From the NCBI GenBank assembly GCA_947174365.1, contig CAMWIR010000001.1:9100-73099 (forward strand): a stretch of 64,000 nt of DNA, given 5' to 3'. The notes under the pieces are model-generated. The model searched no databases, was not told the origin of the DNA, and worked only from the letters and a program-made list of their open reading frames with translations. The stretch comes from an uncultured Ruminococcus sp. (GTDB taxonomy: Bacteria > Bacillota > Clostridia > Oscillospirales > Ruminococcaceae). Positions 1-64,000 of the stretch are shown here, one piece after another. Numbering within the stretch: the first letter of the stretch is position 1; the number at the start of each line of letters is the position of its first letter. The translations under genes and the position numbers were made by a program.

Positions 1-552
1 CTCGGGGAAAAATGCAACACTGAAAAAGCCTTCATCCCAAACCGTCAGGCTTTTAAGCCCGGGCAGCCTTGCATCGGACAGTTTATACATATTCATGTAT
101 GAAGGGCTGCCGCCGCCGCCTAATGTTATACGTTCCAGACTTTCCAAACCGTTTAGCAGGCTGAAATCGGTATCCTCGGGCAAAGGCAGCCCAAGGCCCA
201 AAGATTTAAGATTTTTGTAATTGGCAAGATCCCGCAGGTCGTCATCTGTAGGATATCCCAAGCCGACATATTCCTCATCATACTTTCCGTCAGCCTCGGA
301 AATTGTCTCTTCCGCCTCGGTTTCCGTGGGCACTTTTTCGCTTTCGCTGTAGGGCGTTTCGCTTTCACGGGGCGTTTCGGAGGGCTGCAAGCTCTGCTCC
401 GCAGAAGTGCAGGTGCAAGCCTGAACGATCTCGGAAGCGCTTGTCAAATCAGTTTCCGTAACTGCTGCTTCCGGAATATTTTCCGCCGCTTTTCCGCAGC
501 CGGATAATGCCATAATAACCGCCAGAGCTGCGCATATTTTTCTCTTTTTCAT
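1..552 (-). CDS. Lipoprotein with Glu/Thr/Ser-rich linker and LRR-like region (runs off the window start)
   Basis: Manual translation from ATG at 552: MKKRKICAALAVIMALSGCGK (lipobox LSGC), open to base 1, with LRR-like segments NLKSLGL, SLERITL, GLKSLTV. Not in the ORF track because no stop codon lies in the window. Confidence 0.8.
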   Translation of the reverse strand, partial: MKKRKICAALAVIMALSGCGKAAENIPEAAVTETDLTSASEIVQACTCTSAEQSLQPSETPRESETPYSESEKVPTETEAEETISEADGKYDEEYVGLGYPTDDDLRDLANYKNLKSLGLGLPLPEDTDFSLLNGLESLERITLGGGGSPSYMNMYKLSDARLPGLKSLTVWDEGFFSVAFFPE

Positions 553-628
553 AGAGCTTGCCTCCCTGCAATATTTACCGGGCTTTGAATTGTCACCTTC
601 AGCCCTTGTTATATTTTTATTCAACATA

Positions 629-734
629 ATTATACCACACTCATACCCAAAAAGTCAATGTTTTATTTGGAACGCACATAATATCATTAAAATTTACGTA
701 AGCCCTTGAAATATATCGGTGGAAATGTTATAAT
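629..734. promoter_or_regulatory. Divergent sigmaA-type promoters for the lipoprotein and the ABC operon
   Basis: Minus: TTGACT-18-TATAAT (658..629). Plus: TTGAAA-17-TATAAT (706..734). Confidence 0.6.
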
Positions 735-764
735 AAAATAAAGTAAACCGAAAAGAGGGAGAAT

Positions 765-1517
765 GTGAACGAGGTTTTAAAAGTAGAGGGTCTGTCGAAA
801 AGCTACAAAAAAGGCGTTCTGGCGGCGGACGAAGTCAGCTTCACGGTAGGAGAGGGGGAGATTTTCGCCCTGATAGGCCCTAACGGAGCGGGGAAAACCA
901 CCACAATAAGAATGATCTCCACCCTGATAAATCCCACAGGCGGTGACGCTTTTGTGGACGGCCACAGCGTTGTGAAAGAACCCGACAAGGTAAGAGAGTG
1001 CATTACATATCTGCCCGATGAGGCAGGGGCATACAAGAGCATGAAAGGGATAGACTATCTTTATTTTATGGCGGGGCTTTTTTCCACGGATAATGAGACA
1101 ATAGAAAAATATGTCCGCAGGGGCGTGGATATGTGCGGCCTGGGAGACAGACTGGAGGAAAAGATAGGAGGCTACTCCAGAGGAATGATAAGAAAGCTGC
1201 TTTTGTCAAGAGCAGTAATGACAAGACCCAAGCTTGCCATAATGGACGAGGCTACCTCGGGACTTGACGTTATAAATGCGCTGGATATCCGCAAGACCAT
1301 AAAAAAGCTTGCCAAAGAAGAGGGCATGAGCTTTCTGCTTTCCTCCCACAATATGCTGGAGATAGAATATGTTTCCGACAGAGTGGGCATAATGGCGCAT
1401 GGGCGGCTGATGGTCACGGGAACTATCGACGAGCTTAAATCCCGGTTCAATGCGGCGAATTTAGAGGAAGTTTTTGAAAGGACGGTGCAGGGGAATGAAG
1501 CTGGGCAATCTGTTTAA
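765..1517 (+). CDS. ABC-2 type exporter ATP-binding subunit (NatA-like)
   Basis: Walker A GPNGAGKTT, signature variant YSRGM, Walker B IMDEAT, H-loop SSH. Confidence 0.9.
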   Translation: MNEVLKVEGLSKSYKKGVLAADEVSFTVGEGEIFALIGPNGAGKTTTIRMISTLINPTGGDAFVDGHSVVKEPDKVRECITYLPDEAGAYKSMKGIDYLYFMAGLFSTDNETIEKYVRRGVDMCGLGDRLEEKIGGYSRGMIRKLLLSRAVMTRPKLAIMDEATSGLDVINALDIRKTIKKLAKEEGMSFLLSSHNMLEIEYVSDRVGIMAHGRLMVTGTIDELKSRFNAANLEEVFERTVQGNEAGQSV

Positions 1518-2832
1518 AAAGGAGATAAAGGAGCTGCTGTCGCCCCAGGCGATATTCTCCATAATATTCACCTGTCTGCTGTTTGTGATACTGGGGCAGT
1601 TTATGGGGGGCGTAATGGACGAGGCTATAAATAATTCCACAGTTAATATCCGCAATCTGGATAACTCGGAATTTACGGAAAAAATGCTTGCGGCGCTTCC
1701 CGACTACGGCGCAGACCCTGTTATAATAACCGAAGAGGGCAGCCTTGATGAACTGGGGCTGAAAAATCTGGTGATAATCCCCGAGGGATTCGGAGACAGC
1801 GTTGAAAAGGGCGGGGAAAAGATAAAACTCCAATGCGTCAGCCTTGTAAACGGCGGCGGACTTTCCTCCACTATGAGCAGTATGTCCGCATCATCGCTCA
1901 TCGGTTCGATCTACGATTATGTTGACGAGTACACAAGGACGGAGCGTTTGGAGCTTACGGAAGAAGAACTTTCTTTGCTTGACGAGCCTATGATATATGC
2001 GGAATACACAGAGGCAAACGGGAATACCGTTGAATTTTCGGCGAATATGCTCCAGTCGGTGCTTATGACCCAGTCCATGATAGCGCCTATGGCGGTGTTC
2101 TTTCTGGTAATGATGGCGGCGCAGATGATAATGACGGCGATATCCACGGAGAAGATCGACAAGACTCTGGAAACCCTCCTGAGCGCCCCTGTGTCAAGGC
2201 TTTCGGTGCTTATGGCGAAGCTGCTGGCAGCGCTGGTGGTGGCGCTTTTAAATGCGGCGACCATGATCGTGGGAATGCTTTTCTACATTCAGGGAATGAT
2301 CGGCAGCGCAGTGCAGGCAGAAATGGCAGACTTATCTGCGGCGGAAATGTCTGCTGACGGTATCTCGCAGGCGGCAGCGCTTTCGGAGCTGGGTATGTCG
2401 CTGTCCGCAGGGGATATAATATTGTTCGGGGTTCAGCTGTTTCTGACCATTGCCATAGGACTGTCCATATCGCTGATACTGGGAGCAATGGCGACTGATG
2501 TAAAAAGCGTTCAGACTCTTACGCTGCCTGTTATGATGATGACAATGATCCCCTTTTTCCTTACCATGTTTGCGGATGTTAACAGCCTTTCCCCCGTGCC
2601 GAGGCTTGTTATGTACCTTATTCCGTTCACTCATACCTATACCGCCCTTAACAACATAATGTTCGGGCATATGGGAATTTTCTGGGGCGGACTTGTTTAT
2701 CAGCTGATATTCTTTCTGGTATGTATGTACATGGCGGTCAAGATGTTTACCACAGACAGGCTTTTTACCATGTCATTTTCTTTGGATAACCGAAAACCAA
2801 AGGGCAGAAGCCGTGAAAAGACAGCGGAATAA
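1495..2832 (+). CDS. ABC-2 type exporter permease (NatB-like)
   Basis: N-terminal LFKKEIKELL plus TM, extracytoplasmic domain, EK..TLETLLSAPVSR motif and several C-terminal TM helices. Overlaps the ATPase gene; start moved to ATG 1495. Confidence 0.85.
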   Translation: MKLGNLFKKEIKELLSPQAIFSIIFTCLLFVILGQFMGGVMDEAINNSTVNIRNLDNSEFTEKMLAALPDYGADPVIITEEGSLDELGLKNLVIIPEGFGDSVEKGGEKIKLQCVSLVNGGGLSSTMSSMSASSLIGSIYDYVDEYTRTERLELTEEELSLLDEPMIYAEYTEANGNTVEFSANMLQSVLMTQSMIAPMAVFFLVMMAAQMIMTAISTEKIDKTLETLLSAPVSRLSVLMAKLLAALVVALLNAATMIVGMLFYIQGMIGSAVQAEMADLSAAEMSADGISQAAALSELGMSLSAGDIILFGVQLFLTIAIGLSISLILGAMATDVKSVQTLTLPVMMMTMIPFFLTMFADVNSLSPVPRLVMYLIPFTHTYTALNNIMFGHMGIFWGGLVYQLIFFLVCMYMAVKMFTTDRLFTMSFSLDNRKPKGRSREKTAE

Positions 2833-2880
2833 ATCTCCCCTGCCAGTAATGTCAGCAATGTCAGTAAAGGATTTTATATT

Positions 2881-3162
2881 ATGAAATTACACGAACCCTA
2901 TGAACCGAAGCTGAGAAAAAATTATATGCTTGCTGCTGCTGCTGCCGTTTTTGCGGCGGCAGCGGCGACGCTTTGGTTTTTTCACGATAAATTATCATTA
3001 AACACGGGGACTCTTTTCATCATTTCGGGAACGGCGATATTTTCGGTCATACTGACCTTCATAAATTACAAGAGGAAAAAGGAAAATTTTCTGAAAGCCA
3101 AGGAGCTTTCGGAAAAGCAGAATGACATAGGAAAAGACAAGGGAAACGAAATATTTTTTTAA
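2881..3162 (+). CDS. Small two-TM hypothetical membrane protein
   Basis: 93-aa ORF with two hydrophobic helices and a basic tail, co-oriented with the ABC genes. Confidence 0.65.
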   Translation: MKLHEPYEPKLRKNYMLAAAAAVFAAAAATLWFFHDKLSLNTGTLFIISGTAIFSVILTFINYKRKKENFLKAKELSEKQNDIGKDKGNEIFF

Positions 3163-3366
3163 GCGGCGTTATGATTCTGCTGTACGGTAACTTTAAAATG
3201 CATAACCGTTTATACCCTCACGGCTCTTGCGGTCTGCATATCCTTTTATCATATTATCATATAAAATACACATTTGAGTGATATAATATCATTAATTAAA
3301 GAGCATTATGGATTCGGGAAACGCCCGTCAGCGGGATTTTTCCAATAAACCGAAAGGGGTAAAAAA

Positions 3367-4050
3367 ATGTCGGAGAAAAAAATTCTTATTGTAGACGATG
3401 AAAAAAATATCCGCAATGTTATCAGCGAATACGCAAAGTTCGACGGATTTCTCACCGCCGAAGCGGAGGACGGTATGGCGGCTGTGGAAATGTGCCGCAA
3501 TGAGGACTACGACCTTATTATCATGGACATTATGATGCCGAAGCTGGACGGCTACTCCGCCGTGCGGGAAATACGAAAGACAAAGCAGATACCTGTGATA
3601 ATGCTTTCCGCAAGAGGAGAGGAATACGACAAGCTCTTCGGCTTTGAACTGGGTGTGGACGATTACGTTACAAAGCCCTTTTCCCCAAAGGAACTGCTGG
3701 CAAGAATAAGAGCTGTAATAAAAAGAAGCAGCGGCGGAAAGGACAGCCCCGGAGAGCGGCTTAAATTCGAGGGATTGGAAATAAATATGGCAGGCAGAGA
3801 GGTCATAGTCGACGGCAAGCCCGCAGCCCTTACTCCGAAAGAATACGACCTGCTGTTCTACCTTGTGCGCAGCAAGGGTATTGCCCTTTCAAGAGAAAAA
3901 CTTCTGGAAGAGGTCTGGGGATATGATTTTTACGGGGACGACCGCACAGTGGACACGCACATAAAAATGCTGCGGAACTCTTTGGGAGAATACCGCAAAT
4001 TTATCGTGACCCTCAGGGGAATGGGCTATAAATTCGATGCGGGAAGATAA
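3367..4050 (+). CDS. OmpR/PhoB-family response regulator
   Basis: REC domain (IVDDE, IMDIMMP, DDYVTKPF) plus winged-helix RTVDTHIK..LR...RGMGY. Confidence 0.95.
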   Translation: MSEKKILIVDDEKNIRNVISEYAKFDGFLTAEAEDGMAAVEMCRNEDYDLIIMDIMMPKLDGYSAVREIRKTKQIPVIMLSARGEEYDKLFGFELGVDDYVTKPFSPKELLARIRAVIKRSSGGKDSPGERLKFEGLEINMAGREVIVDGKPAALTPKEYDLLFYLVRSKGIALSREKLLEEVWGYDFYGDDRTVDTHIKMLRNSLGEYRKFIVTLRGMGYKFDAGR

Positions 4051-5545
4051 AAAAACAGCGGAAAGATCCGCCGCAGAAGAGATAAGAAACGAAAAGCGGC
4101 GGGAGCGTTTGACGGATATAGGAAGATCCCTGCGCAGCGTCCGCTTTACGGTGTGGATATATTTTGCCATATTCATCACCAGCATACTGGTGCTTATATG
4201 GGTCTCCTTTATCGTGTCCCTGGAGGCGACCTACCGCACGAAAAAAACCAGCGACATCACATCTCTTGCAAACTACATTCTGACCGAATGGGCTGACCAG
4301 GGATTTACCTCGGATACTCTTGACAGGCTTGCCCATGATAATGAAATGTGCGTTTTGCTCCAGGACAGATACGGGCTTACCCTCTATTCCTATGACGTAA
4401 TGGAGCGCAACTGCGTGCTCCATGGGTTTATGAACTTCGGAGAAATTTCCGAATACCGCCGCCTTGCCACGAACAGCGACAAGGGCATATATTACGCCGA
4501 GCTTATCAATACCCGCTTCGGTACAAACACCCTGCTGTTCGCCATGGTAATAGGAGATAAAAGCGACCCCGGAGGGTATCTTTTTCTGAACACATCATTG
4601 GAACCGCTTGAATCAACAGTCTCTATCCTGCGGGTGCAGATGTTCCAGGTGACCTTGTCTATGATGGTGCTGGGCTTCGGCATTTCCATTTTCCTGTCAC
4701 GGCTTATCTCAACGCCCCTTATCCGCATAACCAAATCCGCCGAAAAGCTTGCCCAAGGGGACTATAACGTTAAATTCAACGGCAAGGGCTATACGGAAAC
4801 GGAAAAGCTGGCGGACACCCTTAACTACGCCTCCAATGAAATAACCAAAATAGACACCATGCGCCGCGACCTTATGGCAAACATTTCCCACGACCTGCGC
4901 ACACCTCTTACCATGGTAAAGGCCTATGCGGAAATGGTACGCGACCTGTCGGGAGACGATCCCGAAAAGAGGAATGAACACCTTGGGATAATCATTGAGG
5001 AAAGCGACCGTCTGGCGGCGCTGGTAAACGACATTATGGATCTTACTAAGCTGGAGAGCGGCGCAGCCCCGTTGTCTCCCGAGCTTTTCTGCGTGGGAGA
5101 CAGACTCCGCGAGATAATGACCCGATACACCCTGCTTTCCGAGCGGGACGGCTACAACTTCTACATCAGTGTAAATGAGGACGTCTGGGCAGAGGCAGAC
5201 CTGATAAAATTCGACCAGGTCATCTACAATCTTGTAAACAATGCCGTCAACTATTCGGGAGAGGAAAAGAGCATTTACGTAATGCAGACCGCCACCGCAA
5301 AAACCGTGGAAATAACCGTTACCGACACAGGCAGCGGCATATCACCCGAGCTGTTGCCTCTTATATTTGACCGCTACTACCGTGCGGAAAAGCATAAGCG
5401 TGAGGTAATAGGCACGGGACTCGGCCTCAGCATTGTAAAGCAGATCTTCATACTTCACGGCTTTAAATTCGGCGTAAGATCGGAAGAAGGCGTGGGAAGC
5501 ACCTTTTGGTTTGAGATGGAGCGAAAGCAGCATAAATCGGGCTGA
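4037..5545 (+). CDS. Membrane sensor histidine kinase (HAMP-HisKA-HATPase)
   Basis: Two TM helices, HAMP, H-box NISHDLRTPL, N-box NLVNNAVNYS, G boxes DTGSGI and GTGLGL. Overlaps the response regulator. Confidence 0.95.
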   Translation: MREDKKTAERSAAEEIRNEKRRERLTDIGRSLRSVRFTVWIYFAIFITSILVLIWVSFIVSLEATYRTKKTSDITSLANYILTEWADQGFTSDTLDRLAHDNEMCVLLQDRYGLTLYSYDVMERNCVLHGFMNFGEISEYRRLATNSDKGIYYAELINTRFGTNTLLFAMVIGDKSDPGGYLFLNTSLEPLESTVSILRVQMFQVTLSMMVLGFGISIFLSRLISTPLIRITKSAEKLAQGDYNVKFNGKGYTETEKLADTLNYASNEITKIDTMRRDLMANISHDLRTPLTMVKAYAEMVRDLSGDDPEKRNEHLGIIIEESDRLAALVNDIMDLTKLESGAAPLSPELFCVGDRLREIMTRYTLLSERDGYNFYISVNEDVWAEADLIKFDQVIYNLVNNAVNYSGEEKSIYVMQTATAKTVEITVTDTGSGISPELLPLIFDRYYRAEKHKREVIGTGLGLSIVKQIFILHGFKFGVRSEEGVGSTFWFEMERKQHKSG

Positions 5546-5548
5546 AAT

Positions 5549-5606
5549 AAAAAAGAGGCAAGATGTTTACAGGAGAATCCTTAAAACATCTTGCCTTTTG
5601 TTTCTT
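5549..5606. repeat. CAAGAGGCAAGA hairpin element (family B, copy 1); probable bidirectional terminator
   Basis: AAAAGAGGCAAGATGTTT...AAACATCTTGCCTTTT between convergent genes. Confidence 0.75.
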
Positions 5607-5619
5607 TGCAAGCCTCCGG

Positions 5620-6681
5620 TCACCATTTATCCGTCGATCTGTCCTCGGGCAGCACAGGCGTTATCGCCGCAATTGCCACCTCTATCTGCTTGTCGTCGGG
5701 CTCTTTTGTGGTTATCCGCTGAAGCCACAGCCCGGGAGCGGAAATTATCCTTGTGAAAATATTATCCACACGCCCCGCCAGCTTTATAAGCTCATATCCG
5801 ACCGAGGTTTCCACAGGCAGGAGAAGCAGCTGCATACCGAACCGCTTAAATACATTGTCCCATGGGAGGAATATCCCTATGGCAATGCCGAGAAGAATTA
5901 TCAGCATAATAAAGCTTGTGCCGCAGCGGGGGTGGAAACGGGTCTGCTTTTTTACATTCTCCACCGTCAGCGGCAGACCAGCCTCATAGCAGGCTATGGT
6001 CTTGTGCTCCGCCCCGTGGTATCTGAATGTCCTCGCCATTTCTTTCATATTGGATATGACCCACATATACCCCACCAGCAGACAAAGCTTGATGATCCCC
6101 TCAACTATCGCCTTTAAAATATCCGGTGCACCCAGCTTACCTAGAAGCCCCGATATAAGAGCAGGGAAGAACTTTACTGCGCATACGGCGATTATGCAGC
6201 TTACCACACTCATTACTATCATTAACGTATTCATTACCTCTTTGCCGTTTTCCCCCTCAATGGCGGACTCCAGCTTTTTCATGGGCTTTGTGTTGTAAAG
6301 CCATTCTTCAAATTTTGAAAGCTCTTCCTCTTCATCATCGCCGTCCTCTGCGTCCATTTGCTTCTGAGAGGACTTCATTATGCATTTTGCCCCGTCCGCC
6401 AGTGAAGAGATAAAGTTAAAACAGCCCCTTATAAACGGAGCTTTTACATACCACGGAGCATTGTCACCGTTGTTTACCGCCCATGTCTCAACGTCGATAC
6501 TCCCGTCGGGCAGGCGGCACGCCATGGCGGCAATGCCCACGCCCTTCATCATTATGCCCTCGATAAGAGCCTGTCCGCCTATCTTCGACTTTATAGGCTC
6601 ATTTGCAGCCTCCGCCGCAGGAGTATCCGAGGGTTCTCCCTGTAAGTCTGTCTGCTGATTTTCCGAATCAATGCTCTTCAT
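5620..6681 (-). CDS. DUF1385-family membrane protein (putative metal-dependent enzyme)
   Basis: Motifs IGGQALIEGIMM, YHGAEHKTI, RFHPRCGTSF, LWLQRITTKEPDDKQIEVAI. Confidence 0.9.
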   Translation of the reverse strand: MKSIDSENQQTDLQGEPSDTPAAEAANEPIKSKIGGQALIEGIMMKGVGIAAMACRLPDGSIDVETWAVNNGDNAPWYVKAPFIRGCFNFISSLADGAKCIMKSSQKQMDAEDGDDEEEELSKFEEWLYNTKPMKKLESAIEGENGKEVMNTLMIVMSVVSCIIAVCAVKFFPALISGLLGKLGAPDILKAIVEGIIKLCLLVGYMWVISNMKEMARTFRYHGAEHKTIACYEAGLPLTVENVKKQTRFHPRCGTSFIMLIILLGIAIGIFLPWDNVFKRFGMQLLLLPVETSVGYELIKLAGRVDNIFTRIISAPGLWLQRITTKEPDDKQIEVAIAAITPVLPEDRSTDKW

Positions 6682-6691
6682 AAGCCGCTCC

Positions 6692-8515
6692 TTATGCCTT
6701 TTCTTTTGCCTTTGTCTTTGCCCTCAGTGAATTATCCAGAATGCGCTTTCTTATCCTTATGGACTTGGGAGTTATCTCCAGCAGCTCGTCGTCCGCAATG
6801 AATTCCAGGCTTTCCTCCAAAGAAAGCTTCCTCGGGGGAACAAGCCGCAAAGCGTCGTCCGAACCGCTGGCACGGGTGTTTGTCAGGTGCTTTTTCTTGC
6901 ACACGTTTACAACCAGGTCCTCCGCCTTGGGAGAAGCCCCCACGATCATGCCCTCGTAAACGGGAACGCCCGCCCCGATAAACAGCGAACCTCTCTCCTG
7001 AGCATTGTAAAGCCCGTAGGTAACAGATTCTCCCGTTTCAAAGGAAACCAGCGACCCGCTGCTGCGCCTGGGAATATCTCCCTTGTAAGGCTGATAGGAA
7101 TCGAGAACGCTGCTCATAACGCCCTCGCCCTTGGTGTCGGTAAGGAATTCGCTCTTGTAGCCGAAAAGTCCGCGGGAGGGGATAATAAATTCCATTCTCA
7201 TGCGGCTGCCCTGGGGGTGCATGGACTGTAATTCGCCCTTTCTCGTGCCCATTTTTTCCATAACAGTTCCCGTGCAGTCCTCGGGAACGTCTATAACAAG
7301 CCGCTCCATAGGCTCGCATTCCACGCCGTCTATCTCTTTCATAAGCACCCTCGGGGTGGAAACGCCAAGCTCATACCCCTCACGGCGCATATTTTCAATA
7401 AGTATGGACAGGTGCATTTCCCCTCTGCCGCATACCTTGAAGCTGTCGGTGTTTTCCGTCTCGGAAACACGCAGGGAAACGTCCCTCAAGACTTCTTTAA
7501 AGAGTCTGTCACGCAGCTGCCTGGAGGTTACGAATTTCCCCTCCTTGCCCGCAAAGGGGCTGTCGTTTACGGAGAAGGTCATCTCCACCGTAGGCTCGCT
7601 TATCTTAACAAAGGGCAGAGGCTCAACGCATTCGGTACTGCAAAGAGTATCCCCGATAGTGATGTCCTCTATACCCGATATCCAGACAATGTCTCCCACC
7701 TTTGCCTCGTCAACATTCTGCCGCCCGAGACCCTCGATCTGGCTCACAGTGACAATTTTGCTGTTGTAAGGCTTCTTGCTTTCATGGAAATCGCAGACAG
7801 TCACCTGACTGTTTACCTTGATAACGCCCCTCTCAACTCTGCCTATACCCGTCCTGCCCACATAATCGTTGTAATCAATGGAGGAAATGAGCATTTGCAT
7901 AGCTCCATTCTCGTCCCCCTCGGGAGCGGGAATGTAGTCGAGGATAGTATCAAACAAAGGCTTTAAATCTACGCCCTCCTCATACTGGCTGAGGGAACAA
8001 GTCCCCGCACGGCCCGAGCAGAAAAGCACGGGACTTTCCAGCTGCTCTTCGGAAGCGTCCAAATCGAGAAGCAGCTCCAGCACCTCGTCCCCTATCTCGT
8101 CCAGACGGGCGTCGGGACGGTCTATCTTATTCACCACCACAATTATCCTGTGACCCAGCTCCAGCGCCTTTGACAGCACAAATCTTGTCTGAGGCATAGG
8201 ACCCTCTGCAGCGTCCACCAGCAGCAGAACCCCGTCCACCATTTTAAGCACACGTTCAACCTCGCCGCCGAAGTCCGCGTGCCCCGGGGTGTCGATAATA
8301 TTTATCTTCACATCATTGTAGTAAACGGAAGTATTTTTCGCAAGAATGGTAATGCCCCTCTCACGCTCAATGTCATTGGAGTCCATGACTCTGTCCTCCA
8401 CCGCCTGATTTTCTCTGAATGCGCCCCCCTGTTTCAGCATTTCGTCCACCAGAGTGGTCTTGCCGTGGTCAACGTGGGCAATTATCGCAATGTTTCTTAA
8501 ATCGTTTCTTACCAT
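6692..8515 (-). CDS. typA: Translational GTPase TypA/BipA
   Basis: [64 protein letters not shown]. Start set at MVRNDLRN (8515). Confidence 0.97.
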
Positions 8516-8703
8516 AAAAATTTCCTTTCTTTTTCTTTTATTTTCTGCCTTTTCCGATGAATTTTCACAAATGAAGAGACGTGTAAAATCTCCTAACAAA
8601 TTGTACAAATTTTCTAAATTTAATTTAGAAATAATACCTAAAATCAATGAACCTACAAACGAAAAACAGTTGATGTTAAACAAAAGCACATTTGCATAAA
8701 AAA

Positions 8704-8830
8704 GCCTTGCAGGTAATTATGCAAACCGCTGCCGCAAAATCGGCATCCTCTGCCCCGAAAAATCTTATACGCAAATTTTTCGGGGCATTTTATGGCGATT
8801 TTGCTGTTGCGGTTTGCATACCTGCAAGGC
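8704..8830. repeat. 127-nt long imperfect inverted repeat directly 3' of tRNA-Tyr
   Basis: Nested arms GCCTTGCAGG/CCTGCAAGGC, TATGCAAACCGC/GCGGTTTGCATA, GCAAAATCG/CGATTTTGC, TGCCCCGAAAAAT/ATTTTTCGGGGCA. Confidence 0.85.
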
Positions 8831-8838
8831 AATATACA

Positions 8839-8922
8839 TGGTGGAAGAGGATGGATTTGAACCATCGAAGCCGAAGCAACAGATTTACAGTCTGCCCCCT
8901 TTGACCACTCGGGAACTCTTCC
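8839..8922 (-). tRNA. tRNA-Tyr(GUA), CCA encoded
   Basis: Reverse complement GGAAGAGTTCCCGAGTGG...GACTGTAAATC...GGTTCAAATCCATCCTCTTCCACCA; long variable arm. Confidence 0.97.
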
Positions 8923-8928
8923 GCATGA

Positions 8929-9004
8929 TGGAGCTGGTGGACGGACTTGAACCCCCGACCTGCTGATTACAAATCAGCTGCTCTACCAACTGAGCTACAC
9001 CAGC
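8929..9004 (-). tRNA. tRNA-Thr(UGU), CCA encoded
   Basis: Reverse complement GCTGGTGTAGCTCAGTTGGTAGAGCAGCTGATTTGTAATCAGC...GGTTCAAGTCC...CCAGCTCCA. Upstream promoter TTGACA-17-TATACT. Confidence 0.97.
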
Positions 9005-9207
9005 GCACTTTAAGCGACTATTATAGTATATCACTTGTTTTTCGTTTTGTCAAGGGGATTTTATGAAATTAACATTTTTTTTACAATTGGCCTTATTTTT
9101 CGCCCCGCAAAAAAAATTTCGGGAGAAATTCCCGAAAAACGGTTGATTTTGGGAATAAAACGTGGTATACTAAACGCAGGGAATGAGGTCGGAGAACCGC
9201 TTCTCCG

Positions 9208-9235
9208 ACCTCTTACCTCTAACATCTAACATCTG
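9208..9235. repeat. Heptamer tandem element (family A, copy 1)
   Basis: ACCTCTT ACCTCTA ACATCTA ACATCTG, preceded by hairpin GAGGTCGGAGAA-CCGC-TTCTCCGACCTC and followed directly by the RBS of the next gene. Confidence 0.75.
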
Positions 9236-9253
9236 AAAGGGGCCTGTATCCCA

Positions 9254-9892
9254 ATGAACAATACCGCATTAAACAACATTTCCTACGGACTGTACGTACT
9301 TACCGCCTCGGAAAACGGCAAAGACAACGGCTGCATAATCAACACCCTTATGCAGCAGACAAGCAGTCCATTGCGTGTGTCGGTGACGGTGAACAAGGCA
9401 AATCTCACCTGCGATATGATAGCAAACACAGGGCTGTTCAATGTCTCAATGCTGGACACCACTGCACCATTTGAGCTTATAAAGCATTTCGGCTTTCAGA
9501 GCGGCAGAAATGCACAAAAGTTTGAAGTGCCCGAAGTGTACGGATTTAAGCCCTATTATGCCGACAACGGTCTGATATATTTAAAGGAGCATACCTGCGC
9601 ATTCCTTTCCTGCAAGGTCATATCGCAAACCGACCTTGGCAGCCATATTATGTTTATGGCGGAGGTCACAGACGGTGATACAATAAGCAAAAATCCGCCC
9701 ATGACCTATGCCTATTATCATGCCAACGTCAAGCCGAAGCCCGCTCAGAAGCCCGAGGACAATACTCAGAGCAAAAAAGGCTGGGTCTGCAAAATATGCG
9801 GATATATTTACGAGGGCGAAGAGCTGCCGAAGGATTATGTCTGCCCAATCTGCAAGCACGGTGCGGAGGATTTTGAGAAAATCAACGGTTAA
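9254..9892 (+). CDS. Flavin reductase-like protein with C-terminal rubredoxin-like domain
   Basis: ISYGLYVLTA...NGCIINT, HFGFQSGR, GSHIMF; C-terminal WVCKICGYIY...CPICKHG. Confidence 0.9.
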   Translation: MNNTALNNISYGLYVLTASENGKDNGCIINTLMQQTSSPLRVSVTVNKANLTCDMIANTGLFNVSMLDTTAPFELIKHFGFQSGRNAQKFEVPEVYGFKPYYADNGLIYLKEHTCAFLSCKVISQTDLGSHIMFMAEVTDGDTISKNPPMTYAYYHANVKPKPAQKPEDNTQSKKGWVCKICGYIYEGEELPKDYVCPICKHGAEDFEKING

Positions 9893-10086
9893 TCTTGTCG
9901 TTTTGCCCTAAATTTGGCAAGACTTGCCGACAGAAATTTGCCGCCGGGTATGACCAAAATGTGAAAATATTGTAAAATTACAAAAAAGCCTTGCAATTTA
10001 AGGTGAGTTGTGATAAAATAATAATGTTATGAAATTTTGAGAGATAAAAAATTCCCTCAATGAACGAATTTAAGGAGGTGTGCCCC

Positions 10087-10275
10087 ATGGCAAAATGCGA
10101 TATTTGCGGAAAGGGCGTTACTTTCGGTATAAGGGTTTCCCATTCCCACCGCCGTTCCAACAGAGCGTGGAAGCCCAATGTAAAGCGTGTAAAGGCTATT
10201 GTTGACGGTTCTCCCAAGCATATTCATGTATGCACAAGATGCCTGCGCTCGGGTAAGGTAACCAGAGCAAGCTGA
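10087..10275 (+). CDS. rpmB: 50S ribosomal protein L28 (Cys-containing form)
   Basis: MAKCDICGK...VSHSHRRSNRAWKPNV...CTRCLRSGKV; RBS AAGGAGG. Confidence 0.97.
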   Translation: MAKCDICGKGVTFGIRVSHSHRRSNRAWKPNVKRVKAIVDGSPKHIHVCTRCLRSGKVTRAS

Positions 10276-10327
10276 ATGTAAGCTTTTTTATAACCGAAAC
10301 GTACGTACTTTAGGTAAGAAATTTCAA

Positions 10328-10380
10328 AAGCAAGAGGCAAGAATAGAGCGTGGAAATGCTCCTGTTCTTGCTTTTTTCTT
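10328..10380. repeat. Family B hairpin element (copy 2), downstream of rpmB
   Basis: AAGCAAGAGGCAAGAATAGAGC...GCTCCTGTTCTTGCTTTTTTCTT. Confidence 0.65.
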
Positions 10381-10636
10381 TTTTGTACGCTGAATCTTGT
10401 GTTGACTTTATTCTAAGCTGCAAAATTTTACCCGAAAATATATTGCAGAAATTCGGCAAGAAATACCTTTCCTGCTTTTTGTTTCCGATAGTGAAAATTC
10501 ACAGTGAACGGGGCATAATTTTGTGGGAAAAGATAACGGCATTTTCTTGAAATAAAAGGTGAAATGTGGTATAATAACTATATATAGCCTTTGGCATATT
10601 ATATGCCGCTTCGGACGGCACGAAAGGAACGGACAA

Positions 10637-11338
10637 ATGAACATTGTAAATAAAGTCAAGGTAACTATCTGCGGCAAGGATTACAGTCTGCAAACGGACG
10701 AGACCCCCGAATACATATCTGCGCTGGCGGCAGAAACCGAAAAGCAGATATTCGATCTTATCAAACTGAAGCCCGGCTTCGGCATTCAGAATGCGTCTGT
10801 GTTCGTGGCGCTGACCGCTCTTGACGAGGCGCACAAGGCAGAGAGCAATATCGAAAATATCCGCGCTCAGATAAAAAGCAGCGTAAGCGAGGCGGGCAAG
10901 GCAAGGGCTGCCAAGGAAAAGCTGGCGGCTAAGGTAAAGGACCTGGAGAGCCGCATTGCCGAGCTGGAAAAGGAAAACAAGGAGCTTAAAAAGCGCACTG
11001 CATTCGACTGCGAGCAACTGGTATTGGAAAACACCGTTACTCCCGCTGTGACCGTTTATGCGGGAAATGATACGAGGGATAAGTCAGAGGGCGGCGCTGC
11101 TTCGGAAAATGCCGGAAACAATGCTGCCGATGTTAAAAATCCCGACAGCGTTAATAATGAAAATGCCGGCAATAGCGCCGACAACGGCAATGCAGACAAT
11201 ACAGACGTCAAATCTTCTGCTTCCGCAAAAACTCCCGAGGAAAGCAACCGGGAACAAGACCAAACCTTGTCGTCGGGGAACAGCTCCGGCGACTGTGTCA
11301 GTAGAGGCTCGGACGGAAAAGCAGGGGCAAAAAGGTAA
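10637..11338 (+). CDS. zapA: ZapA-family cell division protein with coiled coil and low-complexity C-terminal tail
   Basis: NKVKVTICGKDYSL...YISALA...ASVFVALTALDE, followed by a coiled coil and an Asn/Ala/Ser-rich tail. Confidence 0.75.
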   Translation: MNIVNKVKVTICGKDYSLQTDETPEYISALAAETEKQIFDLIKLKPGFGIQNASVFVALTALDEAHKAESNIENIRAQIKSSVSEAGKARAAKEKLAAKVKDLESRIAELEKENKELKKRTAFDCEQLVLENTVTPAVTVYAGNDTRDKSEGGAASENAGNNAADVKNPDSVNNENAGNSADNGNADNTDVKSSASAKTPEESNREQDQTLSSGNSSGDCVSRGSDGKAGAKR

Positions 11339-11553
11339 AAAGAGCAAGGGGAAAAAGGGCGGCTCCTCCGTTAAGTTGGGTGAGTCCACAAAACTGATAA
11401 CCCCCTCGGAAAAGCCTCGCAAGACAATGGTTCTCTCCGAGGCGGAGGAACAGCGGCTGCGGGTAATGGCGATAGTTCATAAAATGATAACCTGAAAAAA
11501 GGCTTAAATCCTCCGCATAAAATGCAGGACACAAAAGGAAATGATTTGTTGAT

Positions 11554-13785
11554 ATGGGTCTACCGGAAATTCTCGCTCCCGCAGGGGGCATGGAAAGCGT
11601 TTACGCCGCAGTGCGCTGCGGTGCCCACGGCGTTTATATAGGGGGCAGCGAATTTTCCGCCAGGGCGGGGGCGGAAAATTTTTCGGAGGATATGCTGTAT
11701 GAAGCGGCAAGGTACTGTCATCTTCACGGGGTGAAAATTTACCGTGCCATGAACACGGTGATTTTCGACCGCGAGCGGGAAAGCTTTCGGGAGCAGGTGA
11801 TAATTACCGCTAAGGCGGGCTTTGATGGCTTGATAATACAGGATCTCGGGGGGCTTGCCATTGCGAAAAAAGCCGTGCCAAATATGCCCTTTCATGCCTC
11901 AACGCAGATGACGATACACACCCCCTTGGGTGCGAAGGAAGCAGCTAAGATAGGCTTTTGCAGGGTAGTGCCCGCCAGGGAGCTGACCCTCGGGGGTATT
12001 GCGGAAATTTGCAGGGCAATGGAAGAGGTAAACTGCGAAACGGAGGTTTTCGTTCACGGGGCGCATTGTATGTGCCTTTCGGGGCAGTGCTACATGAGCA
12101 GCGCCATAGGCGGCCGCAGTGCAAACAGGGGACGGTGTGCTCAGAGCTGCCGTTTGCCAATATCTGCCATCGGTGATGTTGGCGTTGCCTGCGTTGCCGG
12201 CAGCGCCGCTAAATGCAGCGGAAAAAAGGTTGAACGGTATGACCTGTCGCTGAAAGATATGTCCCTGGTGGAGCATTCGGAAGAGCTTGCGGCGGCAGGG
12301 GTGGATTCCTTTAAGATAGAGGGACGTATGAAGCGCCCCGAATATGTGGCGGCGGCGGTGACGGCACTGCGGCACGCTCTTTACGGCAGCGAAAATAAGA
12401 ACGCCGACTTTCGGCACAGTCGGCGCGATAAGTGCGATAAGCAAGATATGCGGAGGCTGGAGGCTGTATTTTCCCGAAGCGGCTTTACGGACGGCTATCT
12501 TACGGGCAAAATAGGCAGGGAAATGTTCGGCAGCCGCACAAAAGAAAATGTAACGGCGGCGGGAGACGTTCTGGGAGAGCTTGCCGCTCTTTACGCCGAT
12601 GAGGTAAGGGATGCAGAGTTGGACTTTGCTCTTACGGTGCACGAGGGAACGGCTGTGCGGCTTGATTTTCACTGCAAAAACGACAGAGGCGGGGAAGTAT
12701 CGGGCGGCAATGTATCGGGTATTGTGACCGGGGATATCCCCGAAAAAGCGCAGCGGCGGGAATTTACGGAAGCGGACGGGGTCAAAAATCTCTCGAAGCT
12801 CGGGGGGACGCGGTACCGGCTCGGGAAAATTTCCTGCGATATTTCCCCGGGGCTTGCTCTTTCCGCTGCCTGTGTGAACGACCTGCGCCGCAGGGCTTGC
12901 GAATTGGCGGACAGTCTGACTGTTCAAAAAAATACTCCCGTGTATGAGATAAACGAGGATATTTCAGCAGATGTTCACAAAAATACGGCGGAAATACCGA
13001 AAGATACAGAAGAAATTAAATTCCGCATAATTACCCACAGCGCAGAGACAGCCATTGCAATGGCGAAAAAAGATGACGTTGAATTTGCAATATTGCCCGT
13101 TTCGGAATGCGAAAAGGTTGAGGCTGCCGCTTTTGCAGGAAAGATAACAGTAAGCCTGCCCGATATTGTAACGGACGAAAGTGCGCTGATAAAGCGGTTG
13201 GGCGGTCTTTGCGAAAAAGGATATACTCATTTTTTCTGCAAGAATTTCACACACATGGGGGCGCTGAAAGCCCTTGGAAATGTGCATATCCACGGAGGCT
13301 GGGGAATGAACATTGCCAATGGTGACAGCCTTAAAATGCTGTACGAAATGGGCTTTGAGGACACTTGCCTTTCCTTTGAGATGAAAGCGGGACAGGTGAG
13401 ATATGCGGCGAAAAATTCCCCTGTTCCCGTGGGGATATATGCTTACGGCAGACTGCCGCTTATGGTTGTGAGGAACTGCCCCGTAAAGGCAGCGGTCGGT
13501 TGCAAGGACTGCAAAAGCGGCGGCGGCAGCAACGGCAGCAAGCTGACCGACAGGGACGGCAGGGTTTTCCCCGTGCACTGCGAGGGAGAATATGTTCGGA
13601 TACTCAACTGCGATATATTGCAGGTCTGCGATAAACTCGAAGATTTTGTGGGCGTTTCTTTCGGGCTGCTGGATTTTACGGATATGGATATTTCCGAGGC
13701 ACGGAAAGCCCTTGACGCTTGCATTTCCCGTGAAAAGTCCTGCGGGAGATTTACAAGGGGACTTTATTACAGGGGGATAATTTGA
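11554..13785 (+). CDS. Peptidase U32-family Fe-S hydroxylase (RlhA-like, long form)
   Basis: EILAPAG, GAHGVYIG, HASTQMTIH, EVFVHGAHCMCLSGQCYMS..IGGRSANRGRCAQSCR, FKIEGRMK. Confidence 0.9.
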   Translation: MGLPEILAPAGGMESVYAAVRCGAHGVYIGGSEFSARAGAENFSEDMLYEAARYCHLHGVKIYRAMNTVIFDRERESFREQVIITAKAGFDGLIIQDLGGLAIAKKAVPNMPFHASTQMTIHTPLGAKEAAKIGFCRVVPARELTLGGIAEICRAMEEVNCETEVFVHGAHCMCLSGQCYMSSAIGGRSANRGRCAQSCRLPISAIGDVGVACVAGSAAKCSGKKVERYDLSLKDMSLVEHSEELAAAGVDSFKIEGRMKRPEYVAAAVTALRHALYGSENKNADFRHSRRDKCDKQDMRRLEAVFSRSGFTDGYLTGKIGREMFGSRTKENVTAAGDVLGELAALYADEVRDAELDFALTVHEGTAVRLDFHCKNDRGGEVSGGNVSGIVTGDIPEKAQRREFTEADGVKNLSKLGGTRYRLGKISCDISPGLALSAACVNDLRRRACELADSLTVQKNTPVYEINEDISADVHKNTAEIPKDTEEIKFRIITHSAETAIAMAKKDDVEFAILPVSECEKVEAAAFAGKITVSLPDIVTDESALIKRLGGLCEKGYTHFFCKNFTHMGALKALGNVHIHGGWGMNIANGDSLKMLYEMGFEDTCLSFEMKAGQVRYAAKNSPVPVGIYAYGRLPLMVVRNCPVKAAVGCKDCKSGGGSNGSKLTDRDGRVFPVHCEGEYVRILNCDILQVCDKLEDFVGVSFGLLDFTDMDISEARKALDACISREKSCGRFTRGLYYRGII

Positions 13786-13903
13786 TTAATAATTAATAAT
13801 GAGCGGAACGGCGGGGGAGCAGTTGTATAGTGATAAGCAATTCTCAAAAATAAAATAAAAAGAAAGCAGATAAACCAACCTTAACATACAAAGAGGATTT
13901 CAA

Positions 13904-16279
13904 ATGAGTAAAGCGATCGACAACATCAGATTTATTATACTGATAATATTTACCCTTGCCCTTTTGTCTCTTGGGGCGGTGAGGATAATGAAGATACAGC
14001 TGGTGGACGGCAGCGCATACCTGGAGAAAAGCAAAAGCTCCCGAATTTACGAGCAGGTGATCTCTGCCCCGAGAGGCGAGATCGCCGACGCTGACGGCAA
14101 TTACCTTGTGGGCAACAAATCTGGCTTTAATGTTATGCTGGAAAAGGCCTTTTTCCCCGACGGCAACGAGGGGGCGAACAGGGTAATAGGCGAAACGGCG
14201 GGGCTGCTTGCAACGGAGGGGATAAGTCCGATAGACGAGCTTCCGATCACAAAGCCCGTGTCGGGCAATTCCCCCTTTGAATTTCTGCCCGATAGGGAAA
14301 GCGATATTGCAGTACTGCGGAAAAATATAGGCGTACAGGTCTACGGCACGGCGGAGGACTGCATTATTGCCATGTGCAGGCTTTACGGCATTGATGAAAG
14401 CTTGCCCGACAGCGAAAAGCGGCTTATTGCGGGGGTACGGTATACCATGGCGCTGCGGGACTTTTCCGTGACCAACCGCTACACCTTTGCGGAGGATATC
14501 CCAATGACCGCTGTGGTAAAGATAAAGGAAAAAAGCGATATCCTGGACGGGGTGGATATTTCCCAGGAGGCTGTGAGGGTAACTCATACGGGGGATGTTG
14601 TTCCTCATTTAATAGGCACTGTGGGAGCTATTTCCGCCGAGGAATACGAGAATCTGCGGGACAGCGGCTATGCCCTTAACGATACTCTCGGCAAGGGCGG
14701 CATTGAACGGGCTATGGAAAAAGTCCTGCGTGGGGAAAAGGGCGTTCGCCGTCTGGAAATTTCCGACGGGATAGTGGTGGGGGATGAGACTGCCAAAGAA
14801 GCAGTGCCCGGGAATACCATAAAGCTTACCGTTGACAGCAATTATCAGCGTAAGGTGCAGACTATTCTCGAAAATCATATTACATGGCTGAATAATCAGA
14901 CATCGGTAAACGCCAAGGGTGTGGAAGCAGACGCAGGGGCGATCGTTGTGCTTGACGCCAGAACAGGAGGGCTTTTGGCAGCCGCCACATATCCCACTTA
15001 TGATCTGAAGGATTACATTGCCGATTATCACGCTGTTGCCTCGGGGGAAAATGCGCCTCTTACAAACCGCGCCACTGCGGGAGAATACCGCCCCGGCTCG
15101 ACCTTTAAGACGGTGACAGCCACTGCTGCTCTTAACGAGGGGATAATTTCCCCCGACACCATTGTGAACTGCCAGAAATACTACACCTACTGGGAGGACT
15201 GGAAACCCTATCCCGAGTGCACGGGCTATCATAGCAGGCTAAATGCGGTGGGGGCTTTGCGGGAATCCTGCAATATCTTCTTTTACGAGGTAGGGCGGAT
15301 AATGGGCATTGACAGGATAAACGAATATGCCTCCCTTTACGGTCTGGGTGAGGAAATGGGGCTGGAAACGGGCAGGGGAGTGAAAAAAGGCTATGTTGCC
15401 TCTCCCGAGGTGTTCAAATCCTTACAGCTGGACTGGCAGGCGGGAAATGTTATCCAGGCGGCTATCGGTCAGTCGGACACGGCTGTTACTCCTTTGCAGA
15501 TGGCAGCTCAGGCCATGACCATAGGCAACAGGGGGGTGCGTTATCAAACTTATATGGTGGACAGCATTTACAGCTACAACATGGAGCGGCTCATTTCCAA
15601 GACCGAGCCTGTGAAAGCGGCTGTTATCGAGGATAAAACGGGCTACACCTTTTCCTCCGTAATAAAGGGAATGGAGGAGGCGGCAGCCTTTGAGCAATAT
15701 ACTCTTTATCCCCGAAACAAAGACTATTACACAGGAAATTATCTGCTGACGACGCTTCCCGAGACTGCCGCCATAAAAACGGGCACTCCCCAGAAGCTGA
15801 ACAAAAACGATACCCATTCCGCATTTATCGGATTTTATCCCTCGGACGACCCCGATATTGCCTTTGCGGCATATGTGGAAAAGGGGGAATGGTCGAAGTT
15901 TATGATAAAGGATATTATAAATGCCTATTACAATGAGGATTATTATATCCCGAAGCTCAGCGAAGCACATTCCGAGGCGGAAATGGCGGCAATGCTTGCG
16001 GATATGGAGGTACGCAACATTCCGAAGACACCCGAAAATGAGCCCGGTGATACAAATATAACTGTGAGAAGTGAGGTGGTGCCTGACGGGGCAGCACCGA
16101 ATGAGGACGGTCTTTCGGAGAATGCTTCGGAAGACTTCGATGAAGAGCCTTTGGAGGATAACGGGGACGACTACAGTGAAGATATGCTGAATGTTGATGA
16201 CGATTACGTCTGGCTGCCCGACGACAGCGAGATACTGGCAAGCATACTGAATGAAGAGCAGGAAGAAACGGAGGAATAG
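13904..16279 (+). CDS. Class B penicillin-binding protein (PBP2/MrdA-like) with acidic C-terminal tail
   Basis: N-terminal TM, APRGEI dimerisation motif, SxxK (PGSTFK), SCN and KTG motifs. Confidence 0.9.
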   Translation: MSKAIDNIRFIILIIFTLALLSLGAVRIMKIQLVDGSAYLEKSKSSRIYEQVISAPRGEIADADGNYLVGNKSGFNVMLEKAFFPDGNEGANRVIGETAGLLATEGISPIDELPITKPVSGNSPFEFLPDRESDIAVLRKNIGVQVYGTAEDCIIAMCRLYGIDESLPDSEKRLIAGVRYTMALRDFSVTNRYTFAEDIPMTAVVKIKEKSDILDGVDISQEAVRVTHTGDVVPHLIGTVGAISAEEYENLRDSGYALNDTLGKGGIERAMEKVLRGEKGVRRLEISDGIVVGDETAKEAVPGNTIKLTVDSNYQRKVQTILENHITWLNNQTSVNAKGVEADAGAIVVLDARTGGLLAAATYPTYDLKDYIADYHAVASGENAPLTNRATAGEYRPGSTFKTVTATAALNEGIISPDTIVNCQKYYTYWEDWKPYPECTGYHSRLNAVGALRESCNIFFYEVGRIMGIDRINEYASLYGLGEEMGLETGRGVKKGYVASPEVFKSLQLDWQAGNVIQAAIGQSDTAVTPLQMAAQAMTIGNRGVRYQTYMVDSIYSYNMERLISKTEPVKAAVIEDKTGYTFSSVIKGMEEAAAFEQYTLYPRNKDYYTGNYLLTTLPETAAIKTGTPQKLNKNDTHSAFIGFYPSDDPDIAFAAYVEKGEWSKFMIKDIINAYYNEDYYIPKLSEAHSEAEMAAMLADMEVRNIPKTPENEPGDTNITVRSEVVPDGAAPNEDGLSENASEDFDEEPLEDNGDDYSEDMLNVDDDYVWLPDDSEILASILNEEQEETEE

Positions 16280-16282
16280 CAA

Positions 16283-16996
16283 ATGCCCGAAATAACGCCC
16301 ATTGCGGTCACCCGGAATGATTTTGACGAGAAATTCGGCATACCAAGGCAGGCGGGGCTGTGCAGCAGTGTTTCAAGGATAGTTTTCCTGCCCGGATACC
16401 GTGATCCCGATTCGCTGAGAGGGCTGGAGGGCTTTTCCCACATCTGGCTGCTGTGGGAATTCGGAGAGGCGAAAATGCACGGCAAATGGTCGCCCACGGT
16501 GCGTCCTCCGAGGCTTGGAGGAAATAAGCGGGTGGGGGTGTTTGCCACACGCTCGCCCTTTCGTCCCAATTCCATAGGGCTTTCTTCGGTAAGGCTTCTG
16601 GAGATTCGTCACGGCACGCCCGATGGGTCTGTGCTATACGTATCGGGAGCGGATATGATGAACGGCACGAATATATATGACATAAAACCCTATCTTGCCT
16701 ACACCGATTCTCACCCCGAGGCGCTGTCGGGCTTTGCGCTGACGGAGGGAGGAAGGCTGTCTGTGGATATTCCCGAAGATATTGCAGGGCTGTTACCCGC
16801 GGACAAGCTGCAAGCCCTTAAAGAGATACTGTCACAAGATCCCCGTCCCCAGTATCAGAATGACTCTGCAAGAGTCTACACCATGGCATACGGGGGAATG
16901 GATGTGAGTTTTGTTGTTGAGGGGGGTTGTGTAAGGGTCACAGATGTTAAAGCAAAAATTAATTGCAAAATGCAAAAAATTTGTAAGCCGAAATAA
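16283..16996 (+). CDS. trmO: tRNA m6t6A37 methyltransferase TrmO/TsaA
   Basis: FGIPRQAGL, GLEGFSHIWLLWEF, TVRPPRLGGNKRVGVFATRSPFRPNSIGLS, DIKPY. Confidence 0.92.
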   Translation: MPEITPIAVTRNDFDEKFGIPRQAGLCSSVSRIVFLPGYRDPDSLRGLEGFSHIWLLWEFGEAKMHGKWSPTVRPPRLGGNKRVGVFATRSPFRPNSIGLSSVRLLEIRHGTPDGSVLYVSGADMMNGTNIYDIKPYLAYTDSHPEALSGFALTEGGRLSVDIPEDIAGLLPADKLQALKEILSQDPRPQYQNDSARVYTMAYGGMDVSFVVEGGCVRVTDVKAKINCKMQKICKPK

Positions 16997-17049
16997 TTTT
17001 GATTTACGCAAAAAAATCCGGCGCACAGCACCGAAAACGTTTTTTTCTG

Positions 17050-17077
17050 ACCTCTTACCTATAACATCTAACCTCTT
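17050..17077. repeat. Heptamer tandem element (family A, copy 2)
   Basis: ACCTCTT ACCTATA ACATCTA ACCTCTT. Confidence 0.7.
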
Positions 17078-17137
17078 AATGGGCAATGTACACAAAAATA
17101 CTCTCCAATATTTTTATATTTCAAACGTTTACGCCTC

Positions 17138-17166
17138 TTGACATTTCTTTCCGAGTATGATATACT
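17138..17166 (+). promoter_or_regulatory. Near-consensus extended -10 sigmaA promoter with no downstream ORF
   Basis: TTGACA-17-TATACT with TG extension. Confidence 0.7.
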
Positions 17167-17334
17167 TATACTTGCAACAAATTATTGATGCGGCCAACTA
17201 ATAGAACCTGACCGTGTTATGGCTTGCCGTGAATGTTACAATCTGTATAACTTCTTATTTGCAGTACATTTTGTATAAAAATCTGTACAAAATTTGTGCA
17301 AGTATACAAAATGTAAAAAGTTGCCTTACAGATA

Positions 17335-17363
17335 TTGACAAATCCGGAAAAATGAGTTATAAT
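17335..17363 (+). promoter_or_regulatory. Perfect-consensus sigmaA promoter of a candidate sRNA
   Basis: TTGACA aatccggaaaaatgagt TATAAT (17-nt spacer). Confidence 0.85.
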
Positions 17364-17368
17364 ATAAT

Positions 17369-17491
17369 TGATGTTAAGGTTCTTATATTCTATGTTAACA
17401 TCCGTTTTGTTGTCTCCTTTCTTTTGTTCTACACATAATGATTTTATGTGATTTGATTTTCTCGGCAGGGCTTAGTCCCTGCTATTTTTTT
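17369..17491 (+). ncRNA. Candidate ~120-nt trans-acting small RNA with anti-SD tract
   Basis: 5' stem GATGTTAA/TTAACATC, single-stranded GTCTCCTTTCTTTT, stem CACATAA/TTATGTG, terminator GCAGGG/CCCTGC plus T-run. No credible ORF. Confidence 0.65.
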
Positions 17492-17548
17492 GCTCTCTTA
17501 TAAGCCGGTTTTTTACGGTTAGTAAATTTCGGAAAATATTCAGTGATT

Positions 17549-17636
17549 AAACGCCGCTTGGGCTGTTTTCCCCTCATGCGCCGAGAAAGCAAAGCCGTTA
17601 CCTTGCGCATGAGGAGAGAAAAGCACAGCGGCGTTT
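17549..17636. repeat. 88-nt imperfect long hairpin
   Basis: AAACGCCGCT...TTTTCCCCTCATGCGC / GCGCATGAGGAGAGAAAA...AGCGGCGTTT. Confidence 0.75.
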
Positions 17637-17819
17637 GAGCATAAAATTATCCTTGTGCATTATCTCTTATATAACAGTGCACAGCACAAAATGCCTATAA
17701 ATCGCCGATTCTCGCTGTGTGTCCTATGGAATTCGGAGATTTGACGGGCTTTTCCCGGTTTGTGTCCTGTACATTTTTGCGTTTGGAGTGTTATAATAAG
17801 GTTGATGAAAGGAGGGCTG

Positions 17820-18383
17820 ATGATGGATCAGAAAAAAATCGGAGGATTTCTGAAAACGCTCAGAAAAGAAAAGCAGATGACTCAGGAGCAGCTGGCGGAA
17901 AAGCTGGGAGTGTCGAACAGGAGCGTTTCCCGGTGGGAGAACGGAGTCAATATGCCCGACTTCGATCTGGTCATTGAGCTTGCAAATTTGTATAACGTCA
18001 GTATCGATGAGATACTGGACGGCGAAAGGAGAATGGATATGATCGACAAGGAAACCGAGAAAACATTATTAAAGGTGGCTGAATACGAAAACAGCGGCAA
18101 TGAAAAATTTACAAAACAGCTTTGCGGGCTGTTTATCGGGGCTACGCTGTCCTTTGTGCTTTACGGCGTTCTGGAATTTATGGGGCTGGCGGATAAGCCC
18201 GGGTATTCGGCGCTGGCAAGCTATGCTATGGGGATAGTTTTTGGGGCGCTGCTAGTGGGGGTGCTGTATACGAGCCGTTATGGACGTAAAATTCAGGCGG
18301 CTAAGGCGAGATTTTTGGCAAGAATAAAAATGAGTGAGGGTGCGTCTCAAAAAAGTGCGGACGGATTTGGGGAGGAGGCTTGA
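17820..18383 (+). CDS. XRE-family HTH regulator with C-terminal membrane helices
   Basis: IGGFLKTLRKEKQMTQEQLAEKLGVSNRSVSRWENG, then two TM segments; RBS GAAAGGAGG. Confidence 0.9.
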   Translation: MMDQKKIGGFLKTLRKEKQMTQEQLAEKLGVSNRSVSRWENGVNMPDFDLVIELANLYNVSIDEILDGERRMDMIDKETEKTLLKVAEYENSGNEKFTKQLCGLFIGATLSFVLYGVLEFMGLADKPGYSALASYAMGIVFGALLVGVLYTSRYGRKIQAAKARFLARIKMSEGASQKSADGFGEEA

Positions 18384-18746
18384 GTCTCGGTTTATGGGGG
18401 GATATTGGGTCAAGGCAAAGCGGGCGCAGGTCTGCTTTGCCTTTTTGGGGTGTTTGCGGTTACATTTAATCATAGTATATGTACAGATGTACTCCGAAAA
18501 AATTGAGAGAAACGCTTTGACAAAAGGGCTGCTTTATGGTATCCTTATAATGTTGATACAGTGAGCAAAAAGCCGCAGTTGTCCGTAATAACAAAGGCAG
18601 TAACGGTATAAAAATCGGAGGGAAACGGAATCAAAGGATTTATGTATGAGTTGAAAGTTGTTGGAAAAATGGTTAGGCATATAGGCTTTTAGGAAATAAA
18701 ACCGAAAGCGGAGAGATGATTTGGGAGGTTTTTGAAAAACGCATAA

Positions 18747-19163
18747 ATGAAAATTATAGATTTAATAAAAATCTGTCCGTTTGAACAGGTTGCCGGTAAA
18801 CTAACTCTGCATTATAATCTAACAAACATAGATGAATTTAGGAAACTATATAGTAGATTAGAAAAAATGAAAATAAACGGCGAATTCGATTTTTATATTT
18901 ATATTTCAGCTTTCAAGGCGAGTGATACAGATGATGTATATGTAACCGATTTCGATGAGAATGATACCACATTGTATTATGATGTCAGTGGATATTACGG
19001 AAAATCCGATTCCACAATTTACTCTATTGCGTCATTCTCATTTTCGGATTTTATATCGTTTCAAATAGACGGGGATACACTATCAAAATACTCATATGAT
19101 ACTATTCTTGCACATTGTTTATATGAGATAACATATTATGGATTTGATGACACAGACAGATAA
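18747..19163 (+). CDS. AT-rich hypothetical protein (DUF6557-like)
   Basis: 138 aa, visibly AT-rich. C-terminal ILAHCLYEITYYGFD resembles a motif I recall from DUF6557 proteins. Confidence 0.65.
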   Translation: MKIIDLIKICPFEQVAGKLTLHYNLTNIDEFRKLYSRLEKMKINGEFDFYIYISAFKASDTDDVYVTDFDENDTTLYYDVSGYYGKSDSTIYSIASFSFSDFISFQIDGDTLSKYSYDTILAHCLYEITYYGFDDTDR

Positions 19164-19309
19164 AAATATCAACACATTTTTTAATATAGTATATGTACAT
19201 AGTGTGTAAACAAGCGTATATGCGCAGATCCTTTGTCGTTTGATTTTGTTTCGGGGAAAAAATATGCAGAAAAAATTTCCGAAAATTATACAAAATTTCT
19301 CAAAACCCC

Positions 19310-19338
19310 TTGACAAAGGGGATTTTTTGTGGTATGAT
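19310..19338 (+). promoter_or_regulatory. sigmaA promoter of the rpmG-secE-nusG-rplK-rplA cluster
   Basis: TTGACA-17-TATGAT, about 175 nt upstream of rpmG. Confidence 0.7.
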
Positions 19339-19515
19339 TAATATACCTCTTTTTGGGGCTTGTTTTTTTGTGCGCTTTTTTAAGGCAACAAAAATTCCCC
19401 GTGAAGCCTTTTACGGGCATTCGAGAGGGAGGCAAAACAGGGATTCTCTTAATGGAAAGTCCCTTAAAGTAAAGAGAAGCTGTGTTTTTCACAGCCATTA
19501 ACAGGAGGTGCCGAT

Positions 19516-19665
19516 ATGAGAGTAAAGGTAACACTTGCTTGCACAGAGTGCAAACAGCGCAATTACAACACTAAGAAGAACAAGAAGAACGACCCTGACA
19601 GACTGGAGATGAACAAGTTCTGCAAATTCTGCAAGAAGCATACCGTCCACAGGGAAACTAAGTAA
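19516..19665 (+). CDS. rpmG: 50S ribosomal protein L33 (Zn-ribbon form)
   Basis: Manual translation [49 protein letters not shown]. Below the ORF-track length cutoff. Confidence 0.97.
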
Positions 19666-19680
19666 GGCGGAGGGACAAGA

Positions 19681-20067
19681 ATGGCAAAGAAAAAATCCGC
19701 AGGGAAGAAAAAATCTGCGGCAAACAATGCTGCAAAAGCAAAGCCTGTAGAAAAGCTCCCCGCCGATAAATCGGAGGCAACCCCGGAAACTGCCCCCGTA
19801 AAGGCAAAAAGCGAAAGCAAGCCCGATACCGCCAAGGCTAAGGGTGCGGACGCCAAGAAGCAGGCTAAAAAGCCCGGCAAGGTTGCCAAGTATTTCAGAG
19901 ATCTCAGAAGCGAATTCAAAAAGGTGGTCTGGCCTTCCAAAAAGACTGTGGTCAACAACACAGGCGTTGTGCTTGTGGTAATGATCGGATCTGCTCTTGT
20001 GATGTGGGGACTGGATTCGGGCTTTGCGGCGCTTTTGAAGGGACTGCTCTCCTTAGCGGGAGCGTAA
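19681..20067 (+). CDS. secE: Preprotein translocase SecE with Lys/Ala/Pro-rich N-terminal extension
   Basis: YFRDLRSEFKKVVWPSKK plus TM; lies between rpmG and nusG. Confidence 0.93.
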   Translation: MAKKKSAGKKKSAANNAAKAKPVEKLPADKSEATPETAPVKAKSESKPDTAKAKGADAKKQAKKPGKVAKYFRDLRSEFKKVVWPSKKTVVNNTGVVLVVMIGSALVMWGLDSGFAALLKGLLSLAGA

Positions 20068-20091
20068 CGGCTGAAAGGAGAGGTCGGGAAT

Positions 20092-20628
20092 ATGTCAGAC
20101 GAGGCTAAATGGTACGTTGTTCATACTTATTCCGGATATGAGAATAAGGTCGCTCAGACTATCCTGCAGGTTGTGGAAAACCGCAAGCTTCAAGGGCTTA
20201 TTACGGAGGTAAAGGTACCTACCGAAAGAGTGATGGAGAAAAACGACAAGGGCGTTCTGCGAGAGGTTGAGAGGAAAATTTTCCCCGGATATGTGCTTGT
20301 TAAAATGATACTCACCGATGACAGCTGGTACATTTGCAGAAATACCCGTGGAGTAACAGGCTTTGTGGGTCCCGAGAGCAAGCCCGTTCCTTTGAGCGAA
20401 AAAGAGGTCGAAGCTCTTGGCGTTGAAAGCGGCGTTAAGGCTGCCGAGATCGACATCAAGACCGGGGACAGGGTCAAGATCTCCGCAGGGCCTATGGACG
20501 GCTTTGTGGGCGAGGTGAGATCCATTGATCCCGAGGAAAATTCGGTTACGGTCTCTGTTTCCATGTTCGGCAGGGAAACACTGGCTACTCTTGATCTGAG
20601 CCAGGTCAAGGCCGTTACGGACTATTAA
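20092..20628 (+). CDS. nusG: Transcription factor NusG
   Basis: WYVVHTYSGYENKV, FPGYVLV, RNTRGVTGFVG, KOW domain, MFGRET. Confidence 0.97.
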   Translation: MSDEAKWYVVHTYSGYENKVAQTILQVVENRKLQGLITEVKVPTERVMEKNDKGVLREVERKIFPGYVLVKMILTDDSWYICRNTRGVTGFVGPESKPVPLSEKEVEALGVESGVKAAEIDIKTGDRVKISAGPMDGFVGEVRSIDPEENSVTVSVSMFGRETLATLDLSQVKAVTDY

Positions 20629-20700
20629 TTTATTAAAACAAGACGTCTGCGTCCGAAGCAGTTCGGGCAAAGATGTATACGATTTATGGAGGTGTGCGTT

Positions 20701-21126
20701 ATGGCACAGAAAGTTGTTGGCTTAATTAAGCTTCAGATCGCAGCAGGCAAGGCAACTCCTGCTCCCCCTGTTGGTCCTGCTCTGGGTCAGCATGGCGTAA
20801 ATATTATGTCCTTTACAAAGGAATTCAACGAGAGAACAAAGAATGATATCGGTCTTATAATCCCTGTGGTTATCACGGTTTATGCCGACCGTTCATTCTC
20901 ATTCATCACTAAGACCCCTCCTGCCGCAGTCCTCATCAAGAAGGCTATCAATCTTCAGAGCGGCTCGGGCGTTCCCAACAAGACTAAGGTGGGCAAAATA
21001 ACAAAGGATCAGATCAGAAAGATCGCTGAGACCAAAATGCCCGACCTTAACGCTGCTTCCGTGGAAAGCGCTATGAGCATGATCGCAGGCACAGCCCGCT
21101 CCATGGGTGTAGAGGTTGTTGACTAA
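20701..21126 (+). CDS. rplK: 50S ribosomal protein L11
   Basis: [22 protein letters not shown]...[10 protein letters not shown]. Confidence 0.98.
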
Positions 21127-21138
21127 CCGAAAATTTAA

Positions 21139-21184
21139 GTGGGAGGATAAACTTTCCGTTGTCTTTTAAGTAAGGCGTTACCAC
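21139..21184 (+). promoter_or_regulatory. Putative L1-binding autoregulatory mRNA site upstream of rplA
   Basis: GTGGGAG...ACCAC arms in the rplK-rplA spacer, matching the known L1 target mimic pattern. Confidence 0.6.
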
Positions 21185-21205
21185 AAATTTACAGGAGGAA
21201 ATTAT

Positions 21206-21901
21206 ATGAAACACGGTAAGAATTATATAGAAAGCTCAAAGCTTGTTGACAAGAACAAGCTCTATGACAGCGCAGAGGCTCTGGAGCTGGCCTGCAAGGC
21301 TGCAAAGGCAAAGTTTGACGAGACTGTTGAGGTACACATCCGTCTGGGCGTTGACTCCCGTCATGCCGATCAGCAGGTAAGAGGCGCAGTTGTACTTCCC
21401 AACGGCACGGGCAAGAAGGTAAGAGTTCTTGTTATCTGCAAGGAGGACAAAATGGAGGCTGCTACGGCGGCAGGCGCCGAATATGTAGGCGGCCAGGATT
21501 ACATTGACAAGATCATGAAGGAAAACTGGATGGACTTTGACGTGCTTATCGCTTCCCCCGATATGATGGGTATGGTAGGCCGTATCGGTAAGATATTAGG
21601 TCCCCGCGGACTTATGCCTAACCCCAAGGCAGGCACTGTTACCCCCGATGTTGCAAAGGCTGTAACAGAGGCTAAGGCAGGTAAGATCGAGTACCGTCTT
21701 GACAAGTCCAACATCATTCACTGCCCTATCGGCAAGGTTTCTTTCGGCAAGGATAAGCTTTCCGAGAACTTCGAGACACTGCTTGAGGCTGTAGTTAAGG
21801 CTAAGCCTGCCGCTGCAAAGGGAACTTATATCAAGTCCTGCTCGGTGGCTTCCACTATGGGCGTTGGTATCCCTGTTTCCACAACCAAGTACGGAGTTTG
21901 A
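21206..21901 (+). CDS. rplA: 50S ribosomal protein L1
   Basis: [16 protein letters not shown]...[32 protein letters not shown]. Confidence 0.98.
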
Positions 21902-21904
21902 GTT

Positions 21905-21975
21905 AGAAGCAAGAATGCGAATCCGCAGGTTCGCCAAGAAACAAGAGGCAAGAGTTTTTCTTGCCTTTGTTTTTT
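21905..21975. repeat. Family B hairpin element (copy 3), downstream of rplA
   Basis: AGAAGCAAGA...AAGAAACAAGAGGCAAGAG-TTTTTCTTGCCTTTGTTTTT. Confidence 0.7.
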
Positions 21976-22117
21976 TGTCGTTAATGCACAAGACAGCTGC
22001 CGTATTTTGTTAATAATCACAATGTATTATTAAAAAATACCGTTTTTCTTGAAAATTTATGTGATGTGTGATATAATATTTTAAATTTCGAAATAGGTAA
22101 AATTATGAGGTGATTTT

Positions 22118-23248
22118 ATGAGATTAAAAAGATCGGCAAGATCGGTATTTTCACTGGCAATGGCTCTGGCTGTTATTTCAAGCGTTTCCGCTTCGGCTTT
22201 TGCTCACCCGGGCAGGACGGACAGCAGCGGCGGACACTACAACAGGTCTACAGGCGAATATCATTACCATAACGGCGGGAGTTCGTCGGGTTCAAGCTCG
22301 AGGTCGACAAGTACAAACACGGGGAGCTCGTCAAGTTCAAGGTCGGGCAGCAGCTCTTCAAGCTCAGCAAACTCAGCAAGCTCACGCAAGGCCAAATGGG
22401 ACGGCGACAAATACTGGAACGGCAGCAAATATGTCACGGGCTTTTGTACCATAGACGGTAAAAAATACTGCTTTGACAGCAGCGGAAAGCTTTACAAAAA
22501 CGAATGGGTAACAAACAGTTCGGGCGAACGCTTTTACATAGGCAGCGACGGCACCGTGTGCACGGGCTGGCACCATGTGGACGGGCACAAATACCACCTT
22601 TGCGACGACGGCAGTATGAGCACAGGCTGGTGCAAGGTGGACGGCAAAAGTTACTTTTTGGGCAATGACGGCATTGCACGCACGGGTTTCAGGAGCATTG
22701 ACGGCAAGGTGTACTGTTTCGACAAGAACGGCGCTATGTGCACAGGCTGGCAGAAGATCGACGGCAGCACCTATTATTTCAAAAGCAGCGGAGAACGTGT
22801 TTCGGGAAAGGTGAAAATAGACGGCAAGGTCTACACCTTTGATGAAAACGGCAGGCTGCAAAATGCAGCTTCCACGGCTGCGGCGGCAGGACAGACCTCC
22901 GCTTTGAAGTGGGGCATGACCATGGACGAGGTAATTGAGGCAAGGCAGCTGGACAAGTATGTGATAGATGAAGATGTGATAATTACAACGGATAAGGTCA
23001 TCAGTGACTGTTATTTCTTTTATGAGGATTCCCTCTGCGGCTACGGCAAATGGACTCTCTACTCAAAGAGTTCCCTTAAAAGCTTTAAGAAAACTCTGGA
23101 GGACGACGGCTGGGAAAATGCAGGCAGCAGCTATGAGGACGGGGTAAGCTATATATATTACACCAAGGACGGTCATATTACAGTGATATTCTATGATGAC
23201 GCTTCGCTGTTCCGGGTAAGATATGCCGATGATTTTATGGATATGTGA
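22118..23248 (+). CDS. Secreted YHYH-domain protein with Ser-rich linker and cell-wall (choline/glucan-type) binding repeats
   Basis: Signal peptide, HPGRTDSSGGHYNRSTGEYHYHN, poly-Ser, about six ~20-aa repeats of type TGWxKIDGKxYYFxxxG. Confidence 0.88.
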   Translation: MRLKRSARSVFSLAMALAVISSVSASAFAHPGRTDSSGGHYNRSTGEYHYHNGGSSSGSSSRSTSTNTGSSSSSRSGSSSSSSANSASSRKAKWDGDKYWNGSKYVTGFCTIDGKKYCFDSSGKLYKNEWVTNSSGERFYIGSDGTVCTGWHHVDGHKYHLCDDGSMSTGWCKVDGKSYFLGNDGIARTGFRSIDGKVYCFDKNGAMCTGWQKIDGSTYYFKSSGERVSGKVKIDGKVYTFDENGRLQNAASTAAAAGQTSALKWGMTMDEVIEARQLDKYVIDEDVIITTDKVISDCYFFYEDSLCGYGKWTLYSKSSLKSFKKTLEDDGWENAGSSYEDGVSYIYYTKDGHITVIFYDDASLFRVRYADDFMDM

Positions 23249-23254
23249 GAACGC

Positions 23255-23310
23255 AGAAGCAGGAAATCAAGAAGCATGAGGCAGGAAAAAGTTTCTTGCC
23301 TCCTTTTTGC
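23255..23310. repeat. Family B hairpin element (copy 4, degenerate)
   Basis: AGAAGCAGGAAATCAAGAAGCATGAGGCAGGAAA...TTTCTTGCCTCCTTTTTGC. Confidence 0.55.
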
Positions 23311-23408
23311 ATTTGACATAGTATACGATTTGACTATGCGGGCTTGTCCGCTTTTTCAAAGCGGGGAGAATTTGCATAAATTATATAAAATTTCGGGAGG
23401 TAAAAAAT

Positions 23409-24221
23409 ATGTTGTGCAAAAGCTGTGGAAATTTTGTAGAAAAATACAGCGTTTTCTGCCGTTTCTGCGGGGCTAAGCAGGCGGCACAAACAGTGCTCCG
23501 TGATTTTGAGATCCAAAACGGTGTGCTGATAAAATATAAGGGAAGAAAGAAAAATGTTGTTATTCCGGATGGTGTAAGGGCGATATGGTTTGAGGCATTT
23601 AAGGACTGCAAATTTATTAAAAGCGTAACTATTCCCCTTAGTGTAAGCTTTATACAGAGTGAGGCATTCGGTGGCTGCACAGCTCTTGAAGAAATAACCA
23701 TTCCGAGTTTATTAGAGCGTATAGGCTCAGAGGCGTTTAATATGTGCACGTCTCTTAAAAGCATAAGCATTCCCTTTGGCATAGAGCATATATACTGGGG
23801 TACATTCCGAAATTGCACATCTCTTAAAAGTGTAACTTTTCCTGATAGTGTAATGACGATAAGTCACCATGCATTTGAAAATTGTACAGCTCTTGAAAGC
23901 ATAAGCATTCCCAACCGTGTAACAGATATAGGCTGGGCTGTATTTAAGAACTGCACATCTCTTAAAAGCGTCACTATTCCCGATAGTGTAATGACGATAT
24001 GGCGATGTGCATTTGAAAACTGCACATCTCTTGAAAGCATAAGTATTTCGGACAGTGTAAGAGAAATACAGATAGGTGCATTTTCCGGCTGCACGAGCCT
24101 TACCGAGGTGAGCGTTCGGGATATTGAATTTAAGCTGGAAAGCACTGCATTTAAAGACTGCCCCCTTGACCCGGACTCAAAAAAGGCGCTTGAAAAATAC
24201 AGTATATACGATAAGGAATGA
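23409..24221 (+). CDS. Zinc-ribbon plus BspA-type leucine-rich repeat protein
   Basis: CKSCG...FCRFCG, then 23-aa repeats AFxNCTSLKSxTIPDSVxxI. No signal peptide. Confidence 0.88.
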   Translation: MLCKSCGNFVEKYSVFCRFCGAKQAAQTVLRDFEIQNGVLIKYKGRKKNVVIPDGVRAIWFEAFKDCKFIKSVTIPLSVSFIQSEAFGGCTALEEITIPSLLERIGSEAFNMCTSLKSISIPFGIEHIYWGTFRNCTSLKSVTFPDSVMTISHHAFENCTALESISIPNRVTDIGWAVFKNCTSLKSVTIPDSVMTIWRCAFENCTSLESISISDSVREIQIGAFSGCTSLTEVSVRDIEFKLESTAFKDCPLDPDSKKALEKYSIYDKE

Positions 24222-24429
24222 TTCACAGCTTCGGGCAGTTTGTGCTTTTATTCCGACCGAAAGCAGAATTGAGCCGGGAATATAGAGTGCAGATAATTTT
24301 CTCCAAAATTTTCGTGAAAATTACCAATAACTACTTGAAAAATCCAAAAGAATATGTTATAATAGCAATATGAACCGGTGCAGGGAAGTGCAATGCACCG
24401 AAAAAACAAGAAAAGAGGTCGTTTGAATC

Positions 24430-25230
24430 ATGGGTTTTCTTACAGGTAAAACAGCGATAATCACAGGCGCAGGCAGGGCTGTACTTTCCGACGGCAAGTG
24501 CGGTTCTATCGGCTACGGCATTGCTACCGCTTATGCAAAAGAGGGCGCAAACCTTGTTATCACGGGACGTAACGTGAAAAAACTGGAGGACGCCAAGGAG
24601 GAGCTAGAAAGGCTCTATGGCATTAAGGTGCTTATCTGTCAGGCGGACATCTGCGACGGTGCGGACAATGAGGCTGTTGCCGGGGACGTTGTAAAGCAGA
24701 CAATGGAAGCTTTTGGCAGGATAGATGTACTTATCAACAATGCTCAGGCTTCCGCTTCGGGCGTGCCTTTGGCCGAGCATACCACAGAGCAGTTCAACCT
24801 TGCAATGTATTCGGGACTGTATGCAACATTCTATTATATGAAAGCCTGCTATCCTCATTTAAAGGAGACCAAAGGCACTGTCATCAACTTTGCCTCGGGC
24901 GCAGGACTTTTCGGTAACTTCGGTCAATGCTCCTACGCTGCTGCAAAAGAGGGCATAAGAGGACTTACAAGAGTTGCCGCTACAGAGTGGGGCAAGGACG
25001 GGATAAATGTAAACATTGTCTGCCCGCTGGCGTGGACGGCGCAGCTGGAGAACTTCGAGAAAGCATATCCCGATGCATTCAAGGCCAATGTTAAAATGCC
25101 CCCCATGGGTCACTATGGCGACAGCGAACTGGAGATAGGCAGAGTTTGCGTACAGCTGGCAAACCCCGACTTCAAGTATATGACGGGCGAGACTATCACC
25201 CTCGAGGGCGGAATGGGTTTAAGACCGTAA
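24430..25230 (+). CDS. SDR oxidoreductase, probable bile-acid 12-alpha-hydroxysteroid dehydrogenase
   Basis: SDR fold (NNAQASASG, YAAAK) with the distinctive insertion TGAGRAVLSDGKCGSIGYGIA and terminus GETITLEGGMGLRP, recalled from clostridial 12-alpha-HSDHs. Confidence 0.8.
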   Translation: MGFLTGKTAIITGAGRAVLSDGKCGSIGYGIATAYAKEGANLVITGRNVKKLEDAKEELERLYGIKVLICQADICDGADNEAVAGDVVKQTMEAFGRIDVLINNAQASASGVPLAEHTTEQFNLAMYSGLYATFYYMKACYPHLKETKGTVINFASGAGLFGNFGQCSYAAAKEGIRGLTRVAATEWGKDGINVNIVCPLAWTAQLENFEKAYPDAFKANVKMPPMGHYGDSELEIGRVCVQLANPDFKYMTGETITLEGGMGLRP

Positions 25231-25296
25231 ATTACGGAGTTTTGTTTGTGGTCTTGATGCTGCGTTGCTTTGTTTTGGGCTGTGACATAACGGCTC

Positions 25297-25331
25297 GGAG
25301 GTTAGAGGTTAGAGGTTAGATGTGAAAGGTG
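25297..25331. repeat. Heptamer tandem element (family A, copy 3, reverse orientation)
   Basis: GGAGGTT AGAGGTT AGAGGTT AGATGTG AAAGGTG. Confidence 0.75.
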
Positions 25332-25377
25332 TTACCTGCTCTTTGAGTTGTTAAAATGTAAAAATGCAGAAAAGTTA

Positions 25378-25420
25378 AATGCTCCCCTTTGGTCGGAATG
25401 TCCGTCAAAAGGGGAGCATT
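25378..25420. terminator. Hairpin between the convergent SDR and EAL genes
   Basis: AATGCTCCCCTTT...AAAGGGGAGCATT. Confidence 0.7.
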
Positions 25421-25442
25421 ATGTGTATGTTATACTGAGAAT

Positions 25443-27179
25443 TTATTCTTTTGTAAGCAGTGCGAAAAAATCGTCCTCGGGCATGGGCTTTGCATAATAA
25501 TATCCCTGTACCTGGTCGCAGCCGATATTCCTCAGAAGCTCCACCTGCTCCTTTGTTTCAACGCCCTCCGCAAGTACGGTTATGTCCAGATTTGCCGCCA
25601 TCTGAAGCACCTGCTCCAGTATACTGCGACCCTTGCTGGAGGTCATCATATTTTCAATGAAACGTTTGTCAAGCTTTATAACGTCAAAGGGGGATTCCAG
25701 CAGAACGTTCAGGGAGGAATATCCGCTTCCGAAATCGTCCATAAGCAGGGTAAATCCGCTTTCTTTCAGCAGGGCAGTCTGCCTGCTGATCTGAAGATCG
25801 TCTGCGGTCTCGGTTATTTCAAGCTCCAGCAGATGCCCGGGAATGCCGCATGAGCGTATCATTTCGGAAAGTATCCGGGTGCACCCGTCCTCTCGTAAAT
25901 GAACTCTCGAAACATTTACCGAAACAGGACACGGTCCGACCCCTGCGTCAATGCACCTGCGGATGAACATACACGCCCTGCGCCATATGTAATGATCGAC
26001 CTTTACGATCGCCCCGTTTTCCTCGATTATGGGTATGAACTGATTGGGATAGATTATTCCCCGTTCGGGGTGCACCCACCGCACAAGCGCCTCCGCTCCT
26101 ATGATCTCATTTTTGGAAATGCTGTATTTGGGCTGAAGATACATACAAAGCTGATTTTCGTCAATTGCTTTTTGAAGATTTTCCTCAATGAATTTCATGT
26201 TATACAGGGAATCCTTGAATTGATCCTTGTAGAAAACGATATTGGAGGAAAAGCCCAGCTTTGCGGTGCGCCTTGCCATGGCAGCCCTGTCCTCAATACG
26301 CCGCAGCTCCATGGTCTTGTCCTCTGCGATATACACGCCGTAGGAGATCTGGAGGGTAACATTCTTGTATTTGCATATACGGGCGTCAAGCTCGGTTATG
26401 AACCGCCTGGGGTAATCCTCGTCGGGAGCTTCCGTTACCACAATAAATACATCGCTGCGCAAATTCAGGTAATATTGCTTCTCGTTGCACTGCTCCTTTA
26501 ATCCCCGCACGATATGATCCAGCACTTCATTTCCGAACTTTTCGCCGTAAAGATCGTTGATGATCTTGAAGCGGCGTATATCAAACTGAATAAAAGCAAC
26601 CTTATCGGCAGTTTCCAGAAGCTCGGTAACATGGCGGCGGAATCTGTTGGAGCGCCCCATGCGCTTGACCATAGTCTGAAGCTCGTCGTTTTCCGGCAGA
26701 TACTCCGGGTCTATGGAAATATCCGCTTTGTAGTTTATGTATTCCGCAGTCATTTCCTCAAGGATCTCTATACTGGCTTCAAGGGCAGCGGGACATCTTT
26801 TGAGGATAAGCCCGTTCTGCCGTATTTCCGCCATTTGATCGGGAATGGATATGTCCTTCCCGAGAATGTCACGGCAGTTCACCTTGCCGTTCATTCTTTC
26901 GGAGAAACGCTTTATAAATTCCTCGGTTTTCTTGTTTCCGTAGACCTCCTGCTCGGTATCGCTGGCATTATAGAAGCCGAAGGTCATACCGAGAACGAGA
27001 AGTCCTGCCGTAATGCACCCGCAGGTATTTCCGCAGCGCATACCGCCTCCGAAACAGGTGCTTATTTTAAAAGCCGTTTTCAGATCAAGCCCGAGATCAT
27101 GGGCAAAAGCGCCGAAAAGAGCCTGTGTGCAGTGATATTTTTCATTCAGAAGCTTGATAGCATTTTCCTTATGAGTCAT
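25443..27179 (-). CDS. C-GCAxxG-C-C domain / degenerate GGDEF / EAL fusion protein
   Basis: N-terminal HCTQAL...FGGGMRCGNTCGCITAG...NCRDIL...RCP; GGDEF-like region with RSDVF; EAL motifs EALVRW, ELEITE, DDFGSGYSSL, AEGVET, QGYYY. Start set at MTHKENA. Confidence 0.88.
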   Translation of the reverse strand: MTHKENAIKLLNEKYHCTQALFGAFAHDLGLDLKTAFKISTCFGGGMRCGNTCGCITAGLLVLGMTFGFYNASDTEQEVYGNKKTEEFIKRFSERMNGKVNCRDILGKDISIPDQMAEIRQNGLILKRCPAALEASIEILEEMTAEYINYKADISIDPEYLPENDELQTMVKRMGRSNRFRRHVTELLETADKVAFIQFDIRRFKIINDLYGEKFGNEVLDHIVRGLKEQCNEKQYYLNLRSDVFIVVTEAPDEDYPRRFITELDARICKYKNVTLQISYGVYIAEDKTMELRRIEDRAAMARRTAKLGFSSNIVFYKDQFKDSLYNMKFIEENLQKAIDENQLCMYLQPKYSISKNEIIGAEALVRWVHPERGIIYPNQFIPIIEENGAIVKVDHYIWRRACMFIRRCIDAGVGPCPVSVNVSRVHLREDGCTRILSEMIRSCGIPGHLLELEITETADDLQISRQTALLKESGFTLLMDDFGSGYSSLNVLLESPFDVIKLDKRFIENMMTSSKGRSILEQVLQMAANLDITVLAEGVETKEQVELLRNIGCDQVQGYYYAKPMPEDDFFALLTKE

Positions 27180-27290
27180 AATAAACCTCCGCCGCAGTTG
27201 ATGGTTTTTACTAAAATCAATTGCTTTGTACAGTTTAATTTTATCACAAATGCTGCCCATTGTCAAGGGATAATAAAAAAGATTATGTAT

Positions 27291-27318
27291 AGAAGTTAGA
27301 GGTAAGAGGTTAGAAAGT
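27291..27318. repeat. Heptamer tandem element (family A, copy 4, reverse orientation)
   Basis: AGAAGTT AGAGGTA AGAGGTT AGAAAGT. Confidence 0.75.
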
Positions 27319-27325
27319 TTTTGGC

Positions 27326-27407
27326 GTCCTCTCATTTTCATTGAGAAATAGAATAAAGAAACAAGAGGCAAGATGTTGGTTTTCTTCATCTAGCCTTTTG
27401 CTTCTAA
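27326..27407. repeat. Family B element (copy 5); left copy of an ~80-bp imperfect direct repeat
   Basis: CTCATTTT...GAGAAA...CAAGAGGCAAGATG...TTCATCTAGCCTTTTGCTTCTAA, matching 28338..28420. Confidence 0.75.
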
Positions 27408-27413
27408 ATGTGA

Positions 27414-27515
27414 CTATTTCTTTTTCTTTTTATTTGCTTCGACCGTAAAAACGACCGCCAAACCAATTCCTAAGATTATCCACGGAAATGCCGCGTTAAA
27501 AAAATCCTGTATCAT
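27414..27515 (-). CDS. 33-aa single-TM small protein
   Basis: Manual translation MIQDFFNAAFPWIILGIGLAVVFTVEANKKKKK; RBS GAGGTG; directly downstream of the 144-aa membrane gene. Confidence 0.65.
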   Translation of the reverse strand: MIQDFFNAAFPWIILGIGLAVVFTVEANKKKKK

Positions 27516-27525
27516 GATTTTCACC

Positions 27526-27960
27526 TCACATTTTTCTTTTATAATATACATTAACAATGACCGTTGCCAATGCGCTGAAAAGCAGTACGGCAACTAAGGA
27601 AAAACAAATTTTTTCATTGAAAAAACCTGCCGCAACAGCAGCCATAGCAGTCCCCATCATTGATATAGCCGAACTCTTTTGCGATGTCTCCTTATTGATG
27701 GCAATGTTGCGCTCATCGGTTTCGTTTATGTACATTTCTTTTAATTTTTTCTCATTGCGCAGGGTGGCAAATGTTCTCGTAAGACTATATACTGCAAATG
27801 ATTCCATTCCGACAAAAACACCCATTGAAACTGCCTGCGCAATATCACTTGCACCATTTGTGAGAAATACGAGCATGAAATACAGTGCAAGACTGCACAG
27901 ACAAACCAAAGTATCAAGTTTAAAACGCCTTTCGACCTTTTTTCTGAAATTCTCCATCAT
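27526..27960 (-). CDS. Four-TM hypothetical membrane protein
   Basis: 144 aa, hydrophobic helices flanking LKEMYINETDERNIAI. Start overlaps the XRE stop (ATGA). Confidence 0.8.
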   Translation of the reverse strand: MMENFRKKVERRFKLDTLVCLCSLALYFMLVFLTNGASDIAQAVSMGVFVGMESFAVYSLTRTFATLRNEKKLKEMYINETDERNIAINKETSQKSSAISMMGTAMAAVAAGFFNEKICFSLVAVLLFSALATVIVNVYYKRKM

Positions 27961-28175
27961 GATCCTCCTTTAAAATTTTCTTCTCCCTCAAAAATGAACA
28001 GCTTCTCGATCGTCATACCAAAGAACTGCGCTGCCTTGTGCGCAAGGATAAGAGAAGCATTATATTTTCCGTTTTCCAATGAAATAATTGTTTGACGAGT
28101 AACACTCAGTGCATCGGCAAGCTCTTGCTGTGTGACCTTCCTTGCCTTGCGAAGTTCCTGAATTCTGTTTTGCAA
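27957..28175 (-). CDS. Small XRE-family HTH regulator
   Basis: MQNRIQELRKARKVTQQELADALSVTRQTIISLENGKYNASLILAHK. Confidence 0.93.
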   Translation of the reverse strand: MQNRIQELRKARKVTQQELADALSVTRQTIISLENGKYNASLILAHKAAQFFGMTIEKLFIFEGEENFKGGS

Positions 28176-28195
28176 TCATATCGCCCTCCTATGAG

Positions 28196-28258
28196 GTAAA
28201 GTTAACTTTACAATATTAGTATAGCACGCTTTACATTAAATGTCAAGTACTTTTTACA
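28196..28258 (-). promoter_or_regulatory. XRE operon promoter with probable operator sites
   Basis: Minus-strand TTGACA-17-TATACT; perfect palindrome GTAAAGTTAACTTTAC (28196..28211) plus two more TTTACA half-sites overlapping the promoter. Confidence 0.7.
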
Positions 28259-28337
28259 TTTTTAGTTTTTTTAACAAAACGATACCAACAAAAGAGTACC
28301 TGTCTGTACATTTCATATCATAAGACAGAAATGATAT

Positions 28338-28420
28338 GTCGCTCATTTTGAGAAAATTGAAATAACACAAAAAGCAAGAGGCAAGATGAACATACCATTC
28401 ATCTTGCCTCTTGCTTCTAA
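28338..28420. repeat. Family B element (copy 6); terminator-like, directly 3' of tRNA-Tyr
   Basis: Perfect 19-bp stem AAGCAAGAGGCAAGATGAA / TTCATCTTGCCTCTTGCTT. Confidence 0.8.
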
Positions 28421-28421
28421 G

Positions 28422-28503
28422 TGGAGGAGGATGGATTCGAACCATCGAAGCTGAAAGCAACAGATTTACAGTCTGCCCCCTTTGGCCACTCGGGAACTCC
28501 TCC
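28422..28503 (-). tRNA. tRNA-Tyr(GUA), second copy, CCA not encoded
   Basis: Reverse complement GGAGGAGTTCCCGAGTGGCC...GACTGTAAATC...GGTTCGAATCCATCCTCCTCCA followed by CTT. Confidence 0.96.
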
Positions 28504-28531
28504 GTATTTTTTACGCTTGTGGGATTTTACT

Positions 28532-28559
28532 ATTCTAACCTCTTACCTCTAACATCTAA
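28532..28559. repeat. Heptamer tandem element (family A, copy 5) in the tRNA spacer
   Basis: ATTCTAA CCTCTTA CCTCTAA CATCTAA. Confidence 0.75.
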
Positions 28560-28561
28560 AA

Positions 28562-28635
28562 TCGGGGCGACAGGACTTGAACCTGCGGCATCTTGCTCCC
28601 AAAGCAAGCACTCTACCAAACTGAGTTACGCCCCG
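28562..28635 (-). tRNA. tRNA-Pro(UGG), CCA not encoded
   Basis: Reverse complement CGGGGCGTAACTCAGTTTGGTAGAGTGCTTGCTTTGGGAGCAAG...GGTTCAAGTCCTGTCGCCCCGA. Confidence 0.95.
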
Positions 28636-28945
28636 CCGTCTTTGATTATATTATATAGTCTGCCCGGTAAAAGAGCCTATCCACAACTAATTCATAATAA
28701 CATATTTGCGGCGGATTGTCAAGACTTTTTTTAAAGTTGTACCGAAATTGTAAAATGTTACAAAAGTGACCTTTGTGAGTTTCCGAATAATTGTAATTAT
28801 GTATAATTTTTTGGGGAAAATGTATAAAATTTGCAATAACGGTTGCTTTTTTTTTCTTGATTTGGTATAATATAAGTTGTATAAGTGTGTCATTTATTAT
28901 TAAAATGACTTGGTTTATACACGGCAAAGGAGCTGCGGCAGGCAT

Positions 28946-29353
28946 ATGAAAATTCCCTTTTTAAGCAGAATGGTAAATGAACAGTTCAATTTCATAATGC
29001 CCAAGGCTCTGTTTGCGGATCTGTTGGTTTTTGTTGCTGCATTGCCCTTTTACGGGCTTCGGCCGGAGGTTCCTCTGGGGCTGCTGCTGGGTACGGCTGC
29101 TATGACGGCGAATTTCCTTCTTCTGGGGTATTCCGCCGAGCGGGCTGTGGAAAAAACCACGCAGAAAAGCGCTCAAAGGTATATGTTCAGCTTCTATCTC
29201 ATTCGTCTGACTGTTATGGGGGCTGCTTTGGTCGTGGGCTTTAACTGTGACGGGATAAATCCTGTGGCAGTGTTTCTCCCTCTTTTATGGCCAAAGACCA
29301 TATACACGGCGGACGCAGCGATAAAGCATTTCAAAAACAGAGACAGGAAATAG
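28946..29353 (+). CDS. atpI: ATP synthase protein I
   Basis: Four-TM small protein, first gene of the atp operon. Confidence 0.75.
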   Translation: MKIPFLSRMVNEQFNFIMPKALFADLLVFVAALPFYGLRPEVPLGLLLGTAAMTANFLLLGYSAERAVEKTTQKSAQRYMFSFYLIRLTVMGAALVVGFNCDGINPVAVFLPLLWPKTIYTADAAIKHFKNRDRK

Positions 29354-29394
29354 GAGACAAACAAATCTGAGGGAAAGGAGGGTGACTGTTTTCT

Positions 29395-30225
29395 ATGGTT
29401 AATAAAATCGCCGCCGGGCTTTTTGCTGCGACCGAAGGCGCTGTGAAGGCTTTTGACACCGAGCTTCATGTGGACGTTGTGGGTCCCAAGAAAATGATAA
29501 TCTTTTTTAACGGTGATACGGAGCTTTTCGCCATTTCCGAAACGGTCGTTACGGGGTGGCTGCTGATAATTGTGCTGTTTGCGCTTATGTGCTGGCTCAC
29601 AAGCGATCTGAAGGTAGTTCCCACGTCGAAAAGGCAGGTTCTGGCTGAGTGGTTCGTCACGTTCTTCAATGACCTTGTAAGGGAAAATATGGGAGCTAAA
29701 ATGATGCACATGGCGCCTTATATCGCCACCATATTCACCTTTGCTCTGACGGGTTCACTGGTCAGTGTATTGGGGCTTCGCAGTATGACCGTTGACATCA
29801 ACTGCACCGGCACATGGGCTGCTGTGACACTTATCCTCATAACCTTCTACAAGATAAAGAGCAACGGATTCGGAGGCTATCTCAAAGGGTTTACCGAGCC
29901 TGTGCCCGTTATTACGCCCATTAACATACTGAGCGAGGTCGCAACGCCTGTGGCTATGGCGCTCCGTATGTTCGGCAACATTTCCAGCGGCATGATCATC
30001 AGCTCCATTATTTACGCTTTTCTGACGGTACTGAGCAATGTGGTGTATAATCTTATCCCTGCGCTGGCTTCCGCCACATTCCTTAACAATTTCCACATTT
30101 TCCAGATAGGCGTTCCTGCGGTGCTGTCGATCTATTTTGACTTTTTCTCAAGCGTTATCCAGTCTTACGTTTTCATAATGCTGACTATGGCTTATGTGGG
30201 CGACGCGGCAGGGAAAGAGGAATAA
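29395..30225 (+). CDS. atpB: F0 subunit a
   Basis: PINILSEVATPVAMALRMFGNI...IQSYVFIMLTMAY. Confidence 0.96.
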   Translation: MVNKIAAGLFAATEGAVKAFDTELHVDVVGPKKMIIFFNGDTELFAISETVVTGWLLIIVLFALMCWLTSDLKVVPTSKRQVLAEWFVTFFNDLVRENMGAKMMHMAPYIATIFTFALTGSLVSVLGLRSMTVDINCTGTWAAVTLILITFYKIKSNGFGGYLKGFTEPVPVITPINILSEVATPVAMALRMFGNISSGMIISSIIYAFLTVLSNVVYNLIPALASATFLNNFHIFQIGVPAVLSIYFDFFSSVIQSYVFIMLTMAYVGDAAGKEE

Positions 30226-30350
30226 TTACGGTGATTGCAGATCATCAAGGCAAATTTATTATGCGGTTTTGATAAAAACCACAGCGACACAAGTTGACGC
30301 AGAAAATGTAAATACATACATTTTCCGAAAATAAAAATTTATGGAGGTAA

Positions 30351-30647
<297 letters not shown>

Positions 30648-30687
30648 TCGGACGGGAAAGCGGCAGAATAGGGAGGAAAGTGTAAAT

Positions 30688-31206
30688 ATGAATGTTACAA
30701 GTCAATGGTTCGATTTTTTCAGCATTGAGCCGAGTACAATAATCGGCGTTCTGTGCAATACTCTTATTCTGTTTTTACTGTTCAAAAAATTTCTGTTTGC
30801 TCCTGTGAACAAGATAATCGAAGAACGGAAGGCGCAGGTCTCAAAGACCTATGAAGAAGCCGACGCAGCTCTTGCATCTGCCAAAAGCAAGGAGACCGAG
30901 TACAACGAAAAGCTTGCTGCTGCCAAAAGCGAGGCGGACGAGCGTGTGAGAGAGGCTACCAGAAAGGCTCAACAGCGCTCCGACGAGATCATCGCAAATG
31001 CAAAGCAGGAAGCCGCAGGGCTTGTTGATAAGGCTAATGCCGACATTGAAAGGGAGCGCAAGCGCGCTGTAAACCGCATCAAGGACGAGATATCCGATAT
31101 TGCCGTAACTATTGCGGGCAAGGTCATCGGCAGAGAGGTTGCCGGGGACGAGGAGCAGGACAGGCTTATTGATGAGTTTATAGGCGGCTTGGGAGAAGAT
31201 GAATGA
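30688..31206 (+). CDS. atpF: F0 subunit b
   Basis: N-terminal TM, FAPVNKIIEERK, Ala-rich coiled coil. Confidence 0.95.
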   Translation: MNVTSQWFDFFSIEPSTIIGVLCNTLILFLLFKKFLFAPVNKIIEERKAQVSKTYEEADAALASAKSKETEYNEKLAAAKSEADERVREATRKAQQRSDEIIANAKQEAAGLVDKANADIERERKRAVNRIKDEISDIAVTIAGKVIGREVAGDEEQDRLIDEFIGGLGEDE

Positions 31207-31239
31207 CCCCTTTGAAATGTAGGAAAGGAGTGGCTTTAT

Positions 31240-31785
31240 ATGGCGACCTCTGTTGACAAGGTTTATTCTTCCGCCTTGTTATCTATAGCAAGAGAGGATA
31301 AATCCGCAAAGGCCATGGACAAGGAGCTGAGCACCTTGGCGGGCATTTGCGGGGACAATCCCGAGCTTGCAGCGGTGCTGTGCGCCCCCACTGTTACAGA
31401 GGGCGAGAAGCTTTCCCTTATTGAGAAGATCTTCAAGGGGAGAGTGAGCGGCATTATCTATAATTTCCTTTGCGTGCTTGTTACGAAAAACCGTTTCGGC
31501 TGCCTTAGCGGCATTGCCGAGGAGTTCCGAAAGGAATACTACGAGGAATACGGCATAAGGGAGGTCACTGTCACAACGGCAGTTCCCTTAAAGGATAAGC
31601 TGCGGGAAAAGCTTATGGCAAAGCTCCGCAAGATGTACGGCAAGGAGATCATCCTTATCGAAAAGACCGACCCCTCGATAATAGGCGGTATGGTCATTAC
31701 CTGCGGAGGCAGTATGCTGGACGGCTCGGTCAAAACAGAGCTTGAAAATATGCACAGGCAAATCAAGGATATGGTTGCGGGCTAA
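31240..31785 (+). CDS. atpH: F1 subunit delta
   Basis: [25 protein letters not shown]...DGSVK. Confidence 0.95.
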
Positions 31786-31829
31786 AACCCCGCCATAGAC
31801 ACTTTTTGAAAAACGAAAGGGTGAATCAG

Positions 31830-33344
31830 ATGGATTTGCGCCCGGATGAAATAACCGGTATAATTAAAAATCAGATCAAGAACTTCAGTTCCAAAATTGA
31901 GCGGACCGACACGGGCACGGTCGTTACCGTGGGTGACGGTATTGCACGTATCCACGGGCTTGACAGCTGTATGTCGGGCGAGCTGCTAGAGTTTGAAGGC
32001 GGCGTATACGCCATGGCCATGAACCTGGAGCAGGAATTCGTGGCAGCGGTGCTGCTTGGTGCGGACACTGAGATCAAGGAGGGCGACACCGTTAAGAGAA
32101 CGGGCAACGTTGTTTCCGTTCCTGTGGGCGATGAGATGCTGGGAAGAGTTGTAAATTCCCTGGGTCAGCCCATTGACGGCAAGGGTCCTGTCCTTGCAAA
32201 AGAGAAAATGCCCATTGAGCAGCCTGCCTACGGTATTATCACAAGGAAATCCGTAAGCAGACCTTTGCAGACGGGCATTAAGGCGATAGACTCAATGATA
32301 CCCATCGGAAGAGGTCAGCGTGAGCTTATCATAGGCGACCGCCAGACGGGTAAAACAGCGATTGCGCTGGATACAATCATCAACCAGAAGGGCAAGGACG
32401 TTATCTGCATTTATGTTGCGATAGGTCAGAAGCGCTCCACTGTGGCAAACGTGGTGGAAACGCTGGACAAGAACGGGGCTATGGGCTACACTATTGTGGT
32501 TTCCGCTACCGCCTCAGAGCTTGCGCCCTTGCAGTATATTGCGCCTTATACGGGCGTTGCCATGGGCGAGTATTTCTTGAAGCAGGGCAAGGACGTGCTT
32601 TGCGTGTACGACGATCTGTCAAAGCACGCTGTGGCTTACCGTACCCTTTCTTTGCTGCTTAAAAGACCGCCCGGACGTGAGGCATACCCCGGAGATGTAT
32701 TCTATCTCCATTCAAGACTGCTCGAAAGAGCTTGCTGCCTGAACGAGAAATACGGAGGCGGGTCGATAACGGCACTTCCTGTTATCGAAACTCAGGCGGG
32801 AGACGTTTCTGCGTACATTCCCACCAACGTTATCTCCATTACCGACGGGCAGATATTCCTGGAAACAGACCTGTTCAACTCGGGCGTTCGTCCTGCCGTA
32901 AACCCCGGTATCTCCGTATCGAGAGTTGGAGGCGCAGCGCAGATAAAGGCTATGAAAAAGGTTTCGGGTTCCTTAAAGCTCACCTATTCCCAGTACAGAG
33001 AGCTGCAAAGCTTCTCCCAGTTCGGTTCGGATCTGGACAAGGATACCAAGGACAGGCTTGCGCTGGGTGAGAGAGTGGTTGAGGTATTGAAGCAGGACAG
33101 AAACTCGCCTCTTACCGTTGAAAATCAGGTAATCATTATCTATGCCGTTACCAACGGCTATTTAAAGGATATCCCCGTGGAGAAGATACACGACTTCGAG
33201 GCTGAGTTGTTTGCGGATATTGCGGAAACTGCTCCCGAGATCGTAAACTCCATTAAGGAAACCAAGGAGCTGACAAAGGATAACGAGCAGGCTCTTAAAG
33301 ACAAACTTGAGGAATTCGTAAAGAAATTCCTTGAAAGCCTGTAA
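31830..33344 (+). CDS. atpA: F1 subunit alpha
   Basis: [40 protein letters not shown]. Confidence 0.98.
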
Positions 33345-33358
33345 GGCGGTGAGGACGC

Positions 33359-34222
33359 ATGGCAACAGGAAATATGAAGGACATAAAACGCCGTATAAAA
33401 AGCGTTGAGTCCACTATGCAGATCACAAAAGCCATGGAACTGGTTGCCTCCTCCAAGCTCAGAAAGGCAAAGGAGAAGGCAGACAAAGCCAGACCTTATT
33501 ATAAAGAGCTGTATGATACCATGTGCGTTATACAGGCGGAAAACCCCAAGTTCCTCTCTCCGTTCACAAAAAGCGACAGCGAGGGTAAGACCCTGCTTGT
33601 TGTGGTTGCGGGCGACAGAGGTCTTGCAGGCGGCTTTAACTCCAATGTGTTCAAAATGGCGGCTGCAAGGATAGAAGAGCTGGGGGGCAAGGATAATGTT
33701 GACATTCTTGCGATCGGCAAAAAGGCTGTGGAGTATTTCGACAAAAGGGGCTATAACCTTATTGAGCGCCACGCCGCAATAGCCGAGGGAATAAAGATAC
33801 ACCAGGCATCCTATATAGCGGATGCGGTGGTAGATCCCTATATCAAGGGCGTTTACAGGGGGGCGGAAATATTCTACACGGAATTCGTTTCCGCCATTAC
33901 CCAGCAGGCTGTGACAAAGCACCTGCTGCCTGTGGAGCTGCGTGATATCGAGGTATCGAAAGCGCTGCCCATTTATGAGCCGTCCGTCGGTGAGGTTTTC
34001 AACCACATTGTTCCCAGGTATATCACGGGAATGATCTTCGGAGCGGTGGTGGACAGCTTTGCTTCCGAGCAGGCTGCAAGGCGCAATGCCATGGAGAACG
34101 CTTCGGACAACGCCAGCGAGATGATCAGCAACTTGTCGCTCATTTACAACCGTGCCCGTCAGGCGTCCATTACTCAGGAGATCACCGAGATCGTGGGCGG
34201 TGCAAGCGCAGGGTCGGAATAA
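33359..34222 (+). CDS. atpG: F1 subunit gamma
   Basis: IKSVESTMQITKAMELVASSK...NRARQASITQEITEIV. Confidence 0.98.
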   Translation: MATGNMKDIKRRIKSVESTMQITKAMELVASSKLRKAKEKADKARPYYKELYDTMCVIQAENPKFLSPFTKSDSEGKTLLVVVAGDRGLAGGFNSNVFKMAAARIEELGGKDNVDILAIGKKAVEYFDKRGYNLIERHAAIAEGIKIHQASYIADAVVDPYIKGVYRGAEIFYTEFVSAITQQAVTKHLLPVELRDIEVSKALPIYEPSVGEVFNHIVPRYITGMIFGAVVDSFASEQAARRNAMENASDNASEMISNLSLIYNRARQASITQEITEIVGGASAGSE

Positions 34223-34276
34223 TTATACATTTTGTATATTTAAGTGAATTTATACAGCATATATATTTTTATTTTT

Positions 34277-34313
34277 AGAGGTTATAAAATCTAACCTCTT
34301 ACCTCTAACTTCT
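34277..34313. repeat. Heptamer tandem element (family A, copy 6) inside the atp operon spacer
   Basis: GGTTATAAAATCTAACCTCTTACCTCTAACTTCT (34280..34313) is the exact reverse complement of 41648..41681. Confidence 0.8.
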
Positions 34314-34396
34314 TCCGCAGAAATCTGCATAACAGTGTAAATGAAATGCGGGCAGAGTAAGGAGCAACTCAAAACAAACAAACTTCTAAGAGCTGA

Positions 34397-35806
<1,410 letters not shown>

Positions 35807-35820
35807 GGGGGTAGAGTAAT

Positions 35821-36228
35821 ATGGCAACTCCCTTTAAGCTTACGGTGATAACGCCCGAAAAGACCTTTTTCGACGATAACGCCGAGCAGGTAATCGTGCG
35901 CACCACCGAGGGCGACATAGGTATACTTGCGAACCACATAAGCCTTGTGGCAAGTCTGCCTTCGGGACCTATGAAAATAACCACCGAGAGCGGCAGCCGT
36001 GCCGCAGCGGTTTCCGCAGGACTGATAAAGGTCGGCGGAAACGAGGTGCACATTTTCGCAGACGCTGTGGAATGGGCTGACGAGATTGACCTTGACTGGG
36101 CGCAGCGCTCCAGAGAAAACGCCGAGCAGAGAATTGCCGCAAAGAACAGCGAGCGTGACTTTGCTCTTGCGGAGCTCAAGCTCAAGCGTGCCCTTAACAG
36201 GATCAGCGTGCATAATAATTTAAAGTAA
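35821..36228 (+). CDS. atpC: F1 subunit epsilon
   Basis: LTVITPEK, GDIGILANH, C-terminal helices LKRALNRI. Confidence 0.96.
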   Translation: MATPFKLTVITPEKTFFDDNAEQVIVRTTEGDIGILANHISLVASLPSGPMKITTESGSRAAAVSAGLIKVGGNEVHIFADAVEWADEIDLDWAQRSRENAEQRIAAKNSERDFALAELKLKRALNRISVHNNLK

Positions 36229-36268
36229 AATGTTTAATTAAATCCAAGTCATACTTATAAAGAAGTTT

Positions 36269-36306
36269 AAGCCCCGAAGCAATTATTGATAACTGCTTCG
36301 GGGCTT
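36269..36306. terminator. Terminator hairpin after the atp operon
   Basis: AAGCCCCGAAGCA...TGCTTCGGGGCTT. Confidence 0.85.
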
Positions 36307-36369
36307 ATTGTTTGTATCCGATTACTCGCATAAACAGGAATTCAGCGATTTACCTTAGTAATAACCCAT

Positions 36370-37338
36370 TTATCCTTTTCTTCCCTTCATCATCGGAAAC
36401 ACCTTTGCATGCAGCAGCCCGACCAAATTAACAGCAATTTTCCTCGGCAGCATTTTGTAAACCGCTGCCGCAATTTTTTTCTTTCTCGGGCGATTGTCGT
36501 TCATAGGGGGTATATCACGCCATGGGGACATATTTTTATATCTTGCCCATTCGGAAGAATACGGGTGCTCACATCCCTTGACCCAGGGTCTGACCGATAA
36601 AAAGCTTGATGTAAAATGAACGATCGCAGGATCTTTTTTCGCCTCCCGTATCTCTTTTTCCGAATAATATTCCTTTGGCTGTCGAAAAGCCATAAGATCA
36701 TTGTATGAAAAATCAAAAAGCGCGGTATAACAATTGTAGCAAGGGTGGACGCAAAGCATTCTTTCGGAGCATACGCCGTTTATCACATCCTGATCGGGAT
36801 ATGTCACAGAATTAATGTGAGCTTTAAGAAAATCCATAAATTCATCCTCGTGCCATTTGTTCGGATCAATAAGCAGCACCCCGCTGTTGCAGTACAGATC
36901 ATGCTCACCCATTCCAAGGTTTTTCAGATAATTTTTGCTTACGCAGTCCCGCACTCCCGCTGCGGAATAGCCCCGGGTATCCGTCATGTAAAATTTTTCC
37001 AAATTTCTGCGCACCAGCACATCGCAGTCCAGATAAAGCACTCTGTCAATTTCCTTCGGCAAAAGCCGCCGCAGATATATCCTTGTAAAAGCGCTTTTGC
37101 TCCACCGCAGAGACCGCACCTCCTGAGGGACCTGCACATTTTCCACGGAAATATACGATATTTTCCGGTTATATTTATCCCCTATCGAATTTATTTTTTT
37201 CTTATTGCCGCTGCTGATCTTGTCGTCAAGGATATAAACCGCAATATCCTCACATTTTTTATTATTTTCAAACAACGAGATTATTGATATGCCAAGCATT
37301 TGGGAAAAATTATCATCGCTTGCATAAACTACATTCAT
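36370..37338 (-). CDS. Glycosyltransferase family 8
   Basis: MNVVYASDDNF, RVLYLDCD, YCNSGVLLI, PDQDVIN, IVHF...RPW. Confidence 0.92.
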   Translation of the reverse strand: MNVVYASDDNFSQMLGISIISLFENNKKCEDIAVYILDDKISSGNKKKINSIGDKYNRKISYISVENVQVPQEVRSLRWSKSAFTRIYLRRLLPKEIDRVLYLDCDVLVRRNLEKFYMTDTRGYSAAGVRDCVSKNYLKNLGMGEHDLYCNSGVLLIDPNKWHEDEFMDFLKAHINSVTYPDQDVINGVCSERMLCVHPCYNCYTALFDFSYNDLMAFRQPKEYYSEKEIREAKKDPAIVHFTSSFLSVRPWVKGCEHPYSSEWARYKNMSPWRDIPPMNDNRPRKKKIAAAVYKMLPRKIAVNLVGLLHAKVFPMMKGRKG

Positions 37339-37464
37339 ATTAAAAGCTCCATTTTTTAACAGCATTACCAAGATTACCCAAGAAAGCATACGCCCTCTTG
37401 GGTAATGATGTACTGCGCTGCACACTGTTTTCGGTATCTGCGCTGTAAAGGGATTTAGTCAAAT

Positions 37465-37752
37465 TCAGTCGGTAGCAGGGTCGTCGGCATATGTAGCCAC
37501 GGAATCGGCGGTTTCCTCACCCTTGTCGGCCTCGGCGGAGGTCTTTTCTTCATCAACGACCTTGTTTGCAGCCTCATCGTAAACGCTCTTTACGAAATCG
37601 GTTGCACCGTTCACAACCTTGATACCCGCAGCCATAATATCAACCGCCGTCTTGCGGACAGTTTCCGATTCTGCGATCTTCTGCCCTACCAGAACAGCCG
37701 CCGCACCCGCTAACGTGCAGCATATTTTAACGCGCTGAAAATAGCCTAACAT
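37465..37752 (-). CDS. Small hypothetical protein (DUF1490/DUF6110-like)
   Basis: N-terminal hydrophobic/amphipathic helix and acidic tail; own promoter TTGACA-17-TATAAT upstream on the minus strand. Confidence 0.65.
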   Translation of the reverse strand: MLGYFQRVKICCTLAGAAAVLVGQKIAESETVRKTAVDIMAAGIKVVNGATDFVKSVYDEAANKVVDEEKTSAEADKGEETADSVATYADDPATD

Positions 37753-37968
37753 AAAAAATCATTCCTTTCATAATGAGGGTTTCCCCTTCAGGAGAAAATC
37801 CCGACAGCTTTTGTTTACAATTAAATTATACTCCCAAAATCCTTGCCTGTCAATAGATATTGCCGTTTTTTAATCAGATTTTAATGTGGTGTAATGTTAT
37901 TTTAATATAAGCTTAGGAAAAATTAAAAATTATTAATGGTTGTCGGTTTTACAGTGTAAGCTGCCATT

Positions 37969-38823
37969 TTAAAGCGAGCGGTAATAATTCTGCATCTCCG
38001 CCGCATCTTCCGTTTGCGTGCCCGAGCTTTCGCAGATTATCGTGGGCGACCAGCCCCGACGGTAAATCTCCTCCAAAAGAGGTTCATAATCCGGACCGAA
38101 GCCGTTGTTATTTTCAAAAGTAACGTGGCGCTTTTCGCCGCCCGGGACAGTAAATTCTATCTTGGAAAAATGGCTGTGGAAAATCTTTGCCCTATCTAAG
38201 CCCACGCCGTTTTCCATAAGATCAAGCATTTTGGCGTAGTCCTCTTTGCCTTTTATCCCGCCGAATGTGCGGGCGTTAAGGTGTCCGAAATCCACAGTGG
38301 GCAAAAAGCTGTCGTCCACCTTGCAAATTTCAATGACCTCTTCCAAAGTCCCCAGCTGATTTACCTTTCCCATAGTTTCAGGGCAGCAGATAATATCCGA
38401 AAGACCCGCCTCGTCAAGAGCTTTTTTCGCCCTTTTCATAGTGTCCTTCGCCAGTGCCAGCGCCTCTTCACGGGAAATTTTGGCGCATGAGCCGCTGTGA
38501 ATAACTATTCTTTGCGCTCCCATTGCTTTGGCAGCTTTGGCGGATTCCAGAATATAGCTCACAGAGTTCAGACGTTTTTCCTCGTCTGTTCCCGAAAGGG
38601 ATATGAAATAAGGAGCATGCAGGGATAATGTCATACCTGCGTTTTTAAAGGCTGTGCCTATTTCCTCCGCTGCCTTTTGTGATATCCTTACTCCCTGCCC
38701 GCACTGGTATTCCATATGGGTAAGTCCGAATTTCTCCAAATACTCAGGGCTCTGAACGGATCTTTTATATCCCATGGTTTTAAAGCTGTCTCCGCTGCCT
38801 GCGGGTCCGAATGTTGCCGACAA
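37969..38823 (-). CDS. nfo: Endonuclease IV-like AP endonuclease (TIM barrel)
   Basis: LHAPYFISL, VIHSGS, PETMG, DFGHL, HSHFS, RH, ICES metal ligands; TTG start. Confidence 0.8.
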   Translation of the reverse strand: MSATFGPAGSGDSFKTMGYKRSVQSPEYLEKFGLTHMEYQCGQGVRISQKAAEEIGTAFKNAGMTLSLHAPYFISLSGTDEEKRLNSVSYILESAKAAKAMGAQRIVIHSGSCAKISREEALALAKDTMKRAKKALDEAGLSDIICCPETMGKVNQLGTLEEVIEICKVDDSFLPTVDFGHLNARTFGGIKGKEDYAKMLDLMENGVGLDRAKIFHSHFSKIEFTVPGGEKRHVTFENNNGFGPDYEPLLEEIYRRGWSPTIICESSGTQTEDAAEMQNYYRSL

Positions 38824-38927
38824 TTAAAACACATCCTTTTTGTTTTTTCGGTAAAGCACCGATCAAACCGTTTTTAAAATATTTTGATCTCACAAACGGT
38901 TATTGGCGGCTTTTCCCTAACCTCCGA

Positions 38928-41624
38928 CTATCTGTTTATGTACAGATCGGCTATGTCCTTTTTCCACTCGTCCGCTATGGCTGTGCAGGTATCTATATCG
39001 CAATCCTCGGCGGCGTTTTTGAGATTTGTGAAAAATTCCCCGAATACATTGTCGTATACAAAGCCGTTCATCTTTTCTATTACATCGTCTATCATAAGCG
39101 TGTCAAAATTCTCCAGCGCTTCTTTAAGCTCGTCAAGCATATCCATGATCTCCACAGGATCGGCAGCTCTGTGTATTTCCTTGACCTCCGAATCGGGGAA
39201 CACGGGGGAAAGTATACGCTTATAGTCTTTGTACATCTTCAGCATAGCTCCATGCTTTGCCTTGATAAACTCGGTGTTTTGTTCCTTGCCCGCTTTTTCC
39301 AGTTCAGCTGCCATAGTGGCAAGGTCGTCTGCGCCGATCTGGCGGGAAGTGCTTTTAAGAGAATGTACCTCAATGGTATACTCCGACCACAGCTCGTTTT
39401 TGAAATAATCCTCGATAACAGCCGACTTTTTCTCGATCGTCATATAGTATTCCTTGAGCACAGCCATATAGAGACTTTCGCTGCCAAGAAGATTTACGGC
39501 GCTCTCTATATTGAGACCCTCTATGCGCAAGGGAGCGTTCTCTTTATTTTCCTTTTCAGAGGCTTCCGCCTCGTCCTTATTAATTGGAATAAGCTTTTCA
39601 GACGGCAGCCATTTGCGCACCATGGAGATAATATCCTTGGCGTCCATTGGCTTTGGCAGGAAATCGTTCATACCTTCCCGCAGGAACATTTCCCTTGCTC
39701 CTCCTATGGCATTGGCGGTAAGGGCTATTATGGGGACGTTGGCATATTCGGGCATAAGACGGCGGATTATACGTGTAGTCTCCACGCCGTCCACCTCGGG
39801 CATCATATGATCCATAAATATGATGTCGTACATCATGCCCTTGACCTTTTCAATGGTTTCTCCTGCATTCATGGCTGTGTCCACCCGCATATTGAGCGGG
39901 GCGATAAGCCCTTTGGCTACGGTAAGGTTGACGGAGTTATCGTCAACTATGAGAATATTGGCGTCGGGGGCGGTAAAGGCAAAGTCCTCCTCGCTTTCCG
40001 TTTCCCCATGAGCATATTCGGGGATAAGCCCCATGGCTGCAAACAGGTTCAGGAAATACACGGGCTTTCGGATTATCCTTACATCCTCGGAGGTATCATC
40101 GTGGAAATTGCTGCCGAAATTATCTATGATAATGCACTTTACAGGCTCCTTGCCCGGGTTGAAGAATTTGCTTATTTTATCCGAATAAAGAGTGCGTTCC
40201 ACGATAAGATAATCGTGATATTCCGAGAGGCTGCTTGCCTCCTCCATATCGGTAGCGGCAATGCCTATTCTTTCAAGGTCAATCATTACCTGCTTTTTAA
40301 GGTAGCCGTTGTTGATAAGCACGGCTGTTCTGGGCAGGTTGTTCCTCCGGATATTCATTGCGGATTCGCTCACCAACTGCTGGGGGAGGACAAAGGAGAA
40401 GCAGCTGCCTTTATTGTATTCGCTTTCCACGCTGATATCGCCGTTCATAAGGGAAAGAAGCTGGCGGCATATGGCAAGCCCCAGACCCGTGCCCTCAATA
40501 TTGCGGTTTCGCTTGCTGTCCAGCTGCTGGAATGAGCGGAAAAGCTTGTTCAGATCCTCACGCTTTATGCCGCTGCCCGTGTCGGTAACGGAGACCTTCA
40601 TCATCACCGTATCTCCCCCGAAGGGCACGCACTCCATTTTAAGCACTACCTGTCCTTGCGTGGTGAATTTTACGGCATTGGTGAGCAGGTTCATGATTAT
40701 CTGCTGTATACGGACGTTATCCCCAAGAAGTCTGTGAGGCATATCGGGAGAAATATCCATAATGAATTCGATATTTTTTGAGCCGATACGGGTGCTGATT
40801 ATGCTGGCGATATCGTTGATAAGGCTCAGCGGCTCGTATGTAACGGGCGTTATTTCCATTTTTCCCGATTCTATTTTGGAGAAGTCGAGTATATCGTTGA
40901 TAATTACCAGCAGGCTTTTGGACGCCGATCTGATCTGGTGTATATATTCCCTTGCGGCAGGGGACATTTCCTCCCTCAGCGCCATTTCCGACATACCCAG
41001 AGCCGCATTCATGGGGGTGCGTATCTCGTGGCTCATATTGGCAAGAAAGTCGGATTTTGCACGGGCGATCTTTTCTATTTCAAGGTTGCTCAGATAGAGC
41101 ATATAGCTGTTATAGGCAATATTTGAGAGAATGGCTGCCATGGTGTAGAGGAATTTTGCCGAACGGTCTACGGTCTCCCTGTCGACTATGCGCACCTTGC
41201 AGGCTGCGTCGTAATACTCGCCTATATCTATCCCCAGATCCGATGCGATACGGGCAAACTTGGCAGGGTCGGGGGGATTTGTCAGCACCTGTCCGCCTAT
41301 AAAGCTGCCCACCATTCGCCCGTTGGCTATAATGGGGGCGGCAAAGTCCACCAGTCCTGCATGGCAGGTGTATACGCTGGCTGTGCCCTCGGTCATTGCC
41401 TGCTCTGCTCCCATTTTATCGCAGGCATTGCAGCGCTTGTTTCCTTTAACGGTGCATCGGGTATATTTCATGCAGAAGTCGGTAAAGTTCGAGCCTTTTG
41501 TTACGGCAACTCCGTCCTTATCGGTGGTCAGCGCTGCCATTCCCGTCATTTCGGAAAATGCGTCCTGCAATTGCTGGAGAATGTCAACGTTTATAAGATC
41601 GGTTAATTTGAGCTCAGCATTCAT
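38928..41624 (-). CDS. Cytoplasmic hybrid histidine kinase: PocR-HisKA-HATPase-REC-Hpt
   Basis: PocR domain (LQQLQDAFS..TG, FC...C..CD, YTCHAGLVDFAAPI), FLANMSHEIRTPMN, IFMDHMMP, Hpt VHSLKSTSRQIGA. No TM helix. Confidence 0.92.
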   Translation of the reverse strand: MNAELKLTDLINVDILQQLQDAFSEMTGMAALTTDKDGVAVTKGSNFTDFCMKYTRCTVKGNKRCNACDKMGAEQAMTEGTASVYTCHAGLVDFAAPIIANGRMVGSFIGGQVLTNPPDPAKFARIASDLGIDIGEYYDAACKVRIVDRETVDRSAKFLYTMAAILSNIAYNSYMLYLSNLEIEKIARAKSDFLANMSHEIRTPMNAALGMSEMALREEMSPAAREYIHQIRSASKSLLVIINDILDFSKIESGKMEITPVTYEPLSLINDIASIISTRIGSKNIEFIMDISPDMPHRLLGDNVRIQQIIMNLLTNAVKFTTQGQVVLKMECVPFGGDTVMMKVSVTDTGSGIKREDLNKLFRSFQQLDSKRNRNIEGTGLGLAICRQLLSLMNGDISVESEYNKGSCFSFVLPQQLVSESAMNIRRNNLPRTAVLINNGYLKKQVMIDLERIGIAATDMEEASSLSEYHDYLIVERTLYSDKISKFFNPGKEPVKCIIIDNFGSNFHDDTSEDVRIIRKPVYFLNLFAAMGLIPEYAHGETESEEDFAFTAPDANILIVDDNSVNLTVAKGLIAPLNMRVDTAMNAGETIEKVKGMMYDIIFMDHMMPEVDGVETTRIIRRLMPEYANVPIIALTANAIGGAREMFLREGMNDFLPKPMDAKDIISMVRKWLPSEKLIPINKDEAEASEKENKENAPLRIEGLNIESAVNLLGSESLYMAVLKEYYMTIEKKSAVIEDYFKNELWSEYTIEVHSLKSTSRQIGADDLATMAAELEKAGKEQNTEFIKAKHGAMLKMYKDYKRILSPVFPDSEVKEIHRAADPVEIMDMLDELKEALENFDTLMIDDVIEKMNGFVYDNVFGEFFTNLKNAAEDCDIDTCTAIADEWKKDIADLYINR

Positions 41625-41640
41625 ATATCCGTACTCCTTT

Positions 41641-41681
41641 AGAGGTTAGAAGTTAGAGGTAAGAGGTTAGATTTTATAACC
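41641..41681. repeat. Heptamer tandem element (family A, copy 7, reverse orientation)
   Basis: AGAGGTT AGAAGTT AGAGGTA AGAGGTT AGATTTT; abuts the RBS of the PocR kinase gene. Confidence 0.8.
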
Positions 41682-41774
41682 GCCTGTAACTTATCCTCTT
41701 TAAATAATTTTTATGCCTTGTTTTGTGCATATATACAAATATTTCAAACATCATAACATTTTTGCATAAAGCTA

Positions 41775-41803
41775 TTGACAAGCAAATCAAAATCTGTTAT
41801 AAT
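41775..41803 (+). promoter_or_regulatory. Perfect-consensus sigmaA promoter with no plus-strand ORF, facing the polA 3' end
   Basis: TTGACA agcaaatcaaaatctgt TATAAT. Confidence 0.75.
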
Positions 41804-41903
41804 ATTATTATAGCGAAACACATTTTTGCCTAACGCCCAAGCTCATCACATTGTCTCACTCAAACAGTCAATCAAAATAAAGCAAATCCCGTCCCATCAC
41901 TCT

Positions 41904-41937
41904 CTTCTAACCTCTTACCTCTAACATCTAACCTCTG
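41904..41937. repeat. Heptamer tandem element (family A, copy 8)
   Basis: TCTAACCTCTTACCTCTAACATCTAACCTCT, directly after the polA stop codon. Confidence 0.8.
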
Positions 41938-44511
41938 TCAATGGCATTCGTACCAGCTTTTGCCTGTTTCCACGTCGGCGGCTAAGGGGACGGCGATATT
42001 CGCTGCGGAGCGCATTTCCTCGCCCAGTATTTTTACCGCTGCCGCCGAGTCTTTTTCGGGGACTTCTATGATAAGCTCGTCATGGATCTGTAAAATGAGC
42101 TTTGCGCTTGGCAGCTCCTTTTCAAGTCGGCGGTAGACCTTTACCATAGCCATTTTAATAATGTCTGCGGCTGTGCCCTGGACGGGGGCGTTCATGGCGG
42201 CACGCTGACCGAACGCCTGCAAATTTTTGTTTTTGGCGGCAAGCTCGGGGATATACCGCCGTCTGCCGAACATGGTGCAGCTCCAGCCTTTTTCAGTGGC
42301 GTCCTCAACGGACTTTTCCATAAACTCCTTTACGCCTCTGAAATTGGTGAGGTAGCCGTTTATATACTGCTTTGCCTGCGCCACGGTAACGTCTATATCC
42401 TTAGAGAGAGAAAAGGGACTTATTCCGTAGACTATGCCGAAATTTACCGCCTTGGCAGCCCGCCGCATTTCGGGGGTCACCATATCGGGGGGCAGTCCGA
42501 AAACCTGTGCGGCTGTGGTGGTATGGATATCGCCGCCACTGTTAAAGACTTCCTGCATATTTTTATCGCCGCTGAGGTGGGCGAGGATACGAAGCTCGAT
42601 CTGGCTGTAGTCGGCGTCTGCGAACACCTTGCCCTCGCCGCTTACAAAGAACCGCCGCATATTCCGTCCAAGCTCGGTGCGCACAGGAATATTCTGCAAA
42701 TTCGGCTCGGTGGAGGATATACGCCCTGTGCGGGTCTCGGTCTGCTTATAAACGGTATGGATACGGCCGTCGGGGGAAACGGCTTTAAGAAGCCCCTCCA
42801 CATAGGTGGACTGGAGCTTTGTATACTGCCTGTAGGTGAGCACCATATCTATTATGGGGTCTTTGTCACGAAGCTCTTCGAGAACCTCCGCTCCCGTGGA
42901 ATAGCCTGTTTTGGTTTTTGTCTTTTTGCCGTGGGGCAGCCCCATTTCCTCAAAAAGAACAACGCCCAGCTGTTTGGGAGAGGATATGTTGAACTTATGA
43001 CCTGCACGGAAATATATCTGCTCCTCCAGTCCCTCTATCTCGCCCAAGAGGCTGTTGCCGAATTCTCTTATGCCGTCGGTATCGGGCTTTACGCCGATAT
43101 ATTCCATGGAAGCAAGAACTTCCGTTAGGGGCAGCTCGGTCTCATGATATAATTTGCCCATGCCAAGGCGCTCCACCGCGCTGTCAAGGCGCTCGCAAAG
43201 TCCCGACAGTGCGGCTATATCGCTGTATTCCCCTAAATCTTCATAGACAGGGCAGTTATATTCCGCAGAGAGCATACTTATTCTGTATTCGGCAGCGGAA
43301 GCGTTCAGGAGATAGCCTGCAATATCGGCGTCGCTTATAATGCTGCGGAGCTTTTTGCCCTGCTCAAAGCAATATCTGTAGGCGGGCTTGGCGGCAAAGG
43401 TCACCTTTTCGCATTCGCTTGAAAGGAGATTTAAAATATCCTCGTTGCTGTCGAATTTACAAAGCTTTTCGTCCTGTGCGACATAAAGAGAATTTGCAAG
43501 CAGACCGTCCCCGGGGGTAAAGATAAAGGCAAATTTACGGGCGCTGCGGGTAATGTCCGCCGCTGTCATTTGTTCGATCTTATAGGGGATAGGCTTCATT
43601 TCGGGCAATGCTTCGCTGACGTCCGCAGACTTAGCAGCCTTTGGAAAAAGGCTCAGTTTATCTAAGAGTCTTGTCATTTCAAGCTCCGTTAGAATCTCCG
43701 AAAGCTTTTCCTTGTCGCATTCCGCTGTTTTGTATTGGTTTATATCCCGGTCTATCGGAGCGTTTGTTACGATAGTTGCAAGCCATTTGCTTTCCTTGGC
43801 GGAGTCTGCACCGTCCTCCAGCTTGGCTATGACGGATTTTGTGGCGGTGACCTGCCCTTTGGAGAGCTTTTCGTAAAGCTCTTCTATGGAGGAATATTCC
43901 TTGATAAGACTCATGGCTGTTTTTTCGCCAATGCCTTTAACGCCGCTGATATTGTCGGAGCTGTCGCCCATAAGTCCTTTAAGGTCAATTATCTGTTTTG
44001 GAGAGAGTCCCTGATACATTTCGGCAAATTTCTCGGGAGTGCAGCGGATAAGCTCCTTTGTGCCGTGGAGAAGTACGGTGACGTTATCGGTTATAAGCTG
44101 TAAGCTGTCTCTGTCGCCTGTGAGGATAAAGCATTCATCCCCTGCCTCTTTTTTGCACAAGGAAGCAAGGGTGCCTAAAATATCGTCCGCCTCAAAGCCG
44201 GGGCATTCAAGTACCTTTATGTCCATAGCTTTCAGAATGTCTTTTATAAGGGGCATTTGCATTGCAAGCTCATCGGGCATACCGTGGCGGTTTGCTTTAT
44301 AGCTGACGTTTGCTTTATGCCTGAATGTAGGTTCACGCAGGTCAAAGGCAACCGCAACTCCCTCGGGAGAAATTTCCGAGGATATTTTCATATAGATATT
44401 CATAAAGCCCGTAATGGCGTTGGTGAACACGCCTTTTTTATTGGACAGGGCTTTTATTCCGTAAAAGGCTCGGTTCATTATGCTGTTGCCGTCGATCGCA
44501 AGCAGTTTCAT
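41938..44511 (-). CDS. polA: DNA polymerase I
   Basis: 5' nuclease LLAIDGNS, EADDILGT, GDSSDNISGVKGIG; polymerase motifs DYSQIELR, RRAAKAVNFGIVYG, QIHDEL. Confidence 0.98.
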   Translation of the reverse strand: MKLLAIDGNSIMNRAFYGIKALSNKKGVFTNAITGFMNIYMKISSEISPEGVAVAFDLREPTFRHKANVSYKANRHGMPDELAMQMPLIKDILKAMDIKVLECPGFEADDILGTLASLCKKEAGDECFILTGDRDSLQLITDNVTVLLHGTKELIRCTPEKFAEMYQGLSPKQIIDLKGLMGDSSDNISGVKGIGEKTAMSLIKEYSSIEELYEKLSKGQVTATKSVIAKLEDGADSAKESKWLATIVTNAPIDRDINQYKTAECDKEKLSEILTELEMTRLLDKLSLFPKAAKSADVSEALPEMKPIPYKIEQMTAADITRSARKFAFIFTPGDGLLANSLYVAQDEKLCKFDSNEDILNLLSSECEKVTFAAKPAYRYCFEQGKKLRSIISDADIAGYLLNASAAEYRISMLSAEYNCPVYEDLGEYSDIAALSGLCERLDSAVERLGMGKLYHETELPLTEVLASMEYIGVKPDTDGIREFGNSLLGEIEGLEEQIYFRAGHKFNISSPKQLGVVLFEEMGLPHGKKTKTKTGYSTGAEVLEELRDKDPIIDMVLTYRQYTKLQSTYVEGLLKAVSPDGRIHTVYKQTETRTGRISSTEPNLQNIPVRTELGRNMRRFFVSGEGKVFADADYSQIELRILAHLSGDKNMQEVFNSGGDIHTTTAAQVFGLPPDMVTPEMRRAAKAVNFGIVYGISPFSLSKDIDVTVAQAKQYINGYLTNFRGVKEFMEKSVEDATEKGWSCTMFGRRRYIPELAAKNKNLQAFGQRAAMNAPVQGTAADIIKMAMVKVYRRLEKELPSAKLILQIHDELIIEVPEKDSAAAVKILGEEMRSAANIAVPLAADVETGKSWYECH

Positions 44512-44679
44512 ATTTTTATTTCCTCCCGGCAGTTAATAGTCACAGACTTACAGAATGCCGCTCATTATTAATTTCCTTTTCGGAAAAGTGTTCCCACCGC
44601 TTAAAATTTGAAGTACATTGCATATTCTCACACGCGATTACTGAATTGCATTTTTCCAACAATTTTTCACACCGAAATT

Positions 44680-45174
44680 TTATACTGCAAGCCAAAAATG
44701 TATCAAGCATCCCGATAACAATGCCACAACTGCTCCTAAACCAACACCGATACAAGCACCTCTTACATGGAACATATAATCTTTATATTCTTTTTCCATA
44801 TCTTCCGTGCCGGATATTCTCAGCTTCTTACTGTGACAGAAGATCCCCCAGTCCAGGACAAGCAGATCATAGATATTCACAACGAAAAATAATATAAATA
44901 CATGAACAAAGGTTGTGCCAAAGCTCCTGCATCCTGACAAATAGGCAACGCCGGATAAAACAATCACAAAAAATATCAGCCCAAATATTTTTTTGTATAC
45001 ATGAACTTTTTCCCTTTGCTTAATCGTTCCTTTGTATTGCGGTAATTCTTCCACTCTTTGTCTGATTTTAGGAGGATAAGACATAATCATATTTATAGGA
45101 TCTTTATATTGTGCCGGCAGAATTGCTAATGTTAAAATCAAACAACACACCACGCACTGAATAAATAAAATCAT
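44680..45174 (-). CDS. AT-rich four-TM hypothetical membrane protein
   Basis: Hydrophobic helices, IMSYPPKIRQRV and IYDLLVLDW segments; lower GC than its flanks. Confidence 0.75.
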   Translation of the reverse strand: MILFIQCVVCCLILTLAILPAQYKDPINMIMSYPPKIRQRVEELPQYKGTIKQREKVHVYKKIFGLIFFVIVLSGVAYLSGCRSFGTTFVHVFILFFVVNIYDLLVLDWGIFCHSKKLRISGTEDMEKEYKDYMFHVRGACIGVGLGAVVALLSGCLIHFWLAV

Positions 45175-45370
45175 TTCCTTTGCCTCACACATACTTAAGC
45201 TTTAATTTTCTATTTTCTTGCAAATACCGATTACTTGATTATAAAATAGCTGCCTGCTATTTGAAATGCATATTTACAGGTTCATTTAATATGGGTGCAT
45301 AATTCCGAAAAGGGAGTATTTATATAACGGATTTTGCAGGGAACACAAAGCCTGATCGGGACATTATTTA

Positions 45371-45985
45371 TTAACACTCAATGCCTATTTTACCCATAAA
45401 TTTCTTGATAGTCTGCAGTTCGGGAAAAAAGAGGACGTTAAAGCTTTTTTTGCAGTCAACTATTTCCATGGTATTGTTGATAAAGCAGACAGTATTCGTG
45501 CCTATGTCGTTCTGCGCCATGATCTTTGAAGAGGGGGCTGTGGTGGACTCGGGCACGGATATATCCACCATAAAGCCCGACAGCATGGCAAAGTTATTGG
45601 CGTATGATGCGGCAACGATATTCACCATTTCACGCACCACGGACGCCGCCATTTCGTCAAAATCCGCCTTGCACTTTATGGAAGCCCCGGGGAAATAGGT
45701 CTGCACCAGCCGCTCCACAAAGGCAAAGGGTATGACGAACAGAAGCGAACCTTTCAAATCGCCGCAAAGGGTTATAAGATATGCCTCGGTGCGCCCGCTG
45801 AGCATATCCGCAAGTTTTGCCGCTTCGGCGGCGGAGATTATTTTTACTGTGGGCACGGAAATATCCGTGGGTGCTGTTATCATATCCGAAAGGGCTGTCG
45901 CCGCATTGCCCGCTCCCATATTGCCTATCTCCTGCAAAAAGGATGTGTGCATTTCGGTGAAGTCCGCAAAGCTGTTTACAGACAC
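45371..45985 (-). CDS. cheC: CheC-family protein phosphatase (orphan)
   Basis: Two ExxN...P sites: LQEIGNMGAGNAATALS...SVP and VREMVNIVAASY...SVP; GTG start. Confidence 0.8.
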   Translation of the reverse strand: MSVNSFADFTEMHTSFLQEIGNMGAGNAATALSDMITAPTDISVPTVKIISAAEAAKLADMLSGRTEAYLITLCGDLKGSLLFVIPFAFVERLVQTYFPGASIKCKADFDEMAASVVREMVNIVAASYANNFAMLSGFMVDISVPESTTAPSSKIMAQNDIGTNTVCFINNTMEIVDCKKSFNVLFFPELQTIKKFMGKIGIEC

Positions 45986-46181
45986 TGTTCATACCTCGTT
46001 TCTTTTGTGTTTTTCCCTGTTTTGTTTTTCCCGTACTCTATCTTTATCGTTTTTTCGGGACATACTCATACTTATATTTATTATACCATATTTATCCGTT
46101 TTTTTCCACAATTAATTATAATTTTTTGACAAAAAATTACAATTGGATTTTTGGTTAATTTGACGAAAAAACATACTGCTC

Positions 46182-46850
46182 TTACGGGTTGTAATATCTG
46201 CCCTTTTTGAATGCAAGGATCAATATATCAATTAAGTTGCCTATACCGAATAGTCCGCACGTGCAAAGCCATAGAATGCCTGTGGCGATTTTTCCCTCGT
46301 AAAAGCGGTGCACACCGAACCAACCCAAAAATACGCACAAGGGCAGAGAAATATATTTATCCTTTACCCTGCCGTTCATATTAAAGCCCGCATTTATATT
46401 GCCGCTGTTTATATTATTGTTGCTGTTGTAATAATAGTTGTTGACTACAGGAGCCGAGCCGAACTGCGCTCCTTGAGTGCGGTTTCCGTAGGCGTCCATT
46501 GGAGGCTGCCCCTGCACGCCCCCCTGAATATTCATGGGAATGCCGCTTTGAATATTGCCGCCGTAGCCTTGCTGTGACTGCTGCATTTGCTGTGCTTGCT
46601 GCCTTTGCAGCGCATTGTCCTGCCTGTTGCCGTAGGTTTTTGTGCCGCACTTGCTGCAAAAGGCGTCTCCCGGTTCTATGGGGTTGCCGCAGCGGCTGCA
46701 ATACACAGGTCCGTCGTCCACTACTATATTAAGCTCGGGTGCAGGCTCTTCATAAGTCGTATAGCCTCCCGAATAGCCGCTTTTTCTATATGGCTTATCA
46801 AGACTTACTTTTCCCTGATCGGGATCGTTGGGATTATAAAATTCGCTCAT
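46182..46850 (-). CDS. Zinc-ribbon / Q-N-rich linker / TM2-domain protein
   Basis: CSRCG...FCSKCG, Q/N/G/Y-rich middle, LCVFLGWFGVHRFYEGK TM2 motif. Confidence 0.85.
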   Translation of the reverse strand: MSEFYNPNDPDQGKVSLDKPYRKSGYSGGYTTYEEPAPELNIVVDDGPVYCSRCGNPIEPGDAFCSKCGTKTYGNRQDNALQRQQAQQMQQSQQGYGGNIQSGIPMNIQGGVQGQPPMDAYGNRTQGAQFGSAPVVNNYYYNSNNNINSGNINAGFNMNGRVKDKYISLPLCVFLGWFGVHRFYEGKIATGILWLCTCGLFGIGNLIDILILAFKKGRYYNP

Positions 46851-46896
46851 GGTTTATCCTCCGAAAAAATTGGGGTATTATTTGCCGCTGCCCTCA

Positions 46897-49230
46897 TTAG
46901 TTGAATACTATCTGCACCGCCGATTCTTTATCGGTGACAAAGCTGTAAACATTGCCCTCTTTTGTCACATCAAGGGGTTCTTCCTTTTTTTGCGCGCCTA
47001 TGCCGCTGACCTTTGTAAACCTTGCGGGAATATCCGAACGCAGCTTTGCCTTTACGCCCTCAATGCAGCTCACGACAGCTTTTTTTATCTTGCCCTCCTG
47101 CCACTCAAATTCAATGCACATGCCGCCTCTGCCGTAAAGTCTTGCCTTGCCCGACTGCCATGAGGGGGGCAGGGCGGGCAATAGCTTTATCTCACGGCTA
47201 TGGGTCTGCAAAAGGGCTTCGATTATGCCTGCCGCACCTCCGAAGTTGCCGTCTATCTGGAAAGGCGGGTGCATATCGAACATATTTATTGAAGTAGACC
47301 AGCTGAGCAGAGCCTTTATATTCTCCTCCACCTTTTCGCCCTCGTGGAGACGTGCCCACATATTGATTATCCATGCCCTTGACCAGCCCGTATGTCCGCC
47401 TCCGTGGGCAAGTCTGCGCTCCAGTGTAGCTTTAGCTGCTGCGGCAAGCTCGGGTGTTTCTTCGGGGGTTATTATATTTGACGGATAGAGGGCATATAGC
47501 TGAGAGATATGCCTGTGTCCGGGCTCTACCTCGTCATAGTCCTCCGCCCACTCCATTATCTGACCGTATTTGCCTATTTCGGGCTTTGGCAGACGTTCCC
47601 TTGCCGCCATTATTTTTTTCACGGTTTCCTCCTGCTCGGGCGTTATCTTTCTTTCGTCGATCCCGAGATTCACCCAAAAACCGTACACATCCGTAAACAG
47701 GGTGTAAAGTATCTGACTGTCCATGGAAGGACCTTTGCAGAGAGTTCCCGTGCTGCCGTTTTTGGCGTAATAGGTATTTTCGGGGGAAACAGAGGGGTTT
47801 GTTACAAGTCTGCCCTTTTCGTCCTCGGTAAGAAAGTCAAGGAAAAATTCCGCTGCCTCCAGCATGGTATCAAATTTTTCCTCAAGGAAATCATAATCAC
47901 GTGTGTAGCAGAAATGCTCCCATAAATGGGTGCACAGCCACGCCATGCCCATTGGCCACAGAGTGCCGGGCAGCCACTTGTCCTGGGGGGCGGTATCTCC
48001 CCAGATGTCGGTGTTATGGTGGCAGACTGTGCCCCGGCAGTTGTACATTTTCCTTGCGGTGACTCTGCCGTTTTCACGCATTCTCTCGATATGGTCAAAG
48101 AGGGGTGTGTGGCAAACGCCCAGACCCTGCGCCTCGGCTGCCCAGTAGTTCATTTCCGTATTGATGTTTACGGTATATTTTCCCCCCCAGGCAGGCCACA
48201 TATCCTTATTCCATATGCCCTGGAGATTCAGGGGCAGCGTGCCCTCACCCGAACCGGAGATCATAAGATATTTGGAAAAATTGAAGTAGAGGTTCACAAG
48301 CTCGTTGTCCTTTGCCCCGTTTTTGACAGCGTTAAGGCGTTCCTCGGTGTTTGCGGGGACTTCATTTATCGGGTCAATGTGGACATACGAACGGGAATAC
48401 AGAGAGTTGTAATATCTGTCATGTCGTTTCCAAAGGGTATCGTAAGCTTTTCTTGCGGCGGTTTTCGCCTCGCTTACCGCTTTTTTCACATAATCCCCCG
48501 TGCGCCATGAGGACTGGGCGGATATGAAAATATCGGCGGAACTTGCATTTTTGCAGTATATCCTGTTAGCCTCCGTGCCGCATTCTCCGTCATCTGAGCG
48601 GACGGTTATGGCGCAGGCATAGGGAATGCCGTCGGAAACGGTGAAAAGGAGGGTCTTATCGTCGTATGCCTCGTTTTTGTCGTAGTTGTCGTCTCTGCCG
48701 TCAATGGCGGCGGTAAAGCTTATGCCGCCCTTTGCGGATGTGAAATGAATGACTATTACCTCGTCGGGCTTTGAGGCGAAAATCTGACGTGTGAATGTGT
48801 TATCGCCCACGGTAAATTTTGTTTCCTGCAAAGCAAAATCAAGGAGCAGCGTTCTTTGGTAATCGGAATACTCGCCATCAAAATGCTGCCAAATATGCAG
48901 GTCGCCCAAAGGCTGATAATGGCGTTGGTTTTCGTTTGTGCCGTAAAAGGCGTGTGAGCAGAGCGCCTCCGCTTCGGTGGTTTTTTCCTCGTTTATGAGG
49001 GTGCGCATTTTCTCCAAATTATCATATGCCAGCGGATTGTTTCTGTCACGGAAATCTCCCGACCAGAGGGAATCCTCGTTGAGCTGTATCAACTCGGCGG
49101 CGGGGTCGCCGAAAACCATTCCCCCCAGTCTGCCGTTGCCGACAGGCAAAGCCTCGTTCCAGTCGGCGGCAGGGCGGGTGTAGAATAGGGTGTGGGATCT
49201 ATCTATTTTTTCCTGACTGTTTCCGAACAT
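46897..49230 (-). CDS. GH95 alpha-1,2-L-fucosidase (cytoplasmic)
   Basis: WNEALPVGNGRLG, QLNEDSLWSG, NLQGIWN, KYTVNINTEMNYW, EPGHRHISQL, TGWSRAW, PPFQIDGNFG. No signal peptide. Confidence 0.92.
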   Translation of the reverse strand: MFGNSQEKIDRSHTLFYTRPAADWNEALPVGNGRLGGMVFGDPAAELIQLNEDSLWSGDFRDRNNPLAYDNLEKMRTLINEEKTTEAEALCSHAFYGTNENQRHYQPLGDLHIWQHFDGEYSDYQRTLLLDFALQETKFTVGDNTFTRQIFASKPDEVIVIHFTSAKGGISFTAAIDGRDDNYDKNEAYDDKTLLFTVSDGIPYACAITVRSDDGECGTEANRIYCKNASSADIFISAQSSWRTGDYVKKAVSEAKTAARKAYDTLWKRHDRYYNSLYSRSYVHIDPINEVPANTEERLNAVKNGAKDNELVNLYFNFSKYLMISGSGEGTLPLNLQGIWNKDMWPAWGGKYTVNINTEMNYWAAEAQGLGVCHTPLFDHIERMRENGRVTARKMYNCRGTVCHHNTDIWGDTAPQDKWLPGTLWPMGMAWLCTHLWEHFCYTRDYDFLEEKFDTMLEAAEFFLDFLTEDEKGRLVTNPSVSPENTYYAKNGSTGTLCKGPSMDSQILYTLFTDVYGFWVNLGIDERKITPEQEETVKKIMAARERLPKPEIGKYGQIMEWAEDYDEVEPGHRHISQLYALYPSNIITPEETPELAAAAKATLERRLAHGGGHTGWSRAWIINMWARLHEGEKVEENIKALLSWSTSINMFDMHPPFQIDGNFGGAAGIIEALLQTHSREIKLLPALPPSWQSGKARLYGRGGMCIEFEWQEGKIKKAVVSCIEGVKAKLRSDIPARFTKVSGIGAQKKEEPLDVTKEGNVYSFVTDKESAVQIVFN

Positions 49231-49366
49231 AATTATTCTCTCCTAAATTTTTTTATATACCAACCTCAAAATATCAATTTTCTTATTATTTACTCTTAAT
49301 TACATTAAAGAAATTTGATTTTTCAAATTGCCGAACTTGCCGACAAGCAGAAACTCAATGATATTA

Positions 49367-49777
49367 TTATGAACATTTAACAGATAACAATATTTTTATA
49401 TCGTCAAAATGTTCCTTGCCTGTAACACGGTAATGTATCCAACCGCCGTCACCGCAAGGATACTTGTTGTCTATATATTCCTGTGCATACTTTTGCAGCT
49501 GACTGTAGACGGTTTCATACTGTTTATCCGATAACCTCATCATAACAGTGAACGCATTGTTTTCGGCAAAAATATTGCAAATAAGCTTGTTTTTCTTTTT
49601 ATGGGCAACTCCCCAACCGTAGTTATTACCGTAAGGGAAAACGACCTTTTGTTCTGTATCAAAGGCAGATGTCAGCCATTCGTTAAGTAAAGAAAATCTT
49701 TCCGAATTTTCACCGCAAAATTCTGTCATTTCTTCTATGGTAGGTTCTGCCTGTTTATTAAGCATTCTTTCGTACAT
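49367..49777 (-). CDS. DUF3788-family protein
   Basis: MLNKQAEPT, FPYGNNYGW, FTVMMRL, DGGWI; AT-rich. Confidence 0.75.
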   Translation of the reverse strand: MYERMLNKQAEPTIEEMTEFCGENSERFSLLNEWLTSAFDTEQKVVFPYGNNYGWGVAHKKKNKLICNIFAENNAFTVMMRLSDKQYETVYSQLQKYAQEYIDNKYPCGDGGWIHYRVTGKEHFDDIKILLSVKCS

Positions 49778-49894
49778 AAATACCTCCATAAATTTATCCG
49801 AAAAGTTTGGCGGATCAGAAGATTTCCTTTAAAAAACAACTGCTGATCTAATCGGACGGCAAATTCGGTTAAATCAGCACTTGCTTTTTTTATT

Positions 49895-49980
49895 TGCAAA
49901 GTGTGCAGCAGTTTCCTGCCGCACACGTTTACAAACATAAGGGTGGTTTTCCCCCGCTCTGCGGCGGCGGAAAACACAGT
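49895..49980 (-). terminator. Hairpins ending the carbohydrate ABC operon
   Basis: GTGTGC.GCAG...CTGC.GCACAC and GTTTTCC.CCGC...GCGG.GGAAAAC stems. Confidence 0.55.
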
Positions 49981-49988
49981 GTTACACA

Positions 49989-51074
49989 TTACATACCGGT
50001 GAGACCCGATCTTGCGATACCCTCGGTAAAATTCTTCTGCAAGAAGATGTACATTATCAGAATTGGGGTAATGGAGATAAGGCAGCCCGATTCCATCCAC
50101 ACGATAAGCTCACGCTGGTTTACCTTAACGTTACCGTTGTTAAAGATAACTCTTGTAAGAGAAGCGTCCAGGTTTTTCAGCTGAAGCGCAATGGTGCTGT
50201 TGTCGGTGAAGAAAGATGTACTTACATAGTAATCATTCCAGTACCATACGACCGAAAGCAGGAATACCGTAAGGAAAGTCGAACCTGCGTTGGGGATCAT
50301 TATGCTGACAAATGTTTTAAGGGGTGAGCAGCCGTCGAGGTACGCTGCATCCTCCAGTTCCTTGGGAAGCCCTCGGAAAGACTGACGGAAGAGGAATATA
50401 AACAGTCCCGCTTTGATCCCGTTAGCCGTAAGGGCGGGCATATACATGGTCAGTGGAGAGTTGATAAGGTTGATATAATTTCCCGTAATCATGTGGTAAA
50501 CGCCCAGGGGGTTAAAGTAACGGAAGAACATATACTGGGGAATGAGTATGATCTGGGGCGGCATAAGGATCATCATTATTACCACGCCGAACAGTATTCC
50601 CTTGCCCTTGAAGTTGAAACGCCCGAAGCCGTAGCCTGTGATGGCGCAGGTGATTACCTGCAGGACGGAGCAGCCGATATTGAGGAACAGTGTATTCATC
50701 AGCGTTTTGCCGAATTCCATTGTTCTTGCGGCGTCCTTGATATTGGACAAGGTATATGTCCTTGACAGCCAGATTATGGTGGGGTCGTTCATCTCCGAAC
50801 GGGGGCGGAATGCTGCTGTTATCATATACAGCAGGGGGTAGATGATTACGAAGCAAAGTCCGAAAACCAGAAGCGCACGGCATATGGGCCACACTGCATC
50901 AAAGGCTCTTTTCCTTTTCAGGTACTTCTGCTCCATGGGGGTAAGGGTGGCCAGTCTTTTCTTAAAGCGCTCCCTTTCCTCCTTGCGGGATCTTTTTTCC
51001 TCCTTGGGAGGCTTGTCGGCAGCTCGTTTTTTCATGAACGCCGAAATGGGGTTATCCTTTACTGCTTCTGCCAT
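49989..51074 (-). CDS. Carbohydrate ABC permease (MalG-like)
   Basis: GYGFGRFNFKGK, EAA loop LPKELEDAAYLDG, VWYWND. Confidence 0.93.
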   Translation of the reverse strand: MAEAVKDNPISAFMKKRAADKPPKEEKRSRKEERERFKKRLATLTPMEQKYLKRKRAFDAVWPICRALLVFGLCFVIIYPLLYMITAAFRPRSEMNDPTIIWLSRTYTLSNIKDAARTMEFGKTLMNTLFLNIGCSVLQVITCAITGYGFGRFNFKGKGILFGVVIMMILMPPQIILIPQYMFFRYFNPLGVYHMITGNYINLINSPLTMYMPALTANGIKAGLFIFLFRQSFRGLPKELEDAAYLDGCSPLKTFVSIMIPNAGSTFLTVFLLSVVWYWNDYYVSTSFFTDNSTIALQLKNLDASLTRVIFNNGNVKVNQRELIVWMESGCLISITPILIMYIFLQKNFTEGIARSGLTGM

Positions 51075-51088
51075 TATTCTGCCTCCTT

Positions 51089-51979
51089 TTAATCATCATA
51101 GTAGACGATACGGTTCATTACTGCGAAGATAATGCCGACCGCCAGCAGTACGATTGCGAAGTAACTCCATGCCATTGCCGCCGAGTAGCCGTAGCGCCAG
51201 TCATCCTGTACGGAAAGCACCTGCTCCATGACAACGTTGGTGGGGTCTGTAAAGGTGTCAATAATGGTGTAAACCAGGTTTACAAGGATCATGGGGGATA
51301 CATAGGGAAGAGTTATCTTCCAGAAGAATTCCCATGAAGTAGCACCCTCAATGGCTGCGGCTTCCTTAGCCGAGGTGGGTATGCCCTGAAGTGCGGACAG
51401 GAAAATGATTATCTGAATGCCGCATTTCCACACAAGGTTCAGAATGTCGGAAGTCATGGTGGAAAGCATATCGGTAAGCTGGTCGTTAAAGCCGTAAATT
51501 CCCACAAATTCCAGCAGCTCGTCAACCATATCCGAGGAGAACATTGTGGAAAACTGCTCGGCGTCGGCTGTTCCGCTGGTGTCAAGGTTACCTGTGATGA
51601 TTGCATATACAGGACCTGTGGCGATAATTACAGGCAGGAAGAATACCGCTCTTGCAAATGTTCTTCCTCTGAATTTCTGGTTGATGATGATCGCCACAAA
51701 CAGGGAGAACACCAGTATTACAGGCAGCTGCCATGCGGTCTGCCCCAGAACCGAGGTGAGGTTTACTCTGAAATCAGGGTCGGTGGCAAAGGCTCTTTTG
51801 TAGTTTGCAAATCCCAAGGGAGACATTATCAGCGCACCGACGTCGGGCTTTACATCATAGAATGAGTAAATGAAAGACTGGATAACAGGGATAATGAAGA
51901 ACATCAGCGCTCCCACAAACCACAGGGCTATAAAGCCGTAGCCGTAGAGACCCTTTTTCTTTTCGTAGGACATTCTCAT
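51089..51979 (-). CDS. Carbohydrate ABC permease (MalF-like)
   Basis: FARAVFFLPVII, IFLSALQGIP...EAAAIEGAT. Confidence 0.93.
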   Translation of the reverse strand: MRMSYEKKKGLYGYGFIALWFVGALMFFIIPVIQSFIYSFYDVKPDVGALIMSPLGFANYKRAFATDPDFRVNLTSVLGQTAWQLPVILVFSLFVAIIINQKFRGRTFARAVFFLPVIIATGPVYAIITGNLDTSGTADAEQFSTMFSSDMVDELLEFVGIYGFNDQLTDMLSTMTSDILNLVWKCGIQIIIFLSALQGIPTSAKEAAAIEGATSWEFFWKITLPYVSPMILVNLVYTIIDTFTDPTNVVMEQVLSVQDDWRYGYSAAMAWSYFAIVLLAVGIIFAVMNRIVYYDD

Positions 51980-54282
51980 TTGCCGAGTACCTCCTCTCCC
52001 AGATAGTCGGACAGCTTATAGGTCTTGCCGTCCGCTTCAATGGATTTTTTCTTGTAGTTTACCACTGTTTTGTAGCCGTTGCTGTAGGTAGTCTCTATTT
52101 CGTTGCCCTCGTGGGTTATCTCATAGGAAACTATGGTAGCGTCGGCAGCAGGGGTAAGCACTTCGTTTGCCAGGCTGTAAAGCTTTGCAGCGTCGTCAGC
52201 CCAGTTTGCATAGTATGCGTAGTAGTATTTATCCAGCTTGGTGTCTTTAAGCTCGGCTGCGGGAATGCCCACAAAGTCAAAGCTCAGGTTGCTGCCTGCG
52301 GCAAGGTCGGTGAGAACTGCCTCGGCAATATCCGCCTCGCTGTTTACAGCACAGCCTGCATAGGGTGTAATCCCGTGCATTACCATCTGATAGAAGGGGA
52401 TCTCATAATCAAACAGGTCGAATTTGCTGGAATAGGAGGGAACATTGGCGATATAGTCCGCATAGGGCAGAACATAAGCTGCTGCGTTATCCGCCAGCAC
52501 TGTACCGTCGGACTTTGCGTCGGCATATATATCGGTGATTATTCCCTTTGCCTTTTCTCTTGACACAGCCTTTCTGCTGTAGTCACCGTAAATGGTATTG
52601 GAAAGAGCGCCGAAAGAGTAATTGCTTATGCCGTTCTTGCGATAGCTCTTCAGGAGCTTTGTAAACGCCTTGTTATAGGAATCGGGAGTAAAGAGCGACA
52701 GCGGATCGTAATACTCGTTCGCTATACCGTGTGCCCTGTCATATTCGGAGATCTGAGCATAGGCGTTGGAAACTCTCATGGCGGTGTTGGTCATATTCCA
52801 GTAGCCGTTGCCTGTCTTATAGGTAAGATTCGTTACCGAGGGGAAAAGCTTTATGTTGTTTGACTCGGCGTAGGATTTGAGGCTCTTGAACTTGCTCTTG
52901 CCGCCGAGCTTTGAGGCGGGGTTAAAGGAATCGGTTATCTTCTCGCCTATGTCCTCATCGGTATACTTGTGGTAAGTCACGACCATATCGTCAACGCCGT
53001 TTTCACCCAGGGTCTGAAGCAGATACTGAGCTGTAGCAAAGGTGGTAACGGGTTCTTTTACCGTTACGGGCAGCCCTGCTACGGACTCGGTTTTAAGCGT
53101 GCCGCCGTACAGGTCAAGGAAAAGGGAGGAAGAATCGGTGAGATCCTTATCCACAACGCCCTTGTCGTTAATGAGATATTCCCTGTACTTTTCGGCAATG
53201 TCCACATAGTCCACTTTACCGTCGTCGGAGGATACGGGGTAATATCTTACCTCTACCTCGGGAACGAGTATGCCTCGCTTTTCAAATACCTTTAAGGGGT
53301 TCGACTCGCCGCCCATAAGGTATTCATCCTGGGTGCGAAGCTCGAAATCGAAATAAGTCGAGTTGTAATCGGTGTTCTGCTGGTTGGAAACGTAGGTATT
53401 GATAGAAGCGCAGGTGTCGCCCTTGTCGGCAACCACCATAAGTCCCGCATCCTGACCGCCGTCCCTGCCCTGCTTTACTATGCCGAACATGGGCATATTC
53501 ACATTCTGGATAACAGCCTGCTTCTGGGTCTTTACTATTGTAATGTTCCTGCCGTAGACAATGCCCGTATAGGTTTTCATGCCGGTCTTGCCGTTATTGA
53601 ACTCTATTACAGCGCCGCCGCCGTCGGGCACTACAAAGTAGCCCTCGTCCTCCAGTCCCGCAGCGCCGAAGGTAGTCATAAGCGCAAGGTCGCATACAAG
53701 CTGACCGTCATAGCTGGAGGGGTTGTTTTCATGTATCTGTTTTGTGTCGATATAGAGCTTTAAGTAGCCGTCCTGCAAGGTGAACTCCACGGGAATATCA
53801 ATGCCGGGCTGGTCGAAGGAATAGGTTATCCGAACGCCGTCTGTGATCTTCTCCATTTTATAGCTGCCCTTGCCGTGGCTGTTCTGGGTAGTTGTGGAAC
53901 GGGGGTACGGCTCACCGTAGGTAAGGGTCATTCCCGAGGCAAGCTCCTGCTTCTGGCTGAGCTTTGCATTGGAAGTCTCCAGATCCACGGGGTTCGACCA
54001 CCATATCTTGCCCGACTTCTTGTCCTCTAAGGCAAGAGTTCCCTCCTTGGAGTTCATATACAGAGTAAGGTCTCCCTTAGTGGAGAGCTTCTCCATTAAA
54101 GCCATTGCCTCTTCCTCTGTTCTCGGAGTTTCCTCTTCCTCCTCTTCTTCATCCGCAGACTCGGAGGATTCGGCAGATGTGTCCTCCTCGGGAGCGTCCT
54201 CGGAATAAACGGAAGCGGCAGAGGGTATCATCATTGCCAGACACAGCAGGAAAGCCAGACTCTTTTTAAGCTTTGAATTCAT
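51976..54282 (-). CDS. Secreted DUF5696-like protein
   Basis: Signal peptide MNSKLKKSLAFLLCLAMMIPSAA, acidic linker, GYFVVPDGGGAVI motif; stop overlaps the permease start. Confidence 0.75.
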   Translation of the reverse strand: MNSKLKKSLAFLLCLAMMIPSAASVYSEDAPEEDTSAESSESADEEEEEEETPRTEEEAMALMEKLSTKGDLTLYMNSKEGTLALEDKKSGKIWWSNPVDLETSNAKLSQKQELASGMTLTYGEPYPRSTTTQNSHGKGSYKMEKITDGVRITYSFDQPGIDIPVEFTLQDGYLKLYIDTKQIHENNPSSYDGQLVCDLALMTTFGAAGLEDEGYFVVPDGGGAVIEFNNGKTGMKTYTGIVYGRNITIVKTQKQAVIQNVNMPMFGIVKQGRDGGQDAGLMVVADKGDTCASINTYVSNQQNTDYNSTYFDFELRTQDEYLMGGESNPLKVFEKRGILVPEVEVRYYPVSSDDGKVDYVDIAEKYREYLINDKGVVDKDLTDSSSLFLDLYGGTLKTESVAGLPVTVKEPVTTFATAQYLLQTLGENGVDDMVVTYHKYTDEDIGEKITDSFNPASKLGGKSKFKSLKSYAESNNIKLFPSVTNLTYKTGNGYWNMTNTAMRVSNAYAQISEYDRAHGIANEYYDPLSLFTPDSYNKAFTKLLKSYRKNGISNYSFGALSNTIYGDYSRKAVSREKAKGIITDIYADAKSDGTVLADNAAAYVLPYADYIANVPSYSSKFDLFDYEIPFYQMVMHGITPYAGCAVNSEADIAEAVLTDLAAGSNLSFDFVGIPAAELKDTKLDKYYYAYYANWADDAAKLYSLANEVLTPAADATIVSYEITHEGNEIETTYSNGYKTVVNYKKKSIEADGKTYKLSDYLGEEVLGK

Positions 54283-54313
54283 TATATAATCACCACTTTT
54301 CAAATTTGATCTG

Positions 54314-54943
54314 CTACACTCTCAGCCGGTAGGAAATTTCCGTGTAGATCGTGAAGATGAATATCAGCACCTGCTGGAAAAGGGTCAGCAGCAGCACCAA
54401 CAGGAATATCACCGCTATCATTGCCACTAAGGTAAGGGCAATAAGTGCAAGGGTCTTTCCGAAAGAGAACTGGTGGACCGCTTTCATTGCCGAGATGAAC
54501 AGCACCACTGTCCATGCCGTGCCTATGACCTCAAATGCCTGAATGAATATGTACTCATCTCTTATAAGCACATGGGACAGCACCGTACCGATAAGATACC
54601 CCGCTATATAAGGTATCAGCGAGTAGGCGGTAACAATGAAGATATTTTTCATTGACCCCTCCCCGTCGAAGAGGGTGCACATTGCCCAGTTGCAGACAAC
54701 ATACAGCAGGAACAGTCCGAAAGACTGGAAAATGTAGGGAATGATGTTGAAAAGCTTATCGTAGTCGGTGTAATACTGGAAGCCGTACATACGGTTGTAA
54801 GCCAGCGCCTGTATAAACAGCAGGCAGACTATGCCCAAAGCTATTTTCATAGAACCGGCTTTTTTCCACCGCAGATCCTCAAAGCCCTCAAAGGGGTGCA
54901 TAACTACGTGTTTTACAAATTGCCCCTGGGTAAGATCCAGCAT
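54314..54943 (-). CDS. Yip1-family membrane protein
   Basis: HPFEGFEDLR, MCTLFDGEG, AYSLIPY; about five TM helices. Confidence 0.8.
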   Translation of the reverse strand: MLDLTQGQFVKHVVMHPFEGFEDLRWKKAGSMKIALGIVCLLFIQALAYNRMYGFQYYTDYDKLFNIIPYIFQSFGLFLLYVVCNWAMCTLFDGEGSMKNIFIVTAYSLIPYIAGYLIGTVLSHVLIRDEYIFIQAFEVIGTAWTVVLFISAMKAVHQFSFGKTLALIALTLVAMIAVIFLLVLLLTLFQQVLIFIFTIYTEISYRLRV

Positions 54944-54946
54944 AAC

Positions 54947-56566
54947 TTACACACCTCCCTTTCTTTGCCACGGGAATGTGATGATTCCCTTTTTGTTGAG
55001 CGAGCCTATCACCTTGACCGCCACAACGATAACTATTATAAGGATTATCGCAGGGGTGAACCATTTCTGGAGTATCTGGTCACGGTAGCCCTCAAAGGCT
55101 CTGTTATACCGTCTGCGGCTTTGGGAAATTTTAAAGTATTCCATAGCCTCCTTGTACTGCTCTGCGGAAAGCAGGGCATTGCCTACGCCCACATATGCTC
55201 TGCGGTAGTTGCCGTCAAACTTGATAACGGTCTGCCAGGGCTGGAAGGATTCCTCATAATAGCCCGCATTGTAAAGGTTGGTCGCCTCGGTAACAATATC
55301 GCCGAAGGCGGTACGCTCAAATACGGTTATGCCGTTTTTGCGGGAGTCGAGAACAAACAGCTTGTTGTCATAGCTCTCAATGGCGGAAACGCTGCGGAAG
55401 GTACCCAGCTGGTCGCCGTCGCCGCCCAGTACGAACATAAGGTTTGCCATTTTATCGTACTGGAACACTCTGCCGTGAGCAAAATCCAGAATGTTCATCT
55501 CTCCGTTGGGACCTATATCAATATCCGTAAGAGCGGAAGTCTTGGTATAGATAGAATAGTATGCGGGAGGGATATCTCCGAAAAAGGTATCGTCACCCAG
55601 CGCCGAGGAAAGGATATTTGCGCCTCGGGGGTTAAGCTTCTTTACAACGTCCGTCTTAACGTCCGCAGACTCGGTAACGGTGTAGATAAAGCCGTCGTCA
55701 TCAAGATCGAAGTTGGTGAAGCCTACAGGAGTGGTCTTCGTCATTCTGTCACGCTGCGCCTGGGTGGAGATAGTGTTCCAGAATGCGTTCATGATTATCT
55801 CGGAGGTAGCCTCAACTCGGTTCGCACCGTAGAAGCCTATGAACTCTCCCGCAATGTCGAACATTACCGCACCCCTTGTTACCGAGCGGACTACAATGTA
55901 AACATTGCCCGCTTTGTCCACAGCAACTTTTCTGGGGTTATAGGTAAGGTTCTGGTCGTAAAGCTCAGTCACGGGCTTTTCAAACAGTCTGTCGACTGTG
56001 CCTCGTGTATCGCACTTTATGACTCTGCCTATGGCGTTGTTCACTATCTCGCCCTCGTCATTCAGCTCTCCGCCGCCCTCGGAATCGCATATGTAGATAT
56101 ATCCCGTGTACTTATCCACAAACACGCCCTCGGGGTTTTTGAGCTTTAAGGTCTTGCCGTTGTAATAGAAAGTGTCAAGATAGTTTACAAGGTTGAAATC
56201 AAGGTCTGTCACCAGTATTCTGTTGTTTGCCTTATCAGCTATATAAAGCAGATTGTCGCCCGATATGAACATATCCGCAGGCTCTTTCATGTTAAGGAGA
56301 TTTTTCCATTCCTCCTCGTCATAATCGAAGCCGTTCATTGCCTCAACGTGCTCATACAGTCCTTTTATTTTCTGACCGTCAATAAATTCGGAAGCGGTAT
56401 ATCCTGCCTGGGAGGAAACTGCGTCTCCCCACTGGTCATAGCTGTAAGGGTCGTAGCTTTCCGCAGCGCCGGCATTAACTGCGTTCACGGCACAAGCCGA
56501 GATCATCACAGCCGCTGCGCCTGCCGTGCAGAACAGTCTTTTAAGAACGTGCCCTTTGCCTGACAT
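54947..56566 (-). CDS. Exported NHL-repeat beta-propeller / TPR-like protein with C-terminal membrane anchor
   Basis: Signal peptide, LYIADKANNRI, PEGVFVD, PRKVAVDKAGNVYI, helical AYVGVGNAL repeat, C-terminal TM. Confidence 0.82.
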   Translation of the reverse strand: MSGKGHVLKRLFCTAGAAAVMISACAVNAVNAGAAESYDPYSYDQWGDAVSSQAGYTASEFIDGQKIKGLYEHVEAMNGFDYDEEEWKNLLNMKEPADMFISGDNLLYIADKANNRILVTDLDFNLVNYLDTFYYNGKTLKLKNPEGVFVDKYTGYIYICDSEGGGELNDEGEIVNNAIGRVIKCDTRGTVDRLFEKPVTELYDQNLTYNPRKVAVDKAGNVYIVVRSVTRGAVMFDIAGEFIGFYGANRVEATSEIIMNAFWNTISTQAQRDRMTKTTPVGFTNFDLDDDGFIYTVTESADVKTDVVKKLNPRGANILSSALGDDTFFGDIPPAYYSIYTKTSALTDIDIGPNGEMNILDFAHGRVFQYDKMANLMFVLGGDGDQLGTFRSVSAIESYDNKLFVLDSRKNGITVFERTAFGDIVTEATNLYNAGYYEESFQPWQTVIKFDGNYRRAYVGVGNALLSAEQYKEAMEYFKISQSRRRYNRAFEGYRDQILQKWFTPAIILIIVIVVAVKVIGSLNKKGIITFPWQRKGGV

Positions 56567-56636
56567 ATCATCACCCTTTTCTGTAAATTCTTCACGCTGT
56601 AAATTGCACCCGGTGCAATTTACACAGTACAAATGC

Positions 56637-57614
56637 TTAGTCTTTCATACCTGCGTGAGCCATGGTTTCCATAACGTTTCTCTGCGCCAGAACGAACACC
56701 AGCAGGGGAGGTATCATAAGTACCACCGCAGAGGCTGCGATCGCGCCCTGCCTTGCCATACCTGCCGCCGCTATCTGCTGGACTACTACAGGAATGGTCT
56801 TGAGCGCCTCATCATAGACAAGGCCGCCGCCGTTGGTGTTCCATGCAGTCTGGAACTCAAAGATGATAATTGTCATAAGCGCAGGCTTACAGTTGGGCAT
56901 TACTATGCCCCAGCATATCCGCAGCAGCCCCGAGCCGTCCACCTTGGCTGCCTCTATCATAGCGTCGGGTATGGTGCTCATGCTCTGCCTCATCAGGTAA
57001 AGACCCATAGTGGAAGCAATGATAGGCAGGATCAGTGCGGAATATGTATTGATCATGCCGAGGGTAGCCATTACCATATACTGCATGATGTACAGTACAG
57101 TGGAGTTAAAGAGCAGGGCAATGACTACTACCTGGTTGAGAAGCGCATTTCCGGGGAATTTGCACTTTGAGAGTACAAACGCCGCAGTGGAGGCAAACAG
57201 CACGTGGAACACGCACGCCACAACAGTAACGAAAATACTGTTGAACACGTTTCTCGAAAAGGGAACCCAGGAATCGCTGGCGATCTTGAAAAGGTCGCGG
57301 AAGTTATCTGTGGTGGGGTCCATCGCATAAAGCTTAGGCGGCATGAGGAATACCTCCTGCACAGGCTTTATGGAGTTTACCACTGCAAGATAAATGGGGA
57401 AGATCATAAACAGACCCGTAAAGAACAGCAGCAGGAAAATGCCTACATCATTTTTCCAGGATTTGCCCACCTGTTTGTTGGAGCCTTTGGATTTGAGCAT
57501 TTTCTTATGCTCTTTTTCTCTGCGCTTTTTTAAGGCTTCCAGCGCCGCAGCGTTTTCCGCCTCCTGAAGAGCGGCAAGCTCGGAGGGCTTCAGATTCTTC
57601 TTGTTTTTCTTCAT
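56637..57614 (-). CDS. Carbohydrate ABC permease (MalG-like)
   Basis: YLMRQSMSTIPDAMIEAAKVDG, FQTAWN. Confidence 0.93.
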   Translation of the reverse strand: MKKNKKNLKPSELAALQEAENAAALEALKKRREKEHKKMLKSKGSNKQVGKSWKNDVGIFLLLFFTGLFMIFPIYLAVVNSIKPVQEVFLMPPKLYAMDPTTDNFRDLFKIASDSWVPFSRNVFNSIFVTVVACVFHVLFASTAAFVLSKCKFPGNALLNQVVVIALLFNSTVLYIMQYMVMATLGMINTYSALILPIIASTMGLYLMRQSMSTIPDAMIEAAKVDGSGLLRICWGIVMPNCKPALMTIIIFEFQTAWNTNGGGLVYDEALKTIPVVVQQIAAAGMARQGAIAASAVVLMIPPLLVFVLAQRNVMETMAHAGMKD

Positions 57615-57635
57615 TTTACGTAAACTCCCCCCTTA

Positions 57636-58601
57636 TCAGTCAACATATTTGCCAAGCAGCTTGCTTATAAGGTTGTTGCACACAAGCATTGCTATGAACA
57701 GAACGAAACATACAGCGGAGGCGTAACCCATCTCATACCTTACCCAGCCGTAGTCATAAGCGTGGGTCATAATGGTATGTACCTTGTAGTCGGTAGAAGG
57801 GAAGCCCGCAAGGGTTCTACCCACGATATCAACGGTAAAGGAGGAAACTATCTGCATTACCGCAGCGAACATCAGGGAGGGCCCCATGGAGGGTATGGTT
57901 ATGTAGATAAGCTCCTGGAAACGGGACTTGATTCCCTCGATAGCGCCCGCCTCATACATGGACTTGTCAATACCCTGGAAGCCCGCTCTCATAGCAAGGA
58001 AGCCCGCACCCATGGATACCCACAGCTGAACCACGATAACGCAGCCGAGCACATAGTTTCCGTCGGTGAGCCACTGCTTGGCAGCGGAGGTAAAGCCCAG
58101 CTCCATAAGGAAAGCGTTGAGATAACCGTACTGGTCGCCCGAGAAAATGAGCTGCCATACGAAGTAGATGTTACCTGCCATTGACGGTGCGTAGAACACC
58201 AGAGTAAACAGGGTCTTAAGAGTGGGGTGCAGCTCGTTTATCAGCCACGCCAGCATAAAGCTCATGGCATAGCTGAGAGGCCCTGTAAAAATTGCGAAAA
58301 TAAGGGTCGTTCTGATGGACTGGATAAATACATCGTCCTCCAGGAACATTGAGTAGAAATTCTGAAAGCCGATCCACTTGGGAAAGCTTGCCATATTAAA
58401 GTCGGTAAAGCCCATGGGAAGCGACATTACTACAGGTATTACCGTAAATATGAGAAACAGTATCATAAACGGCGCAAGCATTACATAGCACATATAGTTT
58501 CGCTTCATCTCGTGGAGAGTGTAGTCGCGCTTTTCCTTGCGGGACATTTTTCTCTCTGAGGGCAGCAGAATTTCCTTTTTTACTGAAGTATTTTCAGCCA
58601 A
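57636..58601 (-). CDS. Carbohydrate ABC permease (MalF-like)
   Basis: FTLVFYAPS, AGFQGIDKSMYEAGAIEG, EMGYASA. Confidence 0.93.
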   Translation of the reverse strand: MAENTSVKKEILLPSERKMSRKEKRDYTLHEMKRNYMCYVMLAPFMILFLIFTVIPVVMSLPMGFTDFNMASFPKWIGFQNFYSMFLEDDVFIQSIRTTLIFAIFTGPLSYAMSFMLAWLINELHPTLKTLFTLVFYAPSMAGNIYFVWQLIFSGDQYGYLNAFLMELGFTSAAKQWLTDGNYVLGCVIVVQLWVSMGAGFLAMRAGFQGIDKSMYEAGAIEGIKSRFQELIYITIPSMGPSLMFAAVMQIVSSFTVDIVGRTLAGFPSTDYKVHTIMTHAYDYGWVRYEMGYASAVCFVLFIAMLVCNNLISKLLGKYVD

Positions 58602-58621
58602 GGCTAAAGCCCTCCTTTCTT

Positions 58622-61558
58622 TTAGTCATCAAGACCTAAGTTTTTGCGCTTACGGGTAATTTCCGTGTTGATATCCTTATTGTACCAGCGAAGGGTCTCA
58701 CGGGCGTTGTCAGCGTCGTTTACAACGGCTCTGAATGCGTTCATGATACTTCTTGTTACAACGTAGGAGGACGGGATAATGGGTATTTCGTCCAGCTCGT
58801 TCAGCTGAGCGTTGATCTTTGAAAGGTCGGATTTCGACCAGTTGAGCTTCTGAAGAGCCTCAACATTTGCAGACTCAAACCGCCCTAAGGGGCCCATTAC
58901 GCCCTCAACATTCTGACCGTAGGTCACCATTGTGTCGGTGTCGGTGAACCACTTGATGTATTCCCAGGCGCCGTCCACATTCTTGCAGTCCTTTAATACG
59001 ATAAAGCCCGAACCGGAGGAGTTAGCCGCATGGGAAACAGTGCCGTCCTCACGTCTTGTTCCGGGAACGGGGCAGAAGTCCCACGCACCCTTTATTTCGG
59101 GAGCTGCCACATTCAGCTGATTGTAGAATGAGCAGTAGTTCTGGATAACTATAGGCGCTTCACCTGTTCTGAATCGGGAGAATGCGTCGTAAACCTGATC
59201 GAAGTTGTATGTAGTGTAGAATTTTGTCCACATATCAAATGCGTCAACCGCTGCCACAGTATCAAAGTTTGTGGCGGTCTGGTCGGCATTGTAGTAGTTC
59301 TGACCCGTTTGCAGCATAAGCATTGCAAAGGTGTGGCCTACCTCGGTGGAGGGGGCAACAGCGTTTCCGTTGACATTGGCGGGGAGGATAAGCCCGGGCT
59401 GCATATATTTGCGCTGGATAGCAGGGAGCATATCTATAAGATCCTGCCAGGTCTCGGGAGGCTCTGTAATGCCTATTTCCGAAAGGGTATCGGTGCGGTA
59501 GAACATCATGGGGAATGTTCTCTGAATGGGTATGCCGTATGCCTTATCATCATAAGTGTAATGAACCATTGCAGTTTCCTGGAAACGGCTCTTCACCTCG
59601 TCAAAGCCCGGCATATCGTCAAGAGGGATAAGCAGATCGCGGATAGCAAGGTTTACGGGGAACTCACCGCCTACGAACATTGCAACGTCCGGTCCTTTAC
59701 CTGCAAGCACTGCCTCCATAATAGTACCTTGTACCAGGTTAATGGAAACGTCAATGCCTGTCTGGGGAGTAAATTCCGACTCGGTAAGCTGCTTTACAAC
59801 CGTTGTCTGGTCACGTCCGAGACCTACCCATACAATTACCGAATCCGCCGAGGAATCGGAAAGCACGGTGTAATCCTCAAAGAAAGAACCGAAAAATCCT
59901 TTTGCGGAAAATGCTATCGACTTAAAGAAATTTTCCTTGACGCTTGTGAATTCCGACTTTTTGCCCTTGCCGTCAAAGGCGGGGAGCAGCTCAATAAAAT
60001 CTATCTCCAGGGGCTGGTCGCGGTATTCTCTCATCCAGGAGGAAACTGCGCTTATATTATCCTTCATGGAGGAGTTGGAGATATAGTCGGGGATCTTGTT
60101 GGGCTTGTTAATGCAGCGGTCAAACACGTCTGCAAGACGGGCAAGCACCGTTGCTTCCGAACCCGAGGAATCGGAGAGGCCCTCTATGATCTCCTGCTCG
60201 TTTTTCAGCTCCGCCGACAACGTTACACACGCCTCCATAAAATCGGGCATTTCGTTGTAAATACGGTAATCGGTGTATTTGTCGGGGTTAGGACCCGTTA
60301 TCATCAGTATCTTGCGGTAGTAGCTGTTAGCCTCGTAAACCACACTGTCCAGACGGCGCATGGATTCGCCGATTTCCCCGGGAATAGCCTCAAGAGTAAG
60401 CTCGTGAGTTCCTGCGGTAAGGTAAACATACGCTTCCTCTCCCGTGCTGTCCGTGGGGGAAACCATGATCCAGTCAGTGGAGTAGTTGAACTTCACCTGC
60501 TCGAAAGGCTCGGAAGGAACTTCGCCGTCAATATAAATGCGGCGATTGGAATACAGACCTCTCATTACGTCCTGTCTGCCCTTTATGCCTATTTTATAGT
60601 ACCCGTCCTGGGGCACGTTCATTTCCCAGGTAACAGTCTGTCCCGATGTGTCCCAGGTGCCGTCGCCTACGGTGTTGTACCGCTCTTTAACGGGGTGGGA
60701 GGGGTTGCCCGTATGATCCTCGGTCAGATATGTGCCTCGGTCATAGGTGGGGAATATGGTCTGGGAATTGGTATTCTTGTAGCTCTCACCCTGTAATCTG
60801 ATAGGCTCTGCACCGTCGTTTTTGTGCAGATCATCATCGGAGGGGCGCTTGTATGCCTGTGCAGGCTCATATTGGAAAAGACTGAGATCGGCAATAGCCA
60901 CGGAAGCTTTTTCCGAAGAAAGACTTATGGTATGCTCTCCTTCATCCAGATAGAAGTACAGCGGTTCATTGAAAAGTCCGTCGGAATCCTTAAAAGAGGT
61001 CGTTACCCACTTGGGATCCTCTATCTGCGGGGGACGGGTCTCGTTGTCCCTCTCGTTGGGTGCGATCTCATACTTAGACTTCCATACCCTGGGGAATGAA
61101 ACACGGCTTGCTGTGTCGAAAGGAATTTCGCCGTCAATAAGCACGGACATTTCCGAGGTAGTGTTGCCGCCCGTAATGGGGAAATATGTCGCCTGAATGT
61201 TGTAAGCGCCCGCTGTTTCCACATTGACCTTGAAATTCAGCTTGCCGTCCTCATTGCTCCATATGACAACATTGTTCTTGCCCTCGTAAGAACCCACCTC
61301 GACCTCTGCGCCGTTTTCGCAGGAATCGTAGGTCATGGACATACCCTCGATATTCTTGGTTCTTGGCCGCGGGGCGTCAGCGATCTCGTCGTGGTAATCG
61401 CTGTAGGTCTTTTGCTTTTCGTACATGATTGTCGCTTGTCCGTCCGACTGCGAGCCGCCCGATTCATCGGCAAGCGCAGTAAAGGAGAATGAACCGAGAC
61501 ATACGGTCACAGCTGTAACGCCGGACAAAAATCGTTTCAGACTGGTTTTCCTTGACAA
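58622..61558 (-). CDS. Very large extracellular solute-binding protein (N-terminal beta-sandwich-like domains plus SBP family 1 domain)
   Basis: Signal peptide without lipobox; C-terminal FTPQTGIDVSI, GPDVA, PMMFYRTD, PPETWQDL, WDFCPVPG, AWEYIKWF. TTG start inferred from RBS spacing (ORF-track start 61570). Confidence 0.85.
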   Translation of the reverse strand: MSRKTSLKRFLSGVTAVTVCLGSFSFTALADESGGSQSDGQATIMYEKQKTYSDYHDEIADAPRPRTKNIEGMSMTYDSCENGAEVEVGSYEGKNNVVIWSNEDGKLNFKVNVETAGAYNIQATYFPITGGNTTSEMSVLIDGEIPFDTASRVSFPRVWKSKYEIAPNERDNETRPPQIEDPKWVTTSFKDSDGLFNEPLYFYLDEGEHTISLSSEKASVAIADLSLFQYEPAQAYKRPSDDDLHKNDGAEPIRLQGESYKNTNSQTIFPTYDRGTYLTEDHTGNPSHPVKERYNTVGDGTWDTSGQTVTWEMNVPQDGYYKIGIKGRQDVMRGLYSNRRIYIDGEVPSEPFEQVKFNYSTDWIMVSPTDSTGEEAYVYLTAGTHELTLEAIPGEIGESMRRLDSVVYEANSYYRKILMITGPNPDKYTDYRIYNEMPDFMEACVTLSAELKNEQEIIEGLSDSSGSEATVLARLADVFDRCINKPNKIPDYISNSSMKDNISAVSSWMREYRDQPLEIDFIELLPAFDGKGKKSEFTSVKENFFKSIAFSAKGFFGSFFEDYTVLSDSSADSVIVWVGLGRDQTTVVKQLTESEFTPQTGIDVSINLVQGTIMEAVLAGKGPDVAMFVGGEFPVNLAIRDLLIPLDDMPGFDEVKSRFQETAMVHYTYDDKAYGIPIQRTFPMMFYRTDTLSEIGITEPPETWQDLIDMLPAIQRKYMQPGLILPANVNGNAVAPSTEVGHTFAMLMLQTGQNYYNADQTATNFDTVAAVDAFDMWTKFYTTYNFDQVYDAFSRFRTGEAPIVIQNYCSFYNQLNVAAPEIKGAWDFCPVPGTRREDGTVSHAANSSGSGFIVLKDCKNVDGAWEYIKWFTDTDTMVTYGQNVEGVMGPLGRFESANVEALQKLNWSKSDLSKINAQLNELDEIPIIPSSYVVTRSIMNAFRAVVNDADNARETLRWYNKDINTEITRKRKNLGLDD

Positions 61559-61801
61559 AAGATAGACCACCTTTCGTGTGAGAATAGGTCATATTGTGAG
61601 CAGCACACGCAGTGCACATACCGCGCCGTGCATTCCATACCTTTCGGACATACAGCACACACCATTTGTGATACACACAACATTCACCGCCGCAATTTTG
61701 CTGTTTGTTGTTTTGCATGGCGGTAATATTTAACCAAACGCCGCTTCATTTATGTATTTTTGTAATGTGCATTTGGTGAAAAAATATGAACCCGTATAAT
61801 A

Positions 61802-61829
61802 ATTATAACAATTATACAAAGACTTGTCA
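61802..61829 (-). promoter_or_regulatory. sigmaA promoter of the carbohydrate ABC operon
   Basis: Minus strand TTGACA-16-TATAAT, about 240 nt upstream of the first gene. Confidence 0.6.
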
Positions 61830-62042
61830 AGTAATTGTAGAATTTTTTGTGTATATTTTCGCGCTAATATTTTGGTAATTTGTCACAAAATTTTCAAAGT
61901 CCTATTGTTGCATTCTACGGATTGTATAATTAAAATCACATAATACGGGGAATTATGACATATTTTTTAGACAATATGTACAATTAACAAGCTCACCAAA
62001 ACAAAAACATCATATTTTTTTGTCAGGTCATTCTGCCGCCCA

Positions 62043-62082
62043 AAAAGAATACGGACAGGAATATCTCCTGCCCGTATTCTTA
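62043..62082. terminator. Terminator hairpin
   Basis: AAGAATACGGACAGGA...TCCTGCCCGTATTCTT. Confidence 0.7.
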
Positions 62083-62128
62083 AAGACCATATTATCCTGT
62101 GAGCATTCAGGTTTGCCCCTATTGCCTT

Positions 62129-62278
62129 TTAATTATTCTCGCTGCTGCCCTTTATCTGAGGTTCATTTTCTCTTGGTTCATGAGTTTCAATATACCTTAT
62201 AATTCGTATGATCTCATCTCCGGGAATATCCTTCTCCCGCAAAACATCAATTAAATTAACGAGCTCCTTATCTGTCAT
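62129..62278 (-). CDS. 49-aa small hypothetical protein
   Basis: MTDKELVNLIDVLREKDIPGDEIIRIIRYIETHEP...; RBS AAGGGGTG; own terminator. Confidence 0.6.
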   Translation of the reverse strand: MTDKELVNLIDVLREKDIPGDEIIRIIRYIETHEPRENEPQIKGSSENN

Positions 62279-62438
62279 TATCTTCACACCCTTTTTATAC
62301 ATAACCGTAAGCAAATTGCAGCGCCATGACACTTTTACAAACAAAAACTGCAAAATGCAGCTAAAGAATATAGAAAATATTGTTCATTCATTATTATACA
62401 ACACTTTTTTTTATTTTGTCAATAGCCGCACAGCACAA

Positions 62439-62468
62439 AAAAACTGCCCGCATTTCTGCGGGCAGTCT
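62439..62468 (-). terminator. Terminator of the surface-protein gene
   Basis: ACTGCCCGC...GCGGGCAGT followed on the minus strand by a T-run. Confidence 0.8.
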
Positions 62469-62510
62469 ATAAACCTTTTAGGAATTAACCCTTAAAGCCT
62501 AAGGCTTCAA

Positions 62511-64000
62511 TTAGCCTCTCTTCTTAGCAACAACTGCTGCTGCTGCAAGAGCTACAGGGATAACAGCCAGAGCAACGGGAGCGTTGCCGGTCTTAGGAGA
62601 CTGAACAGGCTCTACAGGAGCAACTGCCTCAGTTACAGGAGCCTCAGTTACAACAGGCTCGTCAACTACTGCGGGCTCGTCAACTTCGTCAATAGGATCG
62701 ATAACGATCTCATCGCCGTCATCAGTGATCTCATCGCCGTCGCCCTCAGCGCCCTCACCGGGAACAATATCGTCCTCCTCGAGGTTGCCAACGGTTACGG
62801 TAAGAGTATCCCAGTACCAATCAACAGGAGTGTACAGGAGCATCTTGGTGAGGAATGTCTTAGCCTCTGTTACCTTGCCCTCGTCGGTGATAGTGAACCA
62901 GTCGAAGGAGAGGGTATCAGCGCCCCAGTTGAACTTATCGGTGTCGGACAGCTGCATTGTAAGGCCGCTGTTTACAACGATAGCACCGGTGAACAGGTTC
63001 TGAGCCCATGCAGCGCTGTAGGAACCGAACATATCGAACTCAGTAGAGCCCATGAGGCTGTAGGAGTTGTCAAGGTTGGTGTACAGGTGCTGGCCAAAGG
63101 TAGGATTGTACCAGTCCTGAGAATTTACCTGCCAGCCGTAAGCACGGTCAACTTCAATCCAGTCGCCGCCGAAGAGCTTGGACTTAGCAGTTGCAACATA
63201 GCCGTTGTAGCTTCTGAACTCGAATACTACGTTCTCGTTGTTAGCGATAGCGTCGTTAAGAACTGCTACAGGGTTGGTGTAGTACTTGCCGCCTGCCTTA
63301 CGCTCGGTAAGAGCCTTGGTAACATTTGCGGGATTGGTAAGAGAAGACTTCAGAGGATAAATCTTGTCTTCACTTGCGCCTGCCTTGAAAGCGCCTACAG
63401 CGATAGGCTGTGCTGCACCTGTAATGCCTGATACATTTGCAGTAACGCCCTCCATAAGCTCCTTCTGACCGAGAGTCTTGTCGCCCTTAGGATCAACGCC
63501 AAGCCACTCAAGAACAGTCTTGCCGTTCCAACCGAAGCTCATGTCGCCCTCAGCAATATTGGTATATACAGTTGCGGGAACCTCATAGTTGAGCTTGATA
63601 ACGCCGCTCTGGAAAGAGAAATCAAATGCAGACTCACTCTGACCAAGCTTTTCATTATCAAAGCCGCTGATGTTCAGTGTATCTGCTGCGGGCGAATCCC
63701 CTTTCTTGTCAAGCTTAATGGTAAAATCCTTTCCTCCCAGTGAAACGGGTGTGTAGTTCTTGATTATGAAATCACCCGCATCATTTGCACCGCTGTTAAC
63801 CCACTTCTGAGTTACAGTTACAGAACCTGTGTCGGTAAGCTTGTTCTTGAGAGAAGTAAATGCAACCTCAACATCATGCAGCTCGCCAGTAACCTCATCG
63901 TTAAACCATGTGCCCTTATTAACGCCTACAGTAATCTTGTCATTGGCACTGGTAAAACCGTAGTCGGAAGCACCATTGGTGTAGTTGATTACGAACTGAA
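62511..64000 (-). CDS. Sortase-anchored surface protein (SPKTG sorting signal), 5' end outside the window
   Basis: Frame is open from base 64000 through the ORF-track start at 63542 to 62511; acidic, Pro/Val-rich spacer, then SPKTG + hydrophobic helix + KKRG. Confidence 0.88.
   Translation of the reverse strand, partial: QFVINYTNGASDYGFTSANDKITVGVNKGTWFNDEVTGELHDVEVAFTSLKNKLTDTGSVTVTQKWVNSGANDAGDFIIKNYTPVSLGGKDFTIKLDKKGDSPAADTLNISGFDNEKLGQSESAFDFSFQSGVIKLNYEVPATVYTNIAEGDMSFGWNGKTVLEWLGVDPKGDKTLGQKELMEGVTANVSGITGAAQPIAVGAFKAGASEDKIYPLKSSLTNPANVTKALTERKAGGKYYTNPVAVLNDAIANNENVVFEFRSYNGYVATAKSKLFGGDWIEVDRAYGWQVNSQDWYNPTFGQHLYTNLDNSYSLMGSTEFDMFGSYSAAWAQNLFTGAIVVNSGLTMQLSDTDKFNWGADTLSFDWFTITDEGKVTEAKTFLTKMLLYTPVDWYWDTLTVTVGNLEEDDIVPGEGAEGDGDEITDDGDEIVIDPIDEVDEPAVVDEPVVTEAPVTEAVAPVEPVQSPKTGNAPVALAVIPVALAAAAVVAKKRG

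What the first reader, a model, noticed from the sequence alone, without database searches (positions are those of the whole stretch)
49989..61558. Eight-gene multi-component glycan capture and import system (giant SBP, four permeases, NHL/TPR, Yip1, DUF5696-like)
Seen: tightly packed co-oriented genes (gaps of about 45 nt or less, one ATGA overlap): ~980-aa SBP, MalF, MalG, NHL/TPR membrane-anchored protein, Yip1, secreted DUF5696-like protein, MalF, MalG. There is no ATPase, regulator or recognisable hydrolase in the operon. Established: standard CUT1 importers have one ~430-aa lipoprotein SBP and two permeases, often sharing an MsmX-type ATPase. I recall this gene arrangement recurring in fibre-degrading Firmicutes without mechanistic characterisation. 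Inference: a Gram-positive analogue of a Sus-like envelope complex in which the propeller, Yip1 and DUF5696 proteins scaffold, tether or process polysaccharide for two permease pairs.
Basis: partly seen in the sequence, partly recalled or inferred. Interest (0 to 1): 0.8.

Follow-up and report, generated by a model that had tools for sequence, protein, structure and literature searches.

The report
Twin sugar importer with accessory trio
These eight genes are one copy of a widespread, apparently unstudied Gram-positive gene cassette in which two sugar-type ABC importers always travel with a giant sugar-binding protein, a membrane-anchored propeller/Yip1 protein and a glycosidase-shaped protein of unknown function.

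Summary
Eight co-oriented minus-strand genes (61570-49989) encode a 982-aa binding protein with two CBM6/35-like domains, two CUT1 permease pairs, an NHL-propeller/TPR/TM protein, a Yip1 protein and a true Pfam DUF5696 member.

The set is a fixed unit:
- All eight genes lie in the same order in 64 of 64 related Oscillospiraceae loci that are long enough to judge.
- The core (propeller-Yip1, DUF5696, second permease pair) is in 20 of 20 sampled loci across the phylum, Paenibacillus included.
- In 401 genomes, DUF5696 and the propeller protein co-occur almost perfectly.
- Propeller and Yip1 are fused into one protein in most lineages.
- Neighbouring enzymes differ between loci (GH26, GH10, pectate lyase, GH140, GH31; GH95 here), so the cassette is a generic platform.

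DUF5696 has a GH129/GH101-like fold, but the GH129 catalytic positions are not conserved (Gly565 here). Another Asp set (D227, D574, D632) is 85-96% conserved.

No paper names DUF5696. A physical complex and the substrate remain untested. This scan has noted the same cassette before on other DNA (339 notes, at least 272 genomes), with similar conclusions.

The parts
58622..61570 (-). Giant solute-binding protein (982 aa). It has a signal peptide, two CBM6/35-like beta-sandwiches (about aa 80-232 and 257-396), a helical bundle (about 398-518) and a CUT1-type SBP domain (about 560-980).
   Evidence: Pfam SBP_bac_8 and SBP_bac_1 match at aa 594-883; CBM_35 is below threshold (24.3 against 28 bits). 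In the AF2 model the N-terminal half is confident and the SBP domain is poor. Foldseek finds CBM35 (2w3j, 2w1w, 2w47) and CBM6 (2cdp, 8j3x), TMt 0.5-0.66. There is no lipobox and no 19-residue hydrophobic stretch above threshold.
57636..58601 (-). Permease P1F (MalF/UgpA type, 321 aa)
   Evidence: NCBIfam UgpA E 4.8e-15. EAA motif at aa 217. Orthologues 42-55% identical in distant loci.
56637..57614 (-). Permease P1G (MalG/UgpE type, 325 aa)
   Evidence: Pfam BPD_transp_1. NCBIfam UgpE E 2.2e-28. EAA motif at aa 221.
54947..56566 (-). Signal peptide, six-bladed NHL beta-propeller, TPR repeats and a C-terminal TM helix (539 aa from the ATG at 56566). It is fused to the next gene's product in most other lineages.
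   Evidence: Pfam NHL. The profile hits PknD-type NHL propellers and 'Pizza' designs at E 9e-21, and consensus TPR at E 3e-25. A TM helix lies at aa 527-545 of the long ORF. Fused propeller-Yip1 ORFs of 700-770 aa occur elsewhere.
54314..54943 (-). Yip1-family polytopic membrane protein (209 aa, about 5 TM)
   Evidence: Pfam Yip1 E 3.2e-17, 63.4 bits. It is the only Yip1 gene in the genome. Hydropathy.
51976..54303 (-). DUF5696 protein (768-775 aa). It has an N-terminal signal peptide or anchor, an acidic linker, a beta-sandwich, a (beta/alpha)8 barrel and a C-terminal beta-sandwich; the fold is GH129/GH101-like.
   Evidence: PF18952 E 5e-148. AF2 pLDDT 77, pTM 0.82. Foldseek: 8rzk (ZgGH129) E 1e-24 and 5wzn (NagBb) E 5e-19, then GH101, GH36, GH97 and GH31. 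hhalign against GH129 gives Prob 93%. Residue conservation.
51089..51979 (-). Permease P2F (296 aa); its start overlaps the DUF5696 stop (ATGA)
   Evidence: UgpA-like E 1.9e-13. EAA motif at aa 206 and a -4 gap. It lies directly after DUF5696 in 19 of the 20 distant loci; in the variant L154 three genes intervene.
49989..51074 (-). Permease P2G (361 aa)
   Evidence: BPD_transp_1 E 2.2e-14. UgpE-like. EAA-like motif at aa 241.
61802..61830 (-). Consensus sigma-70 promoter (TTGACA-17-TATAAT with TG extension) about 230 nt upstream of the SBP start; the likely operon promoter
   Evidence: 12 of 12 match. The upstream gene ends with a strong terminator at 62468-62441.
46897..49230 (-). Cytoplasmic GH95 (alpha-L-fucosidase / alpha-L-galactosidase family); a conserved downstream neighbour that probably acts on the imported sugar
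   Evidence: Glyco_hydro_95_cat E 1e-159. No signal peptide in the sequence. Neighbour of the cassette in 47 of 80 related loci.
62511..64000 (-). Sortase-anchored (SPKTG) surface protein of 563 aa with no known domain, running off the window end; a conserved upstream neighbour
   Evidence: No Pfam or NCBIfam hit. Full length read from the genome. Found upstream in 46 of 80 related loci.

Best explanation
This is one copy of a conserved cassette of Bacillota that imports oligosaccharides through two CUT1-type ABC permease pairs. A shared MsmX/MalK-type ATPase encoded elsewhere would power both pairs.

Proposed mechanism (inferred):
- The secreted giant binding protein uses two CBM6/35-like modules to hold polymer or large fragments at the cell surface. 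Its SBP domain loads oligosaccharide into a permease pair, probably P1F/P1G.
- The NHL-propeller/TPR/TM protein and the Yip1 protein act as one membrane subunit; they are fused in most lineages. By analogy with YknW of YknWXYZ, the Yip1 part docks on ABC membrane domains. The propeller/TPR part offers an extracellular platform that retains the anchorless binding protein and DUF5696.
- DUF5696 is a GH129-fold protein made stoichiometrically with P2F/P2G. I favour (about 55-60%) a substrate-holding or hand-over role at the second permease pair over ordinary hydrolysis. Catalysis by a shifted Asp pair (D574/D632) remains possible (about 40%).
- In this organism the cargo is probably a fucosylated (or L-galactosylated) oligosaccharide that the conserved cytoplasmic GH95 trims after import.

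Shown: gene content, strict synteny, co-occurrence, fusions, folds.
Inferred: contacts, direction of hand-over, substrate.
For: Gene content and families.

Fixed unit:
- 64 of 64 complete related loci have all eight genes in the same order.
- The same order occurs with unrelated flanks in L002/L003.
- 20 of 20 loci from at least 12 families, Paenibacillus included, have propeller-Yip1, DUF5696, P2F and P2G. The giant SBP with P1F/P1G lies upstream in 14 and downstream in 3.
- In 401 genomes, 32 have strong DUF5696 hits and 32 have the propeller protein, with 31 shared. The one DUF5696-only genome has a divergent propeller-Yip1 fusion next to it.

Single membrane subunit: propeller and Yip1 are one ORF of 700-770 aa in most lineages.

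Whole-cassette co-divergence: pairwise distance matrices of all eight parts correlate at r 0.80-0.95, and paralogous cassettes within one genome stay distinct.

Generic platform: neighbours are GH26, GH10, pectate lyase + GH106, GH140 + GH31, and GH95 here.

All four permeases carry EAA motifs, so both pairs should bind an ATPase. 17 of 18 congeners have an OB_MalK-type ATPase.

Binding protein: CBM6/35-like N-terminal domains and no lipid anchor.

DUF5696:
- GH129-like fold.
- The GH129 nucleophile position is Gly565 here and variable family-wide. The acid/base position is acidic in only 45% of 163 representatives.
- The only DUF5696 copy in several genomes lacks Asp574: His in three species of one genus, Asn in another genus.

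Precedent: YknW, a Yip1-family protein, modulates assembly of an ABC transporter (PMC4887032).
Against: - No physical interaction was tested, because no multimer prediction was available.
- No MsmX-type ATPase is present in this 99.7%-complete but 223-contig assembly.
- D227, D574 and D632 are 85-96% conserved across 163 divergent DUF5696 representatives. That fits a retained, GH-D-like catalytic centre as well as a binding or interface site.
- In some lineages a second, ordinary SBP sits beside the core. There the second permease pair need not depend on DUF5696 as its receptor.
- The signal-peptide versus anchor calls rest on hydropathy and inspection only.
- The SBP-domain half of the binding-protein model is of low confidence.
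- The substrate inference rests on a single neighbouring enzyme.
Confidence: 0.55

Rival explanations
1. DUF5696 is an active extracellular glycosidase of an unclassified GH family whose catalytic Asp has moved relative to GH129. It probably cleaves alpha linkages, like all its structural relatives. It would trim or debranch oligosaccharides at the membrane, and the two importers would then take up the products. On this view the propeller/Yip1 protein only anchors it.
For: - Full GH129/GH101/GH36/GH97/GH31-like three-domain fold, E down to 1e-24.
- D227 (96%), D574 (85%), D632 (90%), R582, N654, Q639 and W701 are conserved across 163 representatives that are under 50% identical to each other. 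This holds although the associated glycans differ, as expected for catalytic machinery.
- D574 follows strand 4 and D632 follows strand 6 of the barrel, the geometry of clan GH-D enzymes.
- The window's protein keeps all of these residues plus D605.
Against: - The residue aligned with the GH129 nucleophile is Gly565, and the acid/base column is variable.
- 15% of representatives lack Asp574. In several genera the only genomic copy has His or Asn there, yet the cassette is intact.
- D574 lies in a loop of lower model confidence.
- A single enzyme chemistry is hard to reconcile with xylan, mannan, pectin and fucosyl contexts.
- No profile match to any CAZy-linked Pfam catalytic family. hhalign against a GH31 sequence was not significant.
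Confidence: 0.3
2. The eight genes are two ordinary, independent CUT1 importers. Three unrelated surface proteins merely share the operon for co-regulation, with no common complex and no accessory role in transport.
For: - Each permease pair has its own F-type and G-type subunit with EAA motifs.
- Some lineages carry a second ordinary SBP, which would give two complete importers.
- No interaction has been shown.
Against: - Order and content are conserved down to about 25% identity across the phylum.
- Genome co-occurrence is near-perfect.
- DUF5696 and P2F are translationally coupled.
- Propeller-Yip1 fusions are widespread.
- The genome has only one Yip1 gene and one DUF5696 gene, both here.
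- All parts co-diverge.
Confidence: 0.1
3. The cassette handles a cell-envelope polymer (the cell's own wall or exopolysaccharide: recycling, remodelling or export) rather than dietary glycans. The neighbouring glycosidases would then be incidental.
For: - The system has no regulator or dedicated ATPase of its own.
- The variant in L154 sits with HlyD-like and MacB-like exporter parts.
- Yip1's one characterised bacterial partner is an exporter.
Against: - BPD_transp_1 permeases together with an SBP are the importer architecture.
- The neighbours are consistently plant or host glycan-degrading enzymes that change with the locus.
- The binding protein carries CBM6/35-like modules typical of plant-glycan recognition.
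- Up to three or more paralogous cassettes occur per genome in fibre degraders.
Confidence: 0.05

Closest known systems
CUT1-family ABC sugar importers of Firmicutes (TC 3.A.1.1; MalEFGK2, MsmEFGK, and systems that share the MsmX/MsmK ATPase)
   Same: MalF/UgpA-type and MalG/UgpE-type permeases with EAA motifs, an SBP_bac_1/8 binding domain, and an ATPase encoded elsewhere.
   Different: - Two permease pairs in one fixed operon.
- The binding protein is twice the normal size, has tandem CBM6/35-like domains and a helical domain, and has no lipid anchor.
- Three extra conserved proteins (propeller/TPR/TM, Yip1, DUF5696) that no described CUT1 system has.
Gram-positive polysaccharide utilisation loci (gpPULs; Sheridan et al. 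2016, as defined in PMC13543919)
   Same: A transporter encoded beside glycan-degrading enzymes, with paralogous copies placed next to different CAZymes in one genome.
   Different: No regulator lies in or next to this locus. The conserved unit is not the loose 'enzyme + transporter + regulator' grouping but a strictly ordered eight-gene transporter/accessory core.
GH129 glycosidases (NagBb alpha-N-acetylgalactosaminidase, PDB 5wzn; ZgGH129 3,6-anhydro-D-galactosidase, PDB 5opq/8rzk) and GH101
   Same: - Three-domain fold.
- Shared sequence motifs: the linker helix 'D-Y-V-x-I/M-A-x-x-Y-R/K', the 'P-L/F-Y-x-L/M-V' motif, and the C-terminal sandwich.
   Different: - No PF11308 match.
- The NagBb nucleophile Asp435 aligns at or next to Gly565.
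- The acid/base Glu478 aligns with Asp605, a column that is acidic in only 45% of the family.
- DUF5696 is always embedded in a transporter cassette.
YknW of the YknWXYZ transporter (Bacillus)
   Same: A bacterial Yip1-family polytopic membrane protein encoded with an ABC transporter. It is reported to modulate the transporter's assembly (PMC4887032).
   Different: YknWXYZ is a MacB-type exporter with a membrane-fusion protein. Here the Yip1 domain is joined, by gene or by fusion, to an extracellular NHL propeller/TPR module and sits with type I importer permeases. Sequence relatedness beyond the Pfam family was not tested.
Sus-like systems of Bacteroidota (SusC/SusD plus surface glycan-binding proteins and enzymes)
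   Same: Functional analogy only: a substrate-agnostic capture-and-import core, reused next to different enzyme sets and multiplied per genome.
   Different: No homologous component and no outer membrane. Import is by ABC permeases, not a TonB-dependent transporter.

Membership tests
CUT1 ABC importer (TC 3.A.1.1) | Two BPD_transp_1-type membrane subunits (F-type and G-type) with an EAA coupling motif | tested here: met
   Met twice over. P1F/P1G and P2F/P2G match UgpA/UgpE and MalF/MalG profiles, and all four carry EAA motifs.
CUT1 ABC importer (TC 3.A.1.1) | Extracellular solute-binding protein of the SBP_bac_1/8 class | tested here: met
   SBP_bac_8 E 8.8e-26 and SBP_bac_1 E 5.7e-24 at aa 594-883 of the 982-aa protein. 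There is only one SBP for two permease pairs.
CUT1 ABC importer (TC 3.A.1.1) | MalK/MsmX-type ATPase with a C-terminal OB/TOBE domain | tested here: inconclusive
   None in the operon. None in this assembly by OB_MalK, the MalK profile or tblastn. Present in 17 of 18 congeners, so an assembly gap is likely.
CUT1 ABC importer (TC 3.A.1.1) | Demonstrated sugar uptake | not testable with these tools
   Needs uptake assays.
Gram-positive PUL (gpPUL) | [quoted passage not shown] | tested here: not met
   An enzyme (GH95) and a transporter are present. No regulator was found from 44.6 kb of the window to 5 kb beyond its end.
Pfam DUF5696 (PF18952) | Score above the gathering threshold over the whole model | tested here: met
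   494.7 bits against 25.6; model positions 2-612 of 612.
GH129 (CAZy; Pfam PF11308) | Family-level sequence match | tested here: not met
   No PF11308 hit. The only link is a reciprocal weak overlap: a true GH129 protein matches the DUF5696 C-terminus at E 2e-10. hhalign gives Prob 93%.
GH129 (CAZy; Pfam PF11308) | Catalytic nucleophile Asp (NagBb D435) and acid/base Glu (E478) conserved | tested here: not met
   The nucleophile position aligns at or next to Gly565. In 163 representatives that column reads G 50, S 25, D 23. The acid/base column is D or E in 73 of 163. The alignment in this stretch is of modest confidence.
GH129 (CAZy; Pfam PF11308) | N-terminal beta-sandwich + (beta/alpha)8 barrel + C-terminal beta-sandwich fold | tested here: met
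   Foldseek: 8rzk E 1e-24 (TM 0.55/0.64) and 5wzn E 5e-19, on a model with pLDDT 77 and pTM 0.82.
Yip1 family (PF04893); YknW-like ABC accessory | Yip1 domain above threshold | tested here: met
   63.4 bits against 28.6.
Yip1 family (PF04893); YknW-like ABC accessory | Physical association with ABC transporter subunits | not testable with these tools
   Only synteny and gene fusion with the propeller protein are available.
NHL six-bladed beta-propeller with TPR | Repeated NHL blades and TPR motifs detectable by profile | tested here: met
   PknD-derived NHL propellers E 9e-21 to 1e-12, and consensus TPR E 3e-25, at profile positions 387-439. Pfam NHL 34 bits.
CBM6/CBM35 | Beta-sandwich CBM fold and a family sequence match | tested here: inconclusive
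   Fold matches to CBM35 and CBM6, E 4e-5 to 1e-4, TMt 0.5-0.66. Pfam CBM_35 scores 24.3 bits, below the 28-bit cut-off. Sugar binding was not tested.
Sus-like system | SusC-type TonB-dependent transporter with a SusD-type lipoprotein | tested here: not met
   None among the gene products. The resemblance is functional analogy only.

The most novel reading that the evidence does not exclude
The propeller-TPR-Yip1 protein and the GH129-fold DUF5696 protein, together with the second permease pair, form a new kind of type I ABC importer front end. In it, a glycosidase-derived non-SBP protein held on a Yip1 membrane dock acts as the substrate receptor or gate. In this single-SBP version it would do so without any classical binding protein for that pair. 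This could allow uptake of much longer glycan chains than classical SBP-dependent importers accept.
Probability: 0.15. Interest if true: 0.85.

Novelty: new variant of a known kind. Interest (0 to 1): 0.62.

Why it matters
ABC importers are the main route by which Gram-positive gut and soil bacteria take up plant and host glycans. They are thought to need only a binding protein, two permeases and an ATPase. This cassette adds three conserved proteins of unknown function and a CBM-bearing giant binding protein.

Its reach is large:
- DUF5696 alone has about 3,000 clusters at 50% identity.
- It occurs in 32 of 401 sampled Bacillota genomes, often in several copies.
- It sits beside xylan, mannan, pectin and fucosyl-glycan enzymes.

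If the parts form one machine, it would be the Gram-positive counterpart of the Sus paradigm and a new accessory principle for type I ABC importers. It would also give a function to a large DUF family and to bacterial Yip1 proteins. Cultured, tractable carriers (Paenibacillus) make it directly testable.

Tried and rejected
- The search for related loci with the broad DUF5696 alignment A2 failed for lack of a conserved stretch. A1 was used instead and returned only Oscillospiraceae MAGs.
- A sequence profile of DUF5696 against the PDB found no glycosidase. hhalign of A1 against a single GH129 protein aligned only the C-terminus.
- hhalign of a 163-sequence DUF5696 alignment against one GH31 sequence was not significant, Prob 0.2%. 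The GH-D-type reading of D574/D632 therefore rests on position in the barrel only.
- The ZgGH129 catalytic stretch could not be read: the alignments did not cover it.
- The AF2 model of the binding protein is poor in the SBP domain, overall pLDDT 54. Only its N-terminal half was interpreted.
- I considered that G350 shows DUF5696 can exist without the propeller/Yip1 protein. Rejected: a divergent propeller-Yip1 fusion lies directly upstream.
- I considered that the small second SBP seen in other lineages exists unlinked in this genome. No close homologue was found.
- Rfam found nothing credible in the 5' region.
- Literature searches found no description of the cassette: DUF5696; Yip1 + NHL + SBP; 'YIP1 family protein' + permease; gpPUL + propeller. 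Two Paenibacillus papers I checked do not mention it.

Full report
OBSERVATION

The eight genes are real and lie on the minus strand. Pfam and NCBIfam identify them as follows:
- A 982-aa protein whose C-terminal part (aa 594-883) is an SBP_bac_1/8 solute-binding domain.
- Two MalF/UgpA-type permeases (P1F, P2F) and two MalG/UgpE-type permeases (P1G, P2G).
- A protein with NHL repeats.
- A Yip1-domain protein (63 bits).
- A full-length member of Pfam DUF5696 (495 bits, cut-off 25.6).

A profile of the NHL protein's orthologues hits PknD-type six-bladed NHL propellers (E 9e-21) and consensus TPR repeats (E 3e-25). Hydropathy shows an N-terminal signal and a C-terminal TM helix.

Gaps between the genes are 20, 21, 70, 3, 31, -4 and 14 nt, and DUF5696 and P2F overlap in ATGA. 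All four permeases carry the EAA coupling motif, so both pairs should bind an ATPase.

A perfect extended -10 promoter lies about 230 nt upstream of the first gene, after a strong terminator of the preceding gene. The operon has no ATPase and no regulator.

IS IT A UNIT?

Close relatives:
- A 67%-identical DUF5696 protein sits in the same eight-gene order with completely different flanks.
- Of 80 related Oscillospiraceae/'Ruminococcus' MAG loci, all 64 with enough sequence have all eight genes in the same order. The other 16 are cut by contig ends.

Across the phylum:
- PF18952 is over its cut-off in 35 of 401 genomes sampled across the phylum, 32 of them with strong full-length hits.
- I took 20 kb around 20 hits from at least 12 families. 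One of these families is Paenibacillus.
- All 20 loci have propeller/Yip1, DUF5696, P2F and P2G in that order, at 22-40% identity.
- The giant SBP with P1F and P1G lies directly upstream in 14 loci and directly downstream in 3.
- The remaining 3 loci carry ordinary-sized SBPs instead.

Co-occurrence in genomes:
- A profile of the propeller protein finds 32 of the same 401 genomes, 31 of them shared with the strong DUF5696 hits.
- The one DUF5696-only genome has a divergent six-bladed-propeller/Yip1 fusion directly upstream.
- The one propeller-only hit is a fragment in a 250-contig assembly.

Further signs of a unit:
- In most lineages the propeller/TPR/TM protein and Yip1 are a single 700-770-aa ORF. 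That is a Rosetta-stone argument that they act as one membrane subunit.
- Pairwise distance matrices of the eight components across 18 cassettes correlate at r 0.80-0.95, and paralogous cassettes in one genome stay distinct. This is consistent with whole-cassette inheritance, although relatedness inflates such numbers.
- This genome has exactly one DUF5696 gene and one Yip1 gene, both here.

A GENERIC PLATFORM

Genes beside the cassette differ from locus to locus:
- GH26 in Paenibacillus.
- GH10.
- Pectate lyase with GH106.
- GH140 with GH31.
- Here, a GH95 without signal peptide, which is a neighbour in 47 of 80 related loci.

So the core does not depend on one substrate, and paralogues specialise (up to three or more copies per genome). 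For this organism the likeliest cargo is a fucosylated or L-galactosylated oligosaccharide that is trimmed in the cytoplasm. This is an inference from one enzyme.

THE GIANT BINDING PROTEIN

- An AF2 model is confident only for aa 76-540. That part comprises two beta-sandwiches and a helical bundle.
- Foldseek matches the sandwiches to CBM35 and CBM6 modules, TMt 0.5-0.66. This fits the sub-threshold Pfam CBM_35 hit.
- The protein has a signal peptide but no lipobox.
- In Paenibacillus and others, both this protein and DUF5696 instead begin with what looks like an uncleaved TM anchor.

DUF5696

Fold and homology:
- The AF2 model (pLDDT 77, pTM 0.82) matches GH129 enzymes best: 8rzk E 1e-24 and NagBb 5wzn E 5e-19. 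GH101, GH36, GH97 and GH31 follow.
- A true GH129 protein from the phylum also matches the DUF5696 model's C-terminus at E 2e-10.
- A global hhalign of 30 DUF5696 sequences against four GH129 sequences gives Prob 93%.

The GH129 catalytic residues:
- In the printed NagBb sequence, the catalytic Asp435 ('AYLD') and Glu478 ('TSSE') sit at those indices. That these are the catalytic residues is from my memory of the NagBb structure paper.
- By spacing from shared motifs (Arg582 = NagBb Arg455, and the 'PFYQMV' motif), the nucleophile position falls at Gly565 and the acid/base at Asp605.

Conservation across 163 representatives under 50% identical to each other (from a family of about 3,000 clusters at E 1e-30), as counted:
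- The nucleophile column reads G 50, S 25, D 23.
- The acid/base column is acidic in 45%.
- D227 is conserved at 96%, D574 at 85%, R582 at 88%, D632 at 90% and N654 at 91%.

D574 follows barrel strand 4 and D632 follows strand 6, which is the geometry of clan GH-D enzymes. A shifted catalytic pair therefore cannot be excluded.

Against an obligatory catalytic role: three species of one genus, each with a single DUF5696 copy, have His at 574, and another genus has Asn, yet the cassettes are intact.

I put a non-hydrolytic holding or hand-over role at about 55-60% and hydrolysis at about 40%.

ENERGY

- No MalK/MsmX-type ATPase is found in this assembly by OB_MalK, by the MalK profile or by tblastn with a congener's protein.
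- 17 of 18 congeners and all 12 other relatives have one.
- With 223 contigs, an assembly gap is the simplest reading.

COMPARISON WITH WHAT IS KNOWN

- The permeases and the SBP domain are ordinary CUT1 parts.
- The doubling of the permease pairs, the CBM-bearing anchorless SBP and the accessory trio are not described. No paper contains 'DUF5696'. Combined searches found nothing relevant. A 2026 review of bacterial glycoside transporters does not mention Yip1, NHL or accessory proteins.
- The one bacterial precedent for a Yip1 protein is YknW, reported to modulate assembly of the YknXYZ ABC exporter (PMC4887032).
- The divergent cassette in L154 carries HlyD-like and MacB-like genes between DUF5696 and the permeases.

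EARLIER NOTES OF THIS SCAN

- The same cassette has been noted 339 times in at least 272 genomes.
- Follow-up agents reached the same main points: a fixed cassette, a GH129-like DUF5696 without the usual catalytic residues, and no literature.
- I tested those points independently here.

VERDICT

This is a new variant of a known kind (CUT1 glycan importers). It is widespread, unstudied and testable in cultured Paenibacillus. Contacts, substrate and the role of each accessory protein remain inferred.

Noticed in passing
L154 (G350:C60:203500-223400), 6835-17882: A divergent cassette. Its order is: six-bladed propeller (DUF5128)-Yip1 fusion, DUF5696, a 295-aa unknown, an HlyD-like membrane-fusion protein, a MacB_PCD/FtsX permease, then P2F/P2G-like permeases, GH16 and a LuxR regulator. 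It links the Yip1 module to MacB-type parts, as in YknWXYZ.
   Followed up: partly
own genome (G000), all contigs: No MalK/MsmX-type ATPase (OB_MalK domain) is found in the 99.7%-complete assembly, although it has 18 BPD_transp_1 permease hits. 17 of 18 congeners have one. This is probably an assembly gap.
   Followed up: yes
window 62346-62422, minus strand: A second perfect TTGACA-18-TATAAT promoter (62422-62393) is followed within about 30 nt by a terminator-like hairpin (62362-62346). It lies upstream of the operon promoter. It could be a tiny transcript or a leader. No Rfam match.
   Followed up: partly
window 62511-64000 (gene continues to about 64202, beyond the window): A 563-aa sortase-anchored (SPKTG) surface protein with no Pfam or NCBIfam domain. 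It is conserved directly upstream of the cassette in 46 of 80 related loci and is a candidate wall-anchored glycan binder.
   Followed up: partly
window 49367-49789, minus strand: A DUF3788 gene sits between P2G and GH95 here. It found no match in any of the 80 related loci, and in the 96%-identical relative L060 the gap between P2G and GH95 is only 230 nt. It looks like a recent insertion.
   Followed up: partly
L054, L055, L057 (DUF6259 proteins); L053, L058 (alpha-amylases): The DUF5696 model gives weak sub-threshold matches (E 1e-4 to 5e-6) to the barrel regions of DUF6259 proteins and GH13 amylases. This suggests DUF6259 is another unclassified TIM-barrel relative.
   Followed up: no
G000:C20:11826-14771, minus strand: A 982-aa single-chain MacB-type protein: an ABC ATPase fused to a long extracytoplasmic region and an FtsX-type permease.
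   Followed up: no
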